Shown here piece by piece: positions 1 to 64,000 of a stretch of 64,000 bases of DNA. This DNA comes from Candidatus Bathyarchaeota archaeon BA2 (lineage in GTDB: Archaea; Thermoproteota; Bathyarchaeia; Bathyarchaeales; Bathyarchaeaceae). How positions within the stretch are numbered: position 1 is the first letter of the stretch; every line of letters starts with the position of its first letter. A program made the position numbers and the translations under genes. The stretch covers positions 89,873 to 153,872 of the forward strand of contig LIHK01000056.1 of assembly GCA_001399795.1 (NCBI GenBank), written 5' to 3'. The notes under the pieces were generated by a model, which saw nothing but the letters and a program-made list of their open reading frames with translations, did not search any database and was not told the DNA's origin.

Positions 1-585
1 GCAAGGCTTTTCGCATCAGCTAGGAAATCTGCTAATGGAGGATACCCATCCATAGTTTTCATCGACGAATTGGACTCGTTGATTGGGATACGCTCAACCG
101 AAGTTGGGGGAGAAGCGAGAGTTCGCAACCAGTTCCTAAAAGAGATGGACGGAATTATAGATAAAGGCAAGAACATTCACGCTTACGTGATTGGAGCCAC
201 CAACAAGCCTTGGGCTCTAGACTGGCCCTTCATAAGAAGATTCCAGAAGCGGATACTGGTTCCCCTACCCGATCACCAAGCCCGCTTGGAGATGATCAAA
301 CTATACACGACTCATCTGAAACTGGCTCCGGATGTGGATATCCACGAACTTGCTAGATTGTCTGAGGGTTTTTCTGGAAGCGACATACGGGACTGTTGCC
401 AAGCCGTACACCTAAGGGTTATTGGAGAACTCTTCGAGTCGGGTATGGCGAGCGACAAAAAGGCTCAGCCGAGACCCATAACCATGAACGACTTTAAGGA
501 GATACTGGAGGAAAGAAAGCCCAGCGTCTCCCTAGACATGGTGGCATCCTACAACAGATGGTTTGACGCGTTTAAGGCCCTTTAG
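1..585 (+). CDS. AAA+ ATPase, C-terminal portion (Vps4/CdvC-katanin clade-like); 5' end lies outside the window
   Basis: Frame 1 is open from base 1: ...GGYPSIVFIDELDSLIG (Walker B), then IGATNKPWALDWPFIRRFQKRILVPLPD (sensor-1/Arg-finger region as in Vps4-type AAA) and a C-terminal KPSVS...YNRWFDAF helix. Confidence 0.7.
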   Translation, partial: ARLFASARKSANGGYPSIVFIDELDSLIGIRSTEVGGEARVRNQFLKEMDGIIDKGKNIHAYVIGATNKPWALDWPFIRRFQKRILVPLPDHQARLEMIKLYTTHLKLAPDVDIHELARLSEGFSGSDIRDCCQAVHLRVIGELFESGMASDKKAQPRPITMNDFKEILEERKPSVSLDMVASYNRWFDAFKAL

Positions 586-621
586 CCCCGAGGAGGTGAC
601 GCCAAATCTAGGCTCTAGACG

Positions 622-724
622 ACGTGGCCTTGGAAAGGTTTAGAGAGATGCCTTTCTTCTGTAGTTGTTGAAAAACTCCTTTCTCTCTCAGCAATGCTCT
701 TTCTAAACCCCAAAAAGGCCACGT
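622..724. repeat. 10-bp perfect inverted repeat ACGTGGCCTT / AAGGCCACGT separated by 83 bp
   Basis: Arms read directly at 622-631 and 715-724, in the convergent gap between the AAA ATPase stop and the mobB stop. Confidence 0.6.
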
Positions 725-728
725 GTTT

Positions 729-1439
729 TCAATCATGCCTAGAAAAGCTCTTAATAGTTATTGAAACGCCTCCTCCTCCCTTGATCGTTACGCCTTTTAA
801 GGTTGAAACCATTCCGAGGATTGTGTTTCTTATGAATTTCTGAACAAAGGGGTTTAGTGGCAAGGCGTGTTCGTCGATTTGGATTTTCAGCTCCTCTTTG
901 TGTTTCCGTTTTCTTTCAACTAGCGCTGCGACTTTTTCGTCCATTAGGTTTATCAACCTCTCCTGCTCTTTAAGCACATTAACGTAGGGAATTTTCAATT
1001 TCGCTTCTTCCGGAATGGGGCCTACGAACGTCAGTATGGGTTTAAAGCGTTTAGAAGCATCGAGAACCTCTTCAGCTGTTTTAGCAGCGATTATTTTTGG
1101 CACTTTTGGGTTCTGTCCTATCAATTTTGTGAAGCCTTCAAGAATTATGATTTCAGCTTCGTCTTCGCAGTCTTTGATTATTTGTTCCAGACTGTATTTT
1201 GTGGTGTCAGCTTTTCTGATGGTGGCAATTTCGTTGGGCGCCACGCTGATGATGGTTTTGGCTCCAGCCTTTGCGTGTCTCCAGGTGTCTTTTCCCTTGG
1301 TGTCTATTGTGAAGTCTGGTTCTGGAACGTGTTTGACCGTGGCGACTTTGTATCCCCTTTTTGTCAGTCCTTGAACTAGGGTTTCTATGGCTGTGGTTTT
1401 GCCGGACTTCTTACTTCCTACAACAGCGATTATGGGCAT
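729..1439 (-). CDS. mobB: Molybdopterin-guanine dinucleotide biosynthesis adapter protein MobB with extra C-terminal domain
   Basis: N-terminal P-loop MPIIAVVGSKKSGKTT...GYKVATVKH and overall MobB-like layout; about 70 extra C-terminal residues. Confidence 0.75.
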   Translation of the reverse strand: MPIIAVVGSKKSGKTTAIETLVQGLTKRGYKVATVKHVPEPDFTIDTKGKDTWRHAKAGAKTIISVAPNEIATIRKADTTKYSLEQIIKDCEDEAEIIILEGFTKLIGQNPKVPKIIAAKTAEEVLDASKRFKPILTFVGPIPEEAKLKIPYVNVLKEQERLINLMDEKVAALVERKRKHKEELKIQIDEHALPLNPFVQKFIRNTILGMVSTLKGVTIKGGGGVSITIKSFSRHD

Positions 1440-1621
1440 TTTTTCACCGTGTTATAGGGAACTCTCCACACTGGCTATTTACATTTTCTAAAGTATAGCA
1501 AACTGTCTTTCTTGCAGACATATTCAAAGCAAACTTCCAGAAACTCTTAACCAACGTGACGTTCCTAGTTCCTCGCCAATATTCTTATCAAGAACTAACT
1601 TGATTAAACTAACAAGGAGAC

Positions 1622-2777
1622 ATGTTTACAATAGGCGGGCAATATGGAATGTTAACACATAAAGAAATTGAGGAAATTGTTGTACGAGATTTACAGCAAA
1701 AAGGATACAAAATCGAACTAGGCGTTAATATTTACAAGGAGTTTTCTGCAGATATTTTGGCTGAAAAGGAAGGAAAGAAAAGTTTTATCGAAATAAAATC
1801 AAAAAGAGACGATGTCCTATCCTCTCTAATTAATTCAAAAATTTTGAAAGGCCTGCCCAATAAGCTATATTTATTTAGCTATACCCTCGGAGTTATTAGA
1901 AGAAGACATCGAAAAGATTGCTCAATACATTGGATTTGGTTTATATAAAGTAGCAAAAGAGGGGATCATAGATGAAATTCATGCTAGAGAACTTCCACAG
2001 GCTTCTTTAGAGGGCGGAGGAGGATATCCTTCCTTCGTTTTACCTGGCCAGATTTTTGAAGTTCGTGTGGACCTTGCTGCACGAGGAAAAATAGTTCCAA
2101 ACATTACAGTTTCTTATTTGCGGGGAGGCCCATTCAGTGTTCCCCCTGGCGAAAGTAATACCCGAAAAATAGACGAATTAAAACCAGGCGACCGCATCGA
2201 CGTTGCCTTTAAAGTCAAGGTTAATGAAGACACGAAACCGGGGGAATATCCTCTCTTCATAGTAAGAGCCACTGGTGTAACGCCCTTAGATATTAGCATG
2301 CATGAAATTGAAGTAAAAGAAAAAACTAGCGAATCGATAGAACAAGAAGTTAGGAAGGCCGTTACAGCATTAAACTATGCGGTGACAACTAACATTGGAA
2401 ACATTCTTTCTAGAATTGATGAAGCAATTATGATTGGTATAATAGATATTAAAGAAAATGTAATAGATAAATCAGTGTGGAATGATATCGGAATCTATTG
2501 CATTAATAATGGGCTATTCCGTCAGGCTGAATTTGTCTATAGAAAAATGTTGGAAACGATTCAAAAATGTGAAAAGAGAAATAATGAGCAATTACATAAA
2601 GGCTTAGCTCTTCATAACCTCGGCGTTGCCTTATATTATCAAGGAAGAAAAGAAGAGGCGAAACAAAGATTTTCAGAAGCCCGCGAAGAAGATAGACGAA
2701 CATACGGCCGTGAAGAAGCTAAAAACAAACCAGCTCAGACAGCACTAACTCAACTTTTTGGTGAACCTGTTACATAA
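1622..2777 (+). pseudogene. Frameshifted gene: PD-(D/E)xK-like N-terminal domain + beta-sandwich (CARDB/S-layer-like) domain + TPR-like C-terminus
   Basis: ORF 1622-1948 (ADILAEKEGKKSFIEIKSK, D..E.K nuclease-like motif) continues in the +1 frame, which opens at 1848 (..AIPSELLEEDIEKIAQYIGFGLYKV..) and runs into ORF 2067-2777. The shift lies in the tandem TTATTTAT run near 1870. The C-terminus HKGLALHNLGVALYYQGRKEEAKQRFSEA is TPR-like. Confidence 0.45.
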
Positions 2778-2799
2778 CTATAATTGGAGAAGATAAGAA

Positions 2800-3307
2800 A
2801 TGGCCCCCTCCGATCAAGAAGAAACTGTAAGACCAGTTGGGGCCCGAAAATATACAGAAGAAAAAGAGCAGGTAAAGGTTTTTCTCAGTTTTTGCGAAAG
2901 AAACCCGAAAAACGAATACTTAATTGAAAAGATAGTTGCACCCTTTCTTGACGAATTAGATTTCGAGGTTCATTATTATAAAAAAGATGTGTCATTGGAT
3001 ATGCCATTTAAACGAATAGAAGATCTTATAAATAAATGCAATACTTATAATTGGTTTCTACACTAGAGACAAAGAAAACGTAGATGGTTCATTTTCAGCA
3101 GCAGACAACGTGATATCTGAAATGAATTATGCCTATGAAAAGAAAAGACTTGCCTTAGTTGAAGAGGGAACTATCTTAGGGTCACTTGATTATACTAAGA
3201 TCCCAAATATTCCATTTACTAGAGAAGAATATGGAAAGTTATTGGTAGATATGTTAAGAGTTTTAAAAAAATTCTGGTTTGCTCAATATTGGAATCTCAT
3301 AACCTGA
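2800..3307 (+). pseudogene. Frameshifted TIR-like (DUF1863/ThsB-like) domain protein
   Basis: VKVFLSFCERNPKNEYLIEKIVAPFLDELDFEVHYYKKD resembles the TIR betaA-alphaA-betaB start. The second frame opens at 3032 (AILIIGFYTRDKENVDGSFSAADNVISEMNYAYEKKRLALVEEG) and joins ORF 3110-3307. The shift lies in the AATAAA run near 3035. Confidence 0.4.
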
Positions 3308-3390
3308 ACTCAGTTATTTCATCGAGCGTTACCTTATATTTTTTGTTAAGAAGGGCGATGCTAGCTGCACGCGCATCTAAACATTATGGT

Positions 3391-3577
3391 CTATTCAAGG
3401 CTGCCTACTAACTCTTTAAGCGATTCCACTTCCTTCCTTAGCGTGGCGACCTCTTTCTCCAAAGTGCTAGCCTTTTCCTCTCCCGCTTTCTTAAGCTTCT
3501 CAATTTCCTCCAGAAGATCGGCCTTCTCGCTTTCCAAATTCTCAATTTTTTTTCCGTAAATCTCTCAAAGTTTGCAT
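3391..3577 (-). pseudogene. Small coiled-coil protein interrupted by a homopolymer frameshift
   Basis: Minus strand ATG at 3577: MQTLRDLRKK then stop. Removing one base of the 8-nt A run (T8 at 3546-3553 on the plus strand) restores ..IENLESEKADLLEEIEKLKKAGEEKASTLEKEVATLRKEVESLKELVGSLE*. Confidence 0.25.
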
Positions 3578-3629
3578 AAGCGTCCCTTCCTCAATTCCCT
3601 AATTATCCTTTCTCTTCCAAGAACTTTTA

Positions 3630-3968
3630 ATGCAGATTTGCACTAAAGGTTTTACGGTTAAGGGTGAGAAAATGAGGGCGCGAACTTTCTTAGCTTCCAC
3701 ACATTTACTGAATTTTCTGATCGGAATTTTTGCGACCGGTTATGTTCTAAACAGTTATTGGAATTATCTAGAGACATGGCAAATATCTCTCTACATTTAC
3801 TATCTTGTGCTAGGTTTTTGCGGTGTGGCGATTGCCTGCTGGATTGTGATGGATGGAAAGCATGTTGAACACTGCGCCGTTGAGATACGGAACTTGGAAA
3901 GGAGAATTCTGGATTTAGAAAGGCAAATTGGCCGCATCAAAACAGTGAGATTGAGCAAGATCCAATAA
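3630..3968 (+). CDS. Small membrane protein with C-terminal coiled coil (true start possibly Met at 3672)
   Basis: Two hydrophobic helices (FLASTHLLNFLIGIFATGYVL; LYIYYLVLGFCGVAIACWIV) followed by EIRNLERRILDLERQIGRI. Confidence 0.4.
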   Translation: MQICTKGFTVKGEKMRARTFLASTHLLNFLIGIFATGYVLNSYWNYLETWQISLYIYYLVLGFCGVAIACWIVMDGKHVEHCAVEIRNLERRILDLERQIGRIKTVRLSKIQ

Positions 3969-3981
3969 CTCAAAATTGCGT

Positions 3982-4968
3982 TTATGGTCTGTACCCATTT
4001 AGGATGCTTATTGCCAAGACAGTTTCCGTAATGTCCGCTGTTGTTCCCGGACTCAGTTCATGAGCTGGGTCCCTGAGTTTTTTGTCGAACTCCCAAAGCA
4101 GGCTCCTTCCAGACCGGGTTGTTAAACCACCCTTTTCTAGTACCTGCCTTGCTTCAGCTGAAACCAGCTTTGCCTTTGCTAAACCCACCTTTCGAGCGAT
4201 AAAAGTGTCTGGAACTTCGGATAAAATCTTTAGAAGGGTATGCACTGTTGCCGTGTTTACGTCTTTAGTTTCTTCAAGCTGTTGAATGAAATAGGGATAG
4301 CCCAGGTCAAAGGTGACGGGATAGTTGTTTACCCATTCAGACGCGATTGAATCGTATCCGGAAGCTATCTTAAACACTTCAAAAAGAGTTACTTGATCGT
4401 CCAGAATTTTCTGTTTCGAAACTGGATCGGTTACGTCGAGTTTTGGGGCCTTACCCAATCCGCTGGGCTTAGCGATCAATATTGCGTCGTAGACGTCTAT
4501 TGCATCTATTGGAGTGCTGGATTCAACGATCAACTTCACATTTTCCCTAAGTTTGGCGATGGAAAACTTCTCTTTGGCAAGCACCATTCCAGCCGCAACA
4601 GCCACTGGCGAAAGCAGGACAATCGATCCTAAAAGCGTGTTTCCGCCACGTTGCCACAAACCTACATTCTTCACCGCATCCTTCATTATAGTTCCAATTC
4701 CAACATGGACTGGACCAATTTCTCCTTCAGAAACACGGATTCCTTGCTCGGCTGCGTGTTTAAAGTGGGGTGCCACGGCGACCGCTGACGCCAAAAAATG
4801 TTCGTATCTGGTTTCTAGAAAGTCAGCGGTTCTATGGACGTTTCCAGGCTTAGGATAGGCACTGACTTCGAGGAGAATAGCCAGCTCTAGGCATCTGGAA
4901 ATATGTTCCGCTGTTTCCGCGGATGAACAGAAATCCATACCTTTCAGCCTCAAACTACTGTAACTCAT
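3982..4968 (-). CDS. Triphosphoribosyl-dephospho-CoA synthase (CitG/MdcB) family protein
   Basis: LEVSAYPKPGNVHR motif and about 330 aa length, typical of the CitG family. Confidence 0.6.
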   Translation of the reverse strand: MSYSSLRLKGMDFCSSAETAEHISRCLELAILLEVSAYPKPGNVHRTADFLETRYEHFLASAVAVAPHFKHAAEQGIRVSEGEIGPVHVGIGTIMKDAVKNVGLWQRGGNTLLGSIVLLSPVAVAAGMVLAKEKFSIAKLRENVKLIVESSTPIDAIDVYDAILIAKPSGLGKAPKLDVTDPVSKQKILDDQVTLFEVFKIASGYDSIASEWVNNYPVTFDLGYPYFIQQLEETKDVNTATVHTLLKILSEVPDTFIARKVGLAKAKLVSAEARQVLEKGGLTTRSGRSLLWEFDKKLRDPAHELSPGTTADITETVLAISILNGYRP

Positions 4969-5191
4969 CTTATCTGGAGCCTAATAAAAGGGTGTGTTGA
5001 GAAATTCTTTGAAAAAGCAACTGCGCCACGGATTGTGCTCTCTGTAGATAGCTCCCCTAGTTTTCTTTATATACTCCCAACACAGAAACGGCGGAATGCG
5101 GTGCATGCTAGTTATGGGTAGAGTATGTAATTTAAATACATCTTGTGTAAAAAATTACACAACAACCTCCTGTTGGTAGTGGGCGAAGGTT

Positions 5192-6184
5192 ATGAACCAG
5201 GTTAAACTGTCCTCACGTGATGTAGCGTTTATGGCTGTTTTTGCCGCTCTATCTGCCGTCGTTTGTAAATTTATTCCTGGAATTCCGATTATCGGTGTAC
5301 CAGAAGCCAGCATCAAGTTTGATGCGGCTCTTGCGCCAATCTATGGATTGGTTATTGGTCCATATTTAGGATTCTTGGCAGCCCTTTTTGGAGGTTTAAT
5401 TGTTGCTGGCAGTTTTTTCAGTGTTCTCACGTCTTTCTGTACCGCGTTTTCAGCGTTGGTTGCAGGGTTGTTAGTGAGGGAGAACTGTAGTTTTCGTGGT
5501 TACACTGTGAGAGGTTGGGTGTTAGCTGCCTTGGTTCTTGGCTTACTAATTTTGGGTTGGTATGGAACTTGGGTTGGTCAGCAAGCTCCCTTATATCCAG
5601 TGCTCCACTTGTTTGGGCTCTTTATCATCTTGACTTTCAGAGGGCGAATCGCAACTTATTTCAAAGGAGATAAAGGTAAGATTGTCAACGAAGAGAAGTG
5701 GGTGGTGAAACCATATTATGTAATGCCTGGAATTTTAGCTGTGTTTTCAGCGTACATTATCTCCAAACCATATTGGCTAGACCTAGGTTGGACGGGTTTC
5801 CTTCCATATCTTTCTCTTCCTCTATACTTTCTCGGTGGAATAGCCATCATCTACGGAATATTTGGCGGAGGTGAAGGAAGAAGAAAAATTGCCTTTGCTG
5901 TTGGTCTCTCATCTTACTGTGGAATAATTGCTGATCATATGCTTGGAAACATCATTTTCATAAGCGTTATTAACATACTAATACCCCTTGAGGTTATCCA
6001 AGAATACTTTTTGGAACCACTCGGTTTACCAGGCATTCCGTCCCTATTTATGTATATGATACCAATTTCGGCTGCGGAGAGATTTCTCATAACAGCAATT
6101 GCAACTATATTTGGAGTCTGTTTGATCCTTGCCCTATACAGGGGAGGTTTACTTTCCCAAGACAGACGCAGAAGGTATAAATGA
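5192..6184 (+). CDS. Polytopic integral membrane protein, function unknown
   Basis: 330 aa, at least 8 hydrophobic segments, Gly-rich helices; divergent from the CitG-like gene. Confidence 0.5.
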   Translation: MNQVKLSSRDVAFMAVFAALSAVVCKFIPGIPIIGVPEASIKFDAALAPIYGLVIGPYLGFLAALFGGLIVAGSFFSVLTSFCTAFSALVAGLLVRENCSFRGYTVRGWVLAALVLGLLILGWYGTWVGQQAPLYPVLHLFGLFIILTFRGRIATYFKGDKGKIVNEEKWVVKPYYVMPGILAVFSAYIISKPYWLDLGWTGFLPYLSLPLYFLGGIAIIYGIFGGGEGRRKIAFAVGLSSYCGIIADHMLGNIIFISVINILIPLEVIQEYFLEPLGLPGIPSLFMYMIPISAAERFLITAIATIFGVCLILALYRGGLLSQDRRRRYK

Positions 6185-6210
6185 GCTCTTAGACTTCAAG
6201 AGCAATTGCA

Positions 6211-7227
6211 ATGAAAGTTAAAGCTCGCGAAGGCGACTTACTCGAAACCACGGATAAAGTTTTTTTCGACGTTAAAGGATTGGTCCATCCTTCTAGCAGA
6301 GTTATCGCCTTCCTCCGCTATGTTCCTGACCCAAGCAGTGACAGGAAAAAAGATGGAACAACCTATCGAAAGGTTTACGCTCTCTCCGAACGTTATGCCT
6401 TGCTAAAGCAGGTTTTTCCACGATACTTGGTGTATGATCCAGTGTTTAATGAAAGTCTTTGCGAGGTTCCTTTCGAGGCTATTAAACGCCATTATAAGCC
6501 AGTTGACTATCTGCAAAAGCTTCGTCGTCGAGACGGATTAGATGGGGTAGAAAGTCAAGCGTTGCATTTTATGGAGCTTTTAAAGGAAAGTGCAAATGTT
6601 TCTTGGGGCAAGCTGGGTATATCCGGCTCTATTCTCGTGAAGCTCCACACTCAGACTTCTGACATAGACCCCATAGTTTATGGCTCTGAAAACTGTTACA
6701 AGGTCTATTTGGCGTTAGGGTCCCTGTTAGAAAATGGGGAAAGCCCATTTAAGCCCTATGGTCTGAGGGAGTTAAAGGAGTTGTTCGATTTCCGTTCGAA
6801 GGACACGTCCATGCGCTTCGAAGAGTTTGTTAGAACCGAATCTAGGAAGGTTTTGCAGGGCAAGTTTATGGGAAGAGACTATTTCATTCGTTTCGTGAAG
6901 GATTGGAACGAAATTGAGGAAAAGTATGGCACAATTCTTTACAAGCCAGAAGGTTATGCTAAAATTAAAGCTAAGGTTATAGAAGATTCAGAAGCCATTT
7001 TCACTCCTTGCCGCTACAAAATCGACAACGTGAAAATTCTTGAAGGAAAACGCATCGAAGTAATTGAAGAAATCGTGTCTTTTCGAGGAAGATTTTGCGA
7101 ACAAGCCAAGAAAGGCGAGACCGTGATTGCGCAGGGTAAAGTTGAAAAGTTACAAAAAGAGGGAGAGCGTGAACACTACAGACTGCTCCTAGGAAACAAG
7201 ACTTCAGACCACATGATTTTGGCGTAA
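6211..7227 (+). CDS. Pol-beta-superfamily nucleotidyltransferase fused to a C-terminal OB-like domain
   Basis: LGISGSILVKLHTQTSDIDPIVYG (hG[GS]..D.D NTase motif). The C-terminal part resembles its paralog at 8152-9096. Confidence 0.55.
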   Translation: MKVKAREGDLLETTDKVFFDVKGLVHPSSRVIAFLRYVPDPSSDRKKDGTTYRKVYALSERYALLKQVFPRYLVYDPVFNESLCEVPFEAIKRHYKPVDYLQKLRRRDGLDGVESQALHFMELLKESANVSWGKLGISGSILVKLHTQTSDIDPIVYGSENCYKVYLALGSLLENGESPFKPYGLRELKELFDFRSKDTSMRFEEFVRTESRKVLQGKFMGRDYFIRFVKDWNEIEEKYGTILYKPEGYAKIKAKVIEDSEAIFTPCRYKIDNVKILEGKRIEVIEEIVSFRGRFCEQAKKGETVIAQGKVEKLQKEGEREHYRLLLGNKTSDHMILA

Positions 7228-7416
7228 ATTGATTCCCTTTTCCAAACATTTTAATGTTAGGCGGTAAAGAAACGTAGTCGAAACAAAATGAAAGGTAGCC
7301 ATTCTGAACCAAAAAATCGTTTACAGCGTACTTTTAGACAATAAAAACTCAAAGCCGTTCAGCACCTAAATATGCGTCGAACATGAACGCTTTTAAACTA
7401 TGCGCTGCAGATTATA

Positions 7417-7710
7417 TTGACTGAGTGTGCGTCGTTGATGACGACGAAGAAAGAAAAAAGATCACCAGAGCTTGAGGCCTTTGAAAGAGAAAGACAAGCT
7501 TTTCTGAGGATGAAGGATTCCCTTCTGGGCAACCCCGAATATAGAAGAAAATTTGTGGCCATATATAAAGGGGAAATCGTAGGCCAAGATGAAGACAATC
7601 GGGAATTAGCAAGGAGGGTTTATAGCAGATACGGATACGTTCCGATTTATATAGGCAAGATAGAAAGAGAAAGAAGAGTTATTGAAATGCCTTCTCCTGA
7701 GGGCGTATAA
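7417..7710 (+). CDS. Small DUF5678-like protein
   Basis: FVAIYKGEIVGQDEDNRELARRVYSRYGYVPIYIGKI pattern; stop is 3 nt before the protease gene start. Confidence 0.4.
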   Translation: MTECASLMTTKKEKRSPELEAFERERQAFLRMKDSLLGNPEYRRKFVAIYKGEIVGQDEDNRELARRVYSRYGYVPIYIGKIERERRVIEMPSPEGV

Positions 7711-7713
7711 CCG

Positions 7714-8097
7714 ATGCCCAGATACGACCCGACATACTCGCCACCGGCACCAATTCTGAAAGTCACGGTTTCTAATCCACATAAGCCGGAAGTTGAGGGA
7801 ATTGAAGAAGAAGCTTTAATTGATTCTGGAGCTTTCATGACAGCAATTCCAAAAGATTTTGTTAAAAAACTTAAGATTCTTCCAGCTGGAGAAGTTGAGG
7901 GCGTGAAAGGGCACAAGGGAAAAGGGCAAAACCATCTCATTTATTTCGTAGATGTGAGCTTTAATGGTTACTCCTTCTACACAGAAGTTATGGCTGTAAA
8001 AAGAAAAAATGTCCTGATAGGAAGGGATATCCTAAATCAACTGAAACTCATTTTGGACGGGAAAAACCTCAACTTTGACATTTTAGATCCCCCATAA
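7714..8097 (+). CDS. Retropepsin-like aspartic protease
   Basis: ALIDSGAFMTAIP (D-S-G-A catalytic motif) and C-terminal VLIGRDILNQLKLILDG. Confidence 0.55.
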   Translation: MPRYDPTYSPPAPILKVTVSNPHKPEVEGIEEEALIDSGAFMTAIPKDFVKKLKILPAGEVEGVKGHKGKGQNHLIYFVDVSFNGYSFYTEVMAVKRKNVLIGRDILNQLKLILDGKNLNFDILDPP

Positions 8098-8151
8098 ACT
8101 ACGAAACGTAAATTCTAAAAGATGCGCGCGCAATCTTGCTTACAAAAGTTC

Positions 8152-9096
8152 TCAGACTTCAAAATGCGAGTTTTGTCCGAAGGTCTTCAATACTTGTTCG
8201 TAGTACCTAGGACCGTACGTTAGCGTAACCTGGTGAAACCTCTTCGTCTCAGTGACCGCTTCCTCAAGGTTTCCTTCCACGTAAACTATCTCGTCCCTTT
8301 TTGCTTGCATCCTAAACTCTTCAACATAAGAAACAATTCGCTGAATGTCCTCAACCTCTGGTCCCTCCAAAATTTCGAGGAGTTCAATCTGGTAAATTGA
8401 GGGAATGAAAGGCGCATCGCGGCCATCAGTTATGCGGGCAATAGCCTTTATCCATCCCTTCCTTATGATTCGTGTGTTTGAGCTATATTCGTTGCAGATT
8501 TCCCTCCAGTCCTTCACCGGCTCAAACTCCGTTTTAATAACCCGCTCACTTTCTGCATCCTTGAATAACGCGTAAATCATCTTTCTTCGCTGGTGCCAAA
8601 GGTACTCCTTCGGGCTGTAGTTCACGAATTTCCAGCGTTTCCCCTCAATAGCCTTCTCGTTTTCAAACTCGTTTTGCAGAGAACCATCTTGGTAGAGCCC
8701 GTTTAAGGTTTCACAGAGTTTCCCCAATTTTTCTCCGCCATACACGACGAGGTCGAGGTCTGAAAATTTTGGGTGATAAAATCCATGGAGGAGCGAGCCG
8801 AAAACCCCAAAATCTTTTTCCGACAGTCCCGACCTAGACGTAACTAACCTAAACAGCTCGTGCAATGCTTTGACAAGGTCATCTTCAGGTTGTTTTTTCA
8901 TTAACCGCCGAAGGCCCTCGTCTGGCTTTCGCATTTCCATGATATACACTTGCGGTACGCCTACAATTCGCTCTTGCAGGGGCTCGTAAAAAAATGTGTA
9001 GCGCGGATATTTTTCCCGAACGAAGCGTAAGCCCTCGTCTGAGTAGAATTTGTAGTAAATCGGCTTTTTCGTCCCTCGAAAGGCTCGGGGGTCCAT
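8152..9096 (-). CDS. Pol-beta-superfamily nucleotidyltransferase + OB-like domain (paralog of 6211-7227)
   Basis: FGVFGSLLHGFYHPKFSDLDLVVYG. C-terminal IPSIYQIELLEILEG..IQRIVSYVEEFRMQAKRDEIVYVEG parallels TPCRYKIDNVKILEG..IEEIVSFRGRFCEQAKKGETVIAQG. Confidence 0.55.
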   Translation of the reverse strand: MDPRAFRGTKKPIYYKFYSDEGLRFVREKYPRYTFFYEPLQERIVGVPQVYIMEMRKPDEGLRRLMKKQPEDDLVKALHELFRLVTSRSGLSEKDFGVFGSLLHGFYHPKFSDLDLVVYGGEKLGKLCETLNGLYQDGSLQNEFENEKAIEGKRWKFVNYSPKEYLWHQRRKMIYALFKDAESERVIKTEFEPVKDWREICNEYSSNTRIIRKGWIKAIARITDGRDAPFIPSIYQIELLEILEGPEVEDIQRIVSYVEEFRMQAKRDEIVYVEGNLEEAVTETKRFHQVTLTYGPRYYEQVLKTFGQNSHFEV

Positions 9097-9332
9097 GGAT
9101 TTGTATATTTTGGCTGGGGCGTATTCTGGGTCGCAGATGTATGCGTCTGGTGGGTGAAAATAGCCGTAAACACGGAAAATGATGTTCTCCCCAGTGATTA
9201 TGGCGTCACGGTCTCTAAGCTTTAAAGGAGCTAAATGTTATTCCCCCGCAAACTCCCATTCTTTTTCTATGTTAGGAATAGATCGATAAATAATTCGCGC
9301 ACGCAACGTGCAAGTGCATGAGGTAGAAAATC

Positions 9333-10808
9333 TTAAGCATTCAGGATTTTTGGACCGAAAGGACAAGAAGCATCAGGTCCTAGCCAGTCTCCACGAGTGA
9401 CGTATGCTGTGTATCTGCAACCGCCGCATAGATCGCTGTATGCACATATTCTGCAAGAACCTTTCAGCGCTTTTCGGTTTCTAATGTAATTTAGGAGTTC
9501 ATTGTTGATCCAGATTTCTTCTAGGCTTTGTTCGAGAAGGTTGCCCAGTTTTATTGATGAGGCAGGAACGCAGGGAATCAAATCTCCAGAAGCAGTGACC
9601 CCCGCGTAGGTTAAGCCAGCCGAGCATCCGCCGAAACCTGTTGCAAGCTTTCTCACAATATTAGAAACTGCAAGTCCAAATTTCTCTTGAAACATCCTTT
9701 CGTACCCTGACAAAGCTTCGCTTACTGTGAAAACTTTGCCTTTTGAACGTTCGTAGCCGAGGCGAGTGTAATAGGTCATTCCTCGAGCGTAACATTGCAT
9801 ACCGAATCCTTCTGTTACGCTTTTGTAGAACTTGTTGTACAATGCTTCCAGAGCCTCAATCTTCTCTCTAGCAGTCACATCAAGGTAGCATGCTTCTATT
9901 CCACGACCAGCAGGAATAAGCCGGTTTAGATAGAATCTTGTTGCTCCAAGCTTTTCTGCTAAATTAATGGTTTCTTCTAATTCATGGATGTTCTTTGAGT
10001 GTAGGGTCATAGTGGTGGCCAACTCGTCAAAGCCTACAGCAGCACAATTTCTTATTCCCTCAATCGTTGCTTCAAAACTTCCAAGCTTGTTTCTTAGGAA
10101 ATCGTGAGTTTCAGCTCTTGCCCCGTCCAAGCCTATTTCTACCCGTTTGATACCCACTTTAGCGAGCTTTTTCGCCACCTTAGGAGTTATAAGAGTTCCA
10201 TTAGATGCAATTGTGCATAGCATGCCGTTGTCGTTGGCTCTCTTAATTACGTCATAAAGGTCCCTGCGTAGTAGTGGTTCACCCCCTGAGAAGGTTAGTA
10301 TAACTACTCCTGCATCACTCATGTTGTCTATCACCTTGAAGGCTTGAGAAGTCGTTAGTTCCGCATGAGAAGATGTGGACGAAGAGTCTTGATGGCAGTG
10401 CAGGCAGCTGAGGTTGCATCTGTTGGTGAAGTTCCAGACAATGGTTATTGGAGCGCCAGTGGGCTGTGGATACCTTATTCCGAAATTGGCAATTCCCTCC
10501 ACTACGTTGAGCATGCATTTACGGATAAGCGAGTCTTTCAGCAGCCGTTTTATCATGCTGTCATTGACTCCGAGACGGAAGAACAACAGATGAACTAATG
10601 GCATCAGAACTGTTGATGTCGGCAAGCAACTTTCACAAAGAAAGTGCCGACTTGACGAGTAGGCGTCAAAGACTGAAAACAATCGCTCTTGTCCACATTT
10701 TTCACATTTACTTGTCAAATAACGAGCGAGGTCTCTCCAAAAAGGGTTAAAGAATAGAGTTAGAGAGTGGTCGCCGTCAGGTATTTTAGTCATTGTTTGC
10801 CTAACCAA
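9333..10808 (-). CDS. Radical SAM / SPASM-domain protein with N-terminal Cys-rich extension
   Basis: NFTNRCNLSCLHCHQD (CX3CX2C), FSGGEPLL, and a C-terminal Cys cluster CRICAYSDLCGGCRYTAY...CPF typical of SPASM/twitch domains. Confidence 0.7.
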   Translation of the reverse strand: MVRQTMTKIPDGDHSLTLFFNPFWRDLARYLTSKCEKCGQERLFSVFDAYSSSRHFLCESCLPTSTVLMPLVHLLFFRLGVNDSMIKRLLKDSLIRKCMLNVVEGIANFGIRYPQPTGAPITIVWNFTNRCNLSCLHCHQDSSSTSSHAELTTSQAFKVIDNMSDAGVVILTFSGGEPLLRRDLYDVIKRANDNGMLCTIASNGTLITPKVAKKLAKVGIKRVEIGLDGARAETHDFLRNKLGSFEATIEGIRNCAAVGFDELATTMTLHSKNIHELEETINLAEKLGATRFYLNRLIPAGRGIEACYLDVTAREKIEALEALYNKFYKSVTEGFGMQCYARGMTYYTRLGYERSKGKVFTVSEALSGYERMFQEKFGLAVSNIVRKLATGFGGCSAGLTYAGVTASGDLIPCVPASSIKLGNLLEQSLEEIWINNELLNYIRNRKALKGSCRICAYSDLCGGCRYTAYVTRGDWLGPDASCPFGPKILNA

Positions 10809-10965
10809 TTTTCTCCTAATAATTCTAAGCTCCTTAAGTTCCCGTTTCTGATATAAATCGTCTGCCAGACGTCTTTGCTTATCTTGTTGCGTGCGCTAGC
10901 TCGGCCTTTGAGTACGTCATCGAGATGACGACGGCAAAATCTTTCTTAACATAAATAATGTGGAA

Positions 10966-11517
10966 TTAACCCTCAACAACGTATCTATAGGCAACGTATT
11001 TCCCAGCGGTTGGGCTTTCCCTAATAATTCTAACCATGTCTCCTGGATTAGCGCCAATGGCCTTAGCCGCTGGATCCGAGGCTTTGATCCGAGGAAGTTG
11101 GTAGGGTTTCATCCGATATTTTGCTAGTATTTTTTCTCTTTCTTCGGACGTGAGAATTTCGTGCTTTGGCACGAATTCGTGTTCGAAGATGTTGAAGGAT
11201 GGAAAGTTTCTTGGAATCAATTCTATTCCCTTTTTCTTTGCATTAACTTTAGCCGCTGGGGTGTACCTCCCGCTGGTAACTATAATTCCCCTTTCAGTCT
11301 CCGCCTCTTTCATAGCCTTACTCAGCTGGCTGGTGTACTGAATTCCAACAGTACTTTCGGTTGGAATGCACCAAATAAGCGCTTTCTTTTTATCTTTAGG
11401 CATCTTAACTGTAAAGCTGATGGCATTTTTCGTTTCCTCCCGTTTCAACAGCTTGTAACCTCGAAGCTTCATGAGAACCTTAGCCTTCCTTTCCTCCAAA
11501 GTTACCTTAGAGTTCAA
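10966..11517 (-). CDS. rpoH: RNA polymerase subunit H/Rpo5, extended full-length Rpb5-like form
   Basis: C-terminal VPKHEILTSEEREKILAKYRMKPYQLPRIKASDPAAKAIGANPGDMVRIIRESPTAGKYVAYRYVV is canonical RpoH. The roughly 105-aa N-terminal extension has a restriction-endonuclease-like pattern. Confidence 0.8.
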   Translation of the reverse strand: MNSKVTLEERKAKVLMKLRGYKLLKREETKNAISFTVKMPKDKKKALIWCIPTESTVGIQYTSQLSKAMKEAETERGIIVTSGRYTPAAKVNAKKKGIELIPRNFPSFNIFEHEFVPKHEILTSEEREKILAKYRMKPYQLPRIKASDPAAKAIGANPGDMVRIIRESPTAGKYVAYRYVVEG

Positions 11518-11687
11518 ACTTTCAATCTCCGTGTCTAGAGAATGATTGTAAGTGGAAATAATCTAAATCACCCTTAAACTTTACGCTTCAATGTTTGGAA
11601 CCGAATGTTCCCCTCCTAAGAAACGACTTGACGCACCAGAGACTTTAGTGTCGGAAGGCGTATCCTGCGAATAAATATCAAGGGAAA

Positions 11688-12352
11688 CGTGCCTCGACAT
11701 GTTTTACTTTCATATTTCGTCTGTGTAGAGGGCTTCCAGGTTCTCCACATTAACGGTCTTGTAGAGGTGGCGGAGCACCGTTCTGGCGGCCACATCAGCC
11801 ATGGGGATAAGCCTCACAAGCCCACCTCGCTCAACCACCCCCAAGATGGGGGAGTTTATCCACGATTAGCTGCCCCTCCCACGACGCCTCAATCTCCTGG
11901 TCCTTGGTTGCCTTTTGAGGCCCCTCTTGCCCTTGAGGCCGGCTGTCACATAGACCTCGTCCAGCCCCACGATGCCTTCGAGGCTCACGGTGGAGGCGGT
12001 TAGGTAAAGGTTCTCCCTCAGCTTCCTCACGGTCCTGAACATGGTGTTGTAGGGCAGCCCAAGGATTTCGGCCAGCTCACGAACGCTGACCTTAGACTGT
12101 ATTTGGAAGGCCGTGAAAAACAAGTCCTCAAAGGCAGCTTTGAGTGGGCTAGGACAGTGCCGGACCTGTCGTTGAACCAGCGTCCACAATTCTTGCAGCG
12201 GTGCCGCTGGTAGAGGCGCTTCCTCCAACCACGCCTGACAACAGACCTGCTGCCGCAGTGGAGGCATAGAAGCCTGCAGCCCACCTAACCTCCCTCAACG
12301 CCCCGGCACATTCAGCATCAGAAGGCATGAAAGACTGGATAGTTAAAGCCAT
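11688..12352 (-). mobile_element. Degraded IS1595-family-like transposase remnant (multiple frameshifts, 3'-truncated), GC-rich
   Basis: Pieces in four minus-strand frames: MPSDAECAGALREVRW.. / ..CLHCGSRSVVRRGWRKRLYQRHRCKNCGRWFNDRSGTVLAHSKLPLRTCF (Zn ribbon) / ..VSVRELAEILGLPYNTMFRTVRKLRE..GLDEVYV.. / ILGVVERGGLVRLIPMADVAARTV..LYTDEI*. GC is visibly higher than in the flanks. Confidence 0.6.
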
Positions 12353-13679
12353 TAGAGCATGAAAAGGTAGAGAAAGCTAAATAAGCGCCATCTTCGTAAC
12401 AAGAGCGAATCCATTTAGATATACCCTGAACCCATTCGAGTTATCTGCGGTAAACCCGTATTTATTATATCCTATCTAATTCAATGCGGAGTACATCGGT
12501 TAAGCATATTTTATTCATAAATGATTCTTTTGTATATGAGATTAACGAATAAACATTACAATATTATCTGTAGGAGGGAGATATTCCAACTCGAAATGGC
12601 GATTTCACTATATATGCAGCCCTTTTCCAGTATCTCGATATATTCTTGCAGAACTTATCTCAATACAGTGGTCTAACAATACCCCATTCCAGAAACTTGA
12701 TGGATAGGGCTGAGTGGCTCCGATTTCAAATAAGAACAATGTCTGAACTATGGACTTAGCAATTTACATCTTCCCACCATTGGGGGTAAAATTGACACTC
12801 TATTAATAACTCCAAGTGGCTTTGATGATTGTGGTTTAACTCTTTAAACAGTTTTGCCCCTTTATGGCAATCGGCATTGTTGTTCTTTACTCGGTCGTTC
12901 CTTCGGGAGAGAGCGTAAATTTCAAAGAGGAAAACGAATAATGCCGAAGCAAAGTCAAGTCACCGAATCTTTTTTGATTCACCTTTGTACGCTTATATTA
13001 AGGAGACGGGACATGGTTCTCCTTCCATGTGTAGGGAGGGTTTCATCCTCTTTTAAGCCCAAAACGGGCTTATTTCACTCAAATTTAACAGTTCGAAAAG
13101 GCATGTCCCATCAGCTTTAAATGAGCGAAAGTATTTATATCGAGTAAAAGTAAATCATTCTTCTCCAACTTCAGTTATTTCAATATGAGGTAATTTTGCT
13201 TCTGTATGAGGTTGAATGGAATAAAAGTATTCAGGAATTATAATTTCATTGCCATAAGTTCTTTCACAGTGATTAGAGATACTTTCCGTAAACTACAACA
13301 ACCTTTGTTAGATAAAGCTGTAGAAAACCTAGCAACCATCGGACAATCAGAAAAGAATTTATTACTCGCAATGATTAGAAGCTCGCTTTATGAAAGAGAG
13401 AAAGTTAAGCCAGATGATTTAAAAATTGCATATCATGCTATTTTCGGAGAAACGATGAAGGAGGGCGAGTATACAGCCCACTTCAGCAGTGACGTATAGA
13501 AACCCTGGCGTCATAGGGCTTCCTCCCAACCCCCCCTTCCAACGGCTGTCCCAAGGAGGGGGAAGCGAGTCTACATCTCCAGGGGTATAAGCAAAAACAT
13601 GGATGCAGAAAACGGCGTTCTTTAGCGGGCCTACACAGAGCTTGCGATTATTAATCGTTTTGGCTATGTTTCTTCCAAT

Positions 13680-14564
13680 TTATGAAAGTTTTGAGGTAAA
13701 AGTTTGAATTTGAGTTTTATTTTTATTTAAGCTTACATCTTCTGAAGACATACCGAGGGCTAAACCCAAAAGTTGAGTCATAAAAACCACTGGAAGCTCG
13801 TATTTTTTCCCTATTTTTTCGGTTAGTTCGATTTGACCTGTATCAAATTGGTAATGACAGAAAGCGCACGGTGTAATTAGGCAATCCGCTTCAGCGTCAA
13901 CCATATTCTCAATCTTCCTCCTTGTATAGCCAAGGGCAACATCTAAGTTTGCGGCTCTTACCCCGCCGCCTGCCCCACAGCACATCATCTTGTCCTCGTA
14001 ATCAACACTTTCCGCACCTAGGGCTCTCACAAAATCGTCGAGGATTGTTGGCCGTTCAACGGTTCCATGCATCCTGATATCGCTGGGCTTTAGAAAGTGA
14101 CACCCGTAGTGAACTGCTACTTTAATCCCTTTAAGGGGATGCTTAATTCTCTTTTGAATAGTTTCATATCTAATGTTTTCATCTAGAATTTCAATAATAT
14201 GTTTTACTTCAACTGTGCCCCTATATTCTCGACCAATGTTTTTCAAAATGTTGTTTACTTTATTTTTTAGTTCATCGTTTTGTTTTAGAAGATGCTTTGC
14301 TTCTTGGATGGTTGCATAACACCCATTACATGTTACCGTTATGTCAGCACCCATTTCTTCGGCAATAGAAATGTTTCTCGCAGCAACCGTCAACCATGTC
14401 CGTAAATCGAAGGATCCAAAAACACCCGGAGCCGGACAACATGAAGCCCCCTCCATATCCAAAACTTCAATTCCAAATTCCTCTAACACCCTTCTTGTGG
14501 CTAGTTCAATTCCAGGATAGCGATTTGGCGTGATGCATCCGAGAAAGTAGGCATACCTATTCAC
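13680..14564 (-). CDS. hdrB: Heterodisulfide reductase subunit B
   Basis: MNRYAYFLGCITPNRYPGIE...ASCCPAPG and a second CCG-type motif MMCCGAGGG; 294 aa. Confidence 0.85.
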   Translation of the reverse strand: MNRYAYFLGCITPNRYPGIELATRRVLEEFGIEVLDMEGASCCPAPGVFGSFDLRTWLTVAARNISIAEEMGADITVTCNGCYATIQEAKHLLKQNDELKNKVNNILKNIGREYRGTVEVKHIIEILDENIRYETIQKRIKHPLKGIKVAVHYGCHFLKPSDIRMHGTVERPTILDDFVRALGAESVDYEDKMMCCGAGGGVRAANLDVALGYTRRKIENMVDAEADCLITPCAFCHYQFDTGQIELTEKIGKKYELPVVFMTQLLGLALGMSSEDVSLNKNKTQIQTFTSKLS

Positions 14565-15106
14565 TTCGCAGTCCTCTCCACTATCTTCTTGAACCCCGTT
14601 TCTTCGGCGAGTTTAAGAACTTCTGCTAGGCTTTCTGGATGGCTGTGAACTGTAGGTGGGGCCTCAGCCAGACCTAAGTCCTTTCTAACTTGCCTCGTTT
14701 CATCATTAATTGGAACTGCATGACCATATGTGAGAAAGAATTCGCAGATTCTTCGATGATTATTCTTAATATAGCCATATTTCACGGCAAGATTTCTGAT
14801 AATTCTAACAGTGTTCGTTGTATGCACACCTCTTGGGCATCTTTCCTGACAAGTATAACAAGTAGTGCAATTCCAAAGATTATCGTCCGAGAGAACCGTT
14901 TCTTTTAATCCTAACTGTGTCTCTCTAAAAATCTTTCTAATACGCAACGCGCTTATTCTTCCCGACGGACAGCCTCCAACACATGTGCCGCATTGTATGC
15001 AGAACCTAAGTCTTTCCAATTCTTCCTTTGGAAAGACTCTTGATCCATCCTGTATGACTTCATTCAAGAAATCCCACGTCACGTTTCTAATAACCTTTGA
15101 AGCCAA
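14561..15106 (-). CDS. hdrC: Heterodisulfide reductase subunit C
   Basis: Two ferredoxin-type motifs, CIQCGTCVGGCP and CTTCYTCQERCP; 4-nt overlap with hdrB. Confidence 0.85.
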   Translation of the reverse strand: MASKVIRNVTWDFLNEVIQDGSRVFPKEELERLRFCIQCGTCVGGCPSGRISALRIRKIFRETQLGLKETVLSDDNLWNCTTCYTCQERCPRGVHTTNTVRIIRNLAVKYGYIKNNHRRICEFFLTYGHAVPINDETRQVRKDLGLAEAPPTVHSHPESLAEVLKLAEETGFKKIVERTAK

Positions 15107-15198
15107 GGCTTTTTCATCTACTTATCTATGAGCATGTATTATCTAGAATCTTCAACGGACTGATTGTTTAGATAAAAACATTTTGGTAAATGAAATGA

Positions 15199-15352
15199 AG
15201 GACGTGGCAACTTAAGGCTTTCTATGATGAAAATGGTCTCGTAGTGCGCTGTTAAAAAATGAACGTTTTAGAGTTTTAAGTTTCTTCAGGTTTCTTGTTG
15301 GTGGGGTATAGCCATTTTGACCAGTCAAAGATGGTCTTAAGTTGTCACGTCC
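15199..15352. repeat. Inverted pair of a 17-nt motif (GGACGTGGCAACTTAAG / CTTAAGTTGTCACGTCC) spaced about 120 bp apart
   Basis: Read directly at 15199-15217 and 15336-15352 in the divergent hdrC / radical-SAM intergenic region; a third copy lies at 28435-28453. Confidence 0.55.
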
Positions 15353-15493
15353 AATGTAAACTTAGCCCTTATTAACATGCGAAAGCGCGCGGACGCGGTT
15401 ATTGCATCATAAGTAAGATTCTTGCTCGGTAGACTAGCGAGTATGATAAGTATAAATAAATGCGGGAACATCTCTTAATTTGATGAGTTTTGG

Positions 15494-16615
15494 ATGTTAC
15501 ATGAGCAGAGGGGGAAAGACGTAGAAGCTGAAATCCTGAAGCTTAAAGTAGAGTTGCTATGCAGAGGAGCTAGGTTAGGTACAAAAATTGATAGGGGAAG
15601 AAAAGTGGGAGCTGGGCCCGCTGGCGGAAGATGCATCATATTACCTGGAGGGTCTTGTGTAAACACTCCTTTATGGGGTGACTTTGTAAAGGAATCGAAG
15701 CTTGTGTTAATCAAAAGAGGAGATGAGTGGGGGTTACTTAAAGGTGATAATTTGGAAGCAGAGGTAGAGCTGGTGCCCTACCCAAGATTTTATTCCCAAA
15801 AAACTTCTGATGGAGTTCCTATGTGGAAAGTTGCCCTTTTACATGGAAAAGATTGTTTGGCAACAACTGTTTATCAAAAATGCGTTTATTGGGATACCGG
15901 CAAAAAGTGTAAATTCTGCGGAATAGAGTTGTCACTCAATGCAGACAAAACTATTGCTATCAAAAAGCCTAAGCAGTTTTGTGAAGTCGTTGAAGCCGCG
16001 GTAGAGGAAGGGGTCTGTGGCCACATCACGCTAACAACCGGGACCACGGCGTCGCGAGACCGCGGTGCCAAGTTGCTGGCTGAGGTTGTTGGGGAGGTGA
16101 AGGCGTATAAAGAAATTCCAGTTCATGTGCAGTTAGAACCCCCAAAAAATAGTAGATATTTAGAACTTTTAGCTGAAAACGGTGCTGATACTATCGGGAT
16201 TCATGTAGAAAGTTTCGACCAAAGGGTCCTTAAGGAAGTGTGCCCAGGCAAGGTTAAAACTGAGATAGAAAAGTATTTTGAGGCTTGGAGGCATTCGGTA
16301 GAGCTCTTTGGAGAAGGACAGGTAAGCTCCTTCATAATAGCTGGCTTAGGCGAGGATGATGAGAGCATATTGAAAGGAAGTGAGGAATTGGCTAGAATTG
16401 GAGTTATTCCATACCTTGTTCCTCTTCGACCTATAATTGGCACAGAATTTGAAAACAGATGGCCTCCAAGTCCATTAAGAATGATCAGACTCTACGAGGG
16501 CATAGCTAATATTCTGATTCGTTATGGTTTAGATCCTAGGAAAAGTAAGGCGGGTTGCGTGCGTTGTGGGGGTTGCTCAGCACTTAGCGAAGCATTCGCG
16601 CAACATCACCACTAG
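15494..16615 (+). CDS. Radical SAM protein (BioB/ThiH-like core) with about 100-aa N-terminal extension
   Basis: Cys motif QKCVYWDTGKKCKFCG, TTGT, GADTIGIHVESFD, IIAGLGEDDE; C-terminal CVRCGGC. Confidence 0.6.
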   Translation: MLHEQRGKDVEAEILKLKVELLCRGARLGTKIDRGRKVGAGPAGGRCIILPGGSCVNTPLWGDFVKESKLVLIKRGDEWGLLKGDNLEAEVELVPYPRFYSQKTSDGVPMWKVALLHGKDCLATTVYQKCVYWDTGKKCKFCGIELSLNADKTIAIKKPKQFCEVVEAAVEEGVCGHITLTTGTTASRDRGAKLLAEVVGEVKAYKEIPVHVQLEPPKNSRYLELLAENGADTIGIHVESFDQRVLKEVCPGKVKTEIEKYFEAWRHSVELFGEGQVSSFIIAGLGEDDESILKGSEELARIGVIPYLVPLRPIIGTEFENRWPPSPLRMIRLYEGIANILIRYGLDPRKSKAGCVRCGGCSALSEAFAQHHH

Positions 16616-16663
16616 GTTAAGCTTACGGATTAAGGGTTACATCGTGTAGAATTTTGTCGCAAT

Positions 16664-17614
16664 TCAACTATGGGGCTTAACTCCGAAGATGGATTCACGT
16701 TTTAAATCTAAAAATAATGCGTGTTGCTCATTATAGGATAACCATATCTCTTTACCTGCCGCGATTTCTCCGACTGTTGCGGCTGCTAACTTATGGCTTC
16801 TCAGTACCTGCATGCATTCTAGTGGTCGGTTTGTTGAAATTATGAAACCTATACCTGGATAAGTGGTTAACCAATCCTCTAGCTCGACATCTACGGGCTT
16901 TGGTATGCTCCCTAGGTCAACTCTTGCGCCGATCTGACTGGACTCGCAGAGCATGGCGAGGGTTCCTGTGATGCCAGGTCCGCTAATGTCTCTGGCAGCA
17001 TGCGCTAAACCCTCCTCAGCCAGCTCGATCATGGAGTTTAAACGCTCTAAGACCTCTTGGCTCGACTTCATGGTTGTTGAGTCAAAGGTTTTTAGCCAAC
17101 CTTTAGAGCTGAATTTTCCGTCGAGGTCAACGGCGATTATGAGCGAGTCTCCCGCCTTCGCGGCGGTGCTTGGGAGGACGTTTCTCGCTATGCCAACGGC
17201 TGCTGCATCCACGCTGTCATAGGAGGTGTCTGGGTGGGTGTGGCCCTTCAACAGCTTCAGCCCGTATTTCCTCAAGCCGTCTTGCATCCCTTCCGCAACC
17301 TTACGCCTTACCTCACTTGAACTTGAAGAAATGATATTGACGAAGCCTATTGGTCGAGCTCCCTTTGCCACCACATCATTCACGTTAACAAGAACCGAGA
17401 AGTAACCAGCCAACAGTGGGTCGCTTTTCACGAGACTCTCCACTATTCCATCGCATGAAACAACTACCTTAAAATCGCCCACATCAAAGAACCCTGCGTC
17501 GTCGTAAGTCATCTCTCCCAGAATACTCAAGATTTCCCCAAGGGCAAATTTACGGGTCAAACCTTTAAAATCCCTTAGTTTCTTAATCAAATCCGCTATT
17601 TGATGGGCAACCAT
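16664..17614 (-). CDS. AIR synthase-related (PurM/ThiL/HypE superfamily) protein, methanogenesis-marker-2-like
   Basis: 316 aa; VVSCDGIVE, NVNDVVAKGARPIGFVNII, HTHPD and DISGPGITGTL motifs typical of the PurM-like fold. Confidence 0.55.
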   Translation of the reverse strand: MVAHQIADLIKKLRDFKGLTRKFALGEILSILGEMTYDDAGFFDVGDFKVVVSCDGIVESLVKSDPLLAGYFSVLVNVNDVVAKGARPIGFVNIISSSSSEVRRKVAEGMQDGLRKYGLKLLKGHTHPDTSYDSVDAAAVGIARNVLPSTAAKAGDSLIIAVDLDGKFSSKGWLKTFDSTTMKSSQEVLERLNSMIELAEEGLAHAARDISGPGITGTLAMLCESSQIGARVDLGSIPKPVDVELEDWLTTYPGIGFIISTNRPLECMQVLRSHKLAAATVGEIAAGKEIWLSYNEQHALFLDLKRESIFGVKPHS

Positions 17615-17814
17615 TCTATAAAGACCTCTTACTTAAGCAAAAACTATCTACCTTACTTAAGTTTTGTTCGCAGTTATAGGACATGGTTGAATTGTACTTG
17701 CAGGTTGCTGCCTACGACGTTGGTGGAACTTGTTATTATGGATTTGTAACTTTAAGTTTTATTGTTTCATATGAAACATAAAATCTATAAGCAATAAAGC
17801 ATCCCCATTTCATC

Positions 17815-19413
17815 ATGCAAAAAGACTTAGCAATCCGCACCGTATTAGTGCTAACAGCAATATTGGTGGCGACTCCTCTTCTTGGGTTGGTGCGCAGCTA
17901 TACCTTAAGCACTTTGCAATCTACCGAGCCTGGCGAAATAACGGTAGTCGATTGGAGAGAAAAAAATGTGACGTTGCCAGGGGTTCCGGAGAAAATAGTC
18001 TCCCTAGCGGCTCCCTGTACAATAATATTATATGCTCTTGGTGCTGGTGATAAGGTTGTTGGAGTTGACAAATACAGTATCGATTATGCAAAAGAGGGCT
18101 CAAGTACGTTTTGGGGGGCGCCTGGAAAGTTCGATCGCTATGTTAAGTTCTGCGACGAAGTGTCAAACAAACCTAACTTAGGTTTATCTTGGAGTCCAAG
18201 CATAGAGCCAATACTGGGCATCCAGCGTGATGTGGTATTCATGTATTATTACCCAGGCACTGTGGGAGTAATGGAAAAGCTTGAAGAGATGGGTGTACCC
18301 GTAATAGGCGTCTCGGCGAAGACTTCTGACGACATTTGCCGGTTGATAGGTTTAATCGGTAAGGTTATAGACGCGGAAGAGGAAGCTAATGCACTTATCA
18401 ACGAGATAAAATCCAGAATCGATGTAATTAGCAGAAATGTCGAAAATCTAACAAGACCAAAGGTCTATTATGAACTTACGGAGGTACTTAGGACAATTGG
18501 AAATGACACATTCAGCAATTGGATGATTGAAACAGCAGGAGGTGTAAACATATTCAATGATATGATACGCTTCCCAAAAGTATCAGAGGAGGCGGTAATT
18601 GAAAGGAACCCCGATGTAATAATCTTCGGGCACTATCTTCCAATAGCTCAAAAGGCGTTGAAAGAAGGAAAGAGCATAGCTGATGTATTGTTAGAGGAGA
18701 GGCCCGCTTGGAAGGACATTAAAGCGGTTAAGGATCGCAGGGTCCACATACTGCCAACTTATTACGCGACTTATGATCAGAGGTTCGTGATTGGGGTTGA
18801 ATTGATGGCAAAGTGGTTCCATGCAGAGATATTCGGTATTGAAAAGTCTGTTGAAAAACCTATTATGTATATACAGCCAGGGGTAAGCAGCCCGATTGCC
18901 ATAGAGGGCATCGCTATAACTCAAGTCGCAATTACAGCGGCACCCGACAAATGCATTAGAGAGGTGATGCTGTGCATTAGGCAGATGCCGCCTGATATCA
19001 GTTTAACTCTATGGAACGTAAGTGCATTTGAAAAGCCGGGTTTCACAGTTCATATTTACAAATATCTAGAGATTAAACTCGAACCCTACATCCCAGAGAA
19101 TATAAGTGAAGTGAAACTGAGCTTCTGCGTAGAGAATTCTTGGCTAATGGCAAATGGACTATCTGCAGATGATGTAGCGCTATTTAAGTGGAATGAAAAT
19201 GCCGAATCTTGGGATGAAGTAGCCACGTATACAAGTTACGAAGCGATTTCACCAGGGCTTTCAATGTTCGTAATAGCTGGCATCAAGCCTGTTCCTCCAC
19301 TGATTTGGGCGCAACCTTGGCTTTGGGGGATGGTGGTTACCATTGTGATCGCGGTATTAGCGCTAATAGCTACGCTGCGATTACAAGTGTTAAGGAAGAC
19401 CAAACCAACTTAG
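17815..19413 (+). CDS. ABC transporter substrate-binding protein (BtuF/FecB class) fused to a surface-domain and C-terminal TM anchor
   Basis: Signal/TM helix, then PEKIVSLAAPCTIILYALGAGDKVVGVD and NPDVIIFG. The C-terminal part (FKWNENAESWDEV...SPGLSMFVIAG) resembles a PGF-pre-PGF-type domain and is followed by a hydrophobic anchor and RKTK. Confidence 0.7.
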   Translation: MQKDLAIRTVLVLTAILVATPLLGLVRSYTLSTLQSTEPGEITVVDWREKNVTLPGVPEKIVSLAAPCTIILYALGAGDKVVGVDKYSIDYAKEGSSTFWGAPGKFDRYVKFCDEVSNKPNLGLSWSPSIEPILGIQRDVVFMYYYPGTVGVMEKLEEMGVPVIGVSAKTSDDICRLIGLIGKVIDAEEEANALINEIKSRIDVISRNVENLTRPKVYYELTEVLRTIGNDTFSNWMIETAGGVNIFNDMIRFPKVSEEAVIERNPDVIIFGHYLPIAQKALKEGKSIADVLLEERPAWKDIKAVKDRRVHILPTYYATYDQRFVIGVELMAKWFHAEIFGIEKSVEKPIMYIQPGVSSPIAIEGIAITQVAITAAPDKCIREVMLCIRQMPPDISLTLWNVSAFEKPGFTVHIYKYLEIKLEPYIPENISEVKLSFCVENSWLMANGLSADDVALFKWNENAESWDEVATYTSYEAISPGLSMFVIAGIKPVPPLIWAQPWLWGMVVTIVIAVLALIATLRLQVLRKTKPT

Positions 19414-19422
19414 CGCTGGTCG

Positions 19423-20529
19423 ATGACCTTGCGATTAAGGAAGATTGCACCTAACACTAGACTGATGGAGACCTACATGGTGAGGAGAGCTTGGAGGGTT
19501 CTTGCGATTTCCATAGCTTCCGCGGTCCTCTTTGGTGCGATAGTGCTAGCTACAGTAATAGGCCCTGTGTATATACCTCCAGCCACCGTCGCCGCCATCA
19601 TACTCAACAAAACCCCTTTAGTAGATTCATTGTTCAAGCCTAACTGGCCATCCGCGTATGAGTCGATAGTTATTCTCGTAAGACTGCCTAGGGCAATATT
19701 GGGAGCATTAGTGGGGGCAGCTTTAGCGCTTTCTGGCGCAGTGATGCAAGGGATGTTCAGAAATCCCCTAGCCGATCCTTATGTGCTTGGCTTGGCAGCT
19801 GGAGGGACCTTCGGAGCGTCAGTTTCAATAGTATTGGGTGTAAGCTTAGGCTTGGGGCTTGCGAAATACTCAATCCTATTTTTCGCATTTGTGTTTACGC
19901 TATTAACCGCCTTGCTCGTTTATGGAATATCTAGGGTTGGGTCCAAAGTTCCAGTGGAGACCCTTCTATTGGCAGGAGTAGCTGTTAGCACCTTCTTTTG
20001 GTCCATAAACTCATTCATGAAATACTTAGCTGGCGAGAAGCTTGAGGCAATCGTCTTTTGGATAATGGGCGGGCTCTGGCTTGCAGGTTGGGGCGATGTT
20101 GCCTTAGTAGTTTTACCGATAACCTTAGGCAGCATAGCGATTCTGCTGTTTTCGAGGGACCTAAACGCTATGTTAACCGGTGAAGAGGTAGCCAGCAGTT
20201 TAGGCGTCAACGTGGAAACCGCAAAAAAGGCACTATTAGCTTTATCTTCACTTCTCGTGGCTTCAGCAGTAGCGGTGAGCGGCCCCATAGGGTTTATAGG
20301 ACTCGTGGTGCCCCACATGGTAAGGCTAATCACCGGACCTGACCATAAAATATTATTGCCATTGTCCTCCCTAACAGGCGCGACGTTCTTAACATTGTCC
20401 GATTTAGCAGCAAAGCTAATCATAAGGCCAGCCGAACTACCAGTGGGCATAATAACAGCATCTACGGGCGCACCTTTCTTCATCTACTTATTGCGCAGAA
20501 GAAAGCGAGCCATGGGCTGGGTGAGCTAG
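19423..20529 (+). CDS. FecCD/BtuC-family ABC permease
   Basis: RLPRAILGALVGAALALSGAVMQGMFRNPLADPYVLG and GIITASTGAPFFIYLL, typical of the FecCD family. Confidence 0.85.
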   Translation: MTLRLRKIAPNTRLMETYMVRRAWRVLAISIASAVLFGAIVLATVIGPVYIPPATVAAIILNKTPLVDSLFKPNWPSAYESIVILVRLPRAILGALVGAALALSGAVMQGMFRNPLADPYVLGLAAGGTFGASVSIVLGVSLGLGLAKYSILFFAFVFTLLTALLVYGISRVGSKVPVETLLLAGVAVSTFFWSINSFMKYLAGEKLEAIVFWIMGGLWLAGWGDVALVVLPITLGSIAILLFSRDLNAMLTGEEVASSLGVNVETAKKALLALSSLLVASAVAVSGPIGFIGLVVPHMVRLITGPDHKILLPLSSLTGATFLTLSDLAAKLIIRPAELPVGIITASTGAPFFIYLLRRRKRAMGWVS

Positions 20530-20530
20530 C

Positions 20531-21316
20531 ATGAAGTTGAAAATAAGGGGCCTAGACTTCAGCTACGATAGCGTGAAGGCATTGGAAAGTGTTAGCCTTG
20601 AAGTCAATGAAGGAGAAATTTTGGGTGTGATAGGGCCAAACGGCTCCGGAAAAACAACCTTGCTTAAATGCATAAATTTAACGCTCAGGCCCAAAGCTGG
20701 TGTGGTGCTGATTGGCGGGGAAGATGTGTTCAACATGGGAAGGAGGAAGATAGCTAGGGAGGTGGCCGTCGTGCCTCAAAACTCCTCTATATCATTTCCA
20801 TTTACCGTTTTGGACATCGTGCTGATGGGGAGAATCCCTCATCTAAGCAGGCTTGGAAGGGAAGGCGAAAGGGACTTAAAGACTGCGGAAGAAGCCATGA
20901 GGGCAACTGATACTTTGCGCTTTGCCAGTAGGCCGATTGACGGGCTTAGCGGAGGGGAACTCCAAAGAGTGATGATAGCCAGGGCACTGGCTCAAGAGCC
21001 AAGCATATTGCTGTTGGACGAGCCCACCTTACATCTTGACATTAACCATCAGCTTGAAATCTTGAAGCTGATAAGGAAGCTGACTGGCGAAAAGGGATTG
21101 GCGACTATAATGGTCTCTCATAACCTGAACCTAGCGGCTAGGTATAGCGATAAACTGCTACTCTTAAACTCAGGGAGAATATACTCAGTTGGCTCCATCG
21201 AGGAAGTCCTGACGCCTGAAAATATTAAGAATACATACAAGGTTGAAGTCGACGTCCGCTATCATGAGGCCACGAGGTCCTATAACGTCATCCCAATATT
21301 CCCAATTGATGCTTAA
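20531..21316 (+). CDS. ABC transporter ATP-binding protein (FepC/BtuD type)
   Basis: GPNGSGKTT, LSGGELQRVMIARAL, LLLDEPTLHLD. Confidence 0.9.
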   Translation: MKLKIRGLDFSYDSVKALESVSLEVNEGEILGVIGPNGSGKTTLLKCINLTLRPKAGVVLIGGEDVFNMGRRKIAREVAVVPQNSSISFPFTVLDIVLMGRIPHLSRLGREGERDLKTAEEAMRATDTLRFASRPIDGLSGGELQRVMIARALAQEPSILLLDEPTLHLDINHQLEILKLIRKLTGEKGLATIMVSHNLNLAARYSDKLLLLNSGRIYSVGSIEEVLTPENIKNTYKVEVDVRYHEATRSYNVIPIFPIDA

Positions 21317-21348
21317 ATTGAAGCTATCGTCATGCCCCCTCTTTTTCC

Positions 21349-21474
21349 GGACAAAACGTACATGGCGCTTCGCGCCCTTAAAAGAAGCATGAAAAAGCCT
21401 TCAATTCTTCTCCCTTTAGCCAATTCATGGCTAATATGAACGTTTCTTGATGGAAGCATTTTTTCATGGCAAAA
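21349..21474 (-). repeat. Dispersed structured repeat, copy 1 (long form, minus orientation)
   Basis: The reverse complement aligns with 47686-47810 and 62745-62840. It contains hairpins TTAGCCA-TGAAT-TGGCTAA and GGCGC-GAA-GCGCC. Confidence 0.7.
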
Positions 21475-21513
21475 TTTCTAGATTAGAAGGTTTTACTTCT
21501 TTAATCCAAGCTT

Positions 21514-21996
21514 TCAAACTTCTTTTTCGTACGTTTGGACTAGCATTTCTTTAGCTTGTTCCCATAAACCCCCCTTCTTGTGAAAGCCAAGTTTGTCCAC
21601 ACATTTCTTACTTGCAATCTGATTTGGTAAAATATTCACATGGATTTTTTTGCATTTTTTCTTCTTAGCGAAGTTTATCAATTGCTTATACATGGTAGTG
21701 GCCAGGCCTCGCCCTTGATAGGATGGATGGATTGTTTGATGTTCTCCCAGGACAGTGTCCTTCTTGATGCTTGCTTTATATAAACCAACGATTCGACCGT
21801 CCACTCTAACCCCAAAATAGTAATAGTCCCCCTTCATCTCCTTCACTATTTCCTCTCGGCTTAGAGTTCTTTTCTTTCTCCATTTCTCAGGATATTCTAT
21901 TGCTGTGGGCCACACCTCCTTAAATAAACTTTCAATTTCAGCAGCATCCTTTGAGGATAAGAGTTCCACCCTAGTTTTATCCACTTGAAGCACCAC
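21514..21996 (-). CDS. GNAT-family N-acetyltransferase
   Basis: IHPSYQGRGLATTMYKQLINFAKKKKCKKIHVN (acetyl-CoA binding Q/RxxGxG/A motif). Confidence 0.8.
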   Translation of the reverse strand: MVLQVDKTRVELLSSKDAAEIESLFKEVWPTAIEYPEKWRKKRTLSREEIVKEMKGDYYYFGVRVDGRIVGLYKASIKKDTVLGEHQTIHPSYQGRGLATTMYKQLINFAKKKKCKKIHVNILPNQIASKKCVDKLGFHKKGGLWEQAKEMLVQTYEKEV

Positions 21997-22031
21997 TAAA
22001 TTAAAATCTTAACTTTTTAATTATTACAGGT

Positions 22032-22268
22032 ATGACAAATAAAAGAATAACACCTGAAAAATGTACTAATTGCTTAACCTGTCAGCTTATATGCTCTTAT
22101 TTGCATACGCGCAGTTTTAATCCCTCAAAATCAAAGATTAAAATAAAGCCTGGATATTTCAAAAATGGCGCTTGGATATCTAACCAAATAAGTTTTGAAA
22201 ATTGTGTGAAAGGATGTGGGCTCTGTATTAATTATTGCGTGTATGGCGCTATAATGGTGGATGAGTGA
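22032..22268 (+). CDS. Small 4Fe-4S ferredoxin-like protein coupled to AOR
   Basis: CTNCLTCQLIC and CVKGCGLCINYC motifs; 4-nt overlap with the downstream AOR gene. Confidence 0.6.
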   Translation: MTNKRITPEKCTNCLTCQLICSYLHTRSFNPSKSKIKIKPGYFKNGAWISNQISFENCVKGCGLCINYCVYGAIMVDE

Positions 22269-24211
22269 TGGCGTATTATGGGTATGCTGGCTCAATTCTT
22301 CGGGTGGATTTAACTGAAGAAAAAATCCGAAACGAGTTGCTTACTCAAGAACTTATAGAAAAATTCATAGGAGGATGGGGAATCAACAACAAGCTGTTCT
22401 ATGATCTCCAAAAGCCCAACATAGATCCTTTTTCACCCCAAAATCCAATTATAATGGGAGCTGGTCCTTTAGTTGGCACAATTGTTCCGGGAGCCAGCAA
22501 AATTGTTGGGACTACGAAATCCCCGATTGCCGATAAACAAGGAAAACATTTCATTGACAATGCTGTAGCTGGTAGTAGCAGATTCGGTGTTATGCTCAAA
22601 AATGCAGGTTACGATCATTTAATCGTAACTGGGAAAGCAAGAAAGCCTGTTTATCTAAAAATGATTGATGATGATGTGGAAATTTGCGGCGCAACTGCTC
22701 TTTGGGGGAAAAAAGACACCTACCAAACAACTGATTGGTTTATTGACAAATATGGAAGTTGCGGTGTAATTTCAATAGGGAAAGCTGGTGAAAATTTAGT
22801 AAGATATGCTATGGCTATAGTTGATTATTGCGCCACCCTAGGTAGATTCGGTTTTGGAGCCGTAATGGGTTCCAAGAATTTAAAAGCAATTATTGTCAAG
22901 GGCACAAAAGGGGTGAAAATCGCTAAACCAGAAGAGTTCCTAAGATTAACTAACGAGTGGAGAAAAGATACAAGCAAAATACCCCTCATTGAGGATTTCC
23001 GCACTTTAGGAATAGCATCGGGCTGGAATATTCACGCCCCTTTAGTTCGTGAGGGAGTTTGGAAATACTCAAAGTGGACTGAGTTATATGGTCCCGATAA
23101 ATGGCTTAAAGTAAAAAAGATGCAAAATTTAGCTTGCAATGCTTGTACACTAGCTTGCAGGGTCAATTATGAGGTAAGGGATGGGGAGTTCAAAGGGTTA
23201 ATTTCTTTCACTGGATTTTACATGCTCCCCGCTAGAGTTGGCCAGAGGCTAGAAATCGAGGATTATAGAAAGGCCGTTAAGCTGCTGGACATTTGCAATA
23301 GAACGGGTATGTGCTACTTCACAACTAGTGGCATAGTAAATTGGGTAACTAGACTTTATGAAAACGGAAACCTACCTCAACATAAGACAGAAGGCTTAGA
23401 GCTGAAGAGAAAATTTGATGTTTATCTTGATTTATTTAATAAAATAGCAAAAAGAGAAGGTTTTGGAGATCTTTTAGCCGATGGATGGTATCCAGCCTCA
23501 AAGAGGATAGGCGCAGATCCAGATGAATTTACAGAGGGTACTGGCATATTCAAGGGCGCCGATGTTATTCAAGACGCTAGATTTACTAAGTTACACCCAC
23601 AAGGATTTGCTTATTTAACAAATCCCAGACCACATCATGGAGGCCTTCAATCTCTTTACACTCTGCCAAATATAGATATTAGTTTACTTAGGGAGGATGC
23701 TAAGAGAATGGGCATTTCTGAGGAGGAACTTTATAGGATTTTTGCGTATACACCTGAATACGGAATGTTTAATGTTGCCAGATATGCAAAGCATTGCGAA
23801 GATCATATGGCTGTCCACAATTCTTTGGGTACTTGCATAGTGCACGCGCTTTGGGGATGGTTAGGATTAAAATACTTGAATACAGAGTTAATTGCTCAAA
23901 TATACTCGGCAGCAACAGGAATTGAAGTAGACGCTAGAGAGCTTAAAAAGCGCGGTGAAAGAGCTTTCAATCTTTTTAAGCTTCTTAATGTTAGAGAGGG
24001 CTTCTCAAGAAAAGATGATAATTGTTCAAAAATTTGGCTTACTCCAAGAAAGACTCCGGATGGGGTAAGAGTAATGATGGATTACTATGAAGAAAAACAA
24101 ATTTCAAAGGATGATATTGACAAGTTGTTAGATGACTACTACGATGAAAGAGGCTGGAAATTAGAGGACGGCACTCCCGAGAAGCAAAAATTAGCAGAAC
24201 TAGGACTTTAA
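22265..24211 (+). CDS. Aldehyde:ferredoxin oxidoreductase (tungstopterin AOR family)
   Basis: 648 aa; GSILRVDLT..., GAGPLVGT, GRFGFGAVMGSKNLKAIIV, CNACTLACR, and a C-terminal LDDYYDERGW.. motif shared with the other AORs in the window. Confidence 0.85.
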   Translation: MMAYYGYAGSILRVDLTEEKIRNELLTQELIEKFIGGWGINNKLFYDLQKPNIDPFSPQNPIIMGAGPLVGTIVPGASKIVGTTKSPIADKQGKHFIDNAVAGSSRFGVMLKNAGYDHLIVTGKARKPVYLKMIDDDVEICGATALWGKKDTYQTTDWFIDKYGSCGVISIGKAGENLVRYAMAIVDYCATLGRFGFGAVMGSKNLKAIIVKGTKGVKIAKPEEFLRLTNEWRKDTSKIPLIEDFRTLGIASGWNIHAPLVREGVWKYSKWTELYGPDKWLKVKKMQNLACNACTLACRVNYEVRDGEFKGLISFTGFYMLPARVGQRLEIEDYRKAVKLLDICNRTGMCYFTTSGIVNWVTRLYENGNLPQHKTEGLELKRKFDVYLDLFNKIAKREGFGDLLADGWYPASKRIGADPDEFTEGTGIFKGADVIQDARFTKLHPQGFAYLTNPRPHHGGLQSLYTLPNIDISLLREDAKRMGISEEELYRIFAYTPEYGMFNVARYAKHCEDHMAVHNSLGTCIVHALWGWLGLKYLNTELIAQIYSAATGIEVDARELKKRGERAFNLFKLLNVREGFSRKDDNCSKIWLTPRKTPDGVRVMMDYYEEKQISKDDIDKLLDDYYDERGWKLEDGTPEKQKLAELGL

Positions 24212-24497
24212 AACATGAAACACCAAGCACTCCCAAAAAACTTTATAATTACGATAATTTGTTTCTTAATCTTAATTCATTGATATTTCCATTTTTTCTA
24301 GGAGGCATGTGTCGGTATTTTACCAGGTGCTATTGTTCTTTTTTGTAGTAGGTACTAATTGGTGTTTACTTTATGAAATATATTAAGAATAGTAGGTTCA
24401 GGAATAAACTCAGATATTTTTACGACTAATTCCACGTCGAGCCTGAATTCTTCGGTGGAAAGATTGTTTTCCCACGATACTTTCGCCTTTTTGTCAG

Positions 24498-25823
24498 TCA
24501 TAGTTTCTTAAGAGCTTCTTCTTTAGCTGCGTTGGCTACTGGCAGCTGAGCTATGGCCGCTGCTATCGGGATATAAAGTAGCCAGTTTAAGTTGTTGAAT
24601 TTGTCAGTGAAGAAGCCAGCAATTGGTGACCCCGTCATTCCCCCCAGATTTCCGAAGAAGATGGTGAAGCCCATAGATCCTCCGTAGTTGCCCGCTGGCG
24701 CACTTTCTATAATAAACGTGTAAAGCGAGCTGAACTCTCCTAATTCGAAGAAACTGGTCGCCATCGACAGGGTAAGTGTGAGGAAGTAAGGAGCGCTTGG
24801 AGGAATAAGAGTAACAAGGAAAAGACAAATCGCATCGCATATCAACGTGCCTATTAGCGTTGGCTTCCTGCCGAACCTGTCGGCCACCCACCCAAGCAGG
24901 ACAGCCCCAGCCATACCCGATGCTGCACATGCTCCCTTAGTGGCGGCTGCAAGAATAGGCGTCATGCCAATTTTCTCTCTAAAATAGAAAACAAGCCAGT
25001 CGTCTATCGTCCAAATTTCAAAGAGATCTAAAGCCGCGAAGCCCCAAAGGTAAAGCAGATTCGGCACGGAGAACAAGGTTCTGGCAGTAGACTTAAACGT
25101 GGTCTTCGATTCATATTCTTGGGGTTTCTCTTTAACAATTAACCAAAAGAGTAACCCTACAATAAACATTGGGACGGCGCAAACCTGGAAAGACAGCCTC
25201 CAACTTTTAAAAGTTTGGACAACATAGCCAGCTGATGTCCATCCGATGATAGATCCAAGTATAGCCCCGGTTAGATAGAGGCCTATGGCTTTCGATCGCA
25301 CTTCCTTTGGGAAGGTTTCGGCAACAAAGGACGCCGCAACAGGAAAGAAGGCTCCTATTGATGCTCCTGCGAGGGCTCTAAAGATCACCAACGTCACGAA
25401 ATTTCCGGCTAAGCCTGTAGTCCACATCATAACACTGAAAAGGAACATGCTTGGAACTATTAGTTTCTTCCTTCCAATTCTATCGGACATCAAGCCGCCA
25501 AATAAAGCCGTGCAAATATATAAAGCCCAAAAAGTAAGATCTAGGCCCAGCCCCGCAGATAAGAGGCTTAAATTAAATTCATCAATAATCTCTTTCTTCG
25601 TTACGTCGATTACCTGCCGATTGGCCGCCGTTATGAGCCAACCAAGCCAGCAAAAGATCAAAATAGTGTATTTGCCGCTTATTCGACCTTGATATGCTCT
25701 AGTCACGCAACTGTGGGATGATTTTTGTTGCCGATTTTCAAGTTGGCGCCATATTCCAGACTTCAAACGGTCTACAAAGCCATCAACGCTCTTTCTTTCT
25801 ATCAGGCCCATCGGCCACCCCAA
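24498..25823 (-). CDS. MFS transporter
   Basis: About 12 hydrophobic helices with the MFS signature MSDRIGRKKLI, and WVADRFGRKPTL in the second half. Confidence 0.8.
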   Translation of the reverse strand: MGWPMGLIERKSVDGFVDRLKSGIWRQLENRQQKSSHSCVTRAYQGRISGKYTILIFCWLGWLITAANRQVIDVTKKEIIDEFNLSLLSAGLGLDLTFWALYICTALFGGLMSDRIGRKKLIVPSMFLFSVMMWTTGLAGNFVTLVIFRALAGASIGAFFPVAASFVAETFPKEVRSKAIGLYLTGAILGSIIGWTSAGYVVQTFKSWRLSFQVCAVPMFIVGLLFWLIVKEKPQEYESKTTFKSTARTLFSVPNLLYLWGFAALDLFEIWTIDDWLVFYFREKIGMTPILAAATKGACAASGMAGAVLLGWVADRFGRKPTLIGTLICDAICLFLVTLIPPSAPYFLTLTLSMATSFFELGEFSSLYTFIIESAPAGNYGGSMGFTIFFGNLGGMTGSPIAGFFTDKFNNLNWLLYIPIAAAIAQLPVANAAKEEALKKL

Positions 25824-25944
25824 GATTCAACACCTGAAAGATGCAAATAACGAAAATTTGCCAAAGTTTAGTTTCGATAACAGATACACGGGGATTATAT
25901 TTATATGAAAAATTTTCGGTCAGTCGACATCTTTGGGTGCAATT

Positions 25945-27117
25945 TTACTTCAATGCTTGATCTAAATCGACGATAATGTCGTTGGAGTCTTCAATTCCTA
26001 TTGATAGTCTTATTAATCCGTCAGTAATACCTAGTTGGAGCCTTTCTTCTTGTGGGATCATTCGGTGCGTCATGGTGGCAGGATGTTCGATTAAGGTGGC
26101 TGTATCCCCTAGACTTACCGCGCACCGGCATAATTTCACCTTCTCCATCATTGTGTAGGCTTCTTTCATGCCTCCTTTTATTTCAAAGGCGAGTATGCCG
26201 CCAAAATCACGCATTTGTTTTTTGGCTAATTCATGTTGCGGGTGACTTGGTAGTCCAGGATATAATACTTTTTTTACTTTTGAGTGTTCGCTTAGGAATT
26301 TAGCGACAGCCATGGCATTTTCACTGTGTTTATCCATACGCAAGGCTAGGGTCTTCAATCCTCTAACTATTAGCCAAGCATTAAACGGATTAGTCACTCC
26401 TCCAGTTAAAGCCAAGGTCCTTCGGACTTCCATAACGAAATTTCGAGAACCCACAACGATTCCCCCCAAAGTATCTCCATGCCCGCTAAGATATTTTGTG
26501 GCGCTATAAACCACAGCGTCAGCTCCAAGCTCCATGGGACGCTGATAATAGGGCGTCATAAACGTATTATCAACAACTACTTTAGCATCAGACTCATTGG
26601 CTATTTCAGAAACAGCCCTGATATCAACTATATCCATTGTGGGATTGGCGGGAGTTTCAATAAATATCATTTTGGTTTTATTTGTTAAAGCATTTTTCAT
26701 GTTAGCCGGATTTGTAGCATCAACAAAAACGGTCTTTACACCCAGTTTCGGCATTATTTCTTTAAAAAGAGTATAAGTGCTGCCGTATAAGGTGTCGGAG
26801 GAAATAATTTGGTCTCCCTCTTTAAGCAGCGTGAATATCACGGTTGAAATGGCCGCCATTCCGGAAGCCGTTGCTAAGGCTGCTTCGCCCCCTTCTAAGA
26901 TAGCCATTTTTTCCTCCAGTACTGTGTGGGTTGGATTTCCAGCCCTCGTATAAATGTAAGCCGTCCGCCATTCAGTAGTAGGAGGCTGTTCAACGTTTCT
27001 TTTTAGTACAAAAGTTGAAGTTTGATAGATGGGTGTTGCATGGGAGCCGGTTAGTGGACAAGGCTTCTCACCTGCGTGTACGGCCTTTGTAAAAAAGCCA
27101 GCTTTTTCCAGATTCAT
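25945..27117 (-). CDS. Cys/Met-metabolism PLP-dependent enzyme (cystathionine gamma-synthase / methionine gamma-lyase / O-acetylhomoserine sulfhydrylase family)
   Basis: YSATKYLSGHGDTLGG (PLP-lysine region), TPANPT, SLG..ATLIEHPATMTH. Start taken at the internal Met (MNLEKAGFF). Confidence 0.85.
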   Translation of the reverse strand: MNLEKAGFFTKAVHAGEKPCPLTGSHATPIYQTSTFVLKRNVEQPPTTEWRTAYIYTRAGNPTHTVLEEKMAILEGGEAALATASGMAAISTVIFTLLKEGDQIISSDTLYGSTYTLFKEIMPKLGVKTVFVDATNPANMKNALTNKTKMIFIETPANPTMDIVDIRAVSEIANESDAKVVVDNTFMTPYYQRPMELGADAVVYSATKYLSGHGDTLGGIVVGSRNFVMEVRRTLALTGGVTNPFNAWLIVRGLKTLALRMDKHSENAMAVAKFLSEHSKVKKVLYPGLPSHPQHELAKKQMRDFGGILAFEIKGGMKEAYTMMEKVKLCRCAVSLGDTATLIEHPATMTHRMIPQEERLQLGITDGLIRLSIGIEDSNDIIVDLDQALK

Positions 27118-27540
27118 AAAACTTCCCCGTAATCTTGTAAGTTTGATTTTAATTCTAAACTTTGGCAAATTTTAATTTTTCTGTCTTATATTGATACTGT
27201 CAAGTTATCTTTTATGGGAGCTTTAAGAAGCCGCTTTTGGGAGGCAATCCTTATCAAATGGCTCCTCAAAGTCCTTAAGGATAGTGGTTTGTTCAAGATC
27301 AAGCTCTTCATAAGGCTCTTCGTTCTATGGTACAACTTCATAAGGCCGCACCAAACCCTGAAAAGACTGCCAGCGACACCAATAACTTGACAATATCTCT
27401 TATATTAATATAAAGCTTTAAATAGACATGGTGGTTCTCCACAAACTCTTTTTTCTTGGTTTATTTGGATTCTAATTAGAAGAATGTTGAAATCAGTGTT
27501 TTTCTGAATGCGATTGCAGTGGACTGTTGTTGTTCGGGCT

Positions 27541-27672
27541 ATAGCCCCTATTTATAGTTTCAACATAGAAATCGGACTTGCGGTGCGTGCTCTGTACTGG
27601 ATAGACCCTATCTAGACAGTATATATCCTCAACATAAAAATTGGACGATGCGGTGCAGATGGCTATCTGTGG
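27541..27672. repeat. Two degenerate tandem repeat units (60 and 72 nt)
   Basis: Units start ATAGCCCCTAT / ATAGACCCTAT and share CAACATA(G/A)AAAT(C/T)GGAC..GCGGTGC. They lie in the 568-bp gap upstream of the PLP-enzyme gene. Confidence 0.5.
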
Positions 27673-27736
27673 ATATACTCTTCCGAAAACCAAAATGAAG
27701 CTTTAAACAATTCTTAAATATAAGCACCATCCTCAA

Positions 27737-28312
27737 TTAGCGGGTTACTTTTATTGGTTCATCGTGACCCGGCACTATGATATCCGCGATCTTCAAAATT
27801 TTTAAGAGACTCTTCATGGCCATTTCTGCATCAGAGTGAACTCTCGGGATAATCCTCCTAGCATAATGATTCCTTGTGGGAATAGCATCTCCAGCCATTA
27901 CGACTTTTCCTTTCTTAAAGACTATGGAAATATGACCATCCACATGCCCTGGTGTTTCAAGGACGAAAGCTCTTTCAGAAATTTTCCTCGGGCTTGGAAT
28001 ATATTCATGAGCATTAACACGTTGAATTTCTTTAGGGTGAGCGTACTTCTTAGCTTTAAATTTGTTGTTGCATCCAATGTGATCCCGGTGGAGGTGAGTA
28101 TTCACTATAACGTCGATTTCTGAGGGGTGGAATCCTGCTTCTTCAATTCCCGTTTTAATAAGGGGCCAGTCTTCCTCTAAGCCTGTATCAACTAAAATGA
28201 GAAGACCATCATCAATTAAAGTCACCGTGGAAGACGCGTATTGAATAATTTCTTTATTATATATAGCTTTTCCAGGCTTAACAATGTAAAGGTCGCCATT
28301 GATTTTAATCAT
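27737..28312 (-). CDS. MBL-fold metallo-hydrolase
   Basis: NTHLHRDHIG (HxHxDH), GHVDGH, PGHD. Confidence 0.8.
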   Translation of the reverse strand: MIKINGDLYIVKPGKAIYNKEIIQYASSTVTLIDDGLLILVDTGLEEDWPLIKTGIEEAGFHPSEIDVIVNTHLHRDHIGCNNKFKAKKYAHPKEIQRVNAHEYIPSPRKISERAFVLETPGHVDGHISIVFKKGKVVMAGDAIPTRNHYARRIIPRVHSDAEMAMKSLLKILKIADIIVPGHDEPIKVTR

Positions 28313-28434
28313 AACTTCTTACTCCACGACCTTGAAGACCCAACTATTTTTAAAGTCAACCCCATATCAAAAGTTTTTGCATCCAAACACTAAACATAGG
28401 TGAAACAAAACCAAAGGAAACCTAAAAACCTAAA

Positions 28435-28453
28435 CCTTAAGTTGCCACGTCGG
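28435..28453. promoter_or_regulatory. Third copy of the GACGTGGCAACTTAAGG motif, about 100 bp upstream of the 28550 gene
   Basis: CCTTAAGTTGCCACGTCGG read directly; lies in the divergent MBL / 28550 intergenic region. Confidence 0.35.
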
Positions 28454-28549
28454 TCATATACCATCAGCTTTATATGAGCTGCCCAATTTAAATATCACAA
28501 AAGTTAAGATAACGTATCAAAGCGGAGAAATCCATTTCAGGAGTCTTGA

Positions 28550-29947
28550 ATGCTTCTTCTCTATGATATTAAGCCTGAAATAGACCCACATGGGGCTCGT
28601 ATACGCTTAGTTCGACTTCTCAGAAAATTAAATGCAATACAATTGCAGCGTTCAACCTGGCTAATTCAACATGTTACGCCGGAATTGCTAAAAATGATTA
28701 ACGAAATCCGAGCTTTAGGCGGGGTTGTCGTGTTTTCTGAATGGAAGCCCATTTCATTAAACCGATTTAAGGGTGAAGGCTTTAGAAATTTAGACTCAAG
28801 TTACGTTGTTGGGGTTGTTGTGCATGGGCCTGAAATCGTTGATACGGGCTGGGCTGAGAAAATACTTGGTTTCCTAAAGGGAACTAGATGTGAAGTTAGG
28901 GCAAAAATTGGGGGAACGATGGGGAGGGTAGCAGTCCTCGACGCAAAACTAGATGATAGAATTGATGTAAAACAGCCAATGCGCCCAAGCCAGGTTATAG
29001 ATGAATTTGAACGAGAAAATGTTGATCTAATAATTTTATTAAACCATGGGAAGTCGATTGAAGCTGGAATTTCGCTTGGGATGGGAATTCTTGAAAATGC
29101 AAAATTAATTCAGCTATTAAAAGTTCCATTAATTCAAATTGAGAGACCTGGGGAACATGATGGAGGAATTATACCTTGGACGGGAAATACTGATGAATTA
29201 GTTCAATGGTTTGCATCAAAATTAAACCTTAACATCATACAACCACCAATTATAACGAAGTGCATTGAAGTAAAGGAAGGCAAAACATATCGAACCCTTC
29301 TAGGGGTGCACCCCGGAGAGAAAATCCTCATAAATGGCAATGTTATTGGGGAAAGCTCGTCTACAAACGTAACCCTCATAGCTGAAAATGGTAAGATAAT
29401 AGACATAATGGGCGGCAAATTAAACAGGCATGGATTGGAGAAATTAGGTGATGTTGACCTCACTAAAGCGATTGTTAAAACTCTCAGAGTTTTGAGAAGA
29501 ACATATCCAAAGGAAAAAGGCTTCAGGCAAACACCTCCAAAAAGGCAAGGAGTAGCTTTAATAGACAAAGCTGAAAATACTCTTGAGATTATTGAACATG
29601 CTAATTTTGCGGTATCAATTGGGGACGATACAACCATAGTCGCGGGTGAAATTCTTTCTAGATTTGGAATACCCATAATAGGTGTCGTGGATGGAGATGC
29701 TGATGGGATACTCTTGCACATCACTGAAAAAGCCCCTATCGCAGAAATTTTAAAGGCAACTCCATCCCGCTCCGTAATTATACTGGTAAAGGCAGGATCC
29801 GATGATGAGGCAGGAAGACTCATTAGGAACCAAATTTTCCATGGCAAAGAAGTCATCAATTTTCGTGGAAAAGTGAATATTGACAGTTTAAAAACTCGAA
29901 TAATCAGATTACTTGGCGATCTAGTTCTAGAAGTAGTCACCACGTAA
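28550..29947 (+). CDS. Conserved hypothetical protein; N-terminal Cas2-like (ferredoxin-fold) module plus large C-terminal domain with GDDT...DGDADG motif
   Basis: [43 protein letters not shown] follows a Cas2-like beta-alpha-beta-alpha-beta pattern. C-terminal part: [32 protein letters not shown]. Confidence 0.5.
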
Positions 29948-30050
29948 ACATTTAGCTTTTAGTCCAGCTATCTAATTTTCCAGTTTGGATTTTCAGGTAT
30001 TTCAAAAACCAGTAAACTTTACAATGTAACTTAAGAAAACTATATACTTC

Positions 30051-31274
30051 TTGAAGGGATACTCCCCTTCTAAATTTGGTGAGAGATCTAAAGTGAAATT
30101 AGAAGAATATTTAGGGGAGTTGTATCACTGTTTCCACTGCCATTTATGTAGCATGTCTAATTGGCATCGTCTTGATGCATGGGTTCCTATTTGTCCCAGC
30201 TTTGCGCGCTTCTGCTTTGAATCTTTTTTAGCTTCGGGACGAATAGAAATAACTCGAGCTATAATTGAAAAAGAAATAGATAAGCCTACCTCCCGCCTAC
30301 TCGAGAGCATATTTAGCTGCACTGGGTGTGGAGCATGTTATGAGCAGTGTAAAGGCCTTACAGGGTTTAAAGCAAATCATGTAGAGTTGTTTGAAGAGTT
30401 AAAAGCTAAATTGGTGGAGCTTGGCTGGGGGCCCTTAACAAAACATGCTGAGTTTTCCAGAAGCATCCGAGAAAACTATAACCCCTATAAGGAGCCTCAT
30501 GAAAAAAGAGCAGCCTGGCTTAAGAAAGATGTTCCAAAAAAGGCTGAAACCATATATTTTGTAGGGTGCACCTCATCCTACAGAACACACAAAATTGCGG
30601 AGGCAACTGTTGACGCCTTAGAGATAGCGGGAATCAACTTCAGAATAATGCATCCAGACGAGTGGTGTTGCGGTTCCCCTCTTCTACGCACCGGGCAAAG
30701 AAAAATGGTGAAGGATTTAGTGAGGCATAACGTAGACGCAATAAAAGCTAGTGGAGCAAGGAGAGTCGTTTTCTCTTGTGCGGGTTGCTACAGGACATTT
30801 AAGAAAGATTATCCCGCAGTCCTCGGCCAAGAATTGGGGTTCGATGTTTTACATACAACGGAATATTTTTCTCAATTAATAGAGGAAGGAAAATTAAAAC
30901 TAAAAAACATAGTTTCAGGAGTCATTACGTATCATGATCCATGCCATTTAGGAAGAGGGGTTGGATTGTATGAGCCTCCAAGAAAACTGTTAACAAGCAT
31001 GGTTGGTAACAAATTTGTTGAGATGAAAAGGAACAGGGGCGATGCGTGGTGTTGTGGGGCTGGGAGTGGAGTGAAGTCAGCTTTCCCGGACTTTGCTGTT
31101 TGGGCAGCCTTAGAACGTTTAAAGGAAGCTAAAGCTATAGGGGCATCAATCCTCTCTTCATCCTGTCCCTTCTGCAAACACAATTTTATGGATGCTTTAA
31201 AGCAAGCTCCAGCTGAACTTAAAACACTGAAAATTAGAGATATAAGCGAACTTGTAGCGGAGGGAGCGAAATGA
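30051..31274 (+). CDS. HdrD/GlcF-like Fe-S protein with two CCG domains (copy 1)
   Basis: CFHCHLCS, CTGCGACYEQC, EWCCGSPLLRTG, AWCCGAGSG, CPFCKHN. Confidence 0.75.
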   Translation: MKGYSPSKFGERSKVKLEEYLGELYHCFHCHLCSMSNWHRLDAWVPICPSFARFCFESFLASGRIEITRAIIEKEIDKPTSRLLESIFSCTGCGACYEQCKGLTGFKANHVELFEELKAKLVELGWGPLTKHAEFSRSIRENYNPYKEPHEKRAAWLKKDVPKKAETIYFVGCTSSYRTHKIAEATVDALEIAGINFRIMHPDEWCCGSPLLRTGQRKMVKDLVRHNVDAIKASGARRVVFSCAGCYRTFKKDYPAVLGQELGFDVLHTTEYFSQLIEEGKLKLKNIVSGVITYHDPCHLGRGVGLYEPPRKLLTSMVGNKFVEMKRNRGDAWCCGAGSGVKSAFPDFAVWAALERLKEAKAIGASILSSSCPFCKHNFMDALKQAPAELKTLKIRDISELVAEGAK

Positions 31275-32680
31275 GCTATATTGAAAGACAGTTAATAGAC
31301 ATTGTTGGTTCTGAACACGTTTCCTCTGATCTAGCCGATCTCGTGCCCTATGAAAGGGATGATCAATTTGCTTTAGTTCCTCCACATAGACCTGATTTTG
31401 TCGTTAAACCCTCAACTAGGGACGAGGTTCAAGCAATTATTCGATTAGCAAACCGATATCGAATACCCGTTGTGCCTTTAGCAGCTGGAATCAACAGGAA
31501 GGGATTATGTATACCTACTGAAGCAGGCATCCTACTTGATCTAAGGAGAATGAATCGCATTTTGGAGGTAAACGAGGAAATGATGACAGCAACCATAGAG
31601 CCCGGGGTAACTTTCGGCCAACTTGTCCAAGAAGTCAGTAAAACAAATCTTCGAGTCATAACGCCATGGGCCCCATCCACAGTTTCTGTTTTGGCAAACT
31701 ATATGTTGAGGGGAATTTATGGTCCAGCCACACGGTATGGAACCGACCATTTAATAACTATTGAAGTGATCCTTCCAAACGGCGATATTCTTCAAACAGG
31801 ATCCGCAGCTACGCCAAAGGGAATGCCCTATTGTGGGATTGTTAATGGCCCCGACTTATGTAAACTATTTCAGGCAAACCCTGGGAATTTGGGGGTGCTG
31901 ACGAAGGGAACCCTTAGGCTTTACCCTAAGCCTGAAGTAATAAAGCCTCTAATGACTTCTCATCCTAACTACGAGGCTATGGTTGAGCCCGCCATAAAAA
32001 TGACCAAACAAAATTTAGTTGCAGCATGTTGGACTATGATGTTTTCTCGTTCAGCTTTAAAGACGTTAACGGAAGGATCAATACTAGAAAATTTTGTTGA
32101 TCTTCTTGAGGGAGACTTTTACACTATGTGGCTGTACGTTGAAGGAGATAGAGGGCAAGCGGAGGCTGATGAAAAGGCTGTCCGAAAATTGGTTGAGGGT
32201 GCTGGGGGGACTGTTTTGCCGATCCCCCACGAAACAGAAGAGGAAATGATAAAGGACCATGTATGGGGGAGAACAACTGTTAGAGGGTGGAAAAAGGGGA
32301 GCTTATATGGATGCTCATTTTATGGAGTAATGAAACACGCCCCAAAATATTATGAGGCTACCTACAAAATCAGCCTGAAATACGGGTTTGACGAATTTCA
32401 TTATGAGGCGGTTCCCGTAGCACCCTTCCATGGGCAACTAGCCTATAACGACCCTTGCATACTTTGGGATTCTGGAAATCCCAGCGAGGTTAAAAGAATA
32501 AGGAAACTTCATAAAGAATTGATGAAAGCTCTACTGGACGTTGGAATTTATGGGTGGTTCCGACCCTTCCCAGGTGTTGTTGATGCTGCGATGCTTGGAA
32601 AATATGGAGAATTGTGGAGGGAAATAAAGAGGTTAATAGACCCAAACAACATAATGAATCCCGGTAAACCTCCTCTTTAG
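31271..32680 (+). CDS. FAD-binding oxidase, GlcD/D-lactate dehydrogenase/VAO family (copy 1)
   Basis: PDFVVKPSTRDEVQAIIRLANRYRIPVVPLAAGIN, TATIEPGVT, C-terminal DPNNIMNPGK; ATGA overlap with the upstream gene. Confidence 0.8.
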   Translation: MSYIERQLIDIVGSEHVSSDLADLVPYERDDQFALVPPHRPDFVVKPSTRDEVQAIIRLANRYRIPVVPLAAGINRKGLCIPTEAGILLDLRRMNRILEVNEEMMTATIEPGVTFGQLVQEVSKTNLRVITPWAPSTVSVLANYMLRGIYGPATRYGTDHLITIEVILPNGDILQTGSAATPKGMPYCGIVNGPDLCKLFQANPGNLGVLTKGTLRLYPKPEVIKPLMTSHPNYEAMVEPAIKMTKQNLVAACWTMMFSRSALKTLTEGSILENFVDLLEGDFYTMWLYVEGDRGQAEADEKAVRKLVEGAGGTVLPIPHETEEEMIKDHVWGRTTVRGWKKGSLYGCSFYGVMKHAPKYYEATYKISLKYGFDEFHYEAVPVAPFHGQLAYNDPCILWDSGNPSEVKRIRKLHKELMKALLDVGIYGWFRPFPGVVDAAMLGKYGELWREIKRLIDPNNIMNPGKPPL

Positions 32681-32693
32681 CCAAAATAGATTC

Positions 32694-33542
32694 TTAAGAT
32701 AAAGGGAATGGGGGTCTCCTAAGGGCGATCTTTAGGATTCGATTATTTTTCGAGATTGCTTTTTCTTGAACCCTTAAAACCTCTTCTCCAAGCTTTGTAA
32801 GAGCATAGGCAGGAATGTTTTTTCCAAATGTGGATAATGCTTTAGGTCCGATAGTTTCTCGAACCACTTTGGAGGCGCAACCATAAACGATATCAGCTTT
32901 TTCAATAAAGGGGGCAAGCTCTTGCCCAATGCCGGTGGTATGCACCACTATTACTAGAACTGTAGCCTTATTTTCTTCTTCTAATAATCTTATTTTCGGT
33001 ATAGCTTGGGCATCTGGTCCCATCATTGTAACCCCAACTTTTCTATACCCCATTTTGAAAGACTTTTTAACACCAGCCACTTGATTTATTTCCGCAGTGT
33101 GGGGATTTAGAATAGTTGCTCCCTTTTTCTCAAGTTCACTTATAACTTCAGGGATCGGGGTGGTTTCAATTAATGCACTCATAAATACGCCGATTCCCTC
33201 CACAAGCGTCGGCTTTTCAGTGATAACAGTTCCCGCTCCGTCGCAAACCGTTACCGTTACGTCAATTATTTTTTGCTTCAAGGCCGTCATCAATGATTCA
33301 GATGCTCCAAAGCCAACAGCGGAGATGTCTGTCTCAAGAATCCTTTCGGGAGTGCAGAGGCCGAAAGCCCCTATTCTAAATTCTATAGACTTTTTTACCG
33401 TTTCCTTAGTTTGCTTTTCGGTTCCCCAAGCACTGTAATTAATGGGGCAAAATTTGGTTAACGGCTCACTCACCACTGAAACAACTCTACCCCCACTGAC
33501 TATAACCTTTGATTTACCAATCTCCCAAACATGCCTATCCAT
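32694..33542 (-). CDS. mmp8: Methanogenesis marker protein 8-like (DUF2099)
   Basis: 282 aa; size and position directly downstream of mcrC. N-terminal HVWEIGKSKVIVSGGRVVSV..PLTKFCP pattern recalled for this family. Confidence 0.5.
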   Translation of the reverse strand: MDRHVWEIGKSKVIVSGGRVVSVVSEPLTKFCPINYSAWGTEKQTKETVKKSIEFRIGAFGLCTPERILETDISAVGFGASESLMTALKQKIIDVTVTVCDGAGTVITEKPTLVEGIGVFMSALIETTPIPEVISELEKKGATILNPHTAEINQVAGVKKSFKMGYRKVGVTMMGPDAQAIPKIRLLEEENKATVLVIVVHTTGIGQELAPFIEKADIVYGCASKVVRETIGPKALSTFGKNIPAYALTKLGEEVLRVQEKAISKNNRILKIALRRPPFPLS

Positions 33543-33592
33543 GTTTCATCTACCCAAAAATTGAGGAAAAATCTCCTTTATTATGGTAATGT

Positions 33593-34222
33593 TTACGCAC
33601 GGCTTTCAGCCAATTTTCTAAACCAATATTTCACTTTCCTAACGATCTCATCAATTTTGCCTTGGGGACATGTTTGACCTCTAATTACTTCTGTTACAAT
33701 GTCTACAATTGTCCCTTTAGTTTCAGGCTTTTCAGGCTCCACTACTCTGGTTCTAACCCCAGCCTTAGCGAAATCTTCAAAATCCGCAGGAGCTTGACAA
33801 ATAACGATCGCTGGAATATTCACGTTCCTCAAAAAAACTTTAGTTTTGTGCACAAAGTGGCGTGGGACATTTCCGTGATGGATTATAGCTAATTTATGGC
33901 GGGCAATTTGATCCTCTTCCTCAGGGCTTATCCCAGAAACTCCGCCTGCTCCAGGCATGGGACCATACGGATATTCTTCTGGGGGCCCTATCCCCGCCTT
34001 TAAGACGAGAACACTTACTTGGAAGCCAGCTTCTCTTAATCCGTAGGTAATTTCGCAAACAGGTTTCGTTATATGACGTGTGCTGGGGCCCATTGAAAGT
34101 ACGATTATGTCTGGCTTTTCTGCCTCCGAGAAGGTTCCTCTCTGAGAAAGTCCCCCGCCAAGGCCAAGTCCAGCCGTTTCCCGGCAATCTATAACTTGGG
34201 TTTCTCTGCCAATCCTTGCCAT
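33593..34222 (-). CDS. mcrC: Methyl-coenzyme M reductase operon protein C
   Basis: MARIGRETQVIDCRETAGLGLGGGLSQRGTFSE matches the conserved McrC N-terminus; 209 aa. Confidence 0.85.
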   Translation of the reverse strand: MARIGRETQVIDCRETAGLGLGGGLSQRGTFSEAEKPDIIVLSMGPSTRHITKPVCEITYGLREAGFQVSVLVLKAGIGPPEEYPYGPMPGAGGVSGISPEEEDQIARHKLAIIHHGNVPRHFVHKTKVFLRNVNIPAIVICQAPADFEDFAKAGVRTRVVEPEKPETKGTIVDIVTEVIRGQTCPQGKIDEIVRKVKYWFRKLAESRA

Positions 34223-34248
34223 CTATCTTTCTCCATTAAATAAGCCGA

Positions 34249-34752
34249 TTATTCCTCGCCCCCCAAAAAATCCATCCGAATGACCGGAGGGCGCTTCCCT
34301 ACTCTATCTTCAGCCGTCTCTTTGCGTTTGCTGAATCTTCCAATTTTAGTGCTAAATCCGTAGGGGAAAGTTTCATTACAAACGTCCTTTATTTTGTCCA
34401 CTTCATCGATTTCGGCTGCTTCAATCCAAAATTTAGAAACTTGAATTTTAAGTGGAATAATTTTTCCGGCTACATCGATTTTTGTTTCATAGTAAACTCG
34501 AGGGCCCTGCATCGTTATTTGAGTGATTCCCATTAATTTCTGCATTTTCCGCAGAAATTTAGCTACAGTCTCTGCGCTCGGTAGGCGGTGGGGAAAAATC
34601 TCAATTTCAGGTTTAAAGGGAAGCCCCCTTGCATGTTCCTTGGCTTCCATGAAGCGTTTCTCTTCAAGAGCTTTTTCTAAAATTCTATAAACTTTCTCAA
34701 AAGTTCTCTGAGCGTTTTCCTTTGCATCAGGTTTCGACTTAATGGTGCTCAT
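34249..34752 (-). CDS. mcrD: Methyl-coenzyme M reductase operon protein D
   Basis: EIEIFPHRLPSAETVAKFL...GPR...IPLKIQV...FPYGF..KIGRF follows the McrD pattern. Start taken at the Met forming an ATGA overlap with the upstream gene. Confidence 0.75.
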   Translation of the reverse strand: MSTIKSKPDAKENAQRTFEKVYRILEKALEEKRFMEAKEHARGLPFKPEIEIFPHRLPSAETVAKFLRKMQKLMGITQITMQGPRVYYETKIDVAGKIIPLKIQVSKFWIEAAEIDEVDKIKDVCNETFPYGFSTKIGRFSKRKETAEDRVGKRPPVIRMDFLGGEE

Positions 34753-35714
34753 GCAGATATCCCACCTTTGTGGTTCCACTGAGAATTAATTAACTCCAAC
34801 TCTTTTAACCTTACGTATGATTTGGGATAAAGCTTTATTAAAATGTAGTTTTTCATCATAGACCTCCTTACCTCAGCAACATCCTCTAATATGTAATTGC
34901 CAACTCTAATTTTTTTAATAATTGAGGCAAACTTATCGTACCGCAATTTGACTCTCACTCCATCAAGTTGGGGGACGATGGGCGCTGGTGAATAGCAAGT
35001 TTTAACTTCTTCTATCTGTTTTTCGATTTCACTTTTAAGTATGAAAGGTGAAGTTATCAGGGGGTCTGCCGCTATCATTTCTCGTCGCCCATCTAGACAT
35101 TTTCCAACAGCTTTAGCTAATTCATCTAGCTTCCTTATTTCGCTTAGAAATCTGGTTCTATAGGGAATTCGGCCTATCCCACTGATGTATGCAGATGCGT
35201 AGGGGACATGGTCCAATTTAGGGCCGCCTGCCACGATAACTGGTATCCGTAAATCCTTATAGAGCTTCCACTTATGCTCTAGGAGGCAATAATCAAAATT
35301 TCCAAGAAGAAATACAGCGGCATCGTGTTCCTCTATCAGCGTTTTTTCTCTCCTTGTTATTTGCGCGACGCGTTGACCAACCCCCCTTGCGAGACCAATA
35401 ATGTTAGTCTTAGCTCCCATTCTCCGAAGATACTCTGCGATGTCGCATGCGGGGTGGGGAAGATGATGTCTGGTTATGGTGGGGGAAACTACGGCAATTT
35501 CAGATCCTACAAGTGGGATTTCTCTAAGTCTAGCTCTAAGTTCAAGAACTAGTTTTCTTAGCGTTGGGGTATCTTCCTCGGGAATGATGAATGTGATTGT
35601 TGCCTCTTGTGCAATGATTCTTACATTAAGGATAGAGCCTCCAAGATCTTCTACTAGTTCAAGGAGCTCTCGATGCCTATAGGCTTCCCCCTCAAATATG
35701 AATCCATTATACAT
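34749..35714 (-). CDS. mmp7: Methanogenesis marker protein 7-like
   Basis: 321 aa; size and position in the mmp cluster between the mmp17-like gene and mcrD. Confidence 0.55.
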   Translation of the reverse strand: MYNGFIFEGEAYRHRELLELVEDLGGSILNVRIIAQEATITFIIPEEDTPTLRKLVLELRARLREIPLVGSEIAVVSPTITRHHLPHPACDIAEYLRRMGAKTNIIGLARGVGQRVAQITRREKTLIEEHDAAVFLLGNFDYCLLEHKWKLYKDLRIPVIVAGGPKLDHVPYASAYISGIGRIPYRTRFLSEIRKLDELAKAVGKCLDGRREMIAADPLITSPFILKSEIEKQIEEVKTCYSPAPIVPQLDGVRVKLRYDKFASIIKKIRVGNYILEDVAEVRRSMMKNYILIKLYPKSYVRLKELELINSQWNHKGGISA

Positions 35715-36411
35715 CGTGCATCAAGTCATTGATTGGTTTCTTCCATGGTTTGTATATTTCTTCAGTTTTCTTAGGCTCTCTTTTAATTTCTTCAAACATT
35801 TCTGGCGGTATGGGCTTTGGTGGCTGAGCTAAGGTGGCTTTAACAATTTCAATCCATTCTTCCTGAATTGGATTTTCTGAGGTTATTATTGTTAGGCCGC
35901 TAGCCTCAGGTAAGAGGTGTTCTATCCTAAATGCTTCTGGAATAATTCTAGTTATTGCATCCAATATTTTTTCCATCATCTTTTCCCTCGGATCTGCAAC
36001 GATTACATTTTGAAGTTCATTTATGGTGGTTAGGTTGCGTGGAATGACGGTTTCCCATCTGTCAATTTGGGCGACATTATTTTTTCCAAAGGAGTTCCAA
36101 AGGACTTTTAACAGTTCAGGCGCGTATGTTTCGTCGTGGATTATAATGTGAATGCCATCCGTCCCCTCCTCTAGACGGGCGTAGTCTTTCATTCTGATTG
36201 GTTGACGTGGAAGACTAAGCTGGACTGAAACTGCAAAGAGGGGCTTCTTTATATCTATTAACACCCTCATCTGCTGGATTGCCTGTCCGATGACTAAATC
36301 ACTAAGTATGTACTCAGCAATAATTTTGTAAATTAAAATGCCAAAATCATGCTGGCACGTTTCATCAAGAGATTCTACAAAAATTTTCTCAGACAAATGA
36401 CAATCTCCCAA
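35707..36411 (-). CDS. mmp17: Methanogenesis marker protein 17-like
   Basis: 234 aa; assigned from its position between mmp15 and mmp7, not from a recognised motif. Confidence 0.45.
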   Translation of the reverse strand: MGDCHLSEKIFVESLDETCQHDFGILIYKIIAEYILSDLVIGQAIQQMRVLIDIKKPLFAVSVQLSLPRQPIRMKDYARLEEGTDGIHIIIHDETYAPELLKVLWNSFGKNNVAQIDRWETVIPRNLTTINELQNVIVADPREKMMEKILDAITRIIPEAFRIEHLLPEASGLTIITSENPIQEEWIEIVKATLAQPPKPIPPEMFEEIKREPKKTEEIYKPWKKPINDLMHDV

Positions 36412-36414
36412 ATG

Positions 36415-37635
36415 TTAAACGATTCCGGAGACTAGAAGGGCAGCTCCGACTGCCCCTCCATATTGAGGCATTTTTGGAACTAATATTTTAATTCCTAGAA
36501 TAGACTCCATTGCTTTAACGAGACCTGGAACAAGGGCTGTACCCCCAACTTCGATGATGGGTTGCCTTAAATCTATCTCCTGCAGTTGTGTCTCAAAAAC
36601 TTGTTGTGCTACACTATTGCAGGCAGCAGCAGCAACATCCTCTGCTAAACTTCCCCTAGCAAGAGCTGATACAAGATCTTGGATGCCAAAGATGGAGCAA
36701 AAGCTATCCATCCTAACTTTTTTATGGTTTCCCTTTAAAGCAAGCTCCCCTAACTTCGCAACATCTATGCCAAGCCTGGAAGCGGCTATTTCTAAAAATC
36801 TGCCAGAGGCTCCGGCGCATAGACCTCCCATGGTGAAGTTGTCTGGAATTCCATTGAGGAGGGTCATTACTTTGTTATCTAGTCCCCCTACGTCTATTAC
36901 GGTTGCCTCCCCCTTTTGCTTATTTGACATGAAGGCTGCACCTTTCGACGCAACAGTCAGTTCTTCTTGAATCAGGTCTGCGTTGAGTTTGCTTCCAATT
37001 AGATGCCTCCCATAACCCGTGACCCCCATTCTATGATTCCAATCGGCAGGAAGTCCAGCATTTTTCAAAGCTTCTTTCTTCACTTTTTCGGCTGACTTAA
37101 ATATGTCAGTTGTGGGGGCCCAACTTGCTCCAATTACCTCATTGTTTTCCATTACTACAGCTTTAGTCATGGATGAGCCTGAGTCAATACCCAAGGTTAG
37201 CCCCTCCTGTCTCTCGCGAGCTAAAAGAGACTTTCTCTCCACTATTGTAGCTAAAGCTTCCATTCTTGTTAGAAGTTCACCTAATTTCGGCTTTTCTGTG
37301 AAAGAATACATAACTAATGGTAACTCTGTTTTTTTCTGTAGATATTTTCTTAATGCATGTTTAGTGAGAGCTCCTTCACCACATCTAAAACATGTAACCA
37401 TGAAGATGGCGTCAGCCTCTGAAGGATCATCAATAATCGATTTTGCTCTTGCAATCATCAATTTTAGGTTTGGGCTTTCAACATCTAACCCAAATTCTTC
37501 AACTGATTTCTTGATGGATTCTAAATCAACTTCGGGGAAGACGAGTTTTGCCCCAATCATATCAGCCGCTTTTTCTAACTCTCCTTGAACGCCACTCCAC
37601 TCGGTTCCACAAGAAATTTGAGCAATCTTTATCAT
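36415..37635 (-). CDS. mmp15: Methanogenesis marker protein 15-like (BadF/BcrA/HgdC-type ATPase domain)
   Basis: 406 aa; [21 protein letters not shown] and [11 protein letters not shown] acetate/sugar-kinase-fold phosphate motifs in the C-terminal half. Confidence 0.7.
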
Positions 37636-37669
37636 GGGAAACAGTCCTTTAAACAGATCTTAATCAACA

Positions 37670-38110
37670 TTATGGTTTACTTAGATTCTTAAGGAAGTCA
37701 ACTATTTTCCTCACCATCACCTCAGCATTTTCCACGGTTGATGGATACTCAACTTTCAAAATTGGGATTTCCTTCTGTCCAAGTAGATATTTAACTAAAA
37801 TATTTGTCCGAGCGCACCCGGAGCAACCGAAGGCGAAGTCTGCGTTTTCTATGATAACGGCGGCTTCAGCTTGATCTATAAGCGGACCTAATATTCCCAT
37901 TCTACCTCTAATTCCGGATGGAGTTTCAACCGCCACATACCTTAACCCTCGAATAAGCTCTTCCTCGCTCACATTGAGAGGAGGACTATCAATTTCAGGT
38001 GTAGTAACTTTTTTCCTAATTTCCTCCATAATTACAATGGGTTCATGACCGAATCTTTCTACTAGATCTGCTAAAATTAAACTATTTGGAGGAAATACGA
38101 AGACCTTCAT
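37670..38110 (-). CDS. mmp5: Methanogenesis marker protein 5-like
   Basis: [24 protein letters not shown]...GCSGCARTN; about 146 aa; ATGA overlap with the upstream gene. Confidence 0.55.
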
Positions 38111-38553
38111 GATCTCCTTGCCCATCCATGTTTCTTAATTAGCTTTCTAATCATCTGAATAGGAACTATTTTCTCTTCTGGAGGCTTTGCAACTATGACT
38201 TTTTCTTTCGCTTCCAATGATTCAAGAGCAGCTCCTATTAAAGGGAGCAGTTGATGTTCAAATTCTATAAAGTGGAGGCCTGGTCTTGGGCCTCCACCCT
38301 TACTGGCTCGACATATTCGAATATCCCCGGGGGGATAGGCTCGAACTTTAGAAAAAATGTGATGTTTATCGACCTCCCCGATTTTTTGAAGCAACTCCTT
38401 TACCGCATTTTTCTTCCCTTCAACGATTAGGCCGAAACATGTTTCCTTCATTTTCAGCGTTAACTTTTGACTTATTAAATACTGGTAAAGGAGGGGTGGC
38501 GTGAGATCTGAATTTGGGGAAATTACAAATATACGCGCTTCTGTTTCCTTCAT
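38107..38553 (-). CDS. mmp6: Methanogenesis marker protein 6-like
   Basis: 148 aa; [12 protein letters not shown]...[19 protein letters not shown]; 4-nt overlap with the upstream gene. Confidence 0.55.
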
Positions 38554-40103
38554 TCACATTTTTCCTCCATAAAGTAAATGGTATCCCCTGCATTTTTGTT
38601 TTTTAATAAATCAAGGTCTCCAATTATTCTTCCAATTATATTTGTAGCTTCAAAAGGCTCCCCGGTTGGTCCATAGGTTTTGCTTGCTTTAAGTCTGATA
38701 CCTATTAATCCGCTGAGTTTTTTGCGGGAATTGGTAACCCCTATTGTCCCTTCTTCAACTGTATTCGATGGGGTTGTTTCAACAGATACGGATTTAATGG
38801 TCTTAATATTTCCGGGGCCTGAAAGTATCAGTGCCTCCCCAGTATTTTCAAATACATGAAGTTTACCGATTGGTGAATAAATCATGTCCGCTACCATTCT
38901 AAAGTGTAGGACGCTTCGAGGAGACTCCTCATCATGCATGTTTATATGATTGATAAATTTTGGGTTAACCCCTAGAGTGACTACAGACCCCTGGCCCTTC
39001 ACTTCCATGGTTAATTTGGGACGCTGTTCGATGATTATTGCCTGATCATTTTCATCCCCAACCCGAATATGCCTGATTCTCCGCTGAGATAAATAGTTGG
39101 CAGCTTGCCCCTGACTCATTCCCACCACCATAAGGCGTTCAGGGGTTGTTTTCACCAAGATTTTGTCACCTGGGTTTGCATGTTCCACTAACTCGACCCC
39201 ATGAACTACACTCCCCACAACGCTGTGGGATGAAGTAAAGGGGGCATCGTTTCGATAAATATAGATAGCTCCCACTTTGGTGCCTGTGTTTCTAACAGTG
39301 ATTGCCCCCTTAGGCCTGTAACCTGTATTTTCCTTTGGTAGGGGTATTCCAACGAATTTTTCATTGCAAATGAACATGCTACTTGCATGGCTCACCTTAA
39401 AAAAATCCCCAACGGTTGCTAAGAAATGTTCAGCACAGTTTGAGGTTCTCTCATCAAGGGTTGCTTTAACGTAGGTTAAAATTTGTATGTTGTCTTCTAC
39501 TGTTTTCTCCCCGATTTCTTCAGGTCTCAAAACCAATACTTTCCTACCCTCGATAGTTGATGGATATATGCGCAAAATCGAGTCGCCTCTTTCCAATTCC
39601 AAAATAACGTGGCCCCCACTAATTACTCTCCCAATTATTCCCCAATTCTCCTTCGGGGCCCCATAGACTCCTTCATGGTCCACCCAACTGAAGCATATGT
39701 AGGAAAAAGCTGGATCGAATCCTCCAAAGCTTAGAAAAACATCCCAACAATGATATTTAATCTTCTCCTTGGTTGCCTTAAGCCCTGAATGCGAGAGGTC
39801 TATTGAGCCAAATGTAACTGCCTTTTTGGTAATCCACCCAAATTCAACTCCCTGAAAATCTTGGTAATGCTTTAACCAGAAAGGGAGAAGGGAATCTTCT
39901 ACTCTAATAGAGAATTTCCCTTTGGGGGTTTCTATGAAAAAGTCTCTAGGCAGGTGAGGTTCTGAAATCGATTCTCCTCCTCTTTTTATAGCAATTATTT
40001 TGCAATCCTTTGCGTAAGGTGCTTTAATAATGTTTATAGCATCGAGAATGGTTGATTTTTCATAAACCTCTAGTTTTTCCCCGTTAACCTCTATTTTGAT
40101 CAT
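38550..40103 (-). CDS. mmp3: Methanogenesis marker protein 3-like
   Basis: About 517 aa from the Met at 40103 (MIKIEVNGEKLEV); first gene of the cluster; size matches the family. Confidence 0.55.
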   Translation of the reverse strand: MIKIEVNGEKLEVYEKSTILDAINIIKAPYAKDCKIIAIKRGGESISEPHLPRDFFIETPKGKFSIRVEDSLLPFWLKHYQDFQGVEFGWITKKAVTFGSIDLSHSGLKATKEKIKYHCWDVFLSFGGFDPAFSYICFSWVDHEGVYGAPKENWGIIGRVISGGHVILELERGDSILRIYPSTIEGRKVLVLRPEEIGEKTVEDNIQILTYVKATLDERTSNCAEHFLATVGDFFKVSHASSMFICNEKFVGIPLPKENTGYRPKGAITVRNTGTKVGAIYIYRNDAPFTSSHSVVGSVVHGVELVEHANPGDKILVKTTPERLMVVGMSQGQAANYLSQRRIRHIRVGDENDQAIIIEQRPKLTMEVKGQGSVVTLGVNPKFINHINMHDEESPRSVLHFRMVADMIYSPIGKLHVFENTGEALILSGPGNIKTIKSVSVETTPSNTVEEGTIGVTNSRKKLSGLIGIRLKASKTYGPTGEPFEATNIIGRIIGDLDLLKNKNAGDTIYFMEEKCE

Positions 40104-40353
40104 GCGTGTTCTAAGATAGAAAATGGATGAATAATAGAAAAAGGTTGTGGGCACTGACACAATCTAGCTGAATTGAACATTTCCATGCTTTAACGGGGAA
40201 GTCGATGCTGGCGAGGTACTGTGAGGCTGGTGTTAGAAGCAGGGTTGTTATGTGTAGCTTAGTGATAGTTGATACAGACTGTAACTAATACAAACCTTTT
40301 TATTTTTAGACTCTGATTTACATACTCACGAAATAAGGTTTATAACAGTTAAA

Positions 40354-41799
40354 GTGATGAAGATGCCCGAAAAAATCATTCTGAGATTGTTGGAAGATGC
40401 TGTTGGAAAGGAAAACGTATCTGATGATGAAAGCATTTTGATTGCTTACTCCAGGGATCAATATTGGAACTTTGTTCCACCTAAAATGCCTGATTATGTT
40501 GTGAGACCAAAAAATACCGAAGAAGTTCAGGCTGTAATGCGTATCGCAAACAGATATCGCATCCCTGTTATCCCGATGAGTAGTGGAGTAAACGTCCGAG
40601 GACTCTGCATTCCGGAGCAGGGTGGAATCGTCCTTGAATTGAAAAGGATGAATAGAATTATTGAAATAAACAAGGATGCTATGACTGCCACGGTTGAGCC
40701 AGGCGTTACAATGGTCGAATTCGTAGCAAGTGCTAGGAAACTCGGCCTCAGGCCTGCAGTCCCGGGCGCCCCTGCTGTGGTCTCGCCAGTATCAAATTAC
40801 ATGCTAAGAGGGGTTTATCATCATATTTCTTCCATTGGAATCGATCATGTTCTTTCGATGGAAATAGTTCTGCCGAATGGCGAACTTTTATACACTGGTT
40901 CAGCAGCCTTCCCAAATATTGGTCCGTATTCAAGATTTGGATTTGGTCCAGATCTCACAGGTCTTTTCATGGGTCAGCCAGGAACGATGGGTGTTGTAAC
41001 AAAATTGACTTGCCGTATGTATCCGCTTCCTGAGGCTGAGGAGTGGCTTGGAGCCGGGTTCAATGATCTGAGTAAAGCTGTAAAATTTGTGGATGAATTA
41101 ATGACTGAAAAGCTGTTGGCAAGCTGCTGGTTGCTACACTGGTCTGTTCCCTTAATTACGATGGCGCCTTCACGCGATCTTCAAAAACTTAGGGAGGATG
41201 TGCTTGGGGGATGCGAATGGTTTATAAACCTAACATTCGAGTCGAGCAAAGGCCTCATAGACTATAAGAGAAAAGCCGTTGAAAAGATTGTTCAAAAGTA
41301 TAAACCCGACCTTATCGGAGGGCCGCTCCCCATGGAAGTGGGACCAATAAAGAATGAATGGATGTATCCGAGAAGGATATTTAATTGGTTTAAGTTCGGA
41401 AATTACTTCGCACTAGCCTTCTGGGGACCACTAACTAAATTTGAAGAATATCACGATTTAGGCCTTAAGTTCTGGAAAAAACATGGGCTTGACCCCGAGA
41501 AATTTTCAATTATAGCCGCGCCAACCGAGCCTTATTGCGGTAAACTTAGTTACATAGAAATGGAATGTTTTTACGACTCAACAAACCGAGCTGAGGCTGA
41601 ATCACTGACCGCATTTACATCAGATATGACGAATGAACTTATAGAACTTGGGATATATGGATGGTTTAGGCCTTACGCATTGGCAGTGAAAGCTTCACTT
41701 GGTAAACTTAAGGGAAATTATGTAGAGCTTTGGAAGAAGATTCACGACATTATTGATCCAAATAATACAATGAATCCTGGCAAGCTTTGGCCAGTTTAG
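40354..41799 (+). CDS. FAD-binding oxidase, GlcD/VAO family (copy 2)
   Basis: PDYVVRPKNTEEVQAVMRIANRYRIPVIPMSSGVN, TATVEPGVT, DPNNTMNPGK; paralog of 31271-32680. Confidence 0.8.
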   Translation: MMKMPEKIILRLLEDAVGKENVSDDESILIAYSRDQYWNFVPPKMPDYVVRPKNTEEVQAVMRIANRYRIPVIPMSSGVNVRGLCIPEQGGIVLELKRMNRIIEINKDAMTATVEPGVTMVEFVASARKLGLRPAVPGAPAVVSPVSNYMLRGVYHHISSIGIDHVLSMEIVLPNGELLYTGSAAFPNIGPYSRFGFGPDLTGLFMGQPGTMGVVTKLTCRMYPLPEAEEWLGAGFNDLSKAVKFVDELMTEKLLASCWLLHWSVPLITMAPSRDLQKLREDVLGGCEWFINLTFESSKGLIDYKRKAVEKIVQKYKPDLIGGPLPMEVGPIKNEWMYPRRIFNWFKFGNYFALAFWGPLTKFEEYHDLGLKFWKKHGLDPEKFSIIAAPTEPYCGKLSYIEMECFYDSTNRAEAESLTAFTSDMTNELIELGIYGWFRPYALAVKASLGKLKGNYVELWKKIHDIIDPNNTMNPGKLWPV

Positions 41800-43007
41800 G
41801 AGGTGTCGTGAGCATGCAAGGTTTAAGGGATTTAGAGAAATGGCGTAAATTCTCGTATTTATGTGCCCATTGCCGTTGTTGCTCCGCGGCGGATTATCAT
41901 ACGTTAGGAGAATATATGCAGATATGCCCTTCCGGAACATACTTTGGATTTGAAAGCTACTTTTCATCTGGCAAAATGGAAGTCATTCGTGGTTTGATAG
42001 AGGGACTGATTTCGAAACCATCAGAAAAACTACTCGAAATAGTTTATGTCTGTACCTTATGTGGTGCTTGCGAAAAAAACTGCGAGGAATTCACTCTGTT
42101 AGGAGAAGACTCTGGAGGCTTGACGCACATCTTTGAGGATGCTAGAGCCTTCCTCGTAGAAAGTGGGTGGGGGCCACTTGAGAAACATAAAGAGTTTGCC
42201 AGTAGCATCAGAGTTAATCACAATCCATACTTAGAACCGCATGAAAAAAGAGAAAGCTGGACAGAAAAAAGTTCGTTAAGAAAAGGGTCTCTGGTTTATT
42301 TCACAGGCTGTACTTCGTCTTATAGACAGAAGGAAGTGGCGAAGGCTACTGTTAAAGCATTGGAAGCAATGGAAGAAAAATTTGTGATAATGGGTAGCGA
42401 AGAATGGTGTTGTGGTTCTCCGCTTTTGAGGACAGGACAGATAGATCAGATAACTGAACTGGCTGAACATAATGTAAAAGCCTTAAAAGAAATAGGGGCT
42501 AAAAAAGTAATAACTTCTTGTGCAGGTTGCTATAGAACTTTAAAAAGCGAATACCCAAAAATATTAGGCGCACAACCAGACTTTGAAGTGGTGCATTCTT
42601 CTCAATTTTTTGCGGGGGCGCTTGACAAAAATAAATTGAAGCTCACTAAAGATGTTGATGCTACGGTTACCTACCATGATCCATGTCACCTGGGCAGGCA
42701 TATGGGCGTGTACGACGAACCGAGAAATCTTCTTAAAAAGATTCCAGACCTAAAACTGGTGGAAATGCCTAGGAGCCGACAAAATAGTTGGTGTTGTGGT
42801 GCGGGAGGCGGCGTCAAATCTGCGTTTCCAGATTTTGCGACATCAACAGCCGTTGAGAGATTGAGGGAGGCTGAGGCAATTGGAGTTAAAAAAATAGTGT
42901 CGATGTGTCCCTTTTGCAAACATAACCTCACAGACGCAGCCAAACTACTTAAGAACAAATTCGAAGTCTACGATGTTGTAGAGCTACTTTCAAAGGCAAT
43001 AGGCTAA
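41787..43007 (+). CDS. HdrD/GlcF-like Fe-S protein with two CCG domains (copy 2)
   Basis: CAHCRCCS, CTLCGACEKNC, EWCCGSPLLRTG, SWCCGAGGG, CPFCKHN; roughly half the residues are identical to copy 1 by eye. Confidence 0.75.
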   Translation: MASLGGVVSMQGLRDLEKWRKFSYLCAHCRCCSAADYHTLGEYMQICPSGTYFGFESYFSSGKMEVIRGLIEGLISKPSEKLLEIVYVCTLCGACEKNCEEFTLLGEDSGGLTHIFEDARAFLVESGWGPLEKHKEFASSIRVNHNPYLEPHEKRESWTEKSSLRKGSLVYFTGCTSSYRQKEVAKATVKALEAMEEKFVIMGSEEWCCGSPLLRTGQIDQITELAEHNVKALKEIGAKKVITSCAGCYRTLKSEYPKILGAQPDFEVVHSSQFFAGALDKNKLKLTKDVDATVTYHDPCHLGRHMGVYDEPRNLLKKIPDLKLVEMPRSRQNSWCCGAGGGVKSAFPDFATSTAVERLREAEAIGVKKIVSMCPFCKHNLTDAAKLLKNKFEVYDVVELLSKAIG

Positions 43008-43087
43008 ATAAGCTTATCAAAAATATTTTTAACTCTTTATAAACAAATAACTAAAATTATTATGGAGAACTGGTAGAGGGGGACTAT

Positions 43088-43546
43088 ATGCCTTTAATTG
43101 GAACTAAAAAATGGTTTGAGGCTACTACAAAAGCTTGGAATTCTGACCCTGACAACGTAAAAAGCATGGCAGAAGTACAGGAATCAATTCTCTTGGTTGT
43201 AGATGATCCACCCATAAAGGGGTTAAGAGAGAAAGTAGAAAGCGATGTAATAGACCCTGAAATTTTGAAACGGATGGAAGCTGAGAATAGAGCGGAGTTA
43301 ATTCTCAACATTGAGGATGGCCAAATCAAGGAGTTTAGATTTGCTAGACCCGATGATAGACCTACGGTTATCTTGAGTGGGAAATACGAAGAATTCGAAA
43401 AGGTTGGGAAGGGGGAGGCTGAAACCGTCTGGCAAATTTTAGATGCAAAAGTCAAGTTTAAAGGCGTATTACCTAGATTCGCTACATATATAGATGAGTA
43501 TACTAAACTCTGGCAAATTATAATAGCGAATACAGAGGTTCCTTAG
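43088..43546 (+). CDS. SCP2 (sterol/lipid carrier)-like domain protein
   Basis: GTKKWFEATTKAWNSDPD..., PTVILSGKYEEFEKVGKGEAETVWQILDAKVKFKG follows the SCP2 C-terminal pattern (G-x-l-d-p..A...GK+k.kG). Confidence 0.55.
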   Translation: MPLIGTKKWFEATTKAWNSDPDNVKSMAEVQESILLVVDDPPIKGLREKVESDVIDPEILKRMEAENRAELILNIEDGQIKEFRFARPDDRPTVILSGKYEEFEKVGKGEAETVWQILDAKVKFKGVLPRFATYIDEYTKLWQIIIANTEVP

Positions 43547-43559
43547 GAGATTAAGCAAA

Positions 43560-45032
43560 ATGGAAGAAATCGGTTTAGAGGAAAAATTTGAAATAGAAAA
43601 AGTAAAATGGGAGAAGACTTTGGAGGAAATGGGCCTTGACAAAATCTGGAAGAAGATGGTAGCAATAACCCCATTCCCTGGCAAAACCCCGATGTTTGCT
43701 GAAGTATGGTTTGTCATGCCTTTTACGCGGAATTTTTTCAGAGAAGTTGGCATAAATCCCGAACTCTGGCAAAGGCTGAAGTATGAAAATTTTGTCGAAT
43801 GGTCGTACCGCGTGGATCGAGCCGTTGAAACATCCGACCGCTGCATGAAAGAAAAGATCCCTAAGGAAGAGATCTACTGGACCAAAAACCTATGCTACTT
43901 GAGCCATCCACCCGCATATCTATGTAGACCTGATGTCGGGAAATCCTCTTGCGTAGCGCTTTACGGAAAATACGCGACATGTGAATACGTGCATGTAGAC
44001 GATTTTACTAGGGAGGTCTACTGGGTCAACGGCTACCATAACGAAGACGGGATACCCGTTCATAGGTGGACTGTTGGAGCGGATGAAAACATAAGCAAAT
44101 ATTTCGATGCGGAGGATGATGTAGCGTTCACGCAAAGCACGGCTGAGCATACCGCACCAGCCAGCAGGAAGGAACTGGACGAAAGGCTAGATAGGAGACA
44201 CCTCCGAACCGGGATAAAGATTAGGGATGCTCCTAAAAAACACTGGGATCCATATGATTGGGGGATGGCTGTGCGCGATGTGATCACTGACCTTAGAATT
44301 GAAAGCTTTCCCAAGTGGGTCCATGCGACACTATACATGTCTTGTGTTTCAATGATCTCTAGCACGATAGCCCAAAGCGTGCTAACTAGCTCCGAATTTT
44401 TCATTTACGTGTATTACGGGCTTAACACCACAGCTCTGGGTATCAACTACAATTTATTTTCATACGTGCCCCTCCCGCCCATGATCAGAGTCCTCATCGG
44501 TCTACCTCAAGAAACATTTGTCAAGCGCATGAGTCAACTCTTTCTAGGCGGTTATGATGCATTCCACAGGTACACATGTAAAGAGAAGAAAATCCCAAAT
44601 CTCTTCAAACTGAAGAGATACACGTTTGAACACGGGCAGTTCTTCCCACACTACAAGGGAATACCCCCACCCATGGTTATAGCTCGTGCTATCCCACCCT
44701 CTCTCCAAAAGATCAATTTGAAACAATTCTTGGAGACGCCTCCAAGCAAGGAGTTTTGGGAAATCCTGGAGAGTGAAGCAAGGGCGAATCGTGAGACAGG
44801 TGAAATCCCACCGGCGGATGAGACCGGTAGGATGTATTTCCTATTAGACCCATCGATAGAGCCACTTAAAGCCAAAGACTTCCCCCCGATGGACTTCAAT
44901 GAGGGACAGATTTGGCCATTCGACATCACCCGGGAGAAGGTTGAAATTATGGTCGAAGAAGGGTACGATGGATCTGGAAGGAATATAGAGTATTATAGCG
45001 AACTTGCAAACAAAAAAATGGGCAAAAAATAG
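43560..45032 (+). CDS. Orphan 490-aa protein of unknown function (Cys-rich segment plus central hydrophobic region)
   Basis: Long uninterrupted ORF 14 nt after the SCP2-like stop. It has 5 Cys within CMKEKI..CYLSHPPAYLCRPDVGKSSCVALYGKYATCEYVH. No family recognised. Confidence 0.6.
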   Translation: MEEIGLEEKFEIEKVKWEKTLEEMGLDKIWKKMVAITPFPGKTPMFAEVWFVMPFTRNFFREVGINPELWQRLKYENFVEWSYRVDRAVETSDRCMKEKIPKEEIYWTKNLCYLSHPPAYLCRPDVGKSSCVALYGKYATCEYVHVDDFTREVYWVNGYHNEDGIPVHRWTVGADENISKYFDAEDDVAFTQSTAEHTAPASRKELDERLDRRHLRTGIKIRDAPKKHWDPYDWGMAVRDVITDLRIESFPKWVHATLYMSCVSMISSTIAQSVLTSSEFFIYVYYGLNTTALGINYNLFSYVPLPPMIRVLIGLPQETFVKRMSQLFLGGYDAFHRYTCKEKKIPNLFKLKRYTFEHGQFFPHYKGIPPPMVIARAIPPSLQKINLKQFLETPPSKEFWEILESEARANRETGEIPPADETGRMYFLLDPSIEPLKAKDFPPMDFNEGQIWPFDITREKVEIMVEEGYDGSGRNIEYYSELANKKMGKK

Positions 45033-45091
45033 ATTAAAAGCCGTTAAAGAGTTCTTTGCAGCATCCCCGTACATTATTAGACTTTAACTCG

Positions 45092-45583
45092 CTACGGGGC
45101 TCCAAGAGACCATGCGGAGGGCCTTCCACTTCTCGGTCGTCCAGCAGCCACATCGAAAATGTCTTTTAAATCCATCGCTGCAGCTATGTTCCCTTTTATA
45201 TCACCTCTGCCACTAAAGAATGCTGACATTATATCTATTTCCCCGATCATAGACCTGGCGAGGTCGTAATACTTGAGCGTGAGTACTAAATCGGGCTCCT
45301 CACCCTCTGGTTCCCCTGGCTTCATCGAGACAGGGGCAAACATTAGGGTGAGAGGTTCGATTCCACGTTTCGGGTGCTCCGCCCTAATTACTATTAACCT
45401 AGGTGGAATTTGGGCTGCAATATCTAGCGCCTCTGGAGTTATCATAACTTTCCCGATAGTAAATCCATACATTAATTCTTCAAACATGGGTTCTTTTTCA
45501 TGTGCTTTCAGCCATTCTACTTTTTTCCACCATCCATCGGGTAACTCTTTATATTCAGCTTCTTCCGACGACAAACAAATCAC
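45092..45583 (-). CDS. SCP2-like domain protein
   Basis: DLVLTLKYYDLARSMIGEIDIMSAFFSGRGDIKGNIAAAMDLKDIF is a classical SCP2 C-terminal motif; divergent from mcrA. Confidence 0.65.
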   Translation of the reverse strand: MICLSSEEAEYKELPDGWWKKVEWLKAHEKEPMFEELMYGFTIGKVMITPEALDIAAQIPPRLIVIRAEHPKRGIEPLTLMFAPVSMKPGEPEGEEPDLVLTLKYYDLARSMIGEIDIMSAFFSGRGDIKGNIAAAMDLKDIFDVAAGRPRSGRPSAWSLGAP

Positions 45584-45676
45584 CGATTGAATTTAAGGTA
45601 AAAACCTTTATATCTTTTCCGTCACTACTAAGTCTAGGAGACCAACAGATATTTTAAAAATAGAAGGGGTAGAATC
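45584..45676. promoter_or_regulatory. Divergent promoter region between the SCP2-like gene and mcrA-like gene
   Basis: TATA-like boxes TTTATATC (45607-45614, about 24 nt from the minus-strand ATG at 45583) and TTTTAAAAAT (45652-45661); purine-rich GAAGGGGT sits before the TTG start of mcrA. Confidence 0.3.
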
Positions 45677-47500
45677 TTGGAGGAGAAAGAAGAAAGAAAA
45701 AAGTTTTATGACGATAAAGGTCAAATAACGGCTAGAGAGCGCGATTACGTAAGGGAACTCTACGCTGTATCCAAAAAGTTCCTTCCAACCGAAAGAAGAA
45801 GAGCAATCTACTCTAGATTAGAGAAGCAATTTGGCGCAGACCCCCTCAGCCTTGTGGATTCAGAAATGTATAAACGGGGTGGGTACAGGCAATCAAAACG
45901 TAAACAAGAATTCGTTAAGTCGGGTCGACAAATTGCCATAGAAAGAGGCATACCAGCCTATAATCGAGCTGTTGGAATTCCTCTAGGTCAAAGAATTCTT
46001 GAACCTTACGTAATCACTGGGACTGATATTACAGTAGAACAGGATGATACTCATCATGTTAACAATCCAGCCATCCAACAGATGGTGGACGACATCAAGA
46101 GAACCACAATAGTCAACATCGACATCGCCCACAGAATGCTTCAAGTAAGGGCTGGAAAAGAAGTAACTCCGGAAACAATCAACCTCTACTTAGAAACCCT
46201 TAATCATACTATGTGCGGTGGCGCCGTAGCCCAAGAACACATGTCCGAGATTAATCCCTTGCTGGTGAAAGACGCGTATGCTAAGGTGATTACTGGAAGC
46301 GACGAAATTAAAGACGCTCTAGACAGAAGGTACGTCATTGATATTGACAGACTTTTTCACCCAACCAGGGCGGAGCAACTGAAGAAAGCCCTTGGCAACA
46401 GCATCTGGGTGGTTCTTAGAACCCCGACAATAGCGATAAGGATGGCTGATGGTGACGAGGCTCATAGGTGGGCTGCTATGCAGAACACGATGGCTTTTAT
46501 CGGATCCTACGGCCTTTCGGGAGAACACGTAGTTTCCGACCTAGCCTACTCCTTCAAGCACGCCAGAGTTGTAAACATGGGTAACAAAATGTGGTACCAA
46601 AGAATGCGCGGAAGGAATGAGCCCGGCGGCTTCCCAGACGGCTACATATGCGACTTCATCCAATCCGAGCGAGACCTACCGGCAAGACCTTTCTTGGAAG
46701 TTTCAGAGGAGGATCCGGAAGAGGCTAAGAAATATTCCCGTGCTATGTACGAAGGTATCGGCGCAATCGCAGCAGTTCTTGACAATATGATATGGCTGGG
46801 ATTCTACATGAGTGGCGGTATAGGATTCTCAAACACGGTATCCGCTGCAGGTCTCGCAGGAGGCGTAATAGAAGATATCACAGAAGAGCTTATTGAAACG
46901 ACCCACAGATATATCCGAGGTATAAAGAAGGTACCACCAAAATGGGATATTGTCAGATTCATAGTCGATATGATCATACAGTACGTGATGGAATCTTATG
47001 AAAAGTTCCCAGCATTGTCCGAATTCCATTGGGGAGGAGCCCATAAGGTTTCAATCATAGGTAGTATGGGTGCTGGTGTGGCTTCACTTCTCACAGGTAG
47101 TTCAACAATGGGCATGTGGGCTGGCCACTATGCTATAGCGCTGGTTATGAAAGAGGGGTGGTTGAGAACTGGATGGGCTGGACAAGAAATCCAGGATCAC
47201 ATAGGTTTGCCGAGCCTATGTAGCTTTAGGCCTGAAGAAGGCAATTTCGCGGAATTAAGAGGTCTTAACTACCCGATGCAATCATTCAGCGCAGCCCATG
47301 GTTCTCTAAGGGATGCAGCTATATATGGAGCAATGATAGGAAGAGGTTCAGCATGGAGTGCCAGTCCAGTGGTTAAGGTAGCTTTCGCTGATCCGCATCT
47401 GGTCTTTGACTTCAAGAATCCAAGATTATGCATTGCGAAAGCGTGTATAAAGCAATTCATGCCAGCCGGAGAAAGGGGCCCGTCGCTCCCAGCGCATTAG
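45677..47500 (+). CDS. mcrA: Divergent methyl/alkyl-coenzyme M reductase alpha subunit (ACR-like McrA)
   Basis: 607 aa; GGYRQSKRKQEF, ERGIPAYN, GKEVTPETINLYLE, MRGRNEPGG, YMSGGIGFSNTVSAAG, ELRGLNYP, FMPAGERG align with McrA landmarks. TTG is the only start candidate after the in-frame stop at 45635. Confidence 0.9.
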   Translation: MEEKEERKKFYDDKGQITARERDYVRELYAVSKKFLPTERRRAIYSRLEKQFGADPLSLVDSEMYKRGGYRQSKRKQEFVKSGRQIAIERGIPAYNRAVGIPLGQRILEPYVITGTDITVEQDDTHHVNNPAIQQMVDDIKRTTIVNIDIAHRMLQVRAGKEVTPETINLYLETLNHTMCGGAVAQEHMSEINPLLVKDAYAKVITGSDEIKDALDRRYVIDIDRLFHPTRAEQLKKALGNSIWVVLRTPTIAIRMADGDEAHRWAAMQNTMAFIGSYGLSGEHVVSDLAYSFKHARVVNMGNKMWYQRMRGRNEPGGFPDGYICDFIQSERDLPARPFLEVSEEDPEEAKKYSRAMYEGIGAIAAVLDNMIWLGFYMSGGIGFSNTVSAAGLAGGVIEDITEELIETTHRYIRGIKKVPPKWDIVRFIVDMIIQYVMESYEKFPALSEFHWGGAHKVSIIGSMGAGVASLLTGSSTMGMWAGHYAIALVMKEGWLRTGWAGQEIQDHIGLPSLCSFRPEEGNFAELRGLNYPMQSFSAAHGSLRDAAIYGAMIGRGSAWSASPVVKVAFADPHLVFDFKNPRLCIAKACIKQFMPAGERGPSLPAH

Positions 47501-47685
47501 CGTACTCTTGTTAATACGCCTAATGGATTAATTTTCCCTCTTAAAGCCACATTAAATAAGGGTTACTACCGTTTTTTGAAGTAACTTTTACTTTTTCTTT
47601 CTTCGAAACTCTAGTGTTAGGAGTTTTCAGTTCCAATCTGAAATCTTTGAGATAGACTAAATTAGGGGGATCGACCTTTCTGGCT

Positions 47686-47810
47686 TTTTGCCATGAAAAA
47701 ATGCTTCCACCAAGAAACGTCCATGTTAGCCAATCCATGGCTAAAGGGAGAAGAATTGAGGCTATTTCATGCTCTTTTAAAGGCGCGAAGCGCCATGTAC
47801 GTTTAGTCGG
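47686..47810 (+). repeat. Dispersed structured repeat, copy 2 (long form)
   Basis: TTTTGCCATGAAAAAATGCTTCCACCAAGAAACGTCCATGTTAGCCAATCCATGGCTAAAGGGAGAAGAATTGAGGCTATTTCATGCTCTTTTAAAGGCGCGAAGCGCCATGTACGTTTAGTCGG; 186 nt downstream of mcrA. Confidence 0.7.
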
Positions 47811-48013
47811 CAACGCCTGATATCGTCTTCCAGCCCTTCGGATTCTTCAACTCCAAAATCTCTCCAAACCCCTCTTCGCGACTCATTTAAACTGCTCTCC
47901 CTAACATCGGCAAATAATCTTCTAACTTCTTCCATTTGTGGTAGCACCGATCAATCCTGAATATACTTTCATGCTGGCAGCGCAAATTTCGAGACAATAA
48001 AAAGGGGAGAATC

Positions 48014-48583
48014 TTAGGCTTTAAACCGTTTAGTCAAGCTCGTCATTACCGGAACTAATTTTATTCCTGTCGCCAAATCTCCTTCCAGTTTGAACTGACC
48101 TGCTATGTATCCCTTAACTGGATCAACATCACCTATCAACAGTCCTATCAAAGTCTTCGCATCTGACGAAACCTTGAGATCAGGGGCATCCAAAAGGGCT
48201 GAGCCACCAGAAATTTTTCCACCACTCAGTTTAAAATGACCCTTTAAGGGGCTGTCGGTGGCTTCAAAGTTAACCTTTATTTCCCCTGCATTTACCACTT
48301 TTTTCTTAACTTCCTCGTCTTTCTCAACGAGTATGCCTACACCTTCCCACAAAACGTCCGTGAATGCTGCTGATGCTTCAGGTGCCTCGGTCACGAATTT
48401 TCTAACGTCGATCGATCTTAAGTTATTTACTAACCTCAATGCTAAATCCGGCATTGCCTCCATCAGGTTTCCAACGCCAAATGCTTTTACTCTCTCCACT
48501 AAAGGAGGGAGAGCAGTTTTCAGCTCATTTTCTGACATCTTGAGCGCTTTGTCTACGTCTTTCTTCAATTCTTCCGCACTCAT
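48014..48583 (-). CDS. SCP2-like domain protein (189 aa)
   Basis: DLKVSSDAKTLIGLLIGDVDPVKGYIAGQFKLEGDLATGIKLVPVM is an SCP2 C-terminal motif. Confidence 0.7.
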   Translation of the reverse strand: MSAEELKKDVDKALKMSENELKTALPPLVERVKAFGVGNLMEAMPDLALRLVNNLRSIDVRKFVTEAPEASAAFTDVLWEGVGILVEKDEEVKKKVVNAGEIKVNFEATDSPLKGHFKLSGGKISGGSALLDAPDLKVSSDAKTLIGLLIGDVDPVKGYIAGQFKLEGDLATGIKLVPVMTSLTKRFKA

Positions 48584-48776
48584 TACTCATCACCAGACTT
48601 CTCATCACCAGACTTTTTTTTCTTTATGAGGTCTTAAATAAAAGATTTTTGGCATAACAAAAACAAAACATAGCCTTAGCCTGAATGTTAAAATATCAAT
48701 TCATTTTGGGACAAAAATTGGAAAAAAGTTTATGGCCGTTAAAACTCTTGAAAAACTTTCTATATTCTTATAGTTT

Positions 48777-50141
48777 TTATGTGAGCGTACTATGTCTAGT
48801 ATCCTTATAGAATTCCTTTAATATAATCGTGATTAACCTAATTTCTTCTCCTTGCTTTTTTACCTCTCGCAAAAATGTGTTGTATAGTTCATTTGTGATG
48901 GGTAGGGGTCGAGACCTAACCATTGAAGCTGTGAGCATTAAATCGAATGCTCTTGCCTCTGCAACCGTTAATTTATGTAAAACGCCGAGTTTACTGGAAT
49001 CTTTAATGAATACAGGGTTCTCCTCCCGAGATAATTGGACAACTTCCCCGGCTAGTAAGGTTCCCGGTAAAGGGTCCGCTATGCTTATAGAATAATCATC
49101 CAACATTAGTTCCTCCACCAACTCTTTGGTTTCAGCATAATCTTCGTCTGTCTCCCCAGGGTATCCAACGATGAAAGCCCCCGCCACCTCCAACTTGGCT
49201 TCGCGGGCTCTTTTAACTCCCTCCATAATTTTGTCAACCGTTATTCCTTTCCTCATTTTAGCAAGTATTCTGTTGCTCCCAGATTCCATTCCATAAATAA
49301 CAAATCCAATCGTATACTTTCTAACAGCTTTTAACATAGCTTCATTAACCATGTCTACCCTCAGGTCGGGAACTGAAAGATTGTAGGGTCCCGTTATTCG
49401 GCTAACTTCTTTTAGCATGGTGATAAATGCTTCATCATTTAATTTAGACCCCTTACAGCCATATTGATTTGATGTACCCCCAAAAAGCGCTATTTTTTGT
49501 GCTCCAGCTTCTACGAAGGCTTTTACCTCCACAACTATGTCATTTACTGGACGCGATCGGACTTCACGACCGAAGAAGCATGGAACTTGACAGAAACTAC
49601 AATTCCCTAAACAGCCCCTATGCGTCTCTATATAAACATTAGCCCCTCGAATGTTTTGCCGTCCAATATTTTGAGGAATCTCCGGTAAGGCTCGGCCATC
49701 TAAACTGGCTGGCTTCCGGGGATGGGTCTTAACCATCTCGTTATCATGTTTAAACGATATCCCGTTAACTTCCTCTAAATTCCTCTTGGTTTTGAGGGCT
49801 TCTATGAGTTCGGGGGCTGTTTCTTCTCCCTCACCAATTACAACCACATCTATTTCCGGCAAGATTCTGAAGACAAGTTCGGAAATTTGGCTTATGGGAC
49901 CGCCAACTATGATTAAAGGTTTCAAGCCTACTTTAAGCTTTGAAACTAACTCCCTTGCATTTAAGAGATGAGAAACGGAGGTTAAACTTAAACCGATAAT
50001 ATCCATGCCCATTACGTTTTGTGGGCGAAGATTATTGAATAAACTAATTTGGTGTCCTCCTTTTTTTAATATACCACCAATTAACATTGCTCCATAAGAG
50101 AATACTTCTGGTGAAATTATTGCAATTTTCACCCTTCCCAT
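48777..50141 (-). CDS. B12-binding-domain radical SAM enzyme (class B)
   Basis: N-terminal Rossmann-like B12 domain (KIAIISPE...LIIVGGP...VVIGEGE), then HRGCLGNCSFCQVP (CX3CX2C). Confidence 0.8.
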   Translation of the reverse strand: MGRVKIAIISPEVFSYGAMLIGGILKKGGHQISLFNNLRPQNVMGMDIIGLSLTSVSHLLNARELVSKLKVGLKPLIIVGGPISQISELVFRILPEIDVVVIGEGEETAPELIEALKTKRNLEEVNGISFKHDNEMVKTHPRKPASLDGRALPEIPQNIGRQNIRGANVYIETHRGCLGNCSFCQVPCFFGREVRSRPVNDIVVEVKAFVEAGAQKIALFGGTSNQYGCKGSKLNDEAFITMLKEVSRITGPYNLSVPDLRVDMVNEAMLKAVRKYTIGFVIYGMESGSNRILAKMRKGITVDKIMEGVKRAREAKLEVAGAFIVGYPGETDEDYAETKELVEELMLDDYSISIADPLPGTLLAGEVVQLSREENPVFIKDSSKLGVLHKLTVAEARAFDLMLTASMVRSRPLPITNELYNTFLREVKKQGEEIRLITIILKEFYKDTRHSTLT

Positions 50142-50214
50142 CTAAATCCCGCATTAACATTTTTTAAGTTCAAGGATTCCCTAATAAAATATGAGAGCTA
50201 CTGGCTGTTGAGTA

Positions 50215-51969
50215 TTGTCCCTTAAATGGGTGACTTTAATCATGACGCGTAGAGACACCGCAGTTCGGGTAGTTAATTTATCTAAAAGCTATACTCTCGA
50301 GTGTGGGGAGAAAGTTCGAGTTCTAGAAAATATCTCCTTTAATCTTTATCGAAACGAAATTTTAGGATTTATTGGCAGAAGTGGTGGGGGTAAAACAACA
50401 CTTATCCGAGTGCTTAGGGGTGTTGAGCCCTTTGATGAGGGGGAAATTTGGATTAACAATGTTCACCTCACTCCTAAGGCATCAGAAGATGATATAAGGA
50501 AAGTTCGCGAAACAACTGCCATACATCTTCAACGCTCTTTTGGCCTTTGGGCGGCAAGCACCCTAGAAAATGTGATGAGACGACTATATGCCTTAGAGAC
50601 AGGAGACGAAACTGCTCCACTCCCATACGACGAGTCCGACTATAGGAGACTTGAGGAGGAGAGTATGAGGATACTTAAAGCAGTAATGTTAGCTCAAAAA
50701 GCTAATCATCCCGCACATACGCTAAGCGGCGGGGAAAAGCAAAGACTGGTGTTGGCAAGGCAACTTGCAATGGCCAGCCGAAAGCCAATAACATTACTAT
50801 TAGACGAGCCTGTTACAATGTCTTGTCTGGCAACAAAACAAGTAGCCTTGGACTGGATTAAAAAAATACGGGATCAACTTGACGTATCCATAATTATTGC
50901 TTCCCATCTCCCCTCCATCCTCAAATATCTAGCGGATAGGGCGATTTGGCTGGAAAAGAAGATTATTGCAGTTGGCAAACCCAAGGAGATCATCGACAAA
51001 TTTCTCGCCCAAATGGAGGTACCCGTAAGTTTGAAAACCGTACCTAGATCTAAAAAGAAGATCATTAAGGTTCAAGACTTAACCCAAAGCTACCGTGCTG
51101 AAATATCTGAGGATTCATTTGAAATGAAAAACTTGAATTTTGAGGTTTACAATGGGGAAATCCTAGTTATAATTGGTCCATCTGGAGTAGGAAAAACTGT
51201 TTTAATTCGTTTACTCTCAGGATTGGAGCTTCCTGAAAAAGGTAAGGTACTTTATAAGCTGGAAAATAAAAGGGTGAACATCGCAAAATTAGGCTATGAA
51301 GCCGTGATGACCCGTAGAAGGATCGGCGTGGTTCATCAAGAATTAGATTTGGCCTACGGCGCTACAGTCAAGGATTTAGCTTTGGCGAGGCTTGGATTAA
51401 AGGGTGAAAAAGCGTTAATTATGGCCAAAGAAAAGGCGAAGGAGTTGGGGTTGAAGGAGGAGATTGTGGATTCTATCTATCGGTTGTGGGATTACCCAGA
51501 ACGGGAAATGATTAAAAAATTTGAGAAACTGGGATTAGAAAAAGAGGTGGTAAAGAGTCTTTTCCCAATTGCCCCCTGGGAAGCCGTATCAGAAATGTTT
51601 GAACCGATGTTTAGACTATTCAATTTATCACCCGATCTGTTAAATAGGAAATCTCACGAATTGTCGGGTGGGGAGAAAATAAGAGTTGCCATCGCTCTAG
51701 AACTCCTCTCTAGGCCAGAGGTCCTCTTTTTAGATGAACCTTTCGGTGACTTAGATCCGATAACTCTTAGAAACTTGTCAAACGTTCTAAAGTTTGTCAA
51801 CAATGAGTTTAATGTAACCATAGTCCTTGTGAGTCATCATGTGGATTTTGTTAAGGAAGTTGCCCATCGAGCAATACTCATGAGGGAAGGAGAAATAGTG
51901 GAAGAAGGAGACCCGATAAAACTTTGTGAACGCTTTATCGGGGAAAGCCAAGCTCAGTTTATTAACTAA
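50215..51969 (+). CDS. Double-ABC ATPase, component-A2-like paralog (lacks the Zn-ribbon insert)
   Basis: Two ABC cassettes: GRSGGGKTT / LSGGEKQRLVLARQL / LLLDEP and GPSGVGKTV / LSGGEKIRVAIALEL / LFLDEP. The A2-like IIASHLPSILKYLADRAIWLE is present. Confidence 0.65.
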   Translation: MSLKWVTLIMTRRDTAVRVVNLSKSYTLECGEKVRVLENISFNLYRNEILGFIGRSGGGKTTLIRVLRGVEPFDEGEIWINNVHLTPKASEDDIRKVRETTAIHLQRSFGLWAASTLENVMRRLYALETGDETAPLPYDESDYRRLEEESMRILKAVMLAQKANHPAHTLSGGEKQRLVLARQLAMASRKPITLLLDEPVTMSCLATKQVALDWIKKIRDQLDVSIIIASHLPSILKYLADRAIWLEKKIIAVGKPKEIIDKFLAQMEVPVSLKTVPRSKKKIIKVQDLTQSYRAEISEDSFEMKNLNFEVYNGEILVIIGPSGVGKTVLIRLLSGLELPEKGKVLYKLENKRVNIAKLGYEAVMTRRRIGVVHQELDLAYGATVKDLALARLGLKGEKALIMAKEKAKELGLKEEIVDSIYRLWDYPEREMIKKFEKLGLEKEVVKSLFPIAPWEAVSEMFEPMFRLFNLSPDLLNRKSHELSGGEKIRVAIALELLSRPEVLFLDEPFGDLDPITLRNLSNVLKFVNNEFNVTIVLVSHHVDFVKEVAHRAILMREGEIVEEGDPIKLCERFIGESQAQFIN

Positions 51970-52435
51970 ACTTGTAGTTTAGTCAACTTCTAGGGTTTCG
52001 GGAGAATTGCGTTTTCCGAAATTCTGCAATTATTGGAACTATTTTTCAAAAGGGATTGATGAAATGGAGACCGCCTAATCTATTAGAGAGTAGTTATGGC
52101 TCTTTTAAAAACATCTCGTATATGTTGATGTGTTGTCGCCTTTAGTTCATCAAAAGCTTCTTTCATGTAGTAGTTACTTACTTATAGAAGAATGGCATTT
52201 CTCTTCAACTCAGTGCTTTCAGGTGTCTCAAGCAGTTCAATAACACAATACAAGTTGTCGTGTTCTTGTATTGTTTTAAATCTTCTAGTATTTTTTGCTC
52301 TGCCAACTTCTTTATTTGTTGAGCCCAGTGCAATCCCTTGGATTTTAGTTGGTGTTTTTCGAGGTCTTCTAATCCTCAAGCCCCTATTCCTTCTGCATCT
52401 AAAGTCATTTGGACACCTAATTTTTAGCAGAAGAC

Positions 52436-52687
52436 TTACACTTTCTTTAGATAAGGATTTGCACATTTTGGGCATTCAGGCTCTCTTAAAGCCTCTTCGG
52501 GGTCTCCCATCCACGCACACCTGGGACATTGTAGCTTTCCGTCTCTCCTTTTTAGAATCCTGAAAGTCTTGATGTGACCTGTGAGGCAATCAGGGCAAAC
52601 TGGAACAAAAGCGGCTTCTTTGTCGTCTCCCTTCCATCCGCAGGTGCATTCCAACAACAGGTTCTCCACCCTCTTACTTTTTACCAA
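52436..52687 (-). CDS. Small multi-zinc-ribbon protein
   Basis: 83 aa with CTC..., CPDC, CPRC, CPKC pairs; overlaps the stop of the upstream QueG-like gene by 14 nt. Confidence 0.5.
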   Translation of the reverse strand: MVKSKRVENLLLECTCGWKGDDKEAAFVPVCPDCLTGHIKTFRILKRRDGKLQCPRCAWMGDPEEALREPECPKCANPYLKKV

Positions 52688-53525
52688 CAGGGCAAACTTC
52701 TGCGCAAATTTGACAATACGGAAAGTCTCCCTTTTCTCTTTGCCACTTCAGGTATTCTGTTATGAGTGGATATTTAGCGCTATACCTTGGGAGCACTATC
52801 AACGCTGTAGGTCTTGCATTTATCCAGTCACTAGGAGGAATTTCAATCTTAGAAAGACGAACTAATCCTTGAATTCCCCATAGATGTCTATTCAAGTCAA
52901 AATTGTAAGGGGGCGCCTTTTCTCTACTCAGGGCCTGAGGTGGACAGGCCTCCACGCATCGGAAGCACTTTCTGCAGGTTTCTTCATATATTTTTCCAGC
53001 CAACCGGGGACCATCCGGCTTTAGTGGGGCATTAGTGATTATGCTGGTTAATTCAATCCTTGGTCCCCACTCTGGAGTTAATAAGAAGTTGTTGGCACCT
53101 ATGTCCCCCAGACCAGCTATCTGACCTACATACCTATGTGAAAGCATGCAGCTAACCCAACGTCTTTCATCTACAGAAATGTTGGGGTCGAGAGGCACGG
53201 CGCTGTAACCTTTCTTCTCCAAAAACTTAGTTAGGATCATGGATTTCTCGCGTAGCTCATCTTGCAATGTTTGTTTTACAGTGGCAAAGGTAGACAGGAC
53301 TATGAATATGTCTTCTTTTGATTGTTCGAAAGCACCTTCTGGATACTTAATGCATAATGATATTATGGACTTAGCGTCCTTTAGGATTGAGAAAGGTGAT
53401 GTGAAGAACATCGGGGTTTTATCTGCTCTTTCGGCCTCTGCAACACCAACTTTGTCAAGTCCTATGCTCAGTGCGTTTTGTTTAACTTCACTTGTTAATA
53501 TTTCATCATATGTCAAAATTGTCAC
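52674..53525 (-). CDS. QueG / reductive-dehalogenase-family 4Fe-4S protein
   Basis: SHRYVGQIAGLGDIGANNFLLTPEWGPRIELTSIITNAPLKPD, CRKCFRCVEACP, CQICAEVCP. Confidence 0.55.
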   Translation of the reverse strand: MTILTYDEILTSEVKQNALSIGLDKVGVAEAERADKTPMFFTSPFSILKDAKSIISLCIKYPEGAFEQSKEDIFIVLSTFATVKQTLQDELREKSMILTKFLEKKGYSAVPLDPNISVDERRWVSCMLSHRYVGQIAGLGDIGANNFLLTPEWGPRIELTSIITNAPLKPDGPRLAGKIYEETCRKCFRCVEACPPQALSREKAPPYNFDLNRHLWGIQGLVRLSKIEIPPSDWINARPTALIVLPRYSAKYPLITEYLKWQREKGDFPYCQICAEVCPVGKK

Positions 53526-53526
53526 C

Positions 53527-55119
53527 TCAAAATCCAGTTGAAATCAAAGCCTTTTTCTCTGTTTCCACCATGATGTTTACAACATCTTCCGGGTCGCCAA
53601 TAGTTTCTATTTTACCATTTCTCATGTAAGCAGCTCGATCGCACGCTATCCTGATGAAGTCAATATCATGGCTTATGATTAAATATGTTTGCCCTAAAGC
53701 GTCTCTCGCGTTTCTAATGCTCCTCGCAATCTCAACCCGCGTTATTGGATCCGCAGTGCCAGTCGGCTCATCCAACAGCACGATCTTAGGTTCCTTCATA
53801 AGAGAACGGGCGATACATACTCTATGTCTTTCTCCCTCACTAATCTGGTCTGGATATTTGTAAAGCAAGTATTCTATTTCTTTATCTGTAAAGTTTACCC
53901 CCCTCAAAACCTCGTAGGCCTTTTTGGTCTTTTGTTCTTCTGGCAAGGGTTCTTCCACAGCGCCAACAAGGTTCTCTAGAATTATTCTTCCGGCGTGCAA
54001 CGTGTACTCTTGGTGTAGAATATCCATTTTTGATGCAATCATTCCTCTTTCATCAGGTCCAGGAATACTCATGTCAAACCATTCTTCTCCTCTCTTCACC
54101 AGTATTTTGCCAGTGGTTGTAGGCTTTATGCCCATCATCATGTGCGCCAACGTAGTCTTTCCGCTTCCACTAAGACCCACAATTCCGAATATTTCACCTT
54201 CATATATTTTAAGATCAACGCCGTCCACTGCCTTCACGAGACCTCTATCGAATGTGTAATACCATTTCTTTACACCCTCACACTCCATTATCGGGTTGGT
54301 TCCTCTATACCTTTCAACTTGCACTTTTTCCACTTTCTCCATAAAAGCATTGTAGACATCTTCGGATTTTCCCATCACAGTTAACTCTCCGTTTTCTAGT
54401 AGGGCAGCCTCTTCAGATAACGCTTTAATAGCTTCTGGCCAATGCGAGGTTATGACAAGAGTTATGTGATCCCTATTGACGGCTTCCCTAATCACTTCAT
54501 GCACCACTTCGCTGGTGATCGGGTCCAAGGTGCCTGTGGGCTCGTCTGCAAGGAAAAGCAACGGATTCCTCGCTAAGCACATGGAAAATATGACTCTTTG
54601 CTTTTCGCCTCCGGAGAGGTCTCTTCCCAGATGAAGAAGCCGATGATCCAGCTTGACATGTGATATAAGCTCCGCAGCCCTCATGTCAATTTCCCCCTCG
54701 GGGTATCCGACGCTGATCAAAATTCTTCTGACGTTTTCTATGGCTGGAAATTCGCTGTATAGAGAGAAGCCTCGTTGAGGCATGATCGCGATCCTGTCAT
54801 GTAGCGTCAAGGACAGTCTAGTTTGCTTCTTCAACTCCTCCCAGTAATCAACCTCTCTAAACTCCATCGTCGTGGAGCACTTGGGGCATGGTTCCTCCTT
54901 CTTGGAAGGATACTCGACCCAGTGACAGTTAGGGCAATATGAAAGCCTGAAGATAATTTGTCCGTATGTCGGTTCATATTCAAGGATTCCCCTAATTGAC
55001 TGCATGATAATAGATTTCCCGTGACCGCTTTTGCCTAGTAGTCCAAAGGTTCCCCCTTCCCTAATTGTGAATGATATGTTTTTGATTATGGGGAGCCCTC
55101 TGACGAACTCTTTTGTCAA
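53527..55119 (-). CDS. atwA: Methyl-coenzyme M reductase system component A2 (double-ABC ATPase)
   Basis: GKSGHGKSIIMQSIRGILEYEPTYGQIIF, Zn-ribbon insert CPNC...CPKC, DLSGGEKQRV, FLADEPTGTLDP, ITSHWPEAI, and a second cassette GLSGSGKTT. Confidence 0.8.
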   Translation of the reverse strand: MTKEFVRGLPIIKNISFTIREGGTFGLLGKSGHGKSIIMQSIRGILEYEPTYGQIIFRLSYCPNCHWVEYPSKKEEPCPKCSTTMEFREVDYWEELKKQTRLSLTLHDRIAIMPQRGFSLYSEFPAIENVRRILISVGYPEGEIDMRAAELISHVKLDHRLLHLGRDLSGGEKQRVIFSMCLARNPLLFLADEPTGTLDPITSEVVHEVIREAVNRDHITLVITSHWPEAIKALSEEAALLENGELTVMGKSEDVYNAFMEKVEKVQVERYRGTNPIMECEGVKKWYYTFDRGLVKAVDGVDLKIYEGEIFGIVGLSGSGKTTLAHMMMGIKPTTTGKILVKRGEEWFDMSIPGPDERGMIASKMDILHQEYTLHAGRIILENLVGAVEEPLPEEQKTKKAYEVLRGVNFTDKEIEYLLYKYPDQISEGERHRVCIARSLMKEPKIVLLDEPTGTADPITRVEIARSIRNARDALGQTYLIISHDIDFIRIACDRAAYMRNGKIETIGDPEDVVNIMVETEKKALISTGF

Positions 55120-55549
55120 ATTTTTAACTATAAGAAAATTGTCAGCCAGATTTACTCACCGAGTATTATTAGACCTTCACTATATAAATTATTTTTGAGA
55201 ATTTAGAGAGGCTGAAAAGTTTGAGAGACTGCAAGTTTTTCCATTAGCCGCATCATGAGGATGTGAATACAAACCTAGTTGAAGATGAAGTGTAGACGCT
55301 GAACCAATTCTGAGGTCTGTTTAGGTCGTCGTGCCCGGCTCTATAAGTCTTAGAAGTTCATGATGCAACTTGTATTCTTCATGCTTTCTGTTATTAACGT
55401 TTATCATGCCAAAGCTCAACTTATCCGAGCCTTCCAAGATTTCTTATTGCCAGCTCAGATTCTGGCATAAATTCCTTTGTAATTTCAGCGTAAACATTAA
55501 ATAATTTGAGAAATTATAATTTTTTGTTTTAGCGAGAAAGGGACGAGTA

Positions 55550-56941
55550 TTGTCAAACCTGTCTTTAAAATATAAAGATACATTAGACCTATACGATGAT
55601 CATTCCAATTGTATTGCAAAAGAAGTGCCGCTGCAAGCTCTCTCACCGTTATATAACCCCTATATGAGGGAGGTTTTAAATCTTTTCAAAAGAACAGCTT
55701 TTATTGACCTAGCCAAGCTGGAGCAATATGTAAAGTCTGGAAGAGCAGGCTGGGAAACAGTCGTTGGGCAAGATGAGATTCAAATGCCTTGGTACGGTAG
55801 GGACCTGCCTATGGTTGAGCGTTCAGAGGAAATAGCTGAGAGAATAAAAGAGAAAATCGCAAAATTCGATGACGGAGAGGAGGAGCTTGTGAAGCCTGTA
55901 GCAGGTGGCAAGCTAATCATTGTTAAGATACCGAGAAGAATGATGGAAGTTTCAGCCAGCCGCGACCCACCGCTCACATGGACGATGGTGGCTTTATGTC
56001 AAGCTATATCTGAAACTTTCAATTTGAATCCTGAAACTGACCCGGATGGCTGCAACATGGTGAGAGGAGCCATCTTTGGAAGGTACCCTCAATCCCCTGA
56101 GTTGCCTCCTGGTGGACCTGTTTTCGGACTTTTGAGGCAAAGCAACATCGTGGACGGTTTGGGGAGCGGGTTTAGAGGAATAATGGTGAATCACATTGTG
56201 GCCCTAGTTAATAAAAGAACTATGGACGGTGTTGCTTTAGCCACAATTTTGGAACAAGGTGCACAGTGGGAGATGGGTAACGTGTTGGGATGGTTTGAAA
56301 GATATAATCTCCTTGCGTCAGCCTACCAAGGCTTCAACGCAAACAATCTTGTTCTAGACCTCGTTCTGGAGAACAGGGAGGGAACTATAGGAGACGTTGC
56401 ACGTAGCACGGTGAAAAGGGCTGTAGAGGACGGGGTCATAAAAGTCAAAAAAACTTTTCCATCGGGGTACAAGGTCTATAGTACGAGTGACTATCCTCTT
56501 TGGAACGCATATGGTTGCGCTGGAGTGCTAGCTGCGGTAATAGTTAACGTTGGAGCGAGTAGAGCTGCACAAAGTGTTTCAACCGTTACAGGTTATTTTG
56601 GCGACCACTTGATTTTTGAGACTGGGGGGTTACCTGACCCTGACACTGGCAGAATTGAAGGCACAGGCATAGGCTATGCGTTCTACACCCATTCCATATA
56701 TGGCGGAGCGGGTCCTGGTGCGTATACTTTAGACCATGTTGTCGTAAGGAGTACCTCAGGTTTCTTAACTCCATGTGTCGTTGCAGGTATGTGTCTCGAT
56801 TCTGGAACTCAACTTTTCTCTCCTGAAATGACCTCCAGTGCTTTGTTCAAGATAAGAGATCACATGCCGTTACTCAACGAGCCGTTGAAAAAAGTGGCTG
56901 AGGCAGCTGAAAAGGTTAAAGGAGAATTAACAAAGGCATAG
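55550..56941 (+). CDS. mcrB: Methyl/alkyl-coenzyme M reductase beta subunit
   Basis: YKDTLDLYDD at the N-terminus; HSIYGGAGPGAYTLDHVVVRSTSGFLTPCVVAGMCLDSGTQLFSPE parallels the canonical HSIYGGGGPG...CVAAA..DAGTQMFSPE; TTG start. Confidence 0.9.
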   Translation: MSNLSLKYKDTLDLYDDHSNCIAKEVPLQALSPLYNPYMREVLNLFKRTAFIDLAKLEQYVKSGRAGWETVVGQDEIQMPWYGRDLPMVERSEEIAERIKEKIAKFDDGEEELVKPVAGGKLIIVKIPRRMMEVSASRDPPLTWTMVALCQAISETFNLNPETDPDGCNMVRGAIFGRYPQSPELPPGGPVFGLLRQSNIVDGLGSGFRGIMVNHIVALVNKRTMDGVALATILEQGAQWEMGNVLGWFERYNLLASAYQGFNANNLVLDLVLENREGTIGDVARSTVKRAVEDGVIKVKKTFPSGYKVYSTSDYPLWNAYGCAGVLAAVIVNVGASRAAQSVSTVTGYFGDHLIFETGGLPDPDTGRIEGTGIGYAFYTHSIYGGAGPGAYTLDHVVVRSTSGFLTPCVVAGMCLDSGTQLFSPEMTSSALFKIRDHMPLLNEPLKKVAEAAEKVKGELTKA

Positions 56942-56942
56942 T

Positions 56943-57761
56943 TTGAAGGTGATGCACGTGGCAAGTGAAAAGAGAGAGGAAAAAAGTGAATTCGAGCCTC
57001 AAATCTACCCTGGACAGGATGAGGTGTCAGAAAGAAGGAGAAAGCTTTGGGATAAGCGTCGACGCCTAACAAAGTATCGAGACGTACCAGACGATGACAT
57101 AACCCGCCTTCTGGGTCATAGGCCGGTTGGAGCACTATATGTAAGTGTCCATCCACCTCTTGATGAACTTATAGAACCATACGACCCGATAAAAAGTCTA
57201 GTTGCTCCGACACCAGGGGCGAGAGCAGGGGATAGGATAAGATTTGCTCAGTTTTCAGATAGTTTTTGGCATCCTCCAATAACTCCCTATGCTAGGCAAA
57301 GACTCTATTTTAATAGACTCAGAGGTGTCGATGTTGTCACCTATAGCGGCAGAACAATGTTAGAGATGAGGGAGCGGGATTTAGAAACAGCTGTAAAGCC
57401 TCTAATCGAAACCGAAGTATTCAACCCAGCTAGAACAAGTTTGAAAGGAATAACTATTCACGGACACTCTTTAAGGCTTGATGAAGATGGCCTAATGTTC
57501 GACGCTAGGCGAAGATTCGTTTACGATAAAGAGACAGGCGAGGTAGTTTACATTAAGGATCAATTCGGCAAAGTTTTAGACAGGCCAGTGCCAGTCGGGC
57601 GCCCCCCCTCAGAAGAGGAATGTAGAAAACTGAGTATAACCTACAGTTGGGATACCCGACAATTTAAATCCAGAACCGAAGTAATAGAGCTAATCTCAAG
57701 AGTTGCAAATATGAGGGTATTGGCAGGATTCAATCCCGAATCAATCAACGAGGAGATTTAA
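56943..57761 (+). CDS. mcrG: Methyl/alkyl-coenzyme M reductase gamma subunit
   Basis: PQIYPGQDEVSERRRK, FAQFSDSFWHPP, MLEMRERDLE, GHSLRLDEDGLMFD align with McrG. The true start may be ATG 56952 or GTG 56958. Confidence 0.9.
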   Translation: MKVMHVASEKREEKSEFEPQIYPGQDEVSERRRKLWDKRRRLTKYRDVPDDDITRLLGHRPVGALYVSVHPPLDELIEPYDPIKSLVAPTPGARAGDRIRFAQFSDSFWHPPITPYARQRLYFNRLRGVDVVTYSGRTMLEMRERDLETAVKPLIETEVFNPARTSLKGITIHGHSLRLDEDGLMFDARRRFVYDKETGEVVYIKDQFGKVLDRPVPVGRPPSEEECRKLSITYSWDTRQFKSRTEVIELISRVANMRVLAGFNPESINEEI

Positions 57762-58096
57762 ACCTGAGGTTATGGCGCTCCCAAACTAACCAATATTATT
57801 AAAGCTCCCTTTGGATCGTATACATTTTTTCTTTATCTCGGAACACGTTAGTTTGCGATCCTGTAACCTGTACATTAAGTCCGAAGTTAAATGTAAGCTA
57901 ACCAATTTTTATCTCCTGATTCCAAGTCCTTGCTTAGAGATAGATGAATTAACGACTTCTTTAAGTAAATATCTAGTTTCCAAAGCATGCCGCATTTACA
58001 ACAACTATCTGTGGTGAAGATGAAAACCCGCCTGCTAGTTCTTCTAGACTTAGGTTAACAAACTTTTTTGCATGCCAATTTTTAATTAGTACAGCT

Positions 58097-58225
58097 ATGA
58101 CAAATAAAAGAATAACACCCGAAAAATGTACTAATTGCTTAACCTGTCAACTTATATGCTCTTATCTACATACACGCAGTTTTAACCCCTCAAAATTAAG
58201 GATTAAGATTAAAATAACGCTCTAA
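58097..58225 (+). pseudogene. Truncated copy (42 codons) of the AOR-coupled ferredoxin-like gene
   Basis: MTNKRITPEKCTNCLTCQLICSYLHTRSFNPSK is identical to the first 33 aa of ORF 22032. There are 6 nucleotide differences in about 100 nt, all synonymous, followed by divergence and a stop. Confidence 0.6.
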
Positions 58226-58365
58226 AATATGAATATTGCCGTTTCATGGCTTAAACTAACCCCTTTTCAGCCAAATAAAGCTTAAGAAAATTTTACGCCA
58301 AACCCCTGAAGGTGGAAACTTTAAATAAGAAAATGGGCAGCTCAGAACTTTGGAGAGTAGAGTGA

Positions 58366-59187
58366 ATGGAGCTGAAACTTCTTCGAGTAGACCTTTCGAC
58401 AGAAATCATCAAAGAAGAGAAAGTAGACGAAGCAACAACCAAGAAGTTTGTGGGAGGCCGTGGAGTCGGAGTAAAGATCCTTTTCGATGAACTTAAACCA
58501 GGAACAGACCCATTAGGTCCAGAAAACAAGCTGATCTTCATGACGGGTCCGGCTACAGGAACAGCATTTCCAGCGAGTGGAAGATTCCACGTAATTACCA
58601 AATCCCCCCTCACAGGCAGGATCGGGGATACAAACTGCGGTGGCAACTGGGGTCCAGAACTGAGATTCGCTGGCTTTGAGGGTATCATTTTTGAAGGAAA
58701 GGCGAAGGAACCTGTTTACCTTTGGGTTCACGAAGGCGAAGCCGAACTGCGAAGCGCTAGAAAATATTGGGGTAAGGGGGTCTGGGACACTGAAGATGGG
58801 ATTTGTGAAGAACTCGGGGAACCCAAGGCAAAGATAGCGAGCATAGGGCCAGCAGGCGAGAACCTAGTTTTATCCGCAGCCATTATGAACGACAAACACA
58901 GAGCGGCTGGCAGAACGGCTGCAGGAGCTGTAATGGGTTCCAAAAACTTGAAAGCTATAGCAGTCCATGGAACAGCCAAACCCCCCGTGGCTGACCCAGA
59001 AGGATTACGAGAGACTGTAAAGAGAATTCTAGAAAAACTTAAAGAGAACATGGTCACTGGCGAATCGCTTCCAACCTATGGGACCTCTGCCCTAATTAAT
59101 GTTATCAATGCATTTGGCATCTTTCCGACTCGTAACTTCCAAACTGGAGTATTCCCTACGGCTGAGAAGATAAGTGGTGAAACAATA
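58366..59187 (+). pseudogene. AOR-family gene, N-terminal fragment (codons 1-274), interrupted by an insertion
   Basis: LLRVDLS..., GGRGVGVKILFDE, GPATGT, AGAVMGSKNLKAIAVHGT, ...FPTAEKISGETI, then out-of-family sequence and a stop. Confidence 0.8.
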
Positions 59188-61496
59188 AATTTCATGTTTT
59201 CCATAAATCTATTTTGAAATCTCCAATTAGCAAAAGCGGTGAACATGGATTGGTAAGTATGTACCACTCAAAACACGTACTCCGCTCCTAAAAACAAAAG
59301 GATAAAATAACGGTTATACCGACTATTTGGTTCTCTAGGGGTCTAGAATTGTTTGGTTACATGGGAAAGATTTTAAGAGTTGACTTGTCAAAATCAAAAA
59401 TAACCAAAGAATTTCCTGATGAGAACACTCTTAAGATGTTTTTGGGCGGAAGCGGACTAGCAACCAAATATCTCTTTGATGAAGTTAAAAAGGGAACAGA
59501 CCCCTTGGGCCCAGAAAACAAGCTAATATTCACGACTGGACCTTTAACTGGAACGCCGTCACCTACTACTGGAAGATATACGGTAGTCGCCAAATCTCCC
59601 CTTACTGGTTTTTGGGGGCAGGCAAACTCAGGTGGTTTTTGGGGAGCAACTTTCAAAAGGTCGGGTTTTGACGGAGTAATATTTGAAGGTATCTCACCGA
59701 AACCAGTCTACCTTGTTACCGATGACGGGAAGGCCGAGCTTAAAGATGCAAAAGACCTCTGGGGTAAGAACACTTCAGAAACTACAAGATTGATCAAAGA
59801 GGAGCTTGGAGAGAATTTCCGTGTCACTTGTATAGGCGTTGCTGGAGAGAATCTAGTCAAATACGCTGCTATCATAAATGACGCTGATAGACCAAACTGG
59901 GGCAGAGCGGCTGGAAGATGCGGAATGGGAACCGTAATGGGTTCGAAACGCTTGAAAGCTATCGCTTCAAGAGGGACAATAAAGATCGAAGTGGCAAAGG
60001 AAGATGCTTACAGGGAAGAGGCCAAAAAAAGATACAACTGGGTTAAGGAGGAAGTAGAGAAAACAGCCACTCTTTCATACTTCTTTAGGAGGTATGGAAC
60101 GGCCGTTGCCCTTGATTTCGTGAACATTCGGGGTGGACTTGCAACCAGAAATTGGCAAACCGGCGTCTTTCAAGGTGCAGACAATATAAACGGACCTGCA
60201 ATTGTAGAAAAGATTCTTACAGACAAAAAAGCTTGCTTTGCGTGTCCACTCTCTTGTGGAAGAATATCTGAAATTAAAACAGGACCATATGCAAGCAAAG
60301 GAGAAGGCCCGGAATGGCAAGCTCTTGCAGCTTTTGGTAGTAAGTGTGGAATCGACAATCTAGAAGCAATTACCTACGGGCAATTTCTATGCAATGAATA
60401 TGGTCTCGATTTTATTTCTGCTGGAAATACAATAGCTTTTGCTATGGAATGCTATGAGAAAGGAGTATTGACCAAAAAAGACACCGACGGATTGGAGCTT
60501 AAATTTGCCGATTCTGATGTCATGATAGAACTTGTGCACAAAATAGCTAAAAGGGAAGGCGTTGGAAATCTACTAGCCGAAGGAACAAAGATCGTCTCAG
60601 AAAAACTGGATAAAGGAACCGAAAAATTTGCTATGCATGTTAAAGGTCTAGAGCTGCCAGGTTATGATCCCAGAGCTGCCAAGATAGCTGGGCTAGCCTA
60701 TGCTACTGCAAATCGAGGAGGTTGCCACACGACGGCTTACATAGCAGTCTTGGTTTTTATTGGAATACCCTCCTTTCTTGAAGAAATCGATGTTGGAGAT
60801 ATACTTCAGGAAATTCCTGAAACTGCTAAGGTTGTCAAAGATCTGGAGGATGTGCTTGCCGTTTTTGATGCGATGGGGGGATGCAAATTTATGGGAATGG
60901 TTTCAACCACAGAGGACTGGGCAACTTTGATATCGAATCTTACCGGCTGGGAATTTACTACAAAGGACTTTAGAAGAACTGGTGAGAGAATTTACAATCT
61001 TGAAAGAGCCTTTAACATAAGAGAGGGATTAACTAGAGCCGATGATACTCTTCCAAAGCGTTTACTAGAGGAACCAATGCCCGAAGGCCCAGCTGAAGGA
61101 CAGGTAGTAAATCTAAATCCACTCTTGGATGCTTATTACGAGTTTCGTGGATGGGACAAGAAAACTGGCAAACCAACTCCTGAGAAGCTTAAAGAACTTG
61201 GACTAGATGAGGTAATTAAAGAGATTTACTAGCGATAAAACCTAAACCCAAACACCTGATTATTCCTTGCCCGAAATAAAAGAAAACTTAAGAATAGCTA
61301 AGATGAAGGAAAAGGGAGAAATAAGTGGTTAAACTAGTTTTCTAAACTGCTAGAAGTCCACTTTCTCCCCCTTGAACGCACAAACAACCAACACCCTAGC
61401 TTATACACAAAAGGTTATTGTTTGAAGTTGGCATTTAAGCCTTAAGTATAAAGTTCGGAGGTTTTAACCATGGAAAATATGCACACCTAGACAATA
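59188..61496. other. 2309-bp inserted segment carrying an intact AOR paralog, flanked by 6-bp direct repeat ACAATA
   Basis: ACAATA lies at 59182-59187 and 61491-61496. Excising the segment fuses ...ISGETI to AKTVLVKNKPCWGCTIACGR in frame. Imperfect subterminal inverted repeat CAT(G/A)TTTTCCAT. No transposase gene. Confidence 0.6.
59349..61232 (+). CDS. Aldehyde:ferredoxin oxidoreductase (tungstopterin AOR family), intact
   Basis: 627 aa; KILRVDLS, GGSGLATKYLFDE, GPLTGT, CFACPLSCGR, GLELPGYDPRAAKIAGLAYATANRGGCH, DAYYEFRGWDKKTGKPT. Confidence 0.9.
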   Translation: MFGYMGKILRVDLSKSKITKEFPDENTLKMFLGGSGLATKYLFDEVKKGTDPLGPENKLIFTTGPLTGTPSPTTGRYTVVAKSPLTGFWGQANSGGFWGATFKRSGFDGVIFEGISPKPVYLVTDDGKAELKDAKDLWGKNTSETTRLIKEELGENFRVTCIGVAGENLVKYAAIINDADRPNWGRAAGRCGMGTVMGSKRLKAIASRGTIKIEVAKEDAYREEAKKRYNWVKEEVEKTATLSYFFRRYGTAVALDFVNIRGGLATRNWQTGVFQGADNINGPAIVEKILTDKKACFACPLSCGRISEIKTGPYASKGEGPEWQALAAFGSKCGIDNLEAITYGQFLCNEYGLDFISAGNTIAFAMECYEKGVLTKKDTDGLELKFADSDVMIELVHKIAKREGVGNLLAEGTKIVSEKLDKGTEKFAMHVKGLELPGYDPRAAKIAGLAYATANRGGCHTTAYIAVLVFIGIPSFLEEIDVGDILQEIPETAKVVKDLEDVLAVFDAMGGCKFMGMVSTTEDWATLISNLTGWEFTTKDFRRTGERIYNLERAFNIREGLTRADDTLPKRLLEEPMPEGPAEGQVVNLNPLLDAYYEFRGWDKKTGKPTPEKLKELGLDEVIKEIY

Positions 61497-62463
61497 GCGA
61501 AAACCGTTTTAGTTAAGAATAAGCCCTGCTGGGGTTGCACCATAGCCTGTGGACGAGTTAGCCGCGTGGTCAAGCCGCCTTATCAAGTTGAGGGCGAAGG
61601 TCCTGAGTACGAAACCGACTGGTCCCTGGGAGCTCAATGCGGTATCGACGATCTGGACGCCATAACTAAAGCTCACAATATTTGCGATGAAATGGGCATT
61701 GATCCAATATCCTTTGGAAACACCGTAGGTTGTGCAATGGAACTTTATGAGAAGGGAAAAATACCCAAGGAAAAACTCTACGGACTTGAATTAAAGTTTG
61801 GTAATTCTCAAGCAATAGTGGAACTGGCTTGGAGAACTGCCTACCGCATTGGTTTTGGCAACGACATAGCGTTAGGGGCTAAACGTTTAGCAGAGAAGTA
61901 TGGAGCTCCTGAGATCGCCATGCACGTTAAAGGCTTGGAACTCCCTGCCTACGACCCACGAGGCGCCAAGGGGTACGGTTTGGCGTATGCCACATCTAAC
62001 CGTGGAGGATGTCACCTAAGAGCCTACATGATCGCCCCAGAAATTCTAGGTATTCCAGAGAAGCTCGACCCGCTCAAGACAGAAGGGAAGGCATCATGGG
62101 TTAAAACGCTCCAAGACGTCTGCTCAATATGCGACTCGCTTGTTCGTATGCAAATTCTTGGCCTTTGCGCTAGGGGCTGAAGACCTCATCAATCCCATTA
62201 CGGGATGGAATTGGTCCACAGACGACCTCTTAAAGACCGGTGACCGCATCTACACGCTTGAGCGCATGTTCATCAACCGAGAGGGCTTCGACCGAAAAGA
62301 CGACACACTCCCACTGAGGTTACTGAAGGAACCCATGCCTGAAGGTCCCGTCAAAGGGCATGTTGTTGAGCTAGAAAAGATGCTTGATGAATACTACGAG
62401 GCCAGAGGCTGGAAAAACGGCAAGCCCACAAAAGAGAAACTAGAGGAGCTAGAGTTAACTTAA
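61491..62463 (+). pseudogene. AOR-family gene, C-terminal fragment (continuation of 58366-59187) with an additional 1-nt frameshift near 62144
   Basis: The frame opens exactly at 61491 after a TAG: TIAKTVLVKNKPCWGCTIACGRVSRVVKPPYQVEGEGPEYE...GLELPAYDPRGAKGYGLAYATSNRGGCH. DSLV then shifts frame into CKFLAFALGAEDL...EYYEARGWKNGKPT. Confidence 0.8.
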
Positions 62464-62498
62464 TCTTCTTTTCTTTCCTCCTTTTTTGGTGACTCGAA

Positions 62499-62759
62499 AT
62501 GCCTAAAGTTACTGTTCGGGCGTTTGCCACCTTGAACGGACTTCTCGGATCAAAAACCATGGATGTTTTCACCCTTGGCTCAACAATTAGGGAGCTGATA
62601 GACCTTATTGCGACAGAGTATAACCCACAATTCAAGGATCGGTTAATTGACCCAAAAAAAGGCGAGGTTCATAAATTCTACAGAATACTCATTAACGGTC
62701 GGGATATTGATTTTCTGGATATATTGGAAACAAAAATGAAAGAGGGCAACATTTATTAG
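62499..62759 (+). CDS. MoaD/ThiS-like beta-grasp protein, apparently C-terminally truncated (no terminal Gly-Gly)
   Basis: MPKVTVRAFATLNGLLGSKTMDV...ILINGRDIDFLDILETKMKEGNIY*. The stop codon lies inside repeat copy 3. Confidence 0.55.
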   Translation: MPKVTVRAFATLNGLLGSKTMDVFTLGSTIRELIDLIATEYNPQFKDRLIDPKKGEVHKFYRILINGRDIDFLDILETKMKEGNIY

Positions 62760-62840
62760 CCATGAATTGGCTAAAGGGAGAGGAATTGAAGGTTTTTCAT
62801 GCTCCTTTTAAGGGCGCGAAGCGTCATGTACGTTTAGTCG
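62745..62840 (+). repeat. Dispersed structured repeat, copy 3 (short form)
   Basis: ..TTAGCCATGAATTGGCTAAAGGGAGAGGAATTGAAGGTTTTTCATGCTCCTTTTAAGGGCGCGAAGCGTCATGTACGTTTAGTCG; overlaps the 3' end of the MoaD-like ORF. Confidence 0.7.
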
Positions 62841-62939
62841 AAAGTGAAAATCTTTCTGAATTATAGCCTAATTAATTGGATGAGGAAGAAACTTTAAATT
62901 AATCGAATGTGTTTGGTGCTAGCAATTCCTAGAAGCAAA

Positions 62940-63914
62940 TTATCCATGGGAAAAATTGCCCGTAGAGTTCGGGAGAGGCAGCCTCAACTCTTCATATAAT
63001 ACTTTTGAAAAGTCTTTTCCACCAAGAATACCCATAGCATCTGCACGACAGCGTTGGCAGTGCCTAAATACTGGCATAATGCGTTCCACTTGTTCTCGGG
63101 TTTGCTTTAGTCGTTCGCATGTTGGTGGAGGTATATGGCTTAGCTTGTGTTGAGGTATTAATGGAATGATGTTGATTATCGAAGCTCCCGCCTCTTGGAC
63201 AGCTTTAGCTGTAGCCTCTATGTGATTTTGATTTATGCTAGGTATGAGGACGGTGTTCACTTTTACTGCCAAACCATTCTTAACCGCTTCTTCGATTCCA
63301 GATAATTGCGCCTGTATAAGGTGATTCGAAGCTTCTACCCCATGCAATAACTTGCCGTTAACTCGAACATGCGAATATATTTTGGCAGCTATCCTCGGAT
63401 TCACAGCATGGACGCTCACAGTTACACTTTTCACATTCAAATCAGCAAATTTCTTTGCTTCTTCTTCCAATTTTAATCCATTTGTACTGAAACATTTAAT
63501 GAGATGAGGATAATGTTGATCTACCAAGGTGAAGGTTTCAAGCGCGTGGTTAGTAGCGAGGGGGTCTCCGGGCCCAGCAACCCCAACCACAGCAATTTCA
63601 GGACATATTTCAATTGCTTTTCGAAGAATAAATAGGGCTTCCCTTGGACTTAGAATGGAACAAGCGACCCCAGGCCGAAACTCAGTCTTATTAAAAGACA
63701 GAACGCAAAAATTGCATTGGATATTGCATTCTGGGGAGATGGGCAAATGGACACGCCCAATTTTATGGAGCTGAATAGTTTTGTTAAAGCATGGATGAAC
63801 CCGAGTAATATGAGAGAAATTTATTTCGGCAATATCACGAATTTTGTTTCTCCAAACAAACTTATTTCCCCTATATTCTTCCTCAGTTCTGGGATGATTA
63901 TCCTCCACCCGCAA
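62940..63914 (-). CDS. nifB: NifB-like radical SAM protein
   Basis: HPCFNKTIQLHKIGRVHLPISPECNIQCNFCVLSFNKTEFRPGVACSILSP...VVGVAGPGDPLAT parallels the NifB core (HPC..., APACNIQCNYC, RPGV, GIAGPGDPLA). Confidence 0.75.
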   Translation of the reverse strand: MRVEDNHPRTEEEYRGNKFVWRNKIRDIAEINFSHITRVHPCFNKTIQLHKIGRVHLPISPECNIQCNFCVLSFNKTEFRPGVACSILSPREALFILRKAIEICPEIAVVGVAGPGDPLATNHALETFTLVDQHYPHLIKCFSTNGLKLEEEAKKFADLNVKSVTVSVHAVNPRIAAKIYSHVRVNGKLLHGVEASNHLIQAQLSGIEEAVKNGLAVKVNTVLIPSINQNHIEATAKAVQEAGASIINIIPLIPQHKLSHIPPPTCERLKQTREQVERIMPVFRHCQRCRADAMGILGGKDFSKVLYEELRLPLPNSTGNFSHG

Positions 63915-64000
63915 CCTGAACCATTCCTAAACAAATTGATTAGGTTTCTCTCTGGGATATATTCATGTACATGATTGAGAACAGATAAGAACAGATATAA

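What the first reader, a model, noticed from the sequence alone, without database searches (positions are those of the whole stretch)
48777..50141. Class-B (B12-binding) radical SAM enzyme adjacent to mcrA and co-directional with an SCP2 gene
The gene has an N-terminal B12-type Rossmann domain and a CLGNCSFC radical SAM motif. It is followed 193 bp downstream on the same strand by SCP2-like 48014-48583.

Known MCR post-translational C-methylations are installed by cobalamin-dependent radical SAM enzymes. This McrA differs at some canonical modification sites, so a dedicated modifier is plausible.

The alternative is an enzyme acting on an unactivated carbon of a lipid or alkyl substrate presented by the SCP2 partner.
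Basis: inference. Interest (0 to 1): 0.55.

Follow-up and report, generated by a model that had tools for sequence, protein, structure and literature searches.

The report
MCR-maturation methyltransferase lacking its usual glutamine target
This gene belongs to a known enzyme family (MgmA/QCMT) that adds a methyl group to a glutamine in the active site of methane-type reductases, but here and in related alkane-type reductases that glutamine is a conserved histidine, so the enzyme probably makes a modification not yet described.

Summary
ORF 48777-50141(-) encodes a 454-aa cobalamin-type radical SAM protein carrying CLGNCSFC, and an SCP2 gene lies 193 bp downstream. The window is from Candidatus Bathyarchaeota archaeon BA2, where the gene is deposited as 'hypothetical protein'.

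The protein is a full-length member of the characterised MgmA/QCMT family, the MCR glutamine C-alpha-methyltransferase. It scores 543.6 bits against TIGR04014 (cut-off 360) and E 1.6e-118 against the crystallised 9CCB. Relatives occur in mcr/acr-bearing archaea and often sit beside mcr genes. The SCP2/lipid alternative does not: SCP2 genes follow the alkyl-CoM reductase (ACR) mcrA, not this enzyme.

The twist is the target residue. In the neighbouring McrA, the canonical 'GGSQR' reads 'GGAHK' (His456). His is present in 31 of 32 McrAs of this ACR clade. A relative places the enzyme as first gene of an operon with a His-type mcrBGA. The enzyme is under purifying selection (dN/dS 0.17) and its active site is essentially unchanged.

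Published QCMTs tolerate many side chains at the target position. The best reading is therefore C-alpha-methylation of His456 (2-methylhistidine). This is unproven. Rivals are another ACR residue or F430.

The parts
48777..50141 (-). MgmA/QCMT-family cobalamin-dependent (class B) radical SAM methyltransferase, 454 aa
   Evidence: TIGR04014 scores 543.6 bits against a cut-off of 360, over aa 5-442 of a 434-position model. PDB 9CCB matches at E 1.6e-118. The protein is 100% identical to BA2 AOA66_1763.
49779..50009 (-). N-terminal Rossmann-type B12-binding domain (aa 45-121)
   Evidence: Pfam B12-binding at E 5.7e-9 and Radical_SAM_N2 at E 2.9e-6.
49590..49613 (-). CX3CX2C [4Fe-4S]/SAM motif CLGNCSFC (aa 177-184)
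   Evidence: C177, C181 and C184 are invariant in 25 homologues.
49119..49631 (-). Radical SAM core (aa 171-341)
   Evidence: Pfam PF04055 at E 3.3e-25.
48584..48776 (-). 193-bp spacer between the enzyme gene and SCP2b. It holds four T5-6 runs within 113 nt of the stop codon, a TTTATTTAA box 50 nt before the SCP2b ATG, and a duplicated AGTCTGGTGATGAG.
   Evidence: Reading these as an archaeal terminator and promoter is inference from the sequence only.
48014..48583 (-). SCP2b, an SCP2-fold protein of 189 aa. It is probably a separate transcription unit and part of the ACR/acyl-metabolism neighbourhood.
   Evidence: Pfam SCP2. Only 8 homologues were found.
45677..47500 (+). Divergent McrA (ACR-type alpha subunit), 607 aa, the presumed substrate protein
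   Evidence: Pfam MCR_alpha_N and MCR_alpha. TIGR03256 scores 515 bits, below its 768 cut-off. 100% identical to BA2 McrA.
47042..47044 (+). Codon CAT for His456, at the position of 2-methyl-Gln400 of M. marburgensis McrA ('FHWGGAHKVS' against 'HFGGSQRAAV')
45092..45583 (-). SCP2a, an SCP2-fold protein of 163 aa, divergent from mcrA. Its homologues lie directly beside His-type mcrA in four other loci.
50215..51969 (+). Divergently transcribed double ABC ATPase, a divergent paralogue of MCR component A2 (likely start ATG 50242). It is a conserved partner of the enzyme gene in Bathyarchaeia-like and Hadarchaeales loci.
   Evidence: TIGR03269 scores 281.7 bits, below its 517 cut-off. Synteny is seen in L001, L002, L003, L004, L082 and L087.
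53527..55119 (-). Canonical MCR component A2 (AtwA)
   Evidence: TIGR03269 scores 638 bits against a cut-off of 517.
55550..57761 (+). mcrB (55550-56941) and mcrG (56943-57761), separated from mcrA
   Evidence: TIGR03257 at 415 bits and TIGR03259 at 277 bits.
32694..40160 (-). MCR maturation and activation gene block: Mmp8, McrC, McrD, Mmp7, Mmp17, Mmp15, Mmp5, Mmp6, Mmp3
   Evidence: In Hadarchaeales the enzyme gene is the first gene of this block.

Best explanation
The gene encodes a cobalamin-dependent radical SAM C-methyltransferase of the MgmA/QCMT family. It acts on the alpha subunit of the organism's MCR-like alkyl-coenzyme M reductase before folding. By homology the mechanism is as follows. 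The [4Fe-4S] cluster bound by C177, C181 and C184 cleaves one SAM to a 5'-deoxyadenosyl radical. That radical abstracts the C-alpha hydrogen of the target residue in an extended McrA peptide. Methylcobalamin, held in the N-terminal Rossmann domain, donates the methyl group. A second SAM then remethylates cob(I)alamin. In BA2 the residue at the canonical target position is His456, not Gln. The most likely product is therefore 2-(C-alpha)-methylhistidine next to F430. Shown here: family membership, catalytic motifs, linkage to mcr and maturation genes, the Gln-to-His replacement and its conservation, and purifying selection. Inferred: the chemistry (from characterised homologues) and the identity of the modified residue.
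For: Family membership:
- TIGR04014 equivalog scores 543.6 bits against a cut-off of 360; the next family scores 160 bits.
- Crystallised MgmA 9CCB matches at E 1.6e-118 over aa 5-442.
- The protein is 47-48% identical to annotated Methanothermobacter, Methanobacterium and Methanoculleus enzymes.

Linkage to mcr:
- 229 species genomes carry relatives. The best 80 are all from mcr/acr lineages, apart from one probably mis-binned contig.
- About 30 of those 80 lie beside mcr genes.
- In L087 (84% identical) the order is enzyme-mcrB-mcrG-mcrA, with a His-type McrA.
- In Hadarchaeales the gene heads the Mmp3...McrC-McrD maturation operon.

Target site:
- All 17 canonical McrAs beside the enzyme read GGSQR.
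- BA2, L001, L005, L083 and L087 read GG[AV]H[KR].
- 31 of 32 McrAs at least 52% identical to BA2 have His.

Function retained:
- dN/dS is 0.165 against L001.
- 59 positions are invariant, including the cluster cysteines.
- Only one position (Q226 against Leu) separates the Bathyarchaeia/Hadarchaeales group from canonical enzymes.

Feasibility:
- Purified QCMTs methylate Asn, Ala, Gly, Arg, Glu, Asp and Tyr placed at the target position, and only at that position (PMC13469106).
- The flanking recognition context is kept: Glu at -7, an aromatic residue at -4, GG at -3/-2, and a basic residue at +1.
Against: - No mass-spectrometric or structural data exist for any His-type ACR.
- His was not among the residues tested in vitro.
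- ANME-1-type mcr operons also carry a neighbouring homologue although their site is Ala or Val. As far as I recall, the ANME-1 crystal structure 3SQG was not reported to have a modified Val419. Homologues may therefore have other targets.
- In a Helarchaeota locus the homologue follows F430-biosynthesis genes.
- Two His-type ACR operons (L089, L090) have no homologue within 10 kb.
- His-type ACRs have Ser or Thr at +3. In methanogens that feature anticorrelates with MgmA.
- The BA2 MAG is incomplete, so a second Gln-type McrA cannot be excluded.
Confidence: 0.5

Rival explanations
1. The enzyme is an ACR-maturation methyltransferase but modifies another residue or carbon of the ACR, in the alpha, beta or gamma subunit, rather than the His at the canonical position.
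For: New C-methylations at other MCR positions keep being found: 3-methyl-Ile in ECR, and 3(S)-methyl-His on the gamma subunit of ANME-2d MCR, whose installing enzyme is unknown (PMC12413448). ANME-1-type loci keep a homologue although the site is Ala or Val.
Against: Characterised QCMTs modify only the canonical position, even when its side chain is changed. The active site is practically unchanged, with one discriminating position. The GG-x-X-[KR] context is retained around His456.
Confidence: 0.15
2. The enzyme methylates coenzyme F430 or a precursor rather than the protein. This would yield a modified F430 that the His substitution accommodates.
For: In Helarchaeota locus L088 the homologue directly follows cfbE-, cfbD-, cfbC- and cfbB-like genes. 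Lemaire and Wagner link substitutions at alpha400 to F430 modifications (PMC9118554). The enzymes that make dimethyl-F430 and methylthio-F430 are unknown (PMC10702137).
Against: Every characterised member acts on McrA peptides and has a wide peptide-binding cleft (PMC11796369). The sequence is almost unchanged from peptide-acting members. The GoM-Arc1 homologue, from the lineage with dimethyl-F430, groups with canonical Gln-linked enzymes. In L087 the gene is operonic with mcrBGA, not with cfb genes.
Confidence: 0.12
3. The enzyme is an ordinary glutamine C-methyltransferase. It serves a second, Gln-bearing McrA encoded elsewhere in the incompletely assembled genome.
For: Some lineages carry several ACR copies, including ones with Gln at the site (Helarchaeota 'LWSGIQR'). 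The MAG is incomplete.
Against: Only one BA2-labelled McrA cluster appears among all McrA homologues found. The window holds one mcrA, one mcrB and one mcrG. In L087 the enzyme is co-operonic with a His-type mcrBGA. In L001, L005 and L083 it lies beside a His-type mcrA.
Confidence: 0.08
4. The enzyme modifies an unactivated carbon of a lipid or alkyl substrate handed over by the SCP2 protein encoded downstream.
For: The SCP2 gene is co-directional and 193 bp downstream. The same order is seen in the closest relative, L001.
Against: Scores against lipid B12 radical SAM families are far below threshold: TIGR04072 77 against 360, HpnR 64 against 650, HpnJ 95 against 578. SCP2b is absent from 80 of the 81 genome loci holding the enzyme. 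SCP2b homologues occur without the enzyme, for example between two acyl-CoA dehydrogenases. The spacer carries T-runs and a TATA-like box, which suggests separate transcription (inference).
Confidence: 0.02
5. The gene is a decaying relic, retained after the target glutamine was lost, and has no current function.
For: The target Gln is absent.
Against: The ORF is intact. dN/dS is 0.165. All catalytic residues are invariant. The gene is conserved across Bathyarchaeia-like, Hadarchaeales and other ACR lineages at 50-89% identity.
Confidence: 0.03

Closest known systems
MgmA / QCMT, the MCR glutamine C-alpha-methyltransferase (NCBIfam TIGR04014; M. thermophilus QCMT, PMC9401015; M. marburgensis MgmA, PDB 9CCB, PMC11796369)
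   Same: It has the same domain order: B12 Rossmann domain, radical SAM core with CX3CX2C, then a C-terminal domain. It is alignable over its full length and about 47-48% identical to annotated Methanothermobacter, Methanobacterium and Methanoculleus family members. It scores above the equivalog cut-off. It is linked to mcr and MCR-maturation genes, and it occurs only in mcr/acr-bearing archaea.
   Different: The cognate McrA has His456, not Gln, at the target position. It has Ser, not Ala or Gly, at +3. The enzyme belongs to a separate ACR-linked clade in a neighbour-joining tree. It is paired with a divergent A2-like ABC ATPase. Activity is untested.
Mmp10, the MCR arginine C5-methyltransferase (cobalamin-dependent radical SAM)
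   Same: It also performs cobalamin-dependent radical SAM C-methylation of an sp3 carbon of McrA, and it also belongs to the mcr neighbourhood in many genomes. The Arg271 equivalent (Arg309) is present in this McrA.
   Different: It has a different architecture and family. Mmp10 is not among the best family matches of this protein and it is strictly substrate-specific. No Mmp10 gene was found in this window.
TIGR04013 (MJ_1487 family), an uncharacterised archaeal B12/radical SAM paralogue
   Same: It is the nearest paralogous family, with the same domain types.
   Different: It scores only 160.7 bits against a cut-off of 251, so this protein is not a member.
MiaB/RimO methylthiotransferases and lipid-modifying B12 radical SAM enzymes (HpnR, HpnJ, TIGR04072)
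   Same: They share a radical SAM core. RimO and MiaB are the next-best solved structures.
   Different: Scores are 64-127 bits against cut-offs of 251-650. There is no second cluster domain and no TRAM domain match.

Membership tests
MgmA/QCMT (TIGR04014) | Full-length match to the curated equivalog model above its trusted cut-off | tested here: met
   543.6 bits against a cut-off of 360, over aa 5-442 and model positions 1-432 of 434.
MgmA/QCMT (TIGR04014) | N-terminal cobalamin-binding Rossmann domain followed by a radical SAM core with a single CX3CX2C cluster motif | tested here: met
   Pfam B12-binding and Radical_SAM. CLGNCSFC lies at aa 177-184. The cysteines are invariant in 25 homologues.
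MgmA/QCMT (TIGR04014) | Sequence similarity over the whole length to an experimentally characterised member | tested here: met
   PDB 9CCB matches at E 1.6e-118, aa 5-442 against 23-447. The structure is described in PMC11796369.
MgmA/QCMT (TIGR04014) | Occurrence restricted to mcr/acr-encoding archaea, often clustered with mcr genes | tested here: met
   The best 80 of 229 genome hits are all from such lineages, except one probably mis-binned contig. About 30 of the 80 lie beside mcr genes. The window itself holds mcrA, mcrB, mcrG and maturation genes.
MgmA/QCMT (TIGR04014) | Cognate McrA carries the target glutamine (Gln400 of M. marburgensis, motif GGSQR) | tested here: not met
   The neighbouring McrA has His456 in 'GGAHK'. 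His is found in 31 of 32 McrAs of the clade. Only one BA2 McrA is on record.
MgmA/QCMT (TIGR04014) | McrA has Ala or Gly at target +3 in organisms encoding MgmA (84 of 85 methanogen MCRs, PMC11796369) | tested here: not met
   BA2 has Ser459. His-type ACRs have Ser or Thr at +3. The rule is quoted.
MgmA/QCMT (TIGR04014) | Catalysis: C-alpha methylation through methylcobalamin with consumption of two SAM | not testable with these tools
   This requires anaerobic enzymology.
Lipid-modifying B12 radical SAM enzymes (TIGR04072 ladderane-type, HpnR, HpnJ) | Match above the family cut-off | tested here: not met
   77.3 against 360, 64.1 against 650, and 95.5 against 577.6 bits.
Mmp10 (MCR arginine methyltransferase) | Match to the methanogenesis marker 10 model or architecture | tested here: not met
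   It is not among the 25 best of 35 NCBIfam matches, and the top match is TIGR04014. No PDB match to Mmp10 was found at E up to 0.001.

The most novel reading that the evidence does not exclude
Alkyl-CoM reductases of the Bathyarchaeia/Hadarchaeales/Helarchaeales type carry a C-alpha-methylated histidine (2-methylhistidine) beside F430. To my knowledge this is not a described natural protein modification. It would be installed by an ACR-linked clade of MgmA/QCMT enzymes that travelled with the ACR genes between phyla. The same logic would predict 2-methylalanine or 2-methylvaline, or an F430 modification, in ANME-1.
Probability: 0.4. Interest if true: 0.65.

Novelty: new variant of a known kind. 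Interest (0 to 1): 0.45.

Why it matters
ACRs activate ethane to long-chain alkanes anaerobically, yet only one (ethane-specific) structure exists and none of the Bathyarchaeia-type enzymes has been purified. Knowing which maturation enzymes and modifications they need is a practical prerequisite for heterologous production, a stated goal of the field (PMC9081873, PMC9118554). This locus gives a concrete, cheap test: one peptide and one enzyme. It could add a new modification to the MCR/ACR repertoire, and it shows that the database name 'glutamine C-methyltransferase' is probably wrong for a whole clade. If the prediction fails, the enzyme becomes a candidate for the still unassigned C-methylations of MCR or F430.

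Tried and rejected
- The search of 50%-identity representatives with McrA gave only about 11 full-length clusters. That was too coarse to study the target site, so I used the 90%-cluster search instead.
- The look-up of the BA2 SCP2b paralogue P0302 found no record.
- I looked for clade-specific active-site changes that could signal a new specificity. Only one position emerged (Q226 against Leu), so sequence alone shows no remodelling.
- I looked for a PqqD-like peptide-binding partner, as seen beside the enzyme in L087, L088 and L006. None is present in the window.
- I checked the one apparently bacterial hit, L007 'Deferrimicrobium'. It has 37% GC, a TrmB-type neighbour, and clusters with Helarchaeota enzymes, so it is most likely a mis-binned archaeal contig.
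- Literature searches for SCP2 with ACR, and for MgmA with Bathyarchaeota, returned nothing.
- I rejected the idea that SCP2b and SCP2a are recent duplicates. They share only 24% identity over 45 aa.
- I did not run structure prediction.

Full report
**Observation.** The ORF at 48777-50141 on the minus strand exists and encodes 454 aa. It carries CLGNCSFC at aa 177-184, nt 49590-49613. It has a Pfam Radical_SAM core (E 3.3e-25) and an N-terminal B12-binding domain (E 5.7e-9, above the gathering score). An SCP2-fold ORF (48014-48583, minus strand) follows after exactly 193 bp. The McrA gene (45677-47500, plus strand) is convergent with it and lies 1.3 kb away, beyond the SCP2 gene. 'Adjacent' is therefore only loosely true. 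The protein is 100% identical to 'hypothetical protein AOA66_1763' of Candidatus Bathyarchaeota archaeon BA2, and the McrA is the BA2 McrA. That identifies the window.

**What it is.** The protein matches NCBIfam TIGR04014, 'methyl-coenzyme M reductase glutamine C-methyltransferase', over its whole length. It scores 543.6 bits against a cut-off of 360, and the next family (TIGR04013) reaches only 160 bits. It also matches PDB 9CCB at E 1.6e-118 over aa 5-442. This family is experimentally characterised.
- QCMT from Methanoculleus thermophilus methylates the C-alpha of the Gln in 'DHFGGSQRAGV' through methylcobalamin, consuming two SAM (PMC9401015).
- MgmA from M. marburgensis does the same in vivo, and its structure shows a wide cleft for an extended McrA peptide (PMC11796369).
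- Lipid-modifying B12 radical SAM families score far below threshold.

**Distribution and context.** A scan of one genome per species found relatives in 229 genomes. The best 80 come from Hadarchaeales, Helarchaeota, Methanobacteriales, Methanomicrobiales, ANME-2, Methanophagales and Methanoliparum. The single apparent exception is a 6.4-kb, 37%-GC contig that clusters with Helarchaeota and is probably mis-binned. About 30 of the 80 loci have the gene beside mcr genes.

The window itself is an MCR/ACR maturation island. It holds the following genes:
- Mmp8, McrC, McrD, Mmp7, Mmp17, Mmp15, Mmp5, Mmp6 and Mmp3 at 32.7-40.2 kb
- GlcD/HdrD-like genes
- mcrA flanked by two SCP2 genes
- the enzyme
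- a divergent A2-like ABC ATPase
- canonical A2
- mcrB and mcrG
- aldehyde:ferredoxin oxidoreductase genes

In Hadarchaeales the enzyme gene is the first gene of the Mmp3...McrC-McrD block. In the 84%-identical relative L087 it is the first gene of enzyme-mcrB-mcrG-mcrA.

**The unexpected point.** I aligned the BA2 McrA with a Methanothermobacter McrA whose numbering matches M. marburgensis MCR I (H257, R271, Q400, G445, D450, C452). The equivalents of His257, Arg271, Gly445 and Asp450 are kept. Cys452 is Ile509. The methylglutamine position is His456: 'FHWGGAHKVS' against 'QFGGSQRAAV', with no gaps nearby.

Every canonical McrA that lies beside a homologue of the enzyme has GGSQR (17 loci). 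The ACR-type McrAs beside it in L001, L005, L083 and L087 all have His. Among McrAs at least 52% identical to BA2, labelled Bathyarchaeota, Hodarchaeota and Helarchaeota, 31 of 32 have His. More distant ACRs have Ile, Leu, Glu or Gln.

Lemaire and Wagner had already noticed that this position is Ile, His or Glu in some ACRs, and they wondered about F430 modifications (PMC9118554). I found no paper connecting this with retention of MgmA/QCMT. The MgmA paper analysed methanogens only and mentions TACK homologues in one sentence.

**Is the enzyme still working, and on what?** Several results indicate that it is functional.
- The ORF is intact.
- dN/dS against the L001 orthologue is 0.165.
- 59 positions, including the three cluster cysteines, are invariant across 25 diverse homologues.
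- In a neighbour-joining tree (midpoint-rooted, no support values), enzymes from ACR-bearing lineages (Bathyarchaeia-like, Hadarchaeales, the L005/L083 lineage, Asgard) form one clade. It is separate from the Gln-linked groups and from an ANME-1 group.
- Only one alignment position consistently separates the Bathyarchaeia/Hadarchaeales group from canonical enzymes: Gln226 against Leu. The catalytic machinery and cleft have therefore not been rebuilt.

That fits the recent finding that purified QCMTs accept Asn, Ala, Gly, Arg, Glu, Asp and Tyr at the target position and modify only that position. His was not tested (PMC13469106). The sequence context around His456 keeps Glu at -7, an aromatic residue at -4, Gly-Gly at -3/-2, and a basic residue at +1. 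My best explanation is therefore C-alpha-methylation of His456. This is an inference and not shown.

**Evidence that cuts the other way.**
- ANME-1-type mcrBGA operons, whose site is Ala (or Val419 in 3SQG), also have a homologue next door. As far as I recall, no modification of that residue was reported for the ANME-1 structure.
- A Helarchaeota homologue sits directly after cfbE-, cfbD-, cfbC- and cfbB-like F430 biosynthesis genes. The enzymes that modify F430 in ANME-1 and ethane oxidisers are unknown.
- Two His-type ACR operons lack the gene within 10 kb.
- His-type ACRs have Ser or Thr at +3, a feature that in methanogens goes with absence of MgmA.
- A second, Gln-type McrA in the unassembled part of BA2 cannot be formally excluded, although only one BA2 McrA is on record.

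**The SCP2 question.**
- SCP2b (48014-48583) has only eight homologues in the large protein collection.
- It accompanies the enzyme only in the closest relative.
- Elsewhere it lies between two acyl-CoA dehydrogenases, or near GlcD/HdrD and maturation genes without the enzyme.
- The 193-bp spacer has four T5-6 runs soon after the enzyme's stop codon, and a TTTATTTAA box 50 nt before the SCP2b start. This suggests separate transcription, though that is inference.
- The other SCP2 gene (SCP2a, 45092-45583) has homologues directly beside His-type mcrA in L087, L090, L005 and L083.

SCP2 genes therefore belong with the ACR and alkyl/acyl metabolism, not with the methyltransferase. The lipid-substrate reading is rejected.

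**Verdict.** This is a real gene and a clear MgmA/QCMT-family MCR/ACR maturation enzyme (confidence about 0.9). The family is already known. The cognate target glutamine is missing and is replaced by a clade-conserved histidine, so the deposited family name does not describe what it does here. I rate it a new variant of a known kind, with moderate interest. It yields a sharp, inexpensive experimental prediction.

Noticed in passing
window 45092-45583 (-); also L087:10665-11168, L090:11798-12313, L005:4231-4680, L083:13328-13879: An SCP2-fold protein family (SCP2a) lies directly beside His-type ACR mcrA in five loci from different lineages. Further SCP2 genes lie near ACR operons in L089 and L090. 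No paper combining SCP2 and alkyl-coenzyme M reductase was found. This could be an alkane or alkyl-thioether carrier for the ACR.
   Followed up: partly
window 50215-51969 (+), likely start 50242: This is a second, divergent paralogue of MCR component A2 (281 bits against a cut-off of 517), in addition to canonical A2 at 53527-55119. It is divergently paired with the methyltransferase gene in L001, L002, L003, L004, L082 and L087. It may be an ACR-specific activation or maturation ATPase.
   Followed up: partly
L051, L071, L073, L074 (Methanophagales/ANME-1-type loci): An MgmA/QCMT homologue lies directly beside mcrBGA, although the McrA target position is Ala (Val419 in PDB 3SQG). Its substrate is unexplained. 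The enzyme that makes 17^2-methylthio-F430 in ANME-1 is also still unknown.
   Followed up: partly
L088:5302-11353 (Helarchaeota): The MgmA homologue is the next gene after cfbE-, cfbD-, cfbC- and cfbB-like F430 biosynthesis genes. It is followed by PNPOx-like and PqqD-like (peptide-recognition type) genes. PqqD-like genes also lie near the homologue in L087 and L006, but none is in the window.
   Followed up: partly
window 45677-47500 versus 55550-57761: mcrA is separated by about 8 kb from mcrB-mcrG. It appears inserted, together with SCP2 genes, two ORFs without family matches (43088-43546, 43560-45032) and GlcD/HdrD-like genes, between the methyltransferase gene and the Mmp3 operon. Those two are contiguous in Hadarchaeales. 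Weak homologues of the 490-aa ORF flank the ACR genes in L083.
   Followed up: partly
window 47042-47053 and alignment: Besides Gln400 to His, the active-site Tyr333 of canonical McrA has no tyrosine counterpart ('GFSNTVS'), and Phe443 is Trp500. The +3 residue is Ser459. The environment that methylglutamine is thought to organise in MCR is therefore rebuilt in this ACR.
   Followed up: no
window 58366-59217 and 59349-61232 (+); 22265-24211 (+): Aldehyde:ferredoxin oxidoreductase genes lie just downstream of mcrG. The first looks like an N-terminal fragment, with a full copy following. A third AOR lies at 22 kb. AOR genes also sit near the enzyme in L001 and L082.
   Followed up: no
window 48586-48614 (-): A tandem duplication of AGTCTGGTGATGAG lies immediately upstream of the SCP2b start codon. 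It gives two GGTGAT Shine-Dalgarno-like elements.
   Followed up: no
L084:4580-7964: Two B12/radical SAM genes lie in tandem near mcrB-mcrG. One is an MgmA homologue (52% identical) and the other is only 25% identical. They sit next to duplicated peptidase U32/DUF5402 pairs.
   Followed up: no
L007 (GTDB record labelled Candidatus Deferrimicrobium sp.): This 6.4-kb contig has 37% GC. It carries an MgmA homologue that clusters with Helarchaeota and has a TrmB-type regulator next to it. It is probably a mis-binned archaeal contig in a bacterial MAG.
   Followed up: yes

Follow-up and report, generated by a model that had tools for sequence, protein, structure and literature searches.

The region studied here makes up the accessory section of an island of alkyl-coenzyme M reductase (ACR) genes in Candidatus Bathyarchaeota archaeon BA2. 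It carries an operon for an ACR-type component A2 (AtwA), a compact cytoplasmic protein (QueG-like) with a predicted corrinoid-binding fold and a putative two-[4Fe-4S] module, and a small zinc-ribbon protein (Znr). Judged by sequence, the QueG-like protein is the founder of a small family present only in ACR lineages (Bathyarchaeia, Hadarchaeota, Methanoliparia, Helarchaeota and Syntrophoarchaeum), and both it and Znr are confined to archaea that oxidise multi-carbon alkanes with ACR. For the QueG-like protein, the most probable role is that of a low-potential tetrapyrrole/Fe-S redox partner during maturation or activation of ACR. We give a probability of roughly 40% to the fuller reading, in which it would serve with A2 or its homologue ABC2 and the Mmp/McrC proteins in an ACR-specific redox or cofactor-handling step. 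The A2/QueG-like/Znr set, travelling with ACR across four archaeal phyla, is a possible missing helper in the anaerobic oxidation of alkanes.

The ACR island of BA2

The window, that is, the whole 64,000-nucleotide stretch that was analysed, contains the following features; the four ORFs described earlier (A2, QueG-like, Znr and ABC2) were all confirmed at the positions given for them.

32694–40160 (−), canonical MCR activation/marker operon: Mmp3, Mmp6, Mmp5, Mmp15, Mmp17, Mmp7, McrD-like, McrC, Mmp8
40354–43007 (+), FAD_binding_4 (GlcD-like) and CCG/TfrB-like Fe-S pair (Pfam; NCBIfam TfrB 234 bits, below cutoff)
45677–47500 (+), acrA, alpha subunit, KPV61791.1 (Pfam MCR_alpha_N and MCR_alpha)
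48777–50141 (−), B12-binding radical SAM MCR glutamine C-methyltransferase (TIGR04014, 543.6 bits, cutoff 360)
50215–51969 (+), ABC2, double-ABC ATPase of the 'A2 homolog lacking the zinc motif' family, KPV61794.1
52436–52687 (−), Znr, twin zinc-ribbon protein, 83 aa maximal ORF
52674–53525 (−), QueG-like, QueG/RDH-fold Fe-S protein, 283 aa, KPV61797.1
52692–52715 (−), second Fe-S motif of QueG-like, C271-x2-C274-x3-C278-P (invariant columns)
52944–52976 (−), first [4Fe-4S] motif of QueG-like, C184-x2-C187-x2-C190-x3-C194-P (invariant in 16 family members)
53527–55119 (−), MCR/ACR component A2 (AtwA), ACR-associated type, KPV61798.1 (TIGR03269)
54877–54936 (−), zinc-binding motif of A2, C62-x2-C65-x12-C78-x2-C81 (CPNC...CPKC; read from sequence)
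55550–56941 (+), acrB (Pfam MCR_beta)
56943–57761 (+), acrG (Pfam MCR_gamma)

The acrB and acrG genes are transcribed divergently from the A2 operon, and the beta subunit is itself divergent in sequence, since it scored 415 bits against the McrB cutoff of 516. The alpha-subunit gene had been thought to adjoin them, but acrA lies apart, and its product is 62.6% identical to the ACR alpha subunit of Methanoliparum and 61% to that of Helarchaeota. The glutamine C-methyltransferase gene is divergent from ABC2, and the ABC2/methyltransferase/acrBGA arrangement was also found in L085. All products of the Mmp operon except the McrD-like one matched their NCBIfam models above cutoff. This operon lacks A2, which is displaced from there, whereas methanogens keep A2 in it (bioRxiv 10.64898/2026.03.18.712670). 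As canonical Mmp3/5/6/7/15/17 and McrC are also in the window, the QueG-like/Znr pair would be an ACR-specific add-on and not a replacement. The same island holds aldehyde:ferredoxin oxidoreductase (AFOR) genes, two SCP2 lipid-carrier proteins and the CCG/TfrB-like protein, which is of the CoM/CoB-thiol type, and a BtuCDF-like transporter is encoded in the window.

Component A2 and its zinc-motif-less homologue

In MCR-family enzymes the nickel of F430 has to be activated reductively, and component A2 is the ATPase that powers this. The protein encoded at 53527–55119 carries two ABC_tran domains, scored 638.1 bits with TIGR03269 (cutoff 517.1) and 494 bits against the Methanococcus maripaludis A2 chain (PDB 9H1L/8S7V), and contains the CPNC...CPKC insert, so its original assignment as A2 stands. 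The zinc motif was present in 20 of 20 aligned A2 sequences and in none of 13 ABC2 sequences; as CXXCX12CXXC it has been described before (bioRxiv 10.64898/2026.03.18.712670). In a neighbour-joining tree, the BA2 protein grouped with Hadarchaeota (100%) and then Methanoliparia (98%), placing it among ACR-associated A2 groups and not in methanogen branches. Its identity was 76–81% to Hadarchaeota, 60–62% to Methanoliparia, 55–59% to Helarchaeota, 47–52% to Syntrophoarchaeum and Alkanophaga, and 45–49% to methanogens. Co-evolution of A2 with ACR is the independent conclusion of the same 2026 preprint. The A2 frame remains open upstream of the TTG and encodes the conserved first beta-strand there, where the in-frame sequence ADNFLIVKNLTKEF resembles MPEDFLIVKDLTKEF of an orthologue; the true start probably lies upstream of the TTG, at the CTG at 55150–55152.

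Domains and alignment agreed with the earlier description of the second ATPase, ABC2, as a double-ABC protein without the zinc insert. The database copy has 575 aa, which makes the ATG at 50242 the likely start. The protein is not a generic ABC-F or ECF ATPase: its best-scoring model was TIGR03269, although at 281.7 bits it fell under the cutoff of 517.1, and it matched the PDB A2 chain with 189 bits. Over its full length it is 47–48% identical to zinc-motif-less A2 homologues of Methanobacterium and Methanomicrobiales. We rejected the idea that ABC2 is a recent A2 duplicate, since the tree split the two with 100% bootstrap and grouped ABC2 with these methanogen homologues; the 'duplicated A2' of the original prediction is thus a member of a zinc-motif-less paralogue family that methanogens have too. 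This family (MA_3967) has already been described and served as an outgroup in bioRxiv 10.64898/2026.03.18.712670. Within it, ABC2 of BA2 fell in an ACR-lineage subclade with BA1, Hadarchaeales and Helarchaeota (100%), and the ABC2 genes of ACR lineages are located in the ACR island.

The QueG-like and zinc-ribbon proteins

The QueG-like gene directly follows A2 on the same strand, as first noted, a single nucleotide separating its GTG start from the TGA stop of A2. GenBank annotates the product as 'Epoxyqueuosine reductase'. The profile-HMM check proposed earlier gave partial matches, far below both cutoffs: reductive dehalogenase (RDH) model TIGR02486 gave 62.9 bits (cutoff 160) and QueG model TIGR00276 gave 53.9 bits (cutoff 200), while Pfam returned 4Fe-4S domains only. 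The best PDB profile match was 8Q4H (69.8 bits). The AF2 model (pLDDT 79) is of low confidence at residues 118–126 and 198–209, near the expected active-site loops. Foldseek matched it to QueG, PceA and NpRdhA with E values of 1e-11 to 1e-7 (QueG, 1e-11), and more weakly to CblC/MMACHC (E about 1e-3, TM 0.33) and CblD; all significant matches were corrinoid binders.

The first [4Fe-4S] motif aligns with QueG Cys188/191/194/198, and the second matches the pattern Cys214...Cys240-x2-Cys243-x3-Cys247. At position 214, the eighth ligand, BA2 and Methanoliparum carry His where most orthologues carry Cys, so the eight-ligand QueG pattern is retained as seven invariant cysteines plus Cys/His. Conservation is strong across some 180 residues of the non-ferredoxin core. 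In the family alignment, G138, G140, G143, T150, E152 and G154 are invariant, and they lie in a segment that corresponds to the cobalamin-facing LSDR...GIG...N...TPEYG stretch of QueG and PceA. Two catalytic residues of QueG, Asp134 and Arg141, are replaced. The domain search found neither the DUF1730 nor the HEAT domains of true QueGs, and reading of the sequence found no TAT signal and no RdhB-like neighbour. A genuine QueG was rejected on the sub-cutoff score, the missing HEAT domain and the replaced Asp134 and Arg141.

The downstream gene had been predicted to encode an 83-aa zinc ribbon with four CxxC pairs and a 14-nt overlap with the QueG-like gene. The zinc ribbon was borne out; the overlap exists only with the TTG start, and the BA2 protein has one CxC and three CxxC. 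Since orthologues have 77 aa, the GTG at 52669 is suggested as the true start, and Znr is probably a 77-aa protein. Its invariant positions are C14/C16, W18, G20, C31-P-x-C34, G37-H38, R43, C54, C57 and E71-C72-P-x-C75. Pfam and NCBIfam gave no match, the AF2 model (pLDDT 85) had no significant fold match in the PDB, and only 12 relatives were found at E≤1e-3 among 1.84 billion representatives.

Distribution and gene linkage

Among 5.8 billion clusters, 17 QueG-like orthologues were found (211–651 bits; next match, 57 bits), and all those with names come from ACR lineages. In a GTDB scan, identities of at least 38% occurred only in Hadarchaeota, Methanoliparia, Helarchaeota, and Syntrophoarchaeum and relatives, below which came bacterial proteins with 29–31%. 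Neither the clusters nor the scan detected the family in ethane oxidisers or named Alkanophaga, which have ACR and A2. We found no mention of the gene in the literature and its supplements.

The QueG-like gene adjoins A2, the A2 homologue or acrG in about 25 of about 48 loci, and Znr lies directly downstream of it in 23 of 24 non-Helarchaeota loci. The complete A2/QueG-like/Znr order, with gaps of 0–50 nt, was observed in BA2, nine Hadarchaeota loci and six Methanoliparia loci, answering the earlier question of whether the triad is kept in other genomes. The order in Helarchaeota is acrA-x-x-A2-SCP2-acrB-acrG-QueG-like, and in L023 it is QueG-like-Znr-x-A2, while in L085, L093 and L086 QueG-like(-Znr) and ABC2 point towards each other, next to acrBGA or Mmp3-6-5-15-17-7. 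The arrangement goes far beyond what chance would give, with one gene order recurring in at least five lineages, and its conservation across phyla speaks against a randomly placed tRNA epoxyqueuosine reductase. Helarchaeota also have solitary QueG-like paralogues and lack the zinc ribbon, and in Syntrophoarchaeum the QueG-like/Znr pair sits amid housekeeping genes, distant from A2 and acr. Frequent neighbours elsewhere are AFOR genes and the CCG/TfrB-like gene; the latter directly adjoins QueG-like/Znr in Hadarchaeota, L085 and L093 (co-directional in L085 and L093) and is absent from the Methanoliparia, Helarchaeota and Syntrophoarchaeum loci. In Methanoliparum, a RACo-type corrinoid activator is encoded 4 kb from QueG-like. 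The ranking of identities across lineages runs parallel for QueG-like, A2 and acrA, which suggests that the accessory genes travelled together with those of ACR across four phyla.

Possible roles of the QueG-like protein

In the reading that we prefer, electrons would pass to the two low-potential clusters of QueG-like and on to a bound tetrapyrrole, most simply a base-off corrinoid and conceivably F430 itself. Together with the canonical Mmp/McrC proteins and either A2 or ABC2, the protein could then perform an extra step in maturation or in Ni(II)-to-Ni(I) activation, and Znr might be its docking adaptor. Against this, the activation set in the window is complete, so no gap in the known machinery asks for a further component. 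The neighbourhood by itself fits activation and a downstream pathway alike, and the Syntrophoarchaeum placement, the Helarchaeota paralogues without Znr, and the ethane oxidisers and named Alkanophaga without the family count against activation as well.

An unlikely alternative is that QueG-like is the missing enzyme acting on the ACR product. Its super-reduced Co(I) corrinoid would attack the thioether carbon of alkyl-S-CoM, releasing CoM and forming alkyl-cobalt. This would be resolved to an alcohol or aldehyde, which the neighbouring tungsten-containing AFORs would then oxidise to the fatty acid. Precedents for such chemistry are the attack of QueG on an epoxide carbon and that of methyltransferases on methyl-CoM. 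The fold, shared with enzymes that form Co–C bonds, the confinement to multi-carbon ACR hosts, the AFOR, SCP2 and CCG genes of the island (CCG directly beside the pair in several lineages), the Methanoliparum RACo and the BtuCDF-like transporter are all consistent with it, and corrinoid methyltransferases or Aor have already been proposed as candidates for this step (PMC10811742; PMC6478937). However, the most constant neighbour is the A2-family ATPase and not AFOR, and ethane oxidisers and named Alkanophaga, in which no member of the family was detected, have to carry out this step too. In addition, no conserved catalytic acid equivalent to QueG Asp134 is present, and we infer that SN2 attack on secondary alkyl-CoM isomers would be chemically unfavourable.

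It is also rather improbable that the protein retained the RDH/QueG scaffold, dropped its tetrapyrrole and became a two-cluster, ferredoxin-like electron-transfer subunit with Znr as structural partner and, possibly, the FAD/CCG (GlcD/TfrB-like) heterodisulfide-linked oxidoreductase as redox partner. Pfam matches limited to 4Fe-4S domains, the CCG adjacency, the unconserved QueG catalytic residues and the low model confidence near the active-site loops would fit this, but some 180 conserved core residues, the cobalamin-facing segment included, are hard to explain for a plain ferredoxin, and Methanoliparia, Helarchaeota and Syntrophoarchaeum loci have no CCG neighbour.

A supporting role towards the cobalamin-dependent radical SAM modifiers of ACR, as a dedicated cob(II)/cob(I)alamin reductase or a CblC-like corrinoid processing or dealkylating protein, is very improbable. 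The B12-binding glutamine methyltransferase is 2.5 kb distant and shows linkage in L085 and L018 too, CblC/MMACHC and CblD are among the fold matches, and the island has the BtuCDF-like importer. Nevertheless, methanogens have the same modifiers without a QueG-like protein, with which the family's restriction agrees, the CblC matches are weak, and the methyltransferase is an inconsistent neighbour. Finally, a genuine epoxyqueuosine reductase or dehalogenase placed here by chance, beside a generic transporter ATPase, has almost no prospect of being correct and was rejected: the GenBank name, the best NCBIfam matches and the PhnC and ECF models that ABC2 also matches are outweighed by the sub-cutoff scores, the missing domains, TAT signal and RdhB-like neighbour, the replaced residues, the use of archaeosine and not queuosine by archaea, the conserved placement, and the best model and tree of ABC2, whose family is specific to MCR/ACR archaea.

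Comparison with known systems

Like MCR component A2 (PDB 9H1L/8S7V chain K), the BA2 protein has two nucleotide-binding domains and an N-terminal CxxCx12CxxC, and its alignment with the M. maripaludis protein runs over the full length. It differs in its ACR-associated branch, in a first canonical start codon that falls within the conserved N-terminal strand, and in a gene that lies outside the Mmp operon as the first of an operon with two genes absent from methanogens. ABC2 shares both nucleotide-binding domains and the lack of a zinc motif with the MA_3967-type homologue, but belongs to the ACR-lineage subclade, whose genes adjoin the glutamine methyltransferase, acrBGA, the QueG-like gene or the Mmp operon, whereas the homologue of Methanobacteriales neighbours oxidative-stress genes.

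With QueG (PDB 5D08, 5T8Y, 5D6S), the QueG-like protein appears to share, as modelled, the cobalamin-domain fold and the two-[4Fe-4S] ferredoxin module, together with the eight-ligand pattern and the G-x-G...N...TPE[WY]G core segment, but it is 100 residues shorter, carries other residues at the catalytic positions, and has A2, ACR and a zinc ribbon as partners in a domain that lacks queuosine. The predicted fold and cluster arrangement also match those of reductive dehalogenases (RdhA/PceA, NpRdhA), which gave the top NCBIfam partial match and the top PDB profile match; they are 450–700 aa long, compared with about 280 aa, and have a TAT signal, an RdhB anchor and substrate-channel inserts that QueG-like lacks. 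By analogy of function, the operon may resemble the RACo/RamA activators of corrinoid proteins and the A2 plus McrC/Mmp activators of MCR. In each case the genes for an ATPase and a low-potential Fe-S protein lie together beside an enzyme that needs a super-reduced metal. There is, however, no relationship in sequence to RACo or RamA, and since BA2 also possesses the canonical Mmp/McrC electron path, the operon would add a component to that path and not stand in as its equivalent.

Component A2 and its operon

The following three genes lie on the same strand:

52436–52687, minus strand: Znr, a twin zinc-ribbon protein
52674–53525, minus strand: QueG-like, a QueG/reductive dehalogenase (RDH)-fold Fe–S protein of 283 aa (KPV61797.1, GenBank label 'Epoxyqueuosine reductase')
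53527–55119, minus strand: A2, component A2 (AtwA) of the methyl-CoM reductase (MCR) and alkyl-coenzyme M reductase (ACR) systems, 530 aa (KPV61798.1, GenBank label 'putative ABC transporter ATP-binding protein')

In a whole-protein profile search, A2 scored 638.1 bits against the equivalog model TIGR03269 (curated cutoff 517.1), and two stretches matched Pfam ABC_tran, giving two nucleotide-binding domains with the Walker A motifs GKSGHGKS and GLSGSGKT readable in the sequence. The protein contains the zinc motif C62PNC65-x12-C78PKC81, and an N-terminal CXXCX12CXXC zinc-binding motif has been described as the hallmark of A2 versus related ABC ATPases (bioRxiv 10.64898/2026.03.18.712670). [quoted passage not shown] In-frame sequence upstream of the first canonical start encodes the conserved first beta-strand, FLIVKNLTKEF; upstream of the TTG at 55119, the A2 frame (window 55119–55152, minus strand) reads VNLADNFLIVKN, which matches the N terminus of the Hadarchaeota orthologue, MPEDFLIVKD. 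No ATG, GTG or TTG was present within this stretch, and the true start may be the CTG at 55150–55152, or the start codon may have been lost or mis-assembled.

In methanogens, A2 belongs to the Mmp activation operon (bioRxiv 10.64898/2026.03.18.712670); in the window it lies outside that operon, having moved beside acrBG. The same preprint concluded that A2 has co-evolved with ACR. The window A2 is therefore a known kind of protein, for which an ACR-dedicated role is plausible.

The QueG-like protein is neither a QueG nor a classical dehalogenase

As predicted, a QueG/RDH-family gene directly follows A2 on the same strand, its GTG start lying 1 nt past the TGA stop of A2. Public records label this gene 'epoxyqueuosine reductase' or '4Fe-4S binding protein', an annotation trap that the analysis clears up. 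QueG-like scored 53.9 bits against the QueG model TIGR00276 (equivalog cutoff 200), its orthologues scored 41–62 bits, and a Pfam search found no match to PF13646, PF03130 (HEAT) or PF08331 (DUF1730). True QueGs in the match list are ~380–420 aa long and carry both DUF1730 and a C-terminal HEAT tRNA-binding domain, whereas QueG-like has neither. The QueG catalytic residues include Asp134 as general acid, with roles also assigned to Arg141 and His106 (PMC5175355); in a profile alignment, the family has His, Asn or Val in place of Asp134 and Leu or Ile in place of Arg141. As a classical reductive dehalogenase the protein fares no better, with 62.9 bits against the RdhA model TIGR02486 (subfamily cutoff 160.35) and no twin-arginine (TAT) motif at its N terminus, MTILTYDEILTSEV. 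Respiratory RdhA is accompanied by an adjacent RdhB membrane anchor, while the gene downstream of QueG-like encodes a soluble zinc ribbon and no RdhB neighbour was found. A genuine QueG, which with random placement would have refuted the original prediction, and a genuine RDH are both essentially excluded.

The AF2 model of QueG-like (pLDDT 79, pTM 0.77) retrieved QueG (E 1.2e-11) and PceA (E 1.4e-10) in Foldseek, both with probability 1.0, followed by NpRdhA (E 4e-8) and, more weakly, CblC, all of them corrinoid binders. A profile search of the PDB again returned QueG, PceA and NpRdhA. The model thus assigns QueG-like to the QueG/RDH/CblC superfamily fold, with a bacterial-ferredoxin module predicted after a nitroreductase-like corrinoid domain. 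The cluster ligands follow the pattern C184x2C187x2C190x3C194...[C/H]214...C271x2C274x3C278, and this eight-ligand pattern for two [4Fe-4S] clusters is shared with QueG (PMC5175355). QueG-like is particularly well conserved along the stretch whose counterpart faces cobalamin in QueG and PceA, which supports a putative bound corrinoid.

Znr was predicted as an overlapping zinc ribbon with four CxxC knuckles. Its nature and position were borne out, while the first knuckle is CxC in BA2 and CxxC in all orthologues. The gene overlaps QueG-like; its likely start is internal to the maximal ORF, and should translation begin at the GTG at 52669, the two genes would instead be separated by 4 nt. No Pfam or NCBIfam model matched Znr, and at E<=1e-3 only 12 relatives were found among 1.84 billion representatives, about eight of them proteins of 77–81 aa. 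Invariant positions comprise the eight Cys of the two ribbons together with W18, G20, G37-H38, R43 and E71. The structure model was confident (pLDDT 85), and a fold search with it gave no significant structural neighbour (best match E 0.96). In its pattern (CPxCxW...EPxCPKC) the second ribbon is similar to the A2 zinc motif, and tblastn repeatedly paired Znr residues 54–77 with the motif of the neighbouring A2 (40–52% over 23 aa, E 0.04–9); an exhaustive HMMER search with Znr returned no A2. Homology between the two motifs is therefore unproven, a resemblance without statistical significance.

The QueG-like family was found only in ACR hosts

Among 5.8 billion protein clusters, 17 orthologues of QueG-like scored 211–651 bits, and the next match scored 57 bits. 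All named orthologues came from Hadarchaeota, Methanoliparum, Helarchaeota or Syntropharchaeia. A GTDB scan, with one genome per species, found the family in these lineages and in Methanolliviera and Syntrophoarchaeum at 38–69% identity, so that, with BA2, it spans four phyla and five multi-carbon ACR lineages. Beyond the family, identity dropped to 29–31%, to uncharacterised bacterial and Methanothrix proteins; the nearest outgroup consists of proteins of 260 aa from Desulfobacterales, Smithella and Methanothrix, which, as uncharacterised members of the QueG/RDH superfamily, give no functional lead. Neither the cluster search nor the GTDB scan detected QueG-like in methanogens, ANME, ethane oxidisers or named Alkanophaga, an absence that is provisional because the scans depend on sequence patterns.

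The GTDB scan also found QueG-like on two contigs binned as a bacterium, one of them with acrBG. They belong to the record 'Candidatus Deferrimicrobium sp. SMAG_U14084' and are archaeal-like: loci L019 and L022 each hold a Helarchaeota-like QueG-like gene, L022 together with acrB, acrG and A2. The bacterial label is probably a binning error.

Gene order was compared at ~48 orthologous loci by tblastn of the window proteins. The loci came from GTDB genomes, JGI metagenomes and Logan/ENA assemblies, and their counts are upper bounds on independent observations because different collections may hold the same sequence.

Gene orders around QueG-like (x, other gene; L numbers denote loci from other genomes or metagenomes)
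A2/QueG-like/Znr, gaps 0–50 nt: BA2, nine loci of Hadarchaeota and six of Methanoliparia
acrA-x-x-A2-SCP2-acrB-acrG, then or facing QueG-like: five Helarchaeota-type loci
QueG-like-Znr-x-A2: L023
CCG-QueG-like-Znr facing ABC2-GlnMT-acrBGA: L085, L093
QueG-like facing ABC2 beside the Mmp operon: L086
QueG-like-Znr alone amid housekeeping genes: five Syntrophoarchaeum-type loci
Solitary QueG-like paralogues: about 17 Helarchaeota-type loci

The predicted triad is thus conserved in Hadarchaeota and Methanoliparia, and in Methanoliparum the full order is acrBGA-A2-QueG-like-Znr. Znr directly followed QueG-like in 23 of the 24 non-Helarchaeota loci with downstream sequence, and was not found in the Helarchaeota loci. 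The surroundings of the Syntrophoarchaeum pair and of L023 contain only housekeeping genes, and their context is therefore uninformative.

Amino acid identity to the window proteins
Hadarchaeota: QueG-like 65–69%, A2 76–81%
Methanoliparia: QueG-like 51–54%, A2 60–62%, acrA 63%
Helarchaeota: QueG-like 44–49%, A2 55–59%, acrA 60–61%
Syntrophoarchaeum: QueG-like 38–41%, A2 47–51%

The parallel ranking of identities among the compared proteins fits a joint transfer with the ACR genes, and the QueG-like family is physically linked to ACR activation ATPases in four phyla.

The second ATPase belongs to a known family

50215–51969, plus strand: ABC2, a double-ABC ATPase of 584 aa (KPV61794.1)

ABC2 was described in the original prediction as a double-ABC protein without the zinc insert, which agrees with its two ABC domains and with an alignment in which the zinc-motif region is deleted; its likely start is internal to the maximal ORF. 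It scored 281.7 bits against TIGR03269, under the A2 cutoff of 517.1, and a Methanobacterium member of the same family was also below it (353.6 bits). In a neighbour-joining tree of 20 A2 and 13 ABC2 sequences (100 bootstraps), the two groups separated with 100% support, and the zinc motif was present in 20/20 A2 and 0/13 ABC2 sequences. The window A2 clustered with Hadarchaeota (100%) and next with Methanoliparia (98%), while the window ABC2 clustered with BA1 (100%) and then with Hadarchaeales and Helarchaeota (100%); the sister of this ACR-lineage group consists of Methanobacterium and Methanomicrobiales members, the whole ABC2 clade having 100% support. The phylogeny therefore placed the 53527 gene with A2, as expected, and the 50215 gene with zinc-motif-less homologues and not with A2. 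Ordinary methanogen proteins share 47–48% identity with ABC2 over its full length, and these orthologues, together with the tree, contradict the proposed duplication of A2 and rule out a recent duplicate. A zinc-motif-less paralogue of A2 and ACR-specific A2 branches have already been described (bioRxiv 10.64898/2026.03.18.712670), and by its sequence ABC2 is assigned to this known family, the MA_3967 type, a link that follows the preprint's description.

What is ACR-lineage-specific about ABC2 is its genomic location. It lies inside the ACR island in BA2 and Hadarchaeota, stands in the order ABC2-GlnMT-acrBGA in L085 (GlnMT, glutamine C-methyltransferase) and adjoins Mmp3-6-5-15-17-7 in L086. 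Methanobacteriales homologues sit amid oxidative-stress genes, which hints at a possible redox-stress-related role for the paralogue. In Methanobacterium petrolearium (L168) and a MAG labelled Methanomicrobiales (L169), the homologue lies in an oxygen-defence cluster of rubredoxins, ferritin, peroxiredoxin and superoxide dismutase, with a flavin reductase as the next gene.

The genes are part of one large ACR island

17815–21316, plus strand: BtuF/BtuC/BtuD-class ABC importer
22265–24211, 58366–59217, 59349–61232 and 61566–62180, plus strand: four tungsten-type aldehyde:ferredoxin oxidoreductase (AFOR) ORFs
32694–40160, minus strand: canonical activation/marker operon (Mmp3, 6, 5, 15, 17, 7, McrD-like, McrC, Mmp8), without A2
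43560–45032, plus strand: 490-aa protein
45092–45583 and 48014–48583, minus strand: two SCP2 (sterol/lipid carrier) proteins flanking acrA
45677–47500: acrA, MCR alpha subunit (KPV61791.1), with 62.6% identity to the ACR alpha subunit of Methanoliparum
48777–50141: MCR glutamine C-methyltransferase
55550–57761: acrB and acrG

All genes of the activation/marker operon exceeded their curated cutoffs except the McrD-like gene, and the operon of this Bathyarchaeon is complete. Since Mmp3, 5, 6, 7, 15 and 17, McrC and Mmp8 are all present in the window, we rejected QueG-like as a stand-in for missing canonical activation proteins.

The best NCBIfam models for the importer were vitamin B12 permease and corrinoid transporter ATPase, below cutoff, and its binding protein has a PGF-pre-PGF domain; it may provide corrinoid uptake encoded within the island. 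Two of the AFOR ORFs are full length; the other two are fragments, one covering an N-terminal part (283 aa) and one an internal part (204 aa), which suggests duplication and then decay, or assembly errors, beside acrG. In Ca. Methanoliparum thermophilum (L002 10957–12771), a RACo-type corrinoid-protein reductive activator and a DUF1638 gene lie next to an AFOR, ~4 kb downstream of the acrBGA-A2-QueG-like-Znr operon. The SCP2 proteins could plausibly carry hydrophobic substrates, alkanes or alkyl-CoM; a homologous SCP2-like gene lies between A2 and acrB in Helarchaeota operons (L001 5126–5629), and a further one after Znr in Methanoliparum (L002 7481–8002). The 490-aa protein, just upstream of acrA, matched no Pfam or NCBIfam model and showed weak similarity (~25%) to tandem 204/180-aa genes between acrA and A2 in Helarchaeota operons (the loci compared were L001 2398–3520 and L021 781–3342), and is another conserved ACR-linked gene. 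An Rfam scan of the window gave no matches.

Proposed function and relation to known systems

With the identities and folds of the parts, their restriction to ACR hosts and their conserved operonic linkage established, the QueG-like fold and an A2-family ATPase as its most constant partner point to an ACR-specific redox or cofactor-handling step as the best explanation, with a probability of about 0.4. QueG-like would act with A2 or ABC2 beside the canonical Mmp/McrC machinery, its two low-potential clusters would push electrons into a tetrapyrrole metal, and Znr would serve as adaptor.

The main rival is that QueG-like acts on alkyl-CoM by Co(I) chemistry and feeds the neighbouring AFORs. This reading, which we consider unlikely, would fill the step from alkyl-CoM to acyl-CoA, called unknown in the primary papers (PMC10811742, PMC6478937). 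A little less likely still, QueG-like would be an electron-transfer subunit that lacks a tetrapyrrole and serves the adjacent FAD/CCG enzyme. Two such FAD/CCG pairs lie in the island:

30051–32680 and 40354–43007, plus strand: two FAD_binding_4 (GlcD-like) and CCG-domain gene pairs

The best model for the CCG-domain proteins, below cutoff, was thiol:fumarate reductase TfrB, making them TfrB/HdrD-like, and the pair may act in the ACR pathway as an oxidoreductase linked to CoM/CoB thiols. A CCG gene lies directly beside QueG-like/Znr in Hadarchaeota (L006–L009) and in two metagenomic lineages (L085, L093). Cobalamin servicing of B12-radical-SAM modifiers is improbable.

It is possible, if doubtful, that QueG-like/Znr is a hitherto unrecognised, ACR-specific catalytic component of alkane oxidation in archaea, either an enzyme that removes the alkyl group from alkyl-CoM by means of a Co(I) corrinoid, or a tetrapyrrole-based reductant or F430 handler without which ACRs, in contrast to MCRs, would not become active. 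If so, the QueG/RDH superfamily would gain a new reaction class, and long-chain ACRs would likely require the pair for functional heterologous expression. Archaeal anaerobic alkane oxidation poses two problems, the maturation and activation of ACR and the way acyl-CoA is formed from alkyl-CoM. The QueG-like family is small and sharply bounded, with a fold known for cobalt–carbon chemistry and a zinc-ribbon partner of its own; it was found only in ACR hosts, is linked to the ATPases and is a concrete, conserved and testable candidate for either. QueG-like/Znr is also an obvious gene pair to add in heterologous ACR expression.

In the ACR papers and supplements searched for QueG, dehalogenase and A2, neither the pair nor its linkage to ACR was found. 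Taken together, the second A2-like ATPase belongs to the known paralogues without zinc motif and did not arise by an ACR-specific duplication, and QueG-like/Znr adds to the QueG/RDH superfamily a new branch with sharp bounds, whose partner and genomic role are also new.

Follow-up and report, generated by a model that had tools for sequence, protein, structure and literature searches.

The locus downstream of mcrG

The 64-kb stretch of DNA analysed here (64,000 nucleotides, hereafter the window) comes from Candidatus Bathyarchaeota archaeon BA2, reportedly the genome of Evans 2015, and constitutes an mcr island that also carries two intact AORs (Table 1). The mcrA gene is present, standing apart from mcrBG at 8 kb upstream of mcrB; its product is identical to KPV61791 and that of mcrB to KPV61799 (Bathyarchaeota BA2). 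McrB scores 415 bits against TIGR03257, below the equivalog cut-off of 516, and its sequence is thus divergent. McrG, given as 269 aa in public annotations through a start codon later than the TTG used here, shares 96% identity with a JGI relative, 83% with BA1, 77-79% with Hadarchaeota, 68-69% with Methanoliparia and 62-66% with Helarchaeota, against 48-55% with Methanomethylicia and methanogens. By sequence, mcrBG appear to belong to the ACR clade, grouping with multi-carbon alkane oxidisers rather than with canonical MCR.

Between mcrG and the first AOR sequence lies a gap of 605 nt with four T-runs of at least 5 (57825-57830 (T6), 57906-57910, 58064-58069 and 58079-58083), within which sits a remnant of a ferredoxin gene. 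No relic of mcrA was found by blastx in this gap or in the region past the MoaD-like ORF, the queries being compared with McrA, the u490 paralogue and the BA1 neighbours. The ferredoxin remnant gives no Pfam match alone, but over 39 aa its product matches the N-terminal end of the intact ferredoxin (22032-22268) at 95% identity, and the DNA copy at 58079-58212 is 91% identical to 22014-22147, which points to the intact gene as its source. All the features listed in an initial annotation of the locus were found at or near where it had placed them (by Pfam, NCBIfam and blast evidence), and its further ferredoxin and AOR pair at 22032-24211 was borne out by Fer4, AFOR_N and AFOR_C matches.

Table 1. 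Features of the BA2 window bearing on the AOR locus (window coordinates)
Feature	Coordinates	Strand	Evidence
Intact 2x[4Fe-4S]-type ferredoxin, 78 aa	22032..22268	+	Pfam Fer4 families; overlaps next gene's start
AOR-22k, divergent AOR-family protein, 648 aa	22265..24211	+	AFOR_N 1.7e-61, AFOR_C 2.2e-58
mcrA/acrA, 607 aa	45677..47500	+	MCR_alpha_N 2.9e-100, MCR_alpha 8.1e-20
mcrB/acrB, 463 aa	55550..56941	+	Pfam MCR_beta_N + MCR_beta (MCR_beta E=1.7e-95)
mcrG/acrG, 272 aa from TTG	56943..57761	+	Pfam MCR_gamma E=8.7e-91
Spacer after mcrG	57762..58096	+	L003 collinearity ends ~57769 (blastn, alignment)
Ferredoxin remnant, 42 codons, one CxxCxxCxxxC motif then stop	58097..58225	+	Similarity to 22032-22268
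AOR pseudogene, N-terminal part, 274 codons	58366..59187	+	AFOR_N E=3.6e-82
Insertion, 2,309 bp, carries intact AOR	59188..61496	+	In-frame rejoining of halves
Intact AOR, 627 aa from TTG; 623 aa from ATG 59361	59349..61232	+	AFOR_N 2.8e-79, AFOR_C 4.6e-144
Acyl-CoA synthetase relic, 30 nt	61255..61284	+	blastn to L085 4693-4722
AOR pseudogene, C-terminal part	61497..62463	+	AFOR_C in two frames, 1-nt frameshift at 62145
MoaD/ThiS-like ORF, 86 aa	62499..62759	+	ThiS E=8e-4, TIGR01687 E=1.4e-10
Repeat element, ~87 nt, two hairpins	62754..62839	+	Overlaps MoaD-like ORF end

One AOR gene inserted into another

The initial annotation read the region as a split AOR followed by an intact one; both are present, but their order is different, with the N-terminal half of the broken gene lying upstream of the intact copy and the C-terminal half downstream, so that the one is nested within the other. 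The N-terminal ORF extends into the insert and stops at 59217. Once the insert is taken out, the halves join in frame, ...ISGETI being followed directly by AKTVLVKNKPCWGC..., and the rejoined junction is collinear and gap-free with orthologues (for example SGETIAKTILVKNKACWGC in P0260). The C-terminal half is itself read as two fragments (61566-62180 and 62140-62463, with AFOR_C matches of 1.4e-81 and 7.6e-39), and deletion of C62145 brings back the reading frame ...CDSLVVCKFLAFAL... The protein of 595 aa reconstructed in this way, in which alone AFOR_N and AFOR_C are full length, matches Bathyarchaeia proteins of 598 aa (83% identity, 100% coverage), and scores 664-695 bits against the Pyrococcus furiosus-type AORs 1aor and 9mqx versus 342 in the comparison with the other families. 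It keeps the [4Fe-4S] cysteine ligands (CWGCTIAC...VVCKF, aligned to 1aor) and the equivalents of EGPE (Glu313) and RGGCH (His448). A reading of the fragments as remnants of two separate AOR genes flanking the intact one was rejected, since both end at one and the same codon and together restore an orthologue of full length with no gap; the split AOR is a single gene cut by the insertion. Its dN/dS against orthologues is 0.05-0.07, which points to a recent inactivation.

A 6-bp direct repeat, ACAATA, borders the insertion on both sides (59182-59187 and 61491-61496) and could be microhomology instead of a true target-site duplication. The insertion contains no transposase ORF, no long terminal repeats came out of a search of the surroundings of the locus, and alignment of the insert ends yielded only a 12-nt imperfect terminal inverted repeat (CATGTTTTCCAT / CATATTTTCCAT); for these reasons the label of transposon is not given to it. 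The BA2 locus offers a clear example of an AOR gene that has been inserted into a second one.

The gene carried by the insertion starts 1.6 kb past mcrG, and its product is identical to KPV61802 and 46-58% identical to the fragments of the broken copy (50% for the N-terminal fragment). Its Pfam matches are complete (AFOR_N, PF02730, 1-199/199; AFOR_C, PF01314, 5-385/385), and it scores 514 bits against 1aor, 366 against FOR (1b25), 236 against WOR5 and 226 against BamB, while GAPOR NCBIfam scores for the BA2 AORs reach merely 30-33 bits. Both this gene and the pseudogene are best assigned, by sequence, to AOR sensu stricto of the P. furiosus type. They share with P. furiosus AOR (1aor; also 9mqx, 9g7j and 8c0z) the AFOR_N and AFOR_C architecture, the CxxCxxxC motif and distal cysteine (CFACPLSC...GGCKF in the intact copy; the reference ligands are P. 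furiosus C288, C291, C295 and C494 in the 1aor alignment), EGPE and RGGCH. They differ from it in that one of the BA2 copies interrupts the other, which is a pseudogene, and the intact gene is clearly the more divergent of the two. In the intact AOR every cofactor and catalytic motif is in place, and a dN/dS of 0.14-0.18 against orthologues puts it under purifying selection. It most likely encodes a tungsten- and ferredoxin-dependent aldehyde:acid oxidoreductase expressed from its own promoter.

Two cassettes with homes elsewhere

Each of the two abutting AORs has counterparts with their own neighbours on contigs without mcr genes. The broken copy and the MoaD-like ORF correspond to an AOR+ThiS pair found in L089 and L090 (82-83% identity), with 68% identity also to an AOR of Ferroglobus placidus; the BA2 ORF is clearly homologous and sits at the same spacing, although the BA2 AOR is disrupted. 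By curated cut-offs the ORF falls short (Pfam ThiS 20.4 versus 22.5 bits; TIGR01687 41.5 versus 49.5), but its homology by eye to the ThiS proteins of L089 and L090, of 95 aa and ending ...PPVGGG, is clear. The ORF lacks the C-terminal Gly-Gly in this assembly, where it ends ...KMKEGNIY; in the assembly L001 it ends ...DTVAFFSPAGGG (...SPAGGG), but with a frameshift in an A-run upstream.

The clade of the intact AOR (68-83% identity) spans Bathyarchaeia and Hermod-, Hod-, Heimdall-, Thor-, Odin- and Nezhaarchaeota. Its orthologues in L085-L088, which are 77-83% identical at the DNA level, lead a conserved cassette of AOR, acyl-CoA synthetase (AMP-binding), Fe-alcohol dehydrogenase and SCP2; these contigs also lack mcr genes, and one is assigned to Bathycorpusculaceae (e.g. 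GCA_052744655.1). The usual partners of this AOR are the enzymes needed to take an alcohol through aldehyde and acid to acyl-CoA. The DNA homology with L085 begins at 59225, 124 nt upstream of the BA2 gene, and the stated identity includes these 124 nt. BA2 shares the first gene of the cassette, whereas the three partner genes are absent from the insert. What may be left of them is a weak and short match of 30 nt (93% identity, E=1.8e-6 in a small database) to the interior of the synthetase gene located downstream of the AOR orthologue in L085.

The 5-kb stretch beyond mcrG is thus probably a rearranged AOR locus, recent and lineage-specific, rather than a part of the mcr/acr operon that has been conserved. 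As its backbone it would have a two-gene cassette, a P. furiosus-type AOR followed by a MoaD/ThiS-like gene, a pair located in other archaea among genes of amino-acid and peptide metabolism. In BA2 the 2.3-kb insertion, with its 6-bp duplication, and a single frameshift would have inactivated the backbone AOR. A second AOR, intact and still preceded by ~124 nt of native upstream sequence, would have come in with the insertion, the acyl-CoA synthetase, Fe-alcohol dehydrogenase and SCP2 that usually accompany it having gone from the insertion in BA2.

A nested arrangement of paralogues assembled from a metagenome could also be a chimeric joining of AOR loci or of co-existing strains. Two further assemblies, L001 (NCBI GCA_002509245.1) and L002 (ENA assembly, run SRR2132206), show the same arrangement at 99.9% identity, but appear to come from the same sample as that of BA2. 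The assemblies conflict around the ~87-nt repeat (62746-62794) and in the A-run within the MoaD-like gene, and repeats of 87 nt and 134 nt connect the AOR locus with the regions at 21-22 kb and 47.7 kb. Against such an artefact, the three assemblies are 99.9% identical over 49361-62746, which includes both insertion junctions and the mcrG junction; the paralogues share only ~70% DNA identity, in short stretches, which is not enough for k-mer jumps; and the junctions lie in unique non-coding sequence, with an exact in-frame reconstruction and a 6-bp duplication. We regard misassembly as very improbable. The ~87-nt repeat is 94% identical to an inverted copy at 21350-21436 and 90% identical to 47738-47809, immediately after mcrA; the whole 64 kb, this repeat included, gave zero Rfam matches at gathering thresholds, and among the fetched loci the repeat was present in the BA2 re-assemblies only.

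Is adjacency to mcrG evidence for a role in alkane oxidation?

Conversion of alkyl-CoM to acyl-CoA is an open step of anaerobic alkane oxidation in archaea, and AOR is one published candidate for it. Hahn et al. 2020 (PMC7175092), the source of the proposal that the initial annotation correctly gave for ethane oxidisers, suggested that AOR converts the ethyl to the acetyl unit, noting that in Ca. Ethanoperedens and Ca. [quoted passage not shown] Cerberiarchaeum oleivorans the step was given as ‘possibly via Aor’ (Benito Merino et al. 2024, PMC10811742). The idea of an AOR acting on products of alkyl-CoM is thus already in print, and a literature search for BA2 with AOR and for ACR with SCP2 found no paper. 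BA2 resembles these organisms in being an ACR-type archaeon with an aor near mcr genes, the closeness noted by Hahn et al. being present here across the 605-nt gap. It differs from them in that its adjacency is not common to its nearest relatives, that it consists of a pseudogene and an inserted paralogue, and that the clades of both are widespread outside mcr lineages.

The sister contig with the 96% identical McrG (L003) is collinear with BA2 over 52432-57769 at ~89% DNA identity, loses collinearity ~8 nt past the mcrG stop codon and continues into mcrA; in BA1 the order is mcrB-mcrG-mcrA. The mcrG-AOR adjacency would have arisen in the BA2 lineage; with a second mcrA at that place in the closest relative, the position of the BA2 AORs is no evidence for alkyl-CoM processing. 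Across related ACR genomes the linkage is not conserved (L003, BA1): an AOR lies within 10 kb of mcrG in 2 of 80 species-level GTDB mcrG loci, without significant enrichment at ACR-type (2/42) versus MCR-type (0/38) loci (Fisher p=0.49), and in a neighbour-joining tree the mcr-proximal AORs are polyphyletic. AORs of different clades nevertheless recur near ACR genes: an unrelated AOR+ThiS pair and an acyl-CoA synthetase lie between mcrA1-proximal genes and atwA-mcrBG on the sister contig; Ca. Methanoliparum (L010) has an AOR at a distance of 6 kb from acrA; a Halobacteriota MAG from a tar biofilm (L019) has two of them, 4 kb away from acrB; and Hadarchaeota ACR clusters include a gene of the AOR-22k type. 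Repeated, independent recruitment of AORs near ACR could reflect selection for clustering.

Two outcomes that the initial annotation itself had named as counting against a partnership with ACR hold for the abutting AORs: both belong to clades common among archaea not known to have mcr, and both keep their own neighbours on mcr-free contigs (ThiS for the broken copy; acyl-CoA synthetase, Fe-alcohol dehydrogenase and SCP2 for the intact one). The adjacency to mcrG offered in support of an alkyl-CoM role is also absent from the nearest relatives, L003 and BA1. The intact AOR, alone or along with the broken one, might still have been recruited to the conversion of alkyl-CoM to acyl-CoA and be co-expressed with ACR, oxidising an aldehyde to an acid that an acyl-CoA synthetase would then activate. 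That much is a published hypothesis for ethane and hexadecane oxidisers; the orthologous cassette adjoins thiolase and acyl-CoA dehydrogenase genes, a context that supports a role in alcohol, aldehyde and fatty-acid activation; other AORs lie near ACR genes in L084, L010, L019 and L093; and the window is an mcr island with two intact AORs. Yet the same cassette and clade occur on mcr-free contigs and in phyla not known to have mcr, the gene is inserted within another AOR with its cassette partners left behind, it brought its own upstream region along and lies beyond the T-runs that follow mcrG, the adjacency is missing in the sister genome and BA1, and AORs near mcrG are not enriched among the 80 loci. 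Such recruitment seems to us improbable, and a rearranged locus remains the preferred reading. Since the abutting AORs would be housekeeping-type cassettes that were rearranged recently, their closeness to mcrG in BA2 should not be taken as support for the AOR idea. The intact enzyme may nonetheless act downstream of ACR, from aldehyde to fatty acid, and the cassette of AOR, acyl-CoA synthetase, alcohol dehydrogenase and SCP2 is a candidate route for free intermediates. The interpretation given in the initial annotation is thus supported in part: the link between AOR and ACR is weakened at the abutting locus, but draws some support from the cassette partners of the intact AOR and from the 22-kb AOR family in Hadarchaeota ACR clusters.

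A divergent AOR subfamily syntenic with ACR in Hadarchaeota

The AOR of the 22-kb pair (AOR-22k) scores ~205 bits at most against solved AOR-family structures, and is thus assigned to none of AOR, FOR, WOR5, BamB or GAPOR. The cysteine ligands are present (CNACTLAC...GTCIV, aligned to 1aor), but at the catalytic sites FTGFY replaces EGPE and PRPHHGG replaces NRGGCH. Among 132 representatives of its subfamily, E-x-P-E is kept by 6 and RGGCH by 0, yet CxxCxxxC by 91. Relatives at 57-58% identity (L093, L095, L097 and L107) sit within Hadarchaeota-type ACR clusters of conserved order (mcrB-mcrG-u490 paralogue-mcrA-SCP2...u152-u490-SCP2-AOR), and the same u152-u490-SCP2 module lies immediately upstream of mcrA in BA2.

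It could therefore be the ferredoxin and AOR-22k pair, and not the abutting locus, that is the real ACR-linked candidate; the ACR island may have taken the pair along in passing between Bathyarchaeia and Hadarchaeota, and the chemistry of the pair, on an ACR-derived intermediate, may be non-canonical. In BA2, however, AOR-22k lies 21 kb from the u152-u490-SCP2 module and 31 kb from mcrB; linkage to ACR occurs in only one other lineage, the Hadarchaeota, which are close by ACR sequence, and may thus go back to one arrangement that was inherited or transferred. P0368, a representative about as close (55%), may have another context, the distant members (36-51%) are on short contigs without mcr genes, and at Helarchaeota, Syntrophoarchaeum, Alkanophaga and Methanoliparia loci the 10 kb around mcrG contain no gene of this type. 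We consider this reading unlikely. The stronger form, in which the pair, of a clade without the canonical Glu and His, serves long-chain alkyl-CoM reductases as a dedicated accessory, was inherited or transferred jointly with the ACR island (along with u152, u490 and SCP2) and oxidises the CoM-bound alkyl, is more doubtful again. The 22-kb pair is nonetheless a better candidate for an ACR partner than the abutting AORs, and the divergent subfamily, syntenic with ACR in Hadarchaeota, a more specific one. In L110, which holds a relative of AOR-22k at 51% identity, the gene lies at the contig end.

AOR and alkyl-CoM oxidation

A tungsten aldehyde oxidoreductase (AOR) has been proposed for conversion of the ethyl to the acetyl unit (Hahn et al. 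2020, PMC7175092), and a step 'possibly via Aor' has been drawn for hexadecyl-CoM in work that also describes the Hadarchaeon as having acyl-CoA synthetases and alcohol dehydrogenases (Benito Merino et al. 2024, PMC10811742). A role for AOR in processing alkyl-CoM is an already published idea that still has the standing of a proposal; no discussion of the BA2 AOR locus was found in the literature searched. The BA2 proteins KPV61791, KPV61799 and KPV61802 match the McrA, McrB and intact AOR of the window exactly and are encoded on a contig of 154,546 bp. The region is also present in GCA_002509245.1 and the ENA assembly of run SRR2132206 (Surat Basin sample), at 99.9% identity over 49361-62746.

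Features of the mcr island and the AOR locus
Feature	Position	Strand	Remark
~87-nt repeat	21350-21436	-	near 22-kb ferredoxin/AOR locus
u152 (152 aa)	43088-43546	+	no Pfam domain
u490 (490 aa)	43560-45032	+	no Pfam domain
mcrA	45677-47500		8 kb upstream of mcrB
~87-nt repeat	47738-47809	+	238 nt after mcrA
mcrB	55550-56941		confirmed
mcrG	56943-57761		confirmed
Ferredoxin remnant	58097-58225		42 codons, within 605-nt spacer
AOR N-terminal fragment	58366-59217		
Intact AOR	59349-61232		
AOR C-terminal fragments	61566-62180 and 62140-62463		
MoaD/ThiS-like ORF	62499-62759		
~87-nt repeat	62754-62839	+	after MoaD-like ORF

One AOR inserted into another

The genes that the initial annotation had listed after mcrG (ferredoxin remnant, split AOR, intact AOR and MoaD-like ORF) all exist, as does the further ferredoxin and AOR pair at 22032-24211, and the anatomy of the locus can now be drawn more precisely. 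Between mcrG and the AOR N-terminal fragment lies a spacer of 605 nt, in which the ferredoxin remnant copies, with 91% DNA identity, the 5' end of the intact ferredoxin gene at 22032. Four T-runs in this spacer, including a T6 64 nt beyond the mcrG stop codon, are compatible with archaeal termination, without being proof of it.

The AOR pieces that flank the intact AOR together make up a single gene, cut in two. The N-terminal half stops at ...KISGETI on the hexamer ACAATA (59182-59187), which recurs in the same codon phase at 61491-61496 and is followed there by AKTVLVKNKPCWGC...; once 2,309 bp (59188-61496) and a surplus C at 62145 are taken out, the result is an AOR of 595 aa, alignable from end to end (100%) with proteins of 598 aa to which it is up to 83% identical. 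Orthologues are gap-free at the rebuilt junction, as in the database protein P0260, which reads SGETIAKTILVKNKACWGC. Since the halves rejoin without a gap and ACAATA stands on both sides, we infer that the intact AOR was inserted into another AOR with a 6-bp duplication. The inserted segment contains no transposase, and near its ends there is just a 12-nt imperfect inverted repeat. The broken gene has a dN/dS of 0.05-0.07 against its orthologues, which indicates that inactivation was recent relative to their divergence.

In the window the MoaD-like ORF has no C-terminal Gly-Gly, since its last codons fall within an 87-nt repeat. Another assembly shows the Gly-Gly terminus together with a frameshift farther upstream, so that the ORF may or may not be intact. 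The repeat (~87 nt), with two hairpins, TTAGCCATGAATTGGCTAA and GGCGCGAAGCGCC, has three copies in the window and matches no Rfam family; public assemblies disagree at the 62.75-kb copy.

Type and origin of the abutting AORs

Both genes belong to the AOR type. The reconstructed pseudogene is a classical AOR (664-695 bits against PDB 1aor and 9mqx), whose orthologues form AOR+ThiS pairs beside aminotransferases, peptidases and oligopeptide transporters, on contigs carrying no mcr genes. The intact AOR scores 514 bits to 1aor versus 366 to FOR, keeps all cluster and catalytic motifs, and belongs to a very widespread clade, with 78-83% identity in Bathyarchaeia-type contigs and 68-76% in Hermod-, Hod-, Heimdall-, Thor-, Odin- and Nezhaarchaeota.

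The orthologue of the intact AOR in four related contigs (L085-L088) stands first in a conserved cassette of AOR, AMP-binding acyl-CoA synthetase, Fe-alcohol dehydrogenase and SCP2; genes for thiolase and acyl-CoA dehydrogenase are close by, and mcr genes are absent. DNA homology to L085 runs from 124 nt before the BA2 start codon to 26 nt past the stop, after which comes a 30-nt remnant of the synthetase gene; these limits and the remnant indicate that the intact AOR brought its own upstream sequence along when it moved and lost the partner genes. This alcohol/aldehyde/acyl-CoA cassette is the first of two leads to emerge from the locus. Compared with L085 and L086 (over 59361-61232), dN on the BA2 branch is about double the value between the orthologues (dN/dS 0.14-0.18 versus 0.07), which suggests relaxed or altered constraint after relocation.

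Adjacency to mcrG is not conserved

The closest relative, JGI contig Ga0314860_0001364 (McrG 96%, McrB 92%), is collinear with BA2 over 52432-57769 at ~89% DNA identity, an agreement that ends about 8 nt beyond the stop codon of mcrG and is followed in the relative by mcrA. At 90% identity, the mcrA at the other end of that contig clusters with BA2 McrA. With an mcrA at both ends, the relative has the order mcrA1...mcrBG-mcrA2, and the AOR locus of BA2 occupies the place of mcrA2. BA1, a further relative, has mcrB-mcrG-mcrA, and Hadarchaeota contigs have mcrA-mcrB-mcrG-u490 paralogue-mcrA. Two mcrA genes around mcrBG, as mcrA...mcrB-mcrG-(x)-mcrA, recur in close relatives (L003/L084, L005, L006, L009, L093), while the BA2 window has the upstream copy only; BA2 mcrA and the relative's downstream mcrA share 79% protein identity.

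Among 80 species-representative mcrG loci, surveyed with flanks of at most 10 kb, an AOR occurred in just two, Ca. Methanoliparum (L010) and a tar-biofilm Halobacteriota MAG (L019), and its frequency did not differ significantly between ACR-type (alkyl-CoM reductase) and MCR-type loci (2/42 versus 0/38, Fisher p=0.49). The mcr-proximal AORs are scattered over different clades of a neighbour-joining tree. For the abutting AORs, the inference from adjacency, which the initial annotation had taken to fit a role in alkyl-CoM conversion, is not supported: these types are common outside mcr-bearing lineages, both clades are found in relatives on contigs without mcr, and no genome but BA2 shows the junction. 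A link between AOR and ACR is still favoured by the synteny, in Hadarchaeota, of relatives of a third AOR, and by the sister contig (L003/L084), where an unrelated AOR+ThiS and an acyl-CoA synthetase are inserted between the ABC ATPase and Fer4-atwA-mcrBG genes.

A divergent AOR subfamily syntenic with ACR in Hadarchaeota

That third AOR, AOR-22k (22265-24211), is the partner of the ferredoxin at 22032, and its divergent subfamily is the second lead. It reaches at most about 205 bits against any solved family member and is without the EGPE and RGGCH motifs. Its subfamily is large and uncharacterised, with at least 132 full-length representatives of 50%-identity clusters among the 150 best matches; among these, RGGCH is found in 0/132, E-x-P-E in 6/132 and CxxCxxxC in 91/132.

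In Hadarchaeota-type contigs (L093, L095, L097, L107; L093 has 86-91% DNA identity to named Hadarchaeota MAGs), relatives of AOR-22k (57-58%) close a conserved block, mcrB-mcrG-u490'-mcrA-SCP2...u152-u490-SCP2-AOR, and in BA2 the u152-u490-SCP2 module lies directly upstream of mcrA. In Ca. Cerberiarchaeum oleivorans, too, an AOR of 647 aa adjoins the acr cluster. Hadarchaeota ACR is sister to that of BA2 and the linkage there represents one lineage, so it may be a single shared or transferred arrangement; P0368, a database protein of unknown context, is about as close to AOR-22k (55%). The proteins u152 and u490 are kept beside ACR genes in Hadarchaeota at 35% and 65-68% identity (L093 16367-18319; L095-L097, L107), where the interval from mcrG to the second mcrA holds a paralogue of u490 (43-45%).

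Other features of the mcr island

The window as a whole is an mcr island, with mcrC, mcrD, component A2, several methanogenesis-marker DUFs and two FAD-oxidase/CCG pairs. The latter are adjacent CCG/Fer4 (HdrD/GlcF-like) and FAD_binding_4 (GlcD-like) proteins at 30051-32680 and 40354-43007; a third CCG protein lies at 13680-14564, and the sister contig has one more CCG/FAD_binding_4 pair beside its AOR. A 283-aa Fe-S protein (52674-53525, -) with weak reductive-dehalogenase/QueG similarity adjoins the component A2 gene atwA (53527-55119, -), and has homologues (44-51%) in ACR-type loci of Methanoliparum (L010), L018, L023 and L028.

In most ACR-type loci (Hadarchaeota, Helarchaeota, Archaeoglobi, Alkanophaga, BA1; L004-L009, L013, L016, L017, L029, L033, L034, L037-L039, L091) mcrA is followed directly by an SCP2-like ORF of ~150-200 aa, which occurs in 0 of about 38 canonical MCR loci; the literature search found nothing on ACR together with SCP2. 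In BA2 this ORF (45092-45583, -) is inverted and upstream of mcrA.
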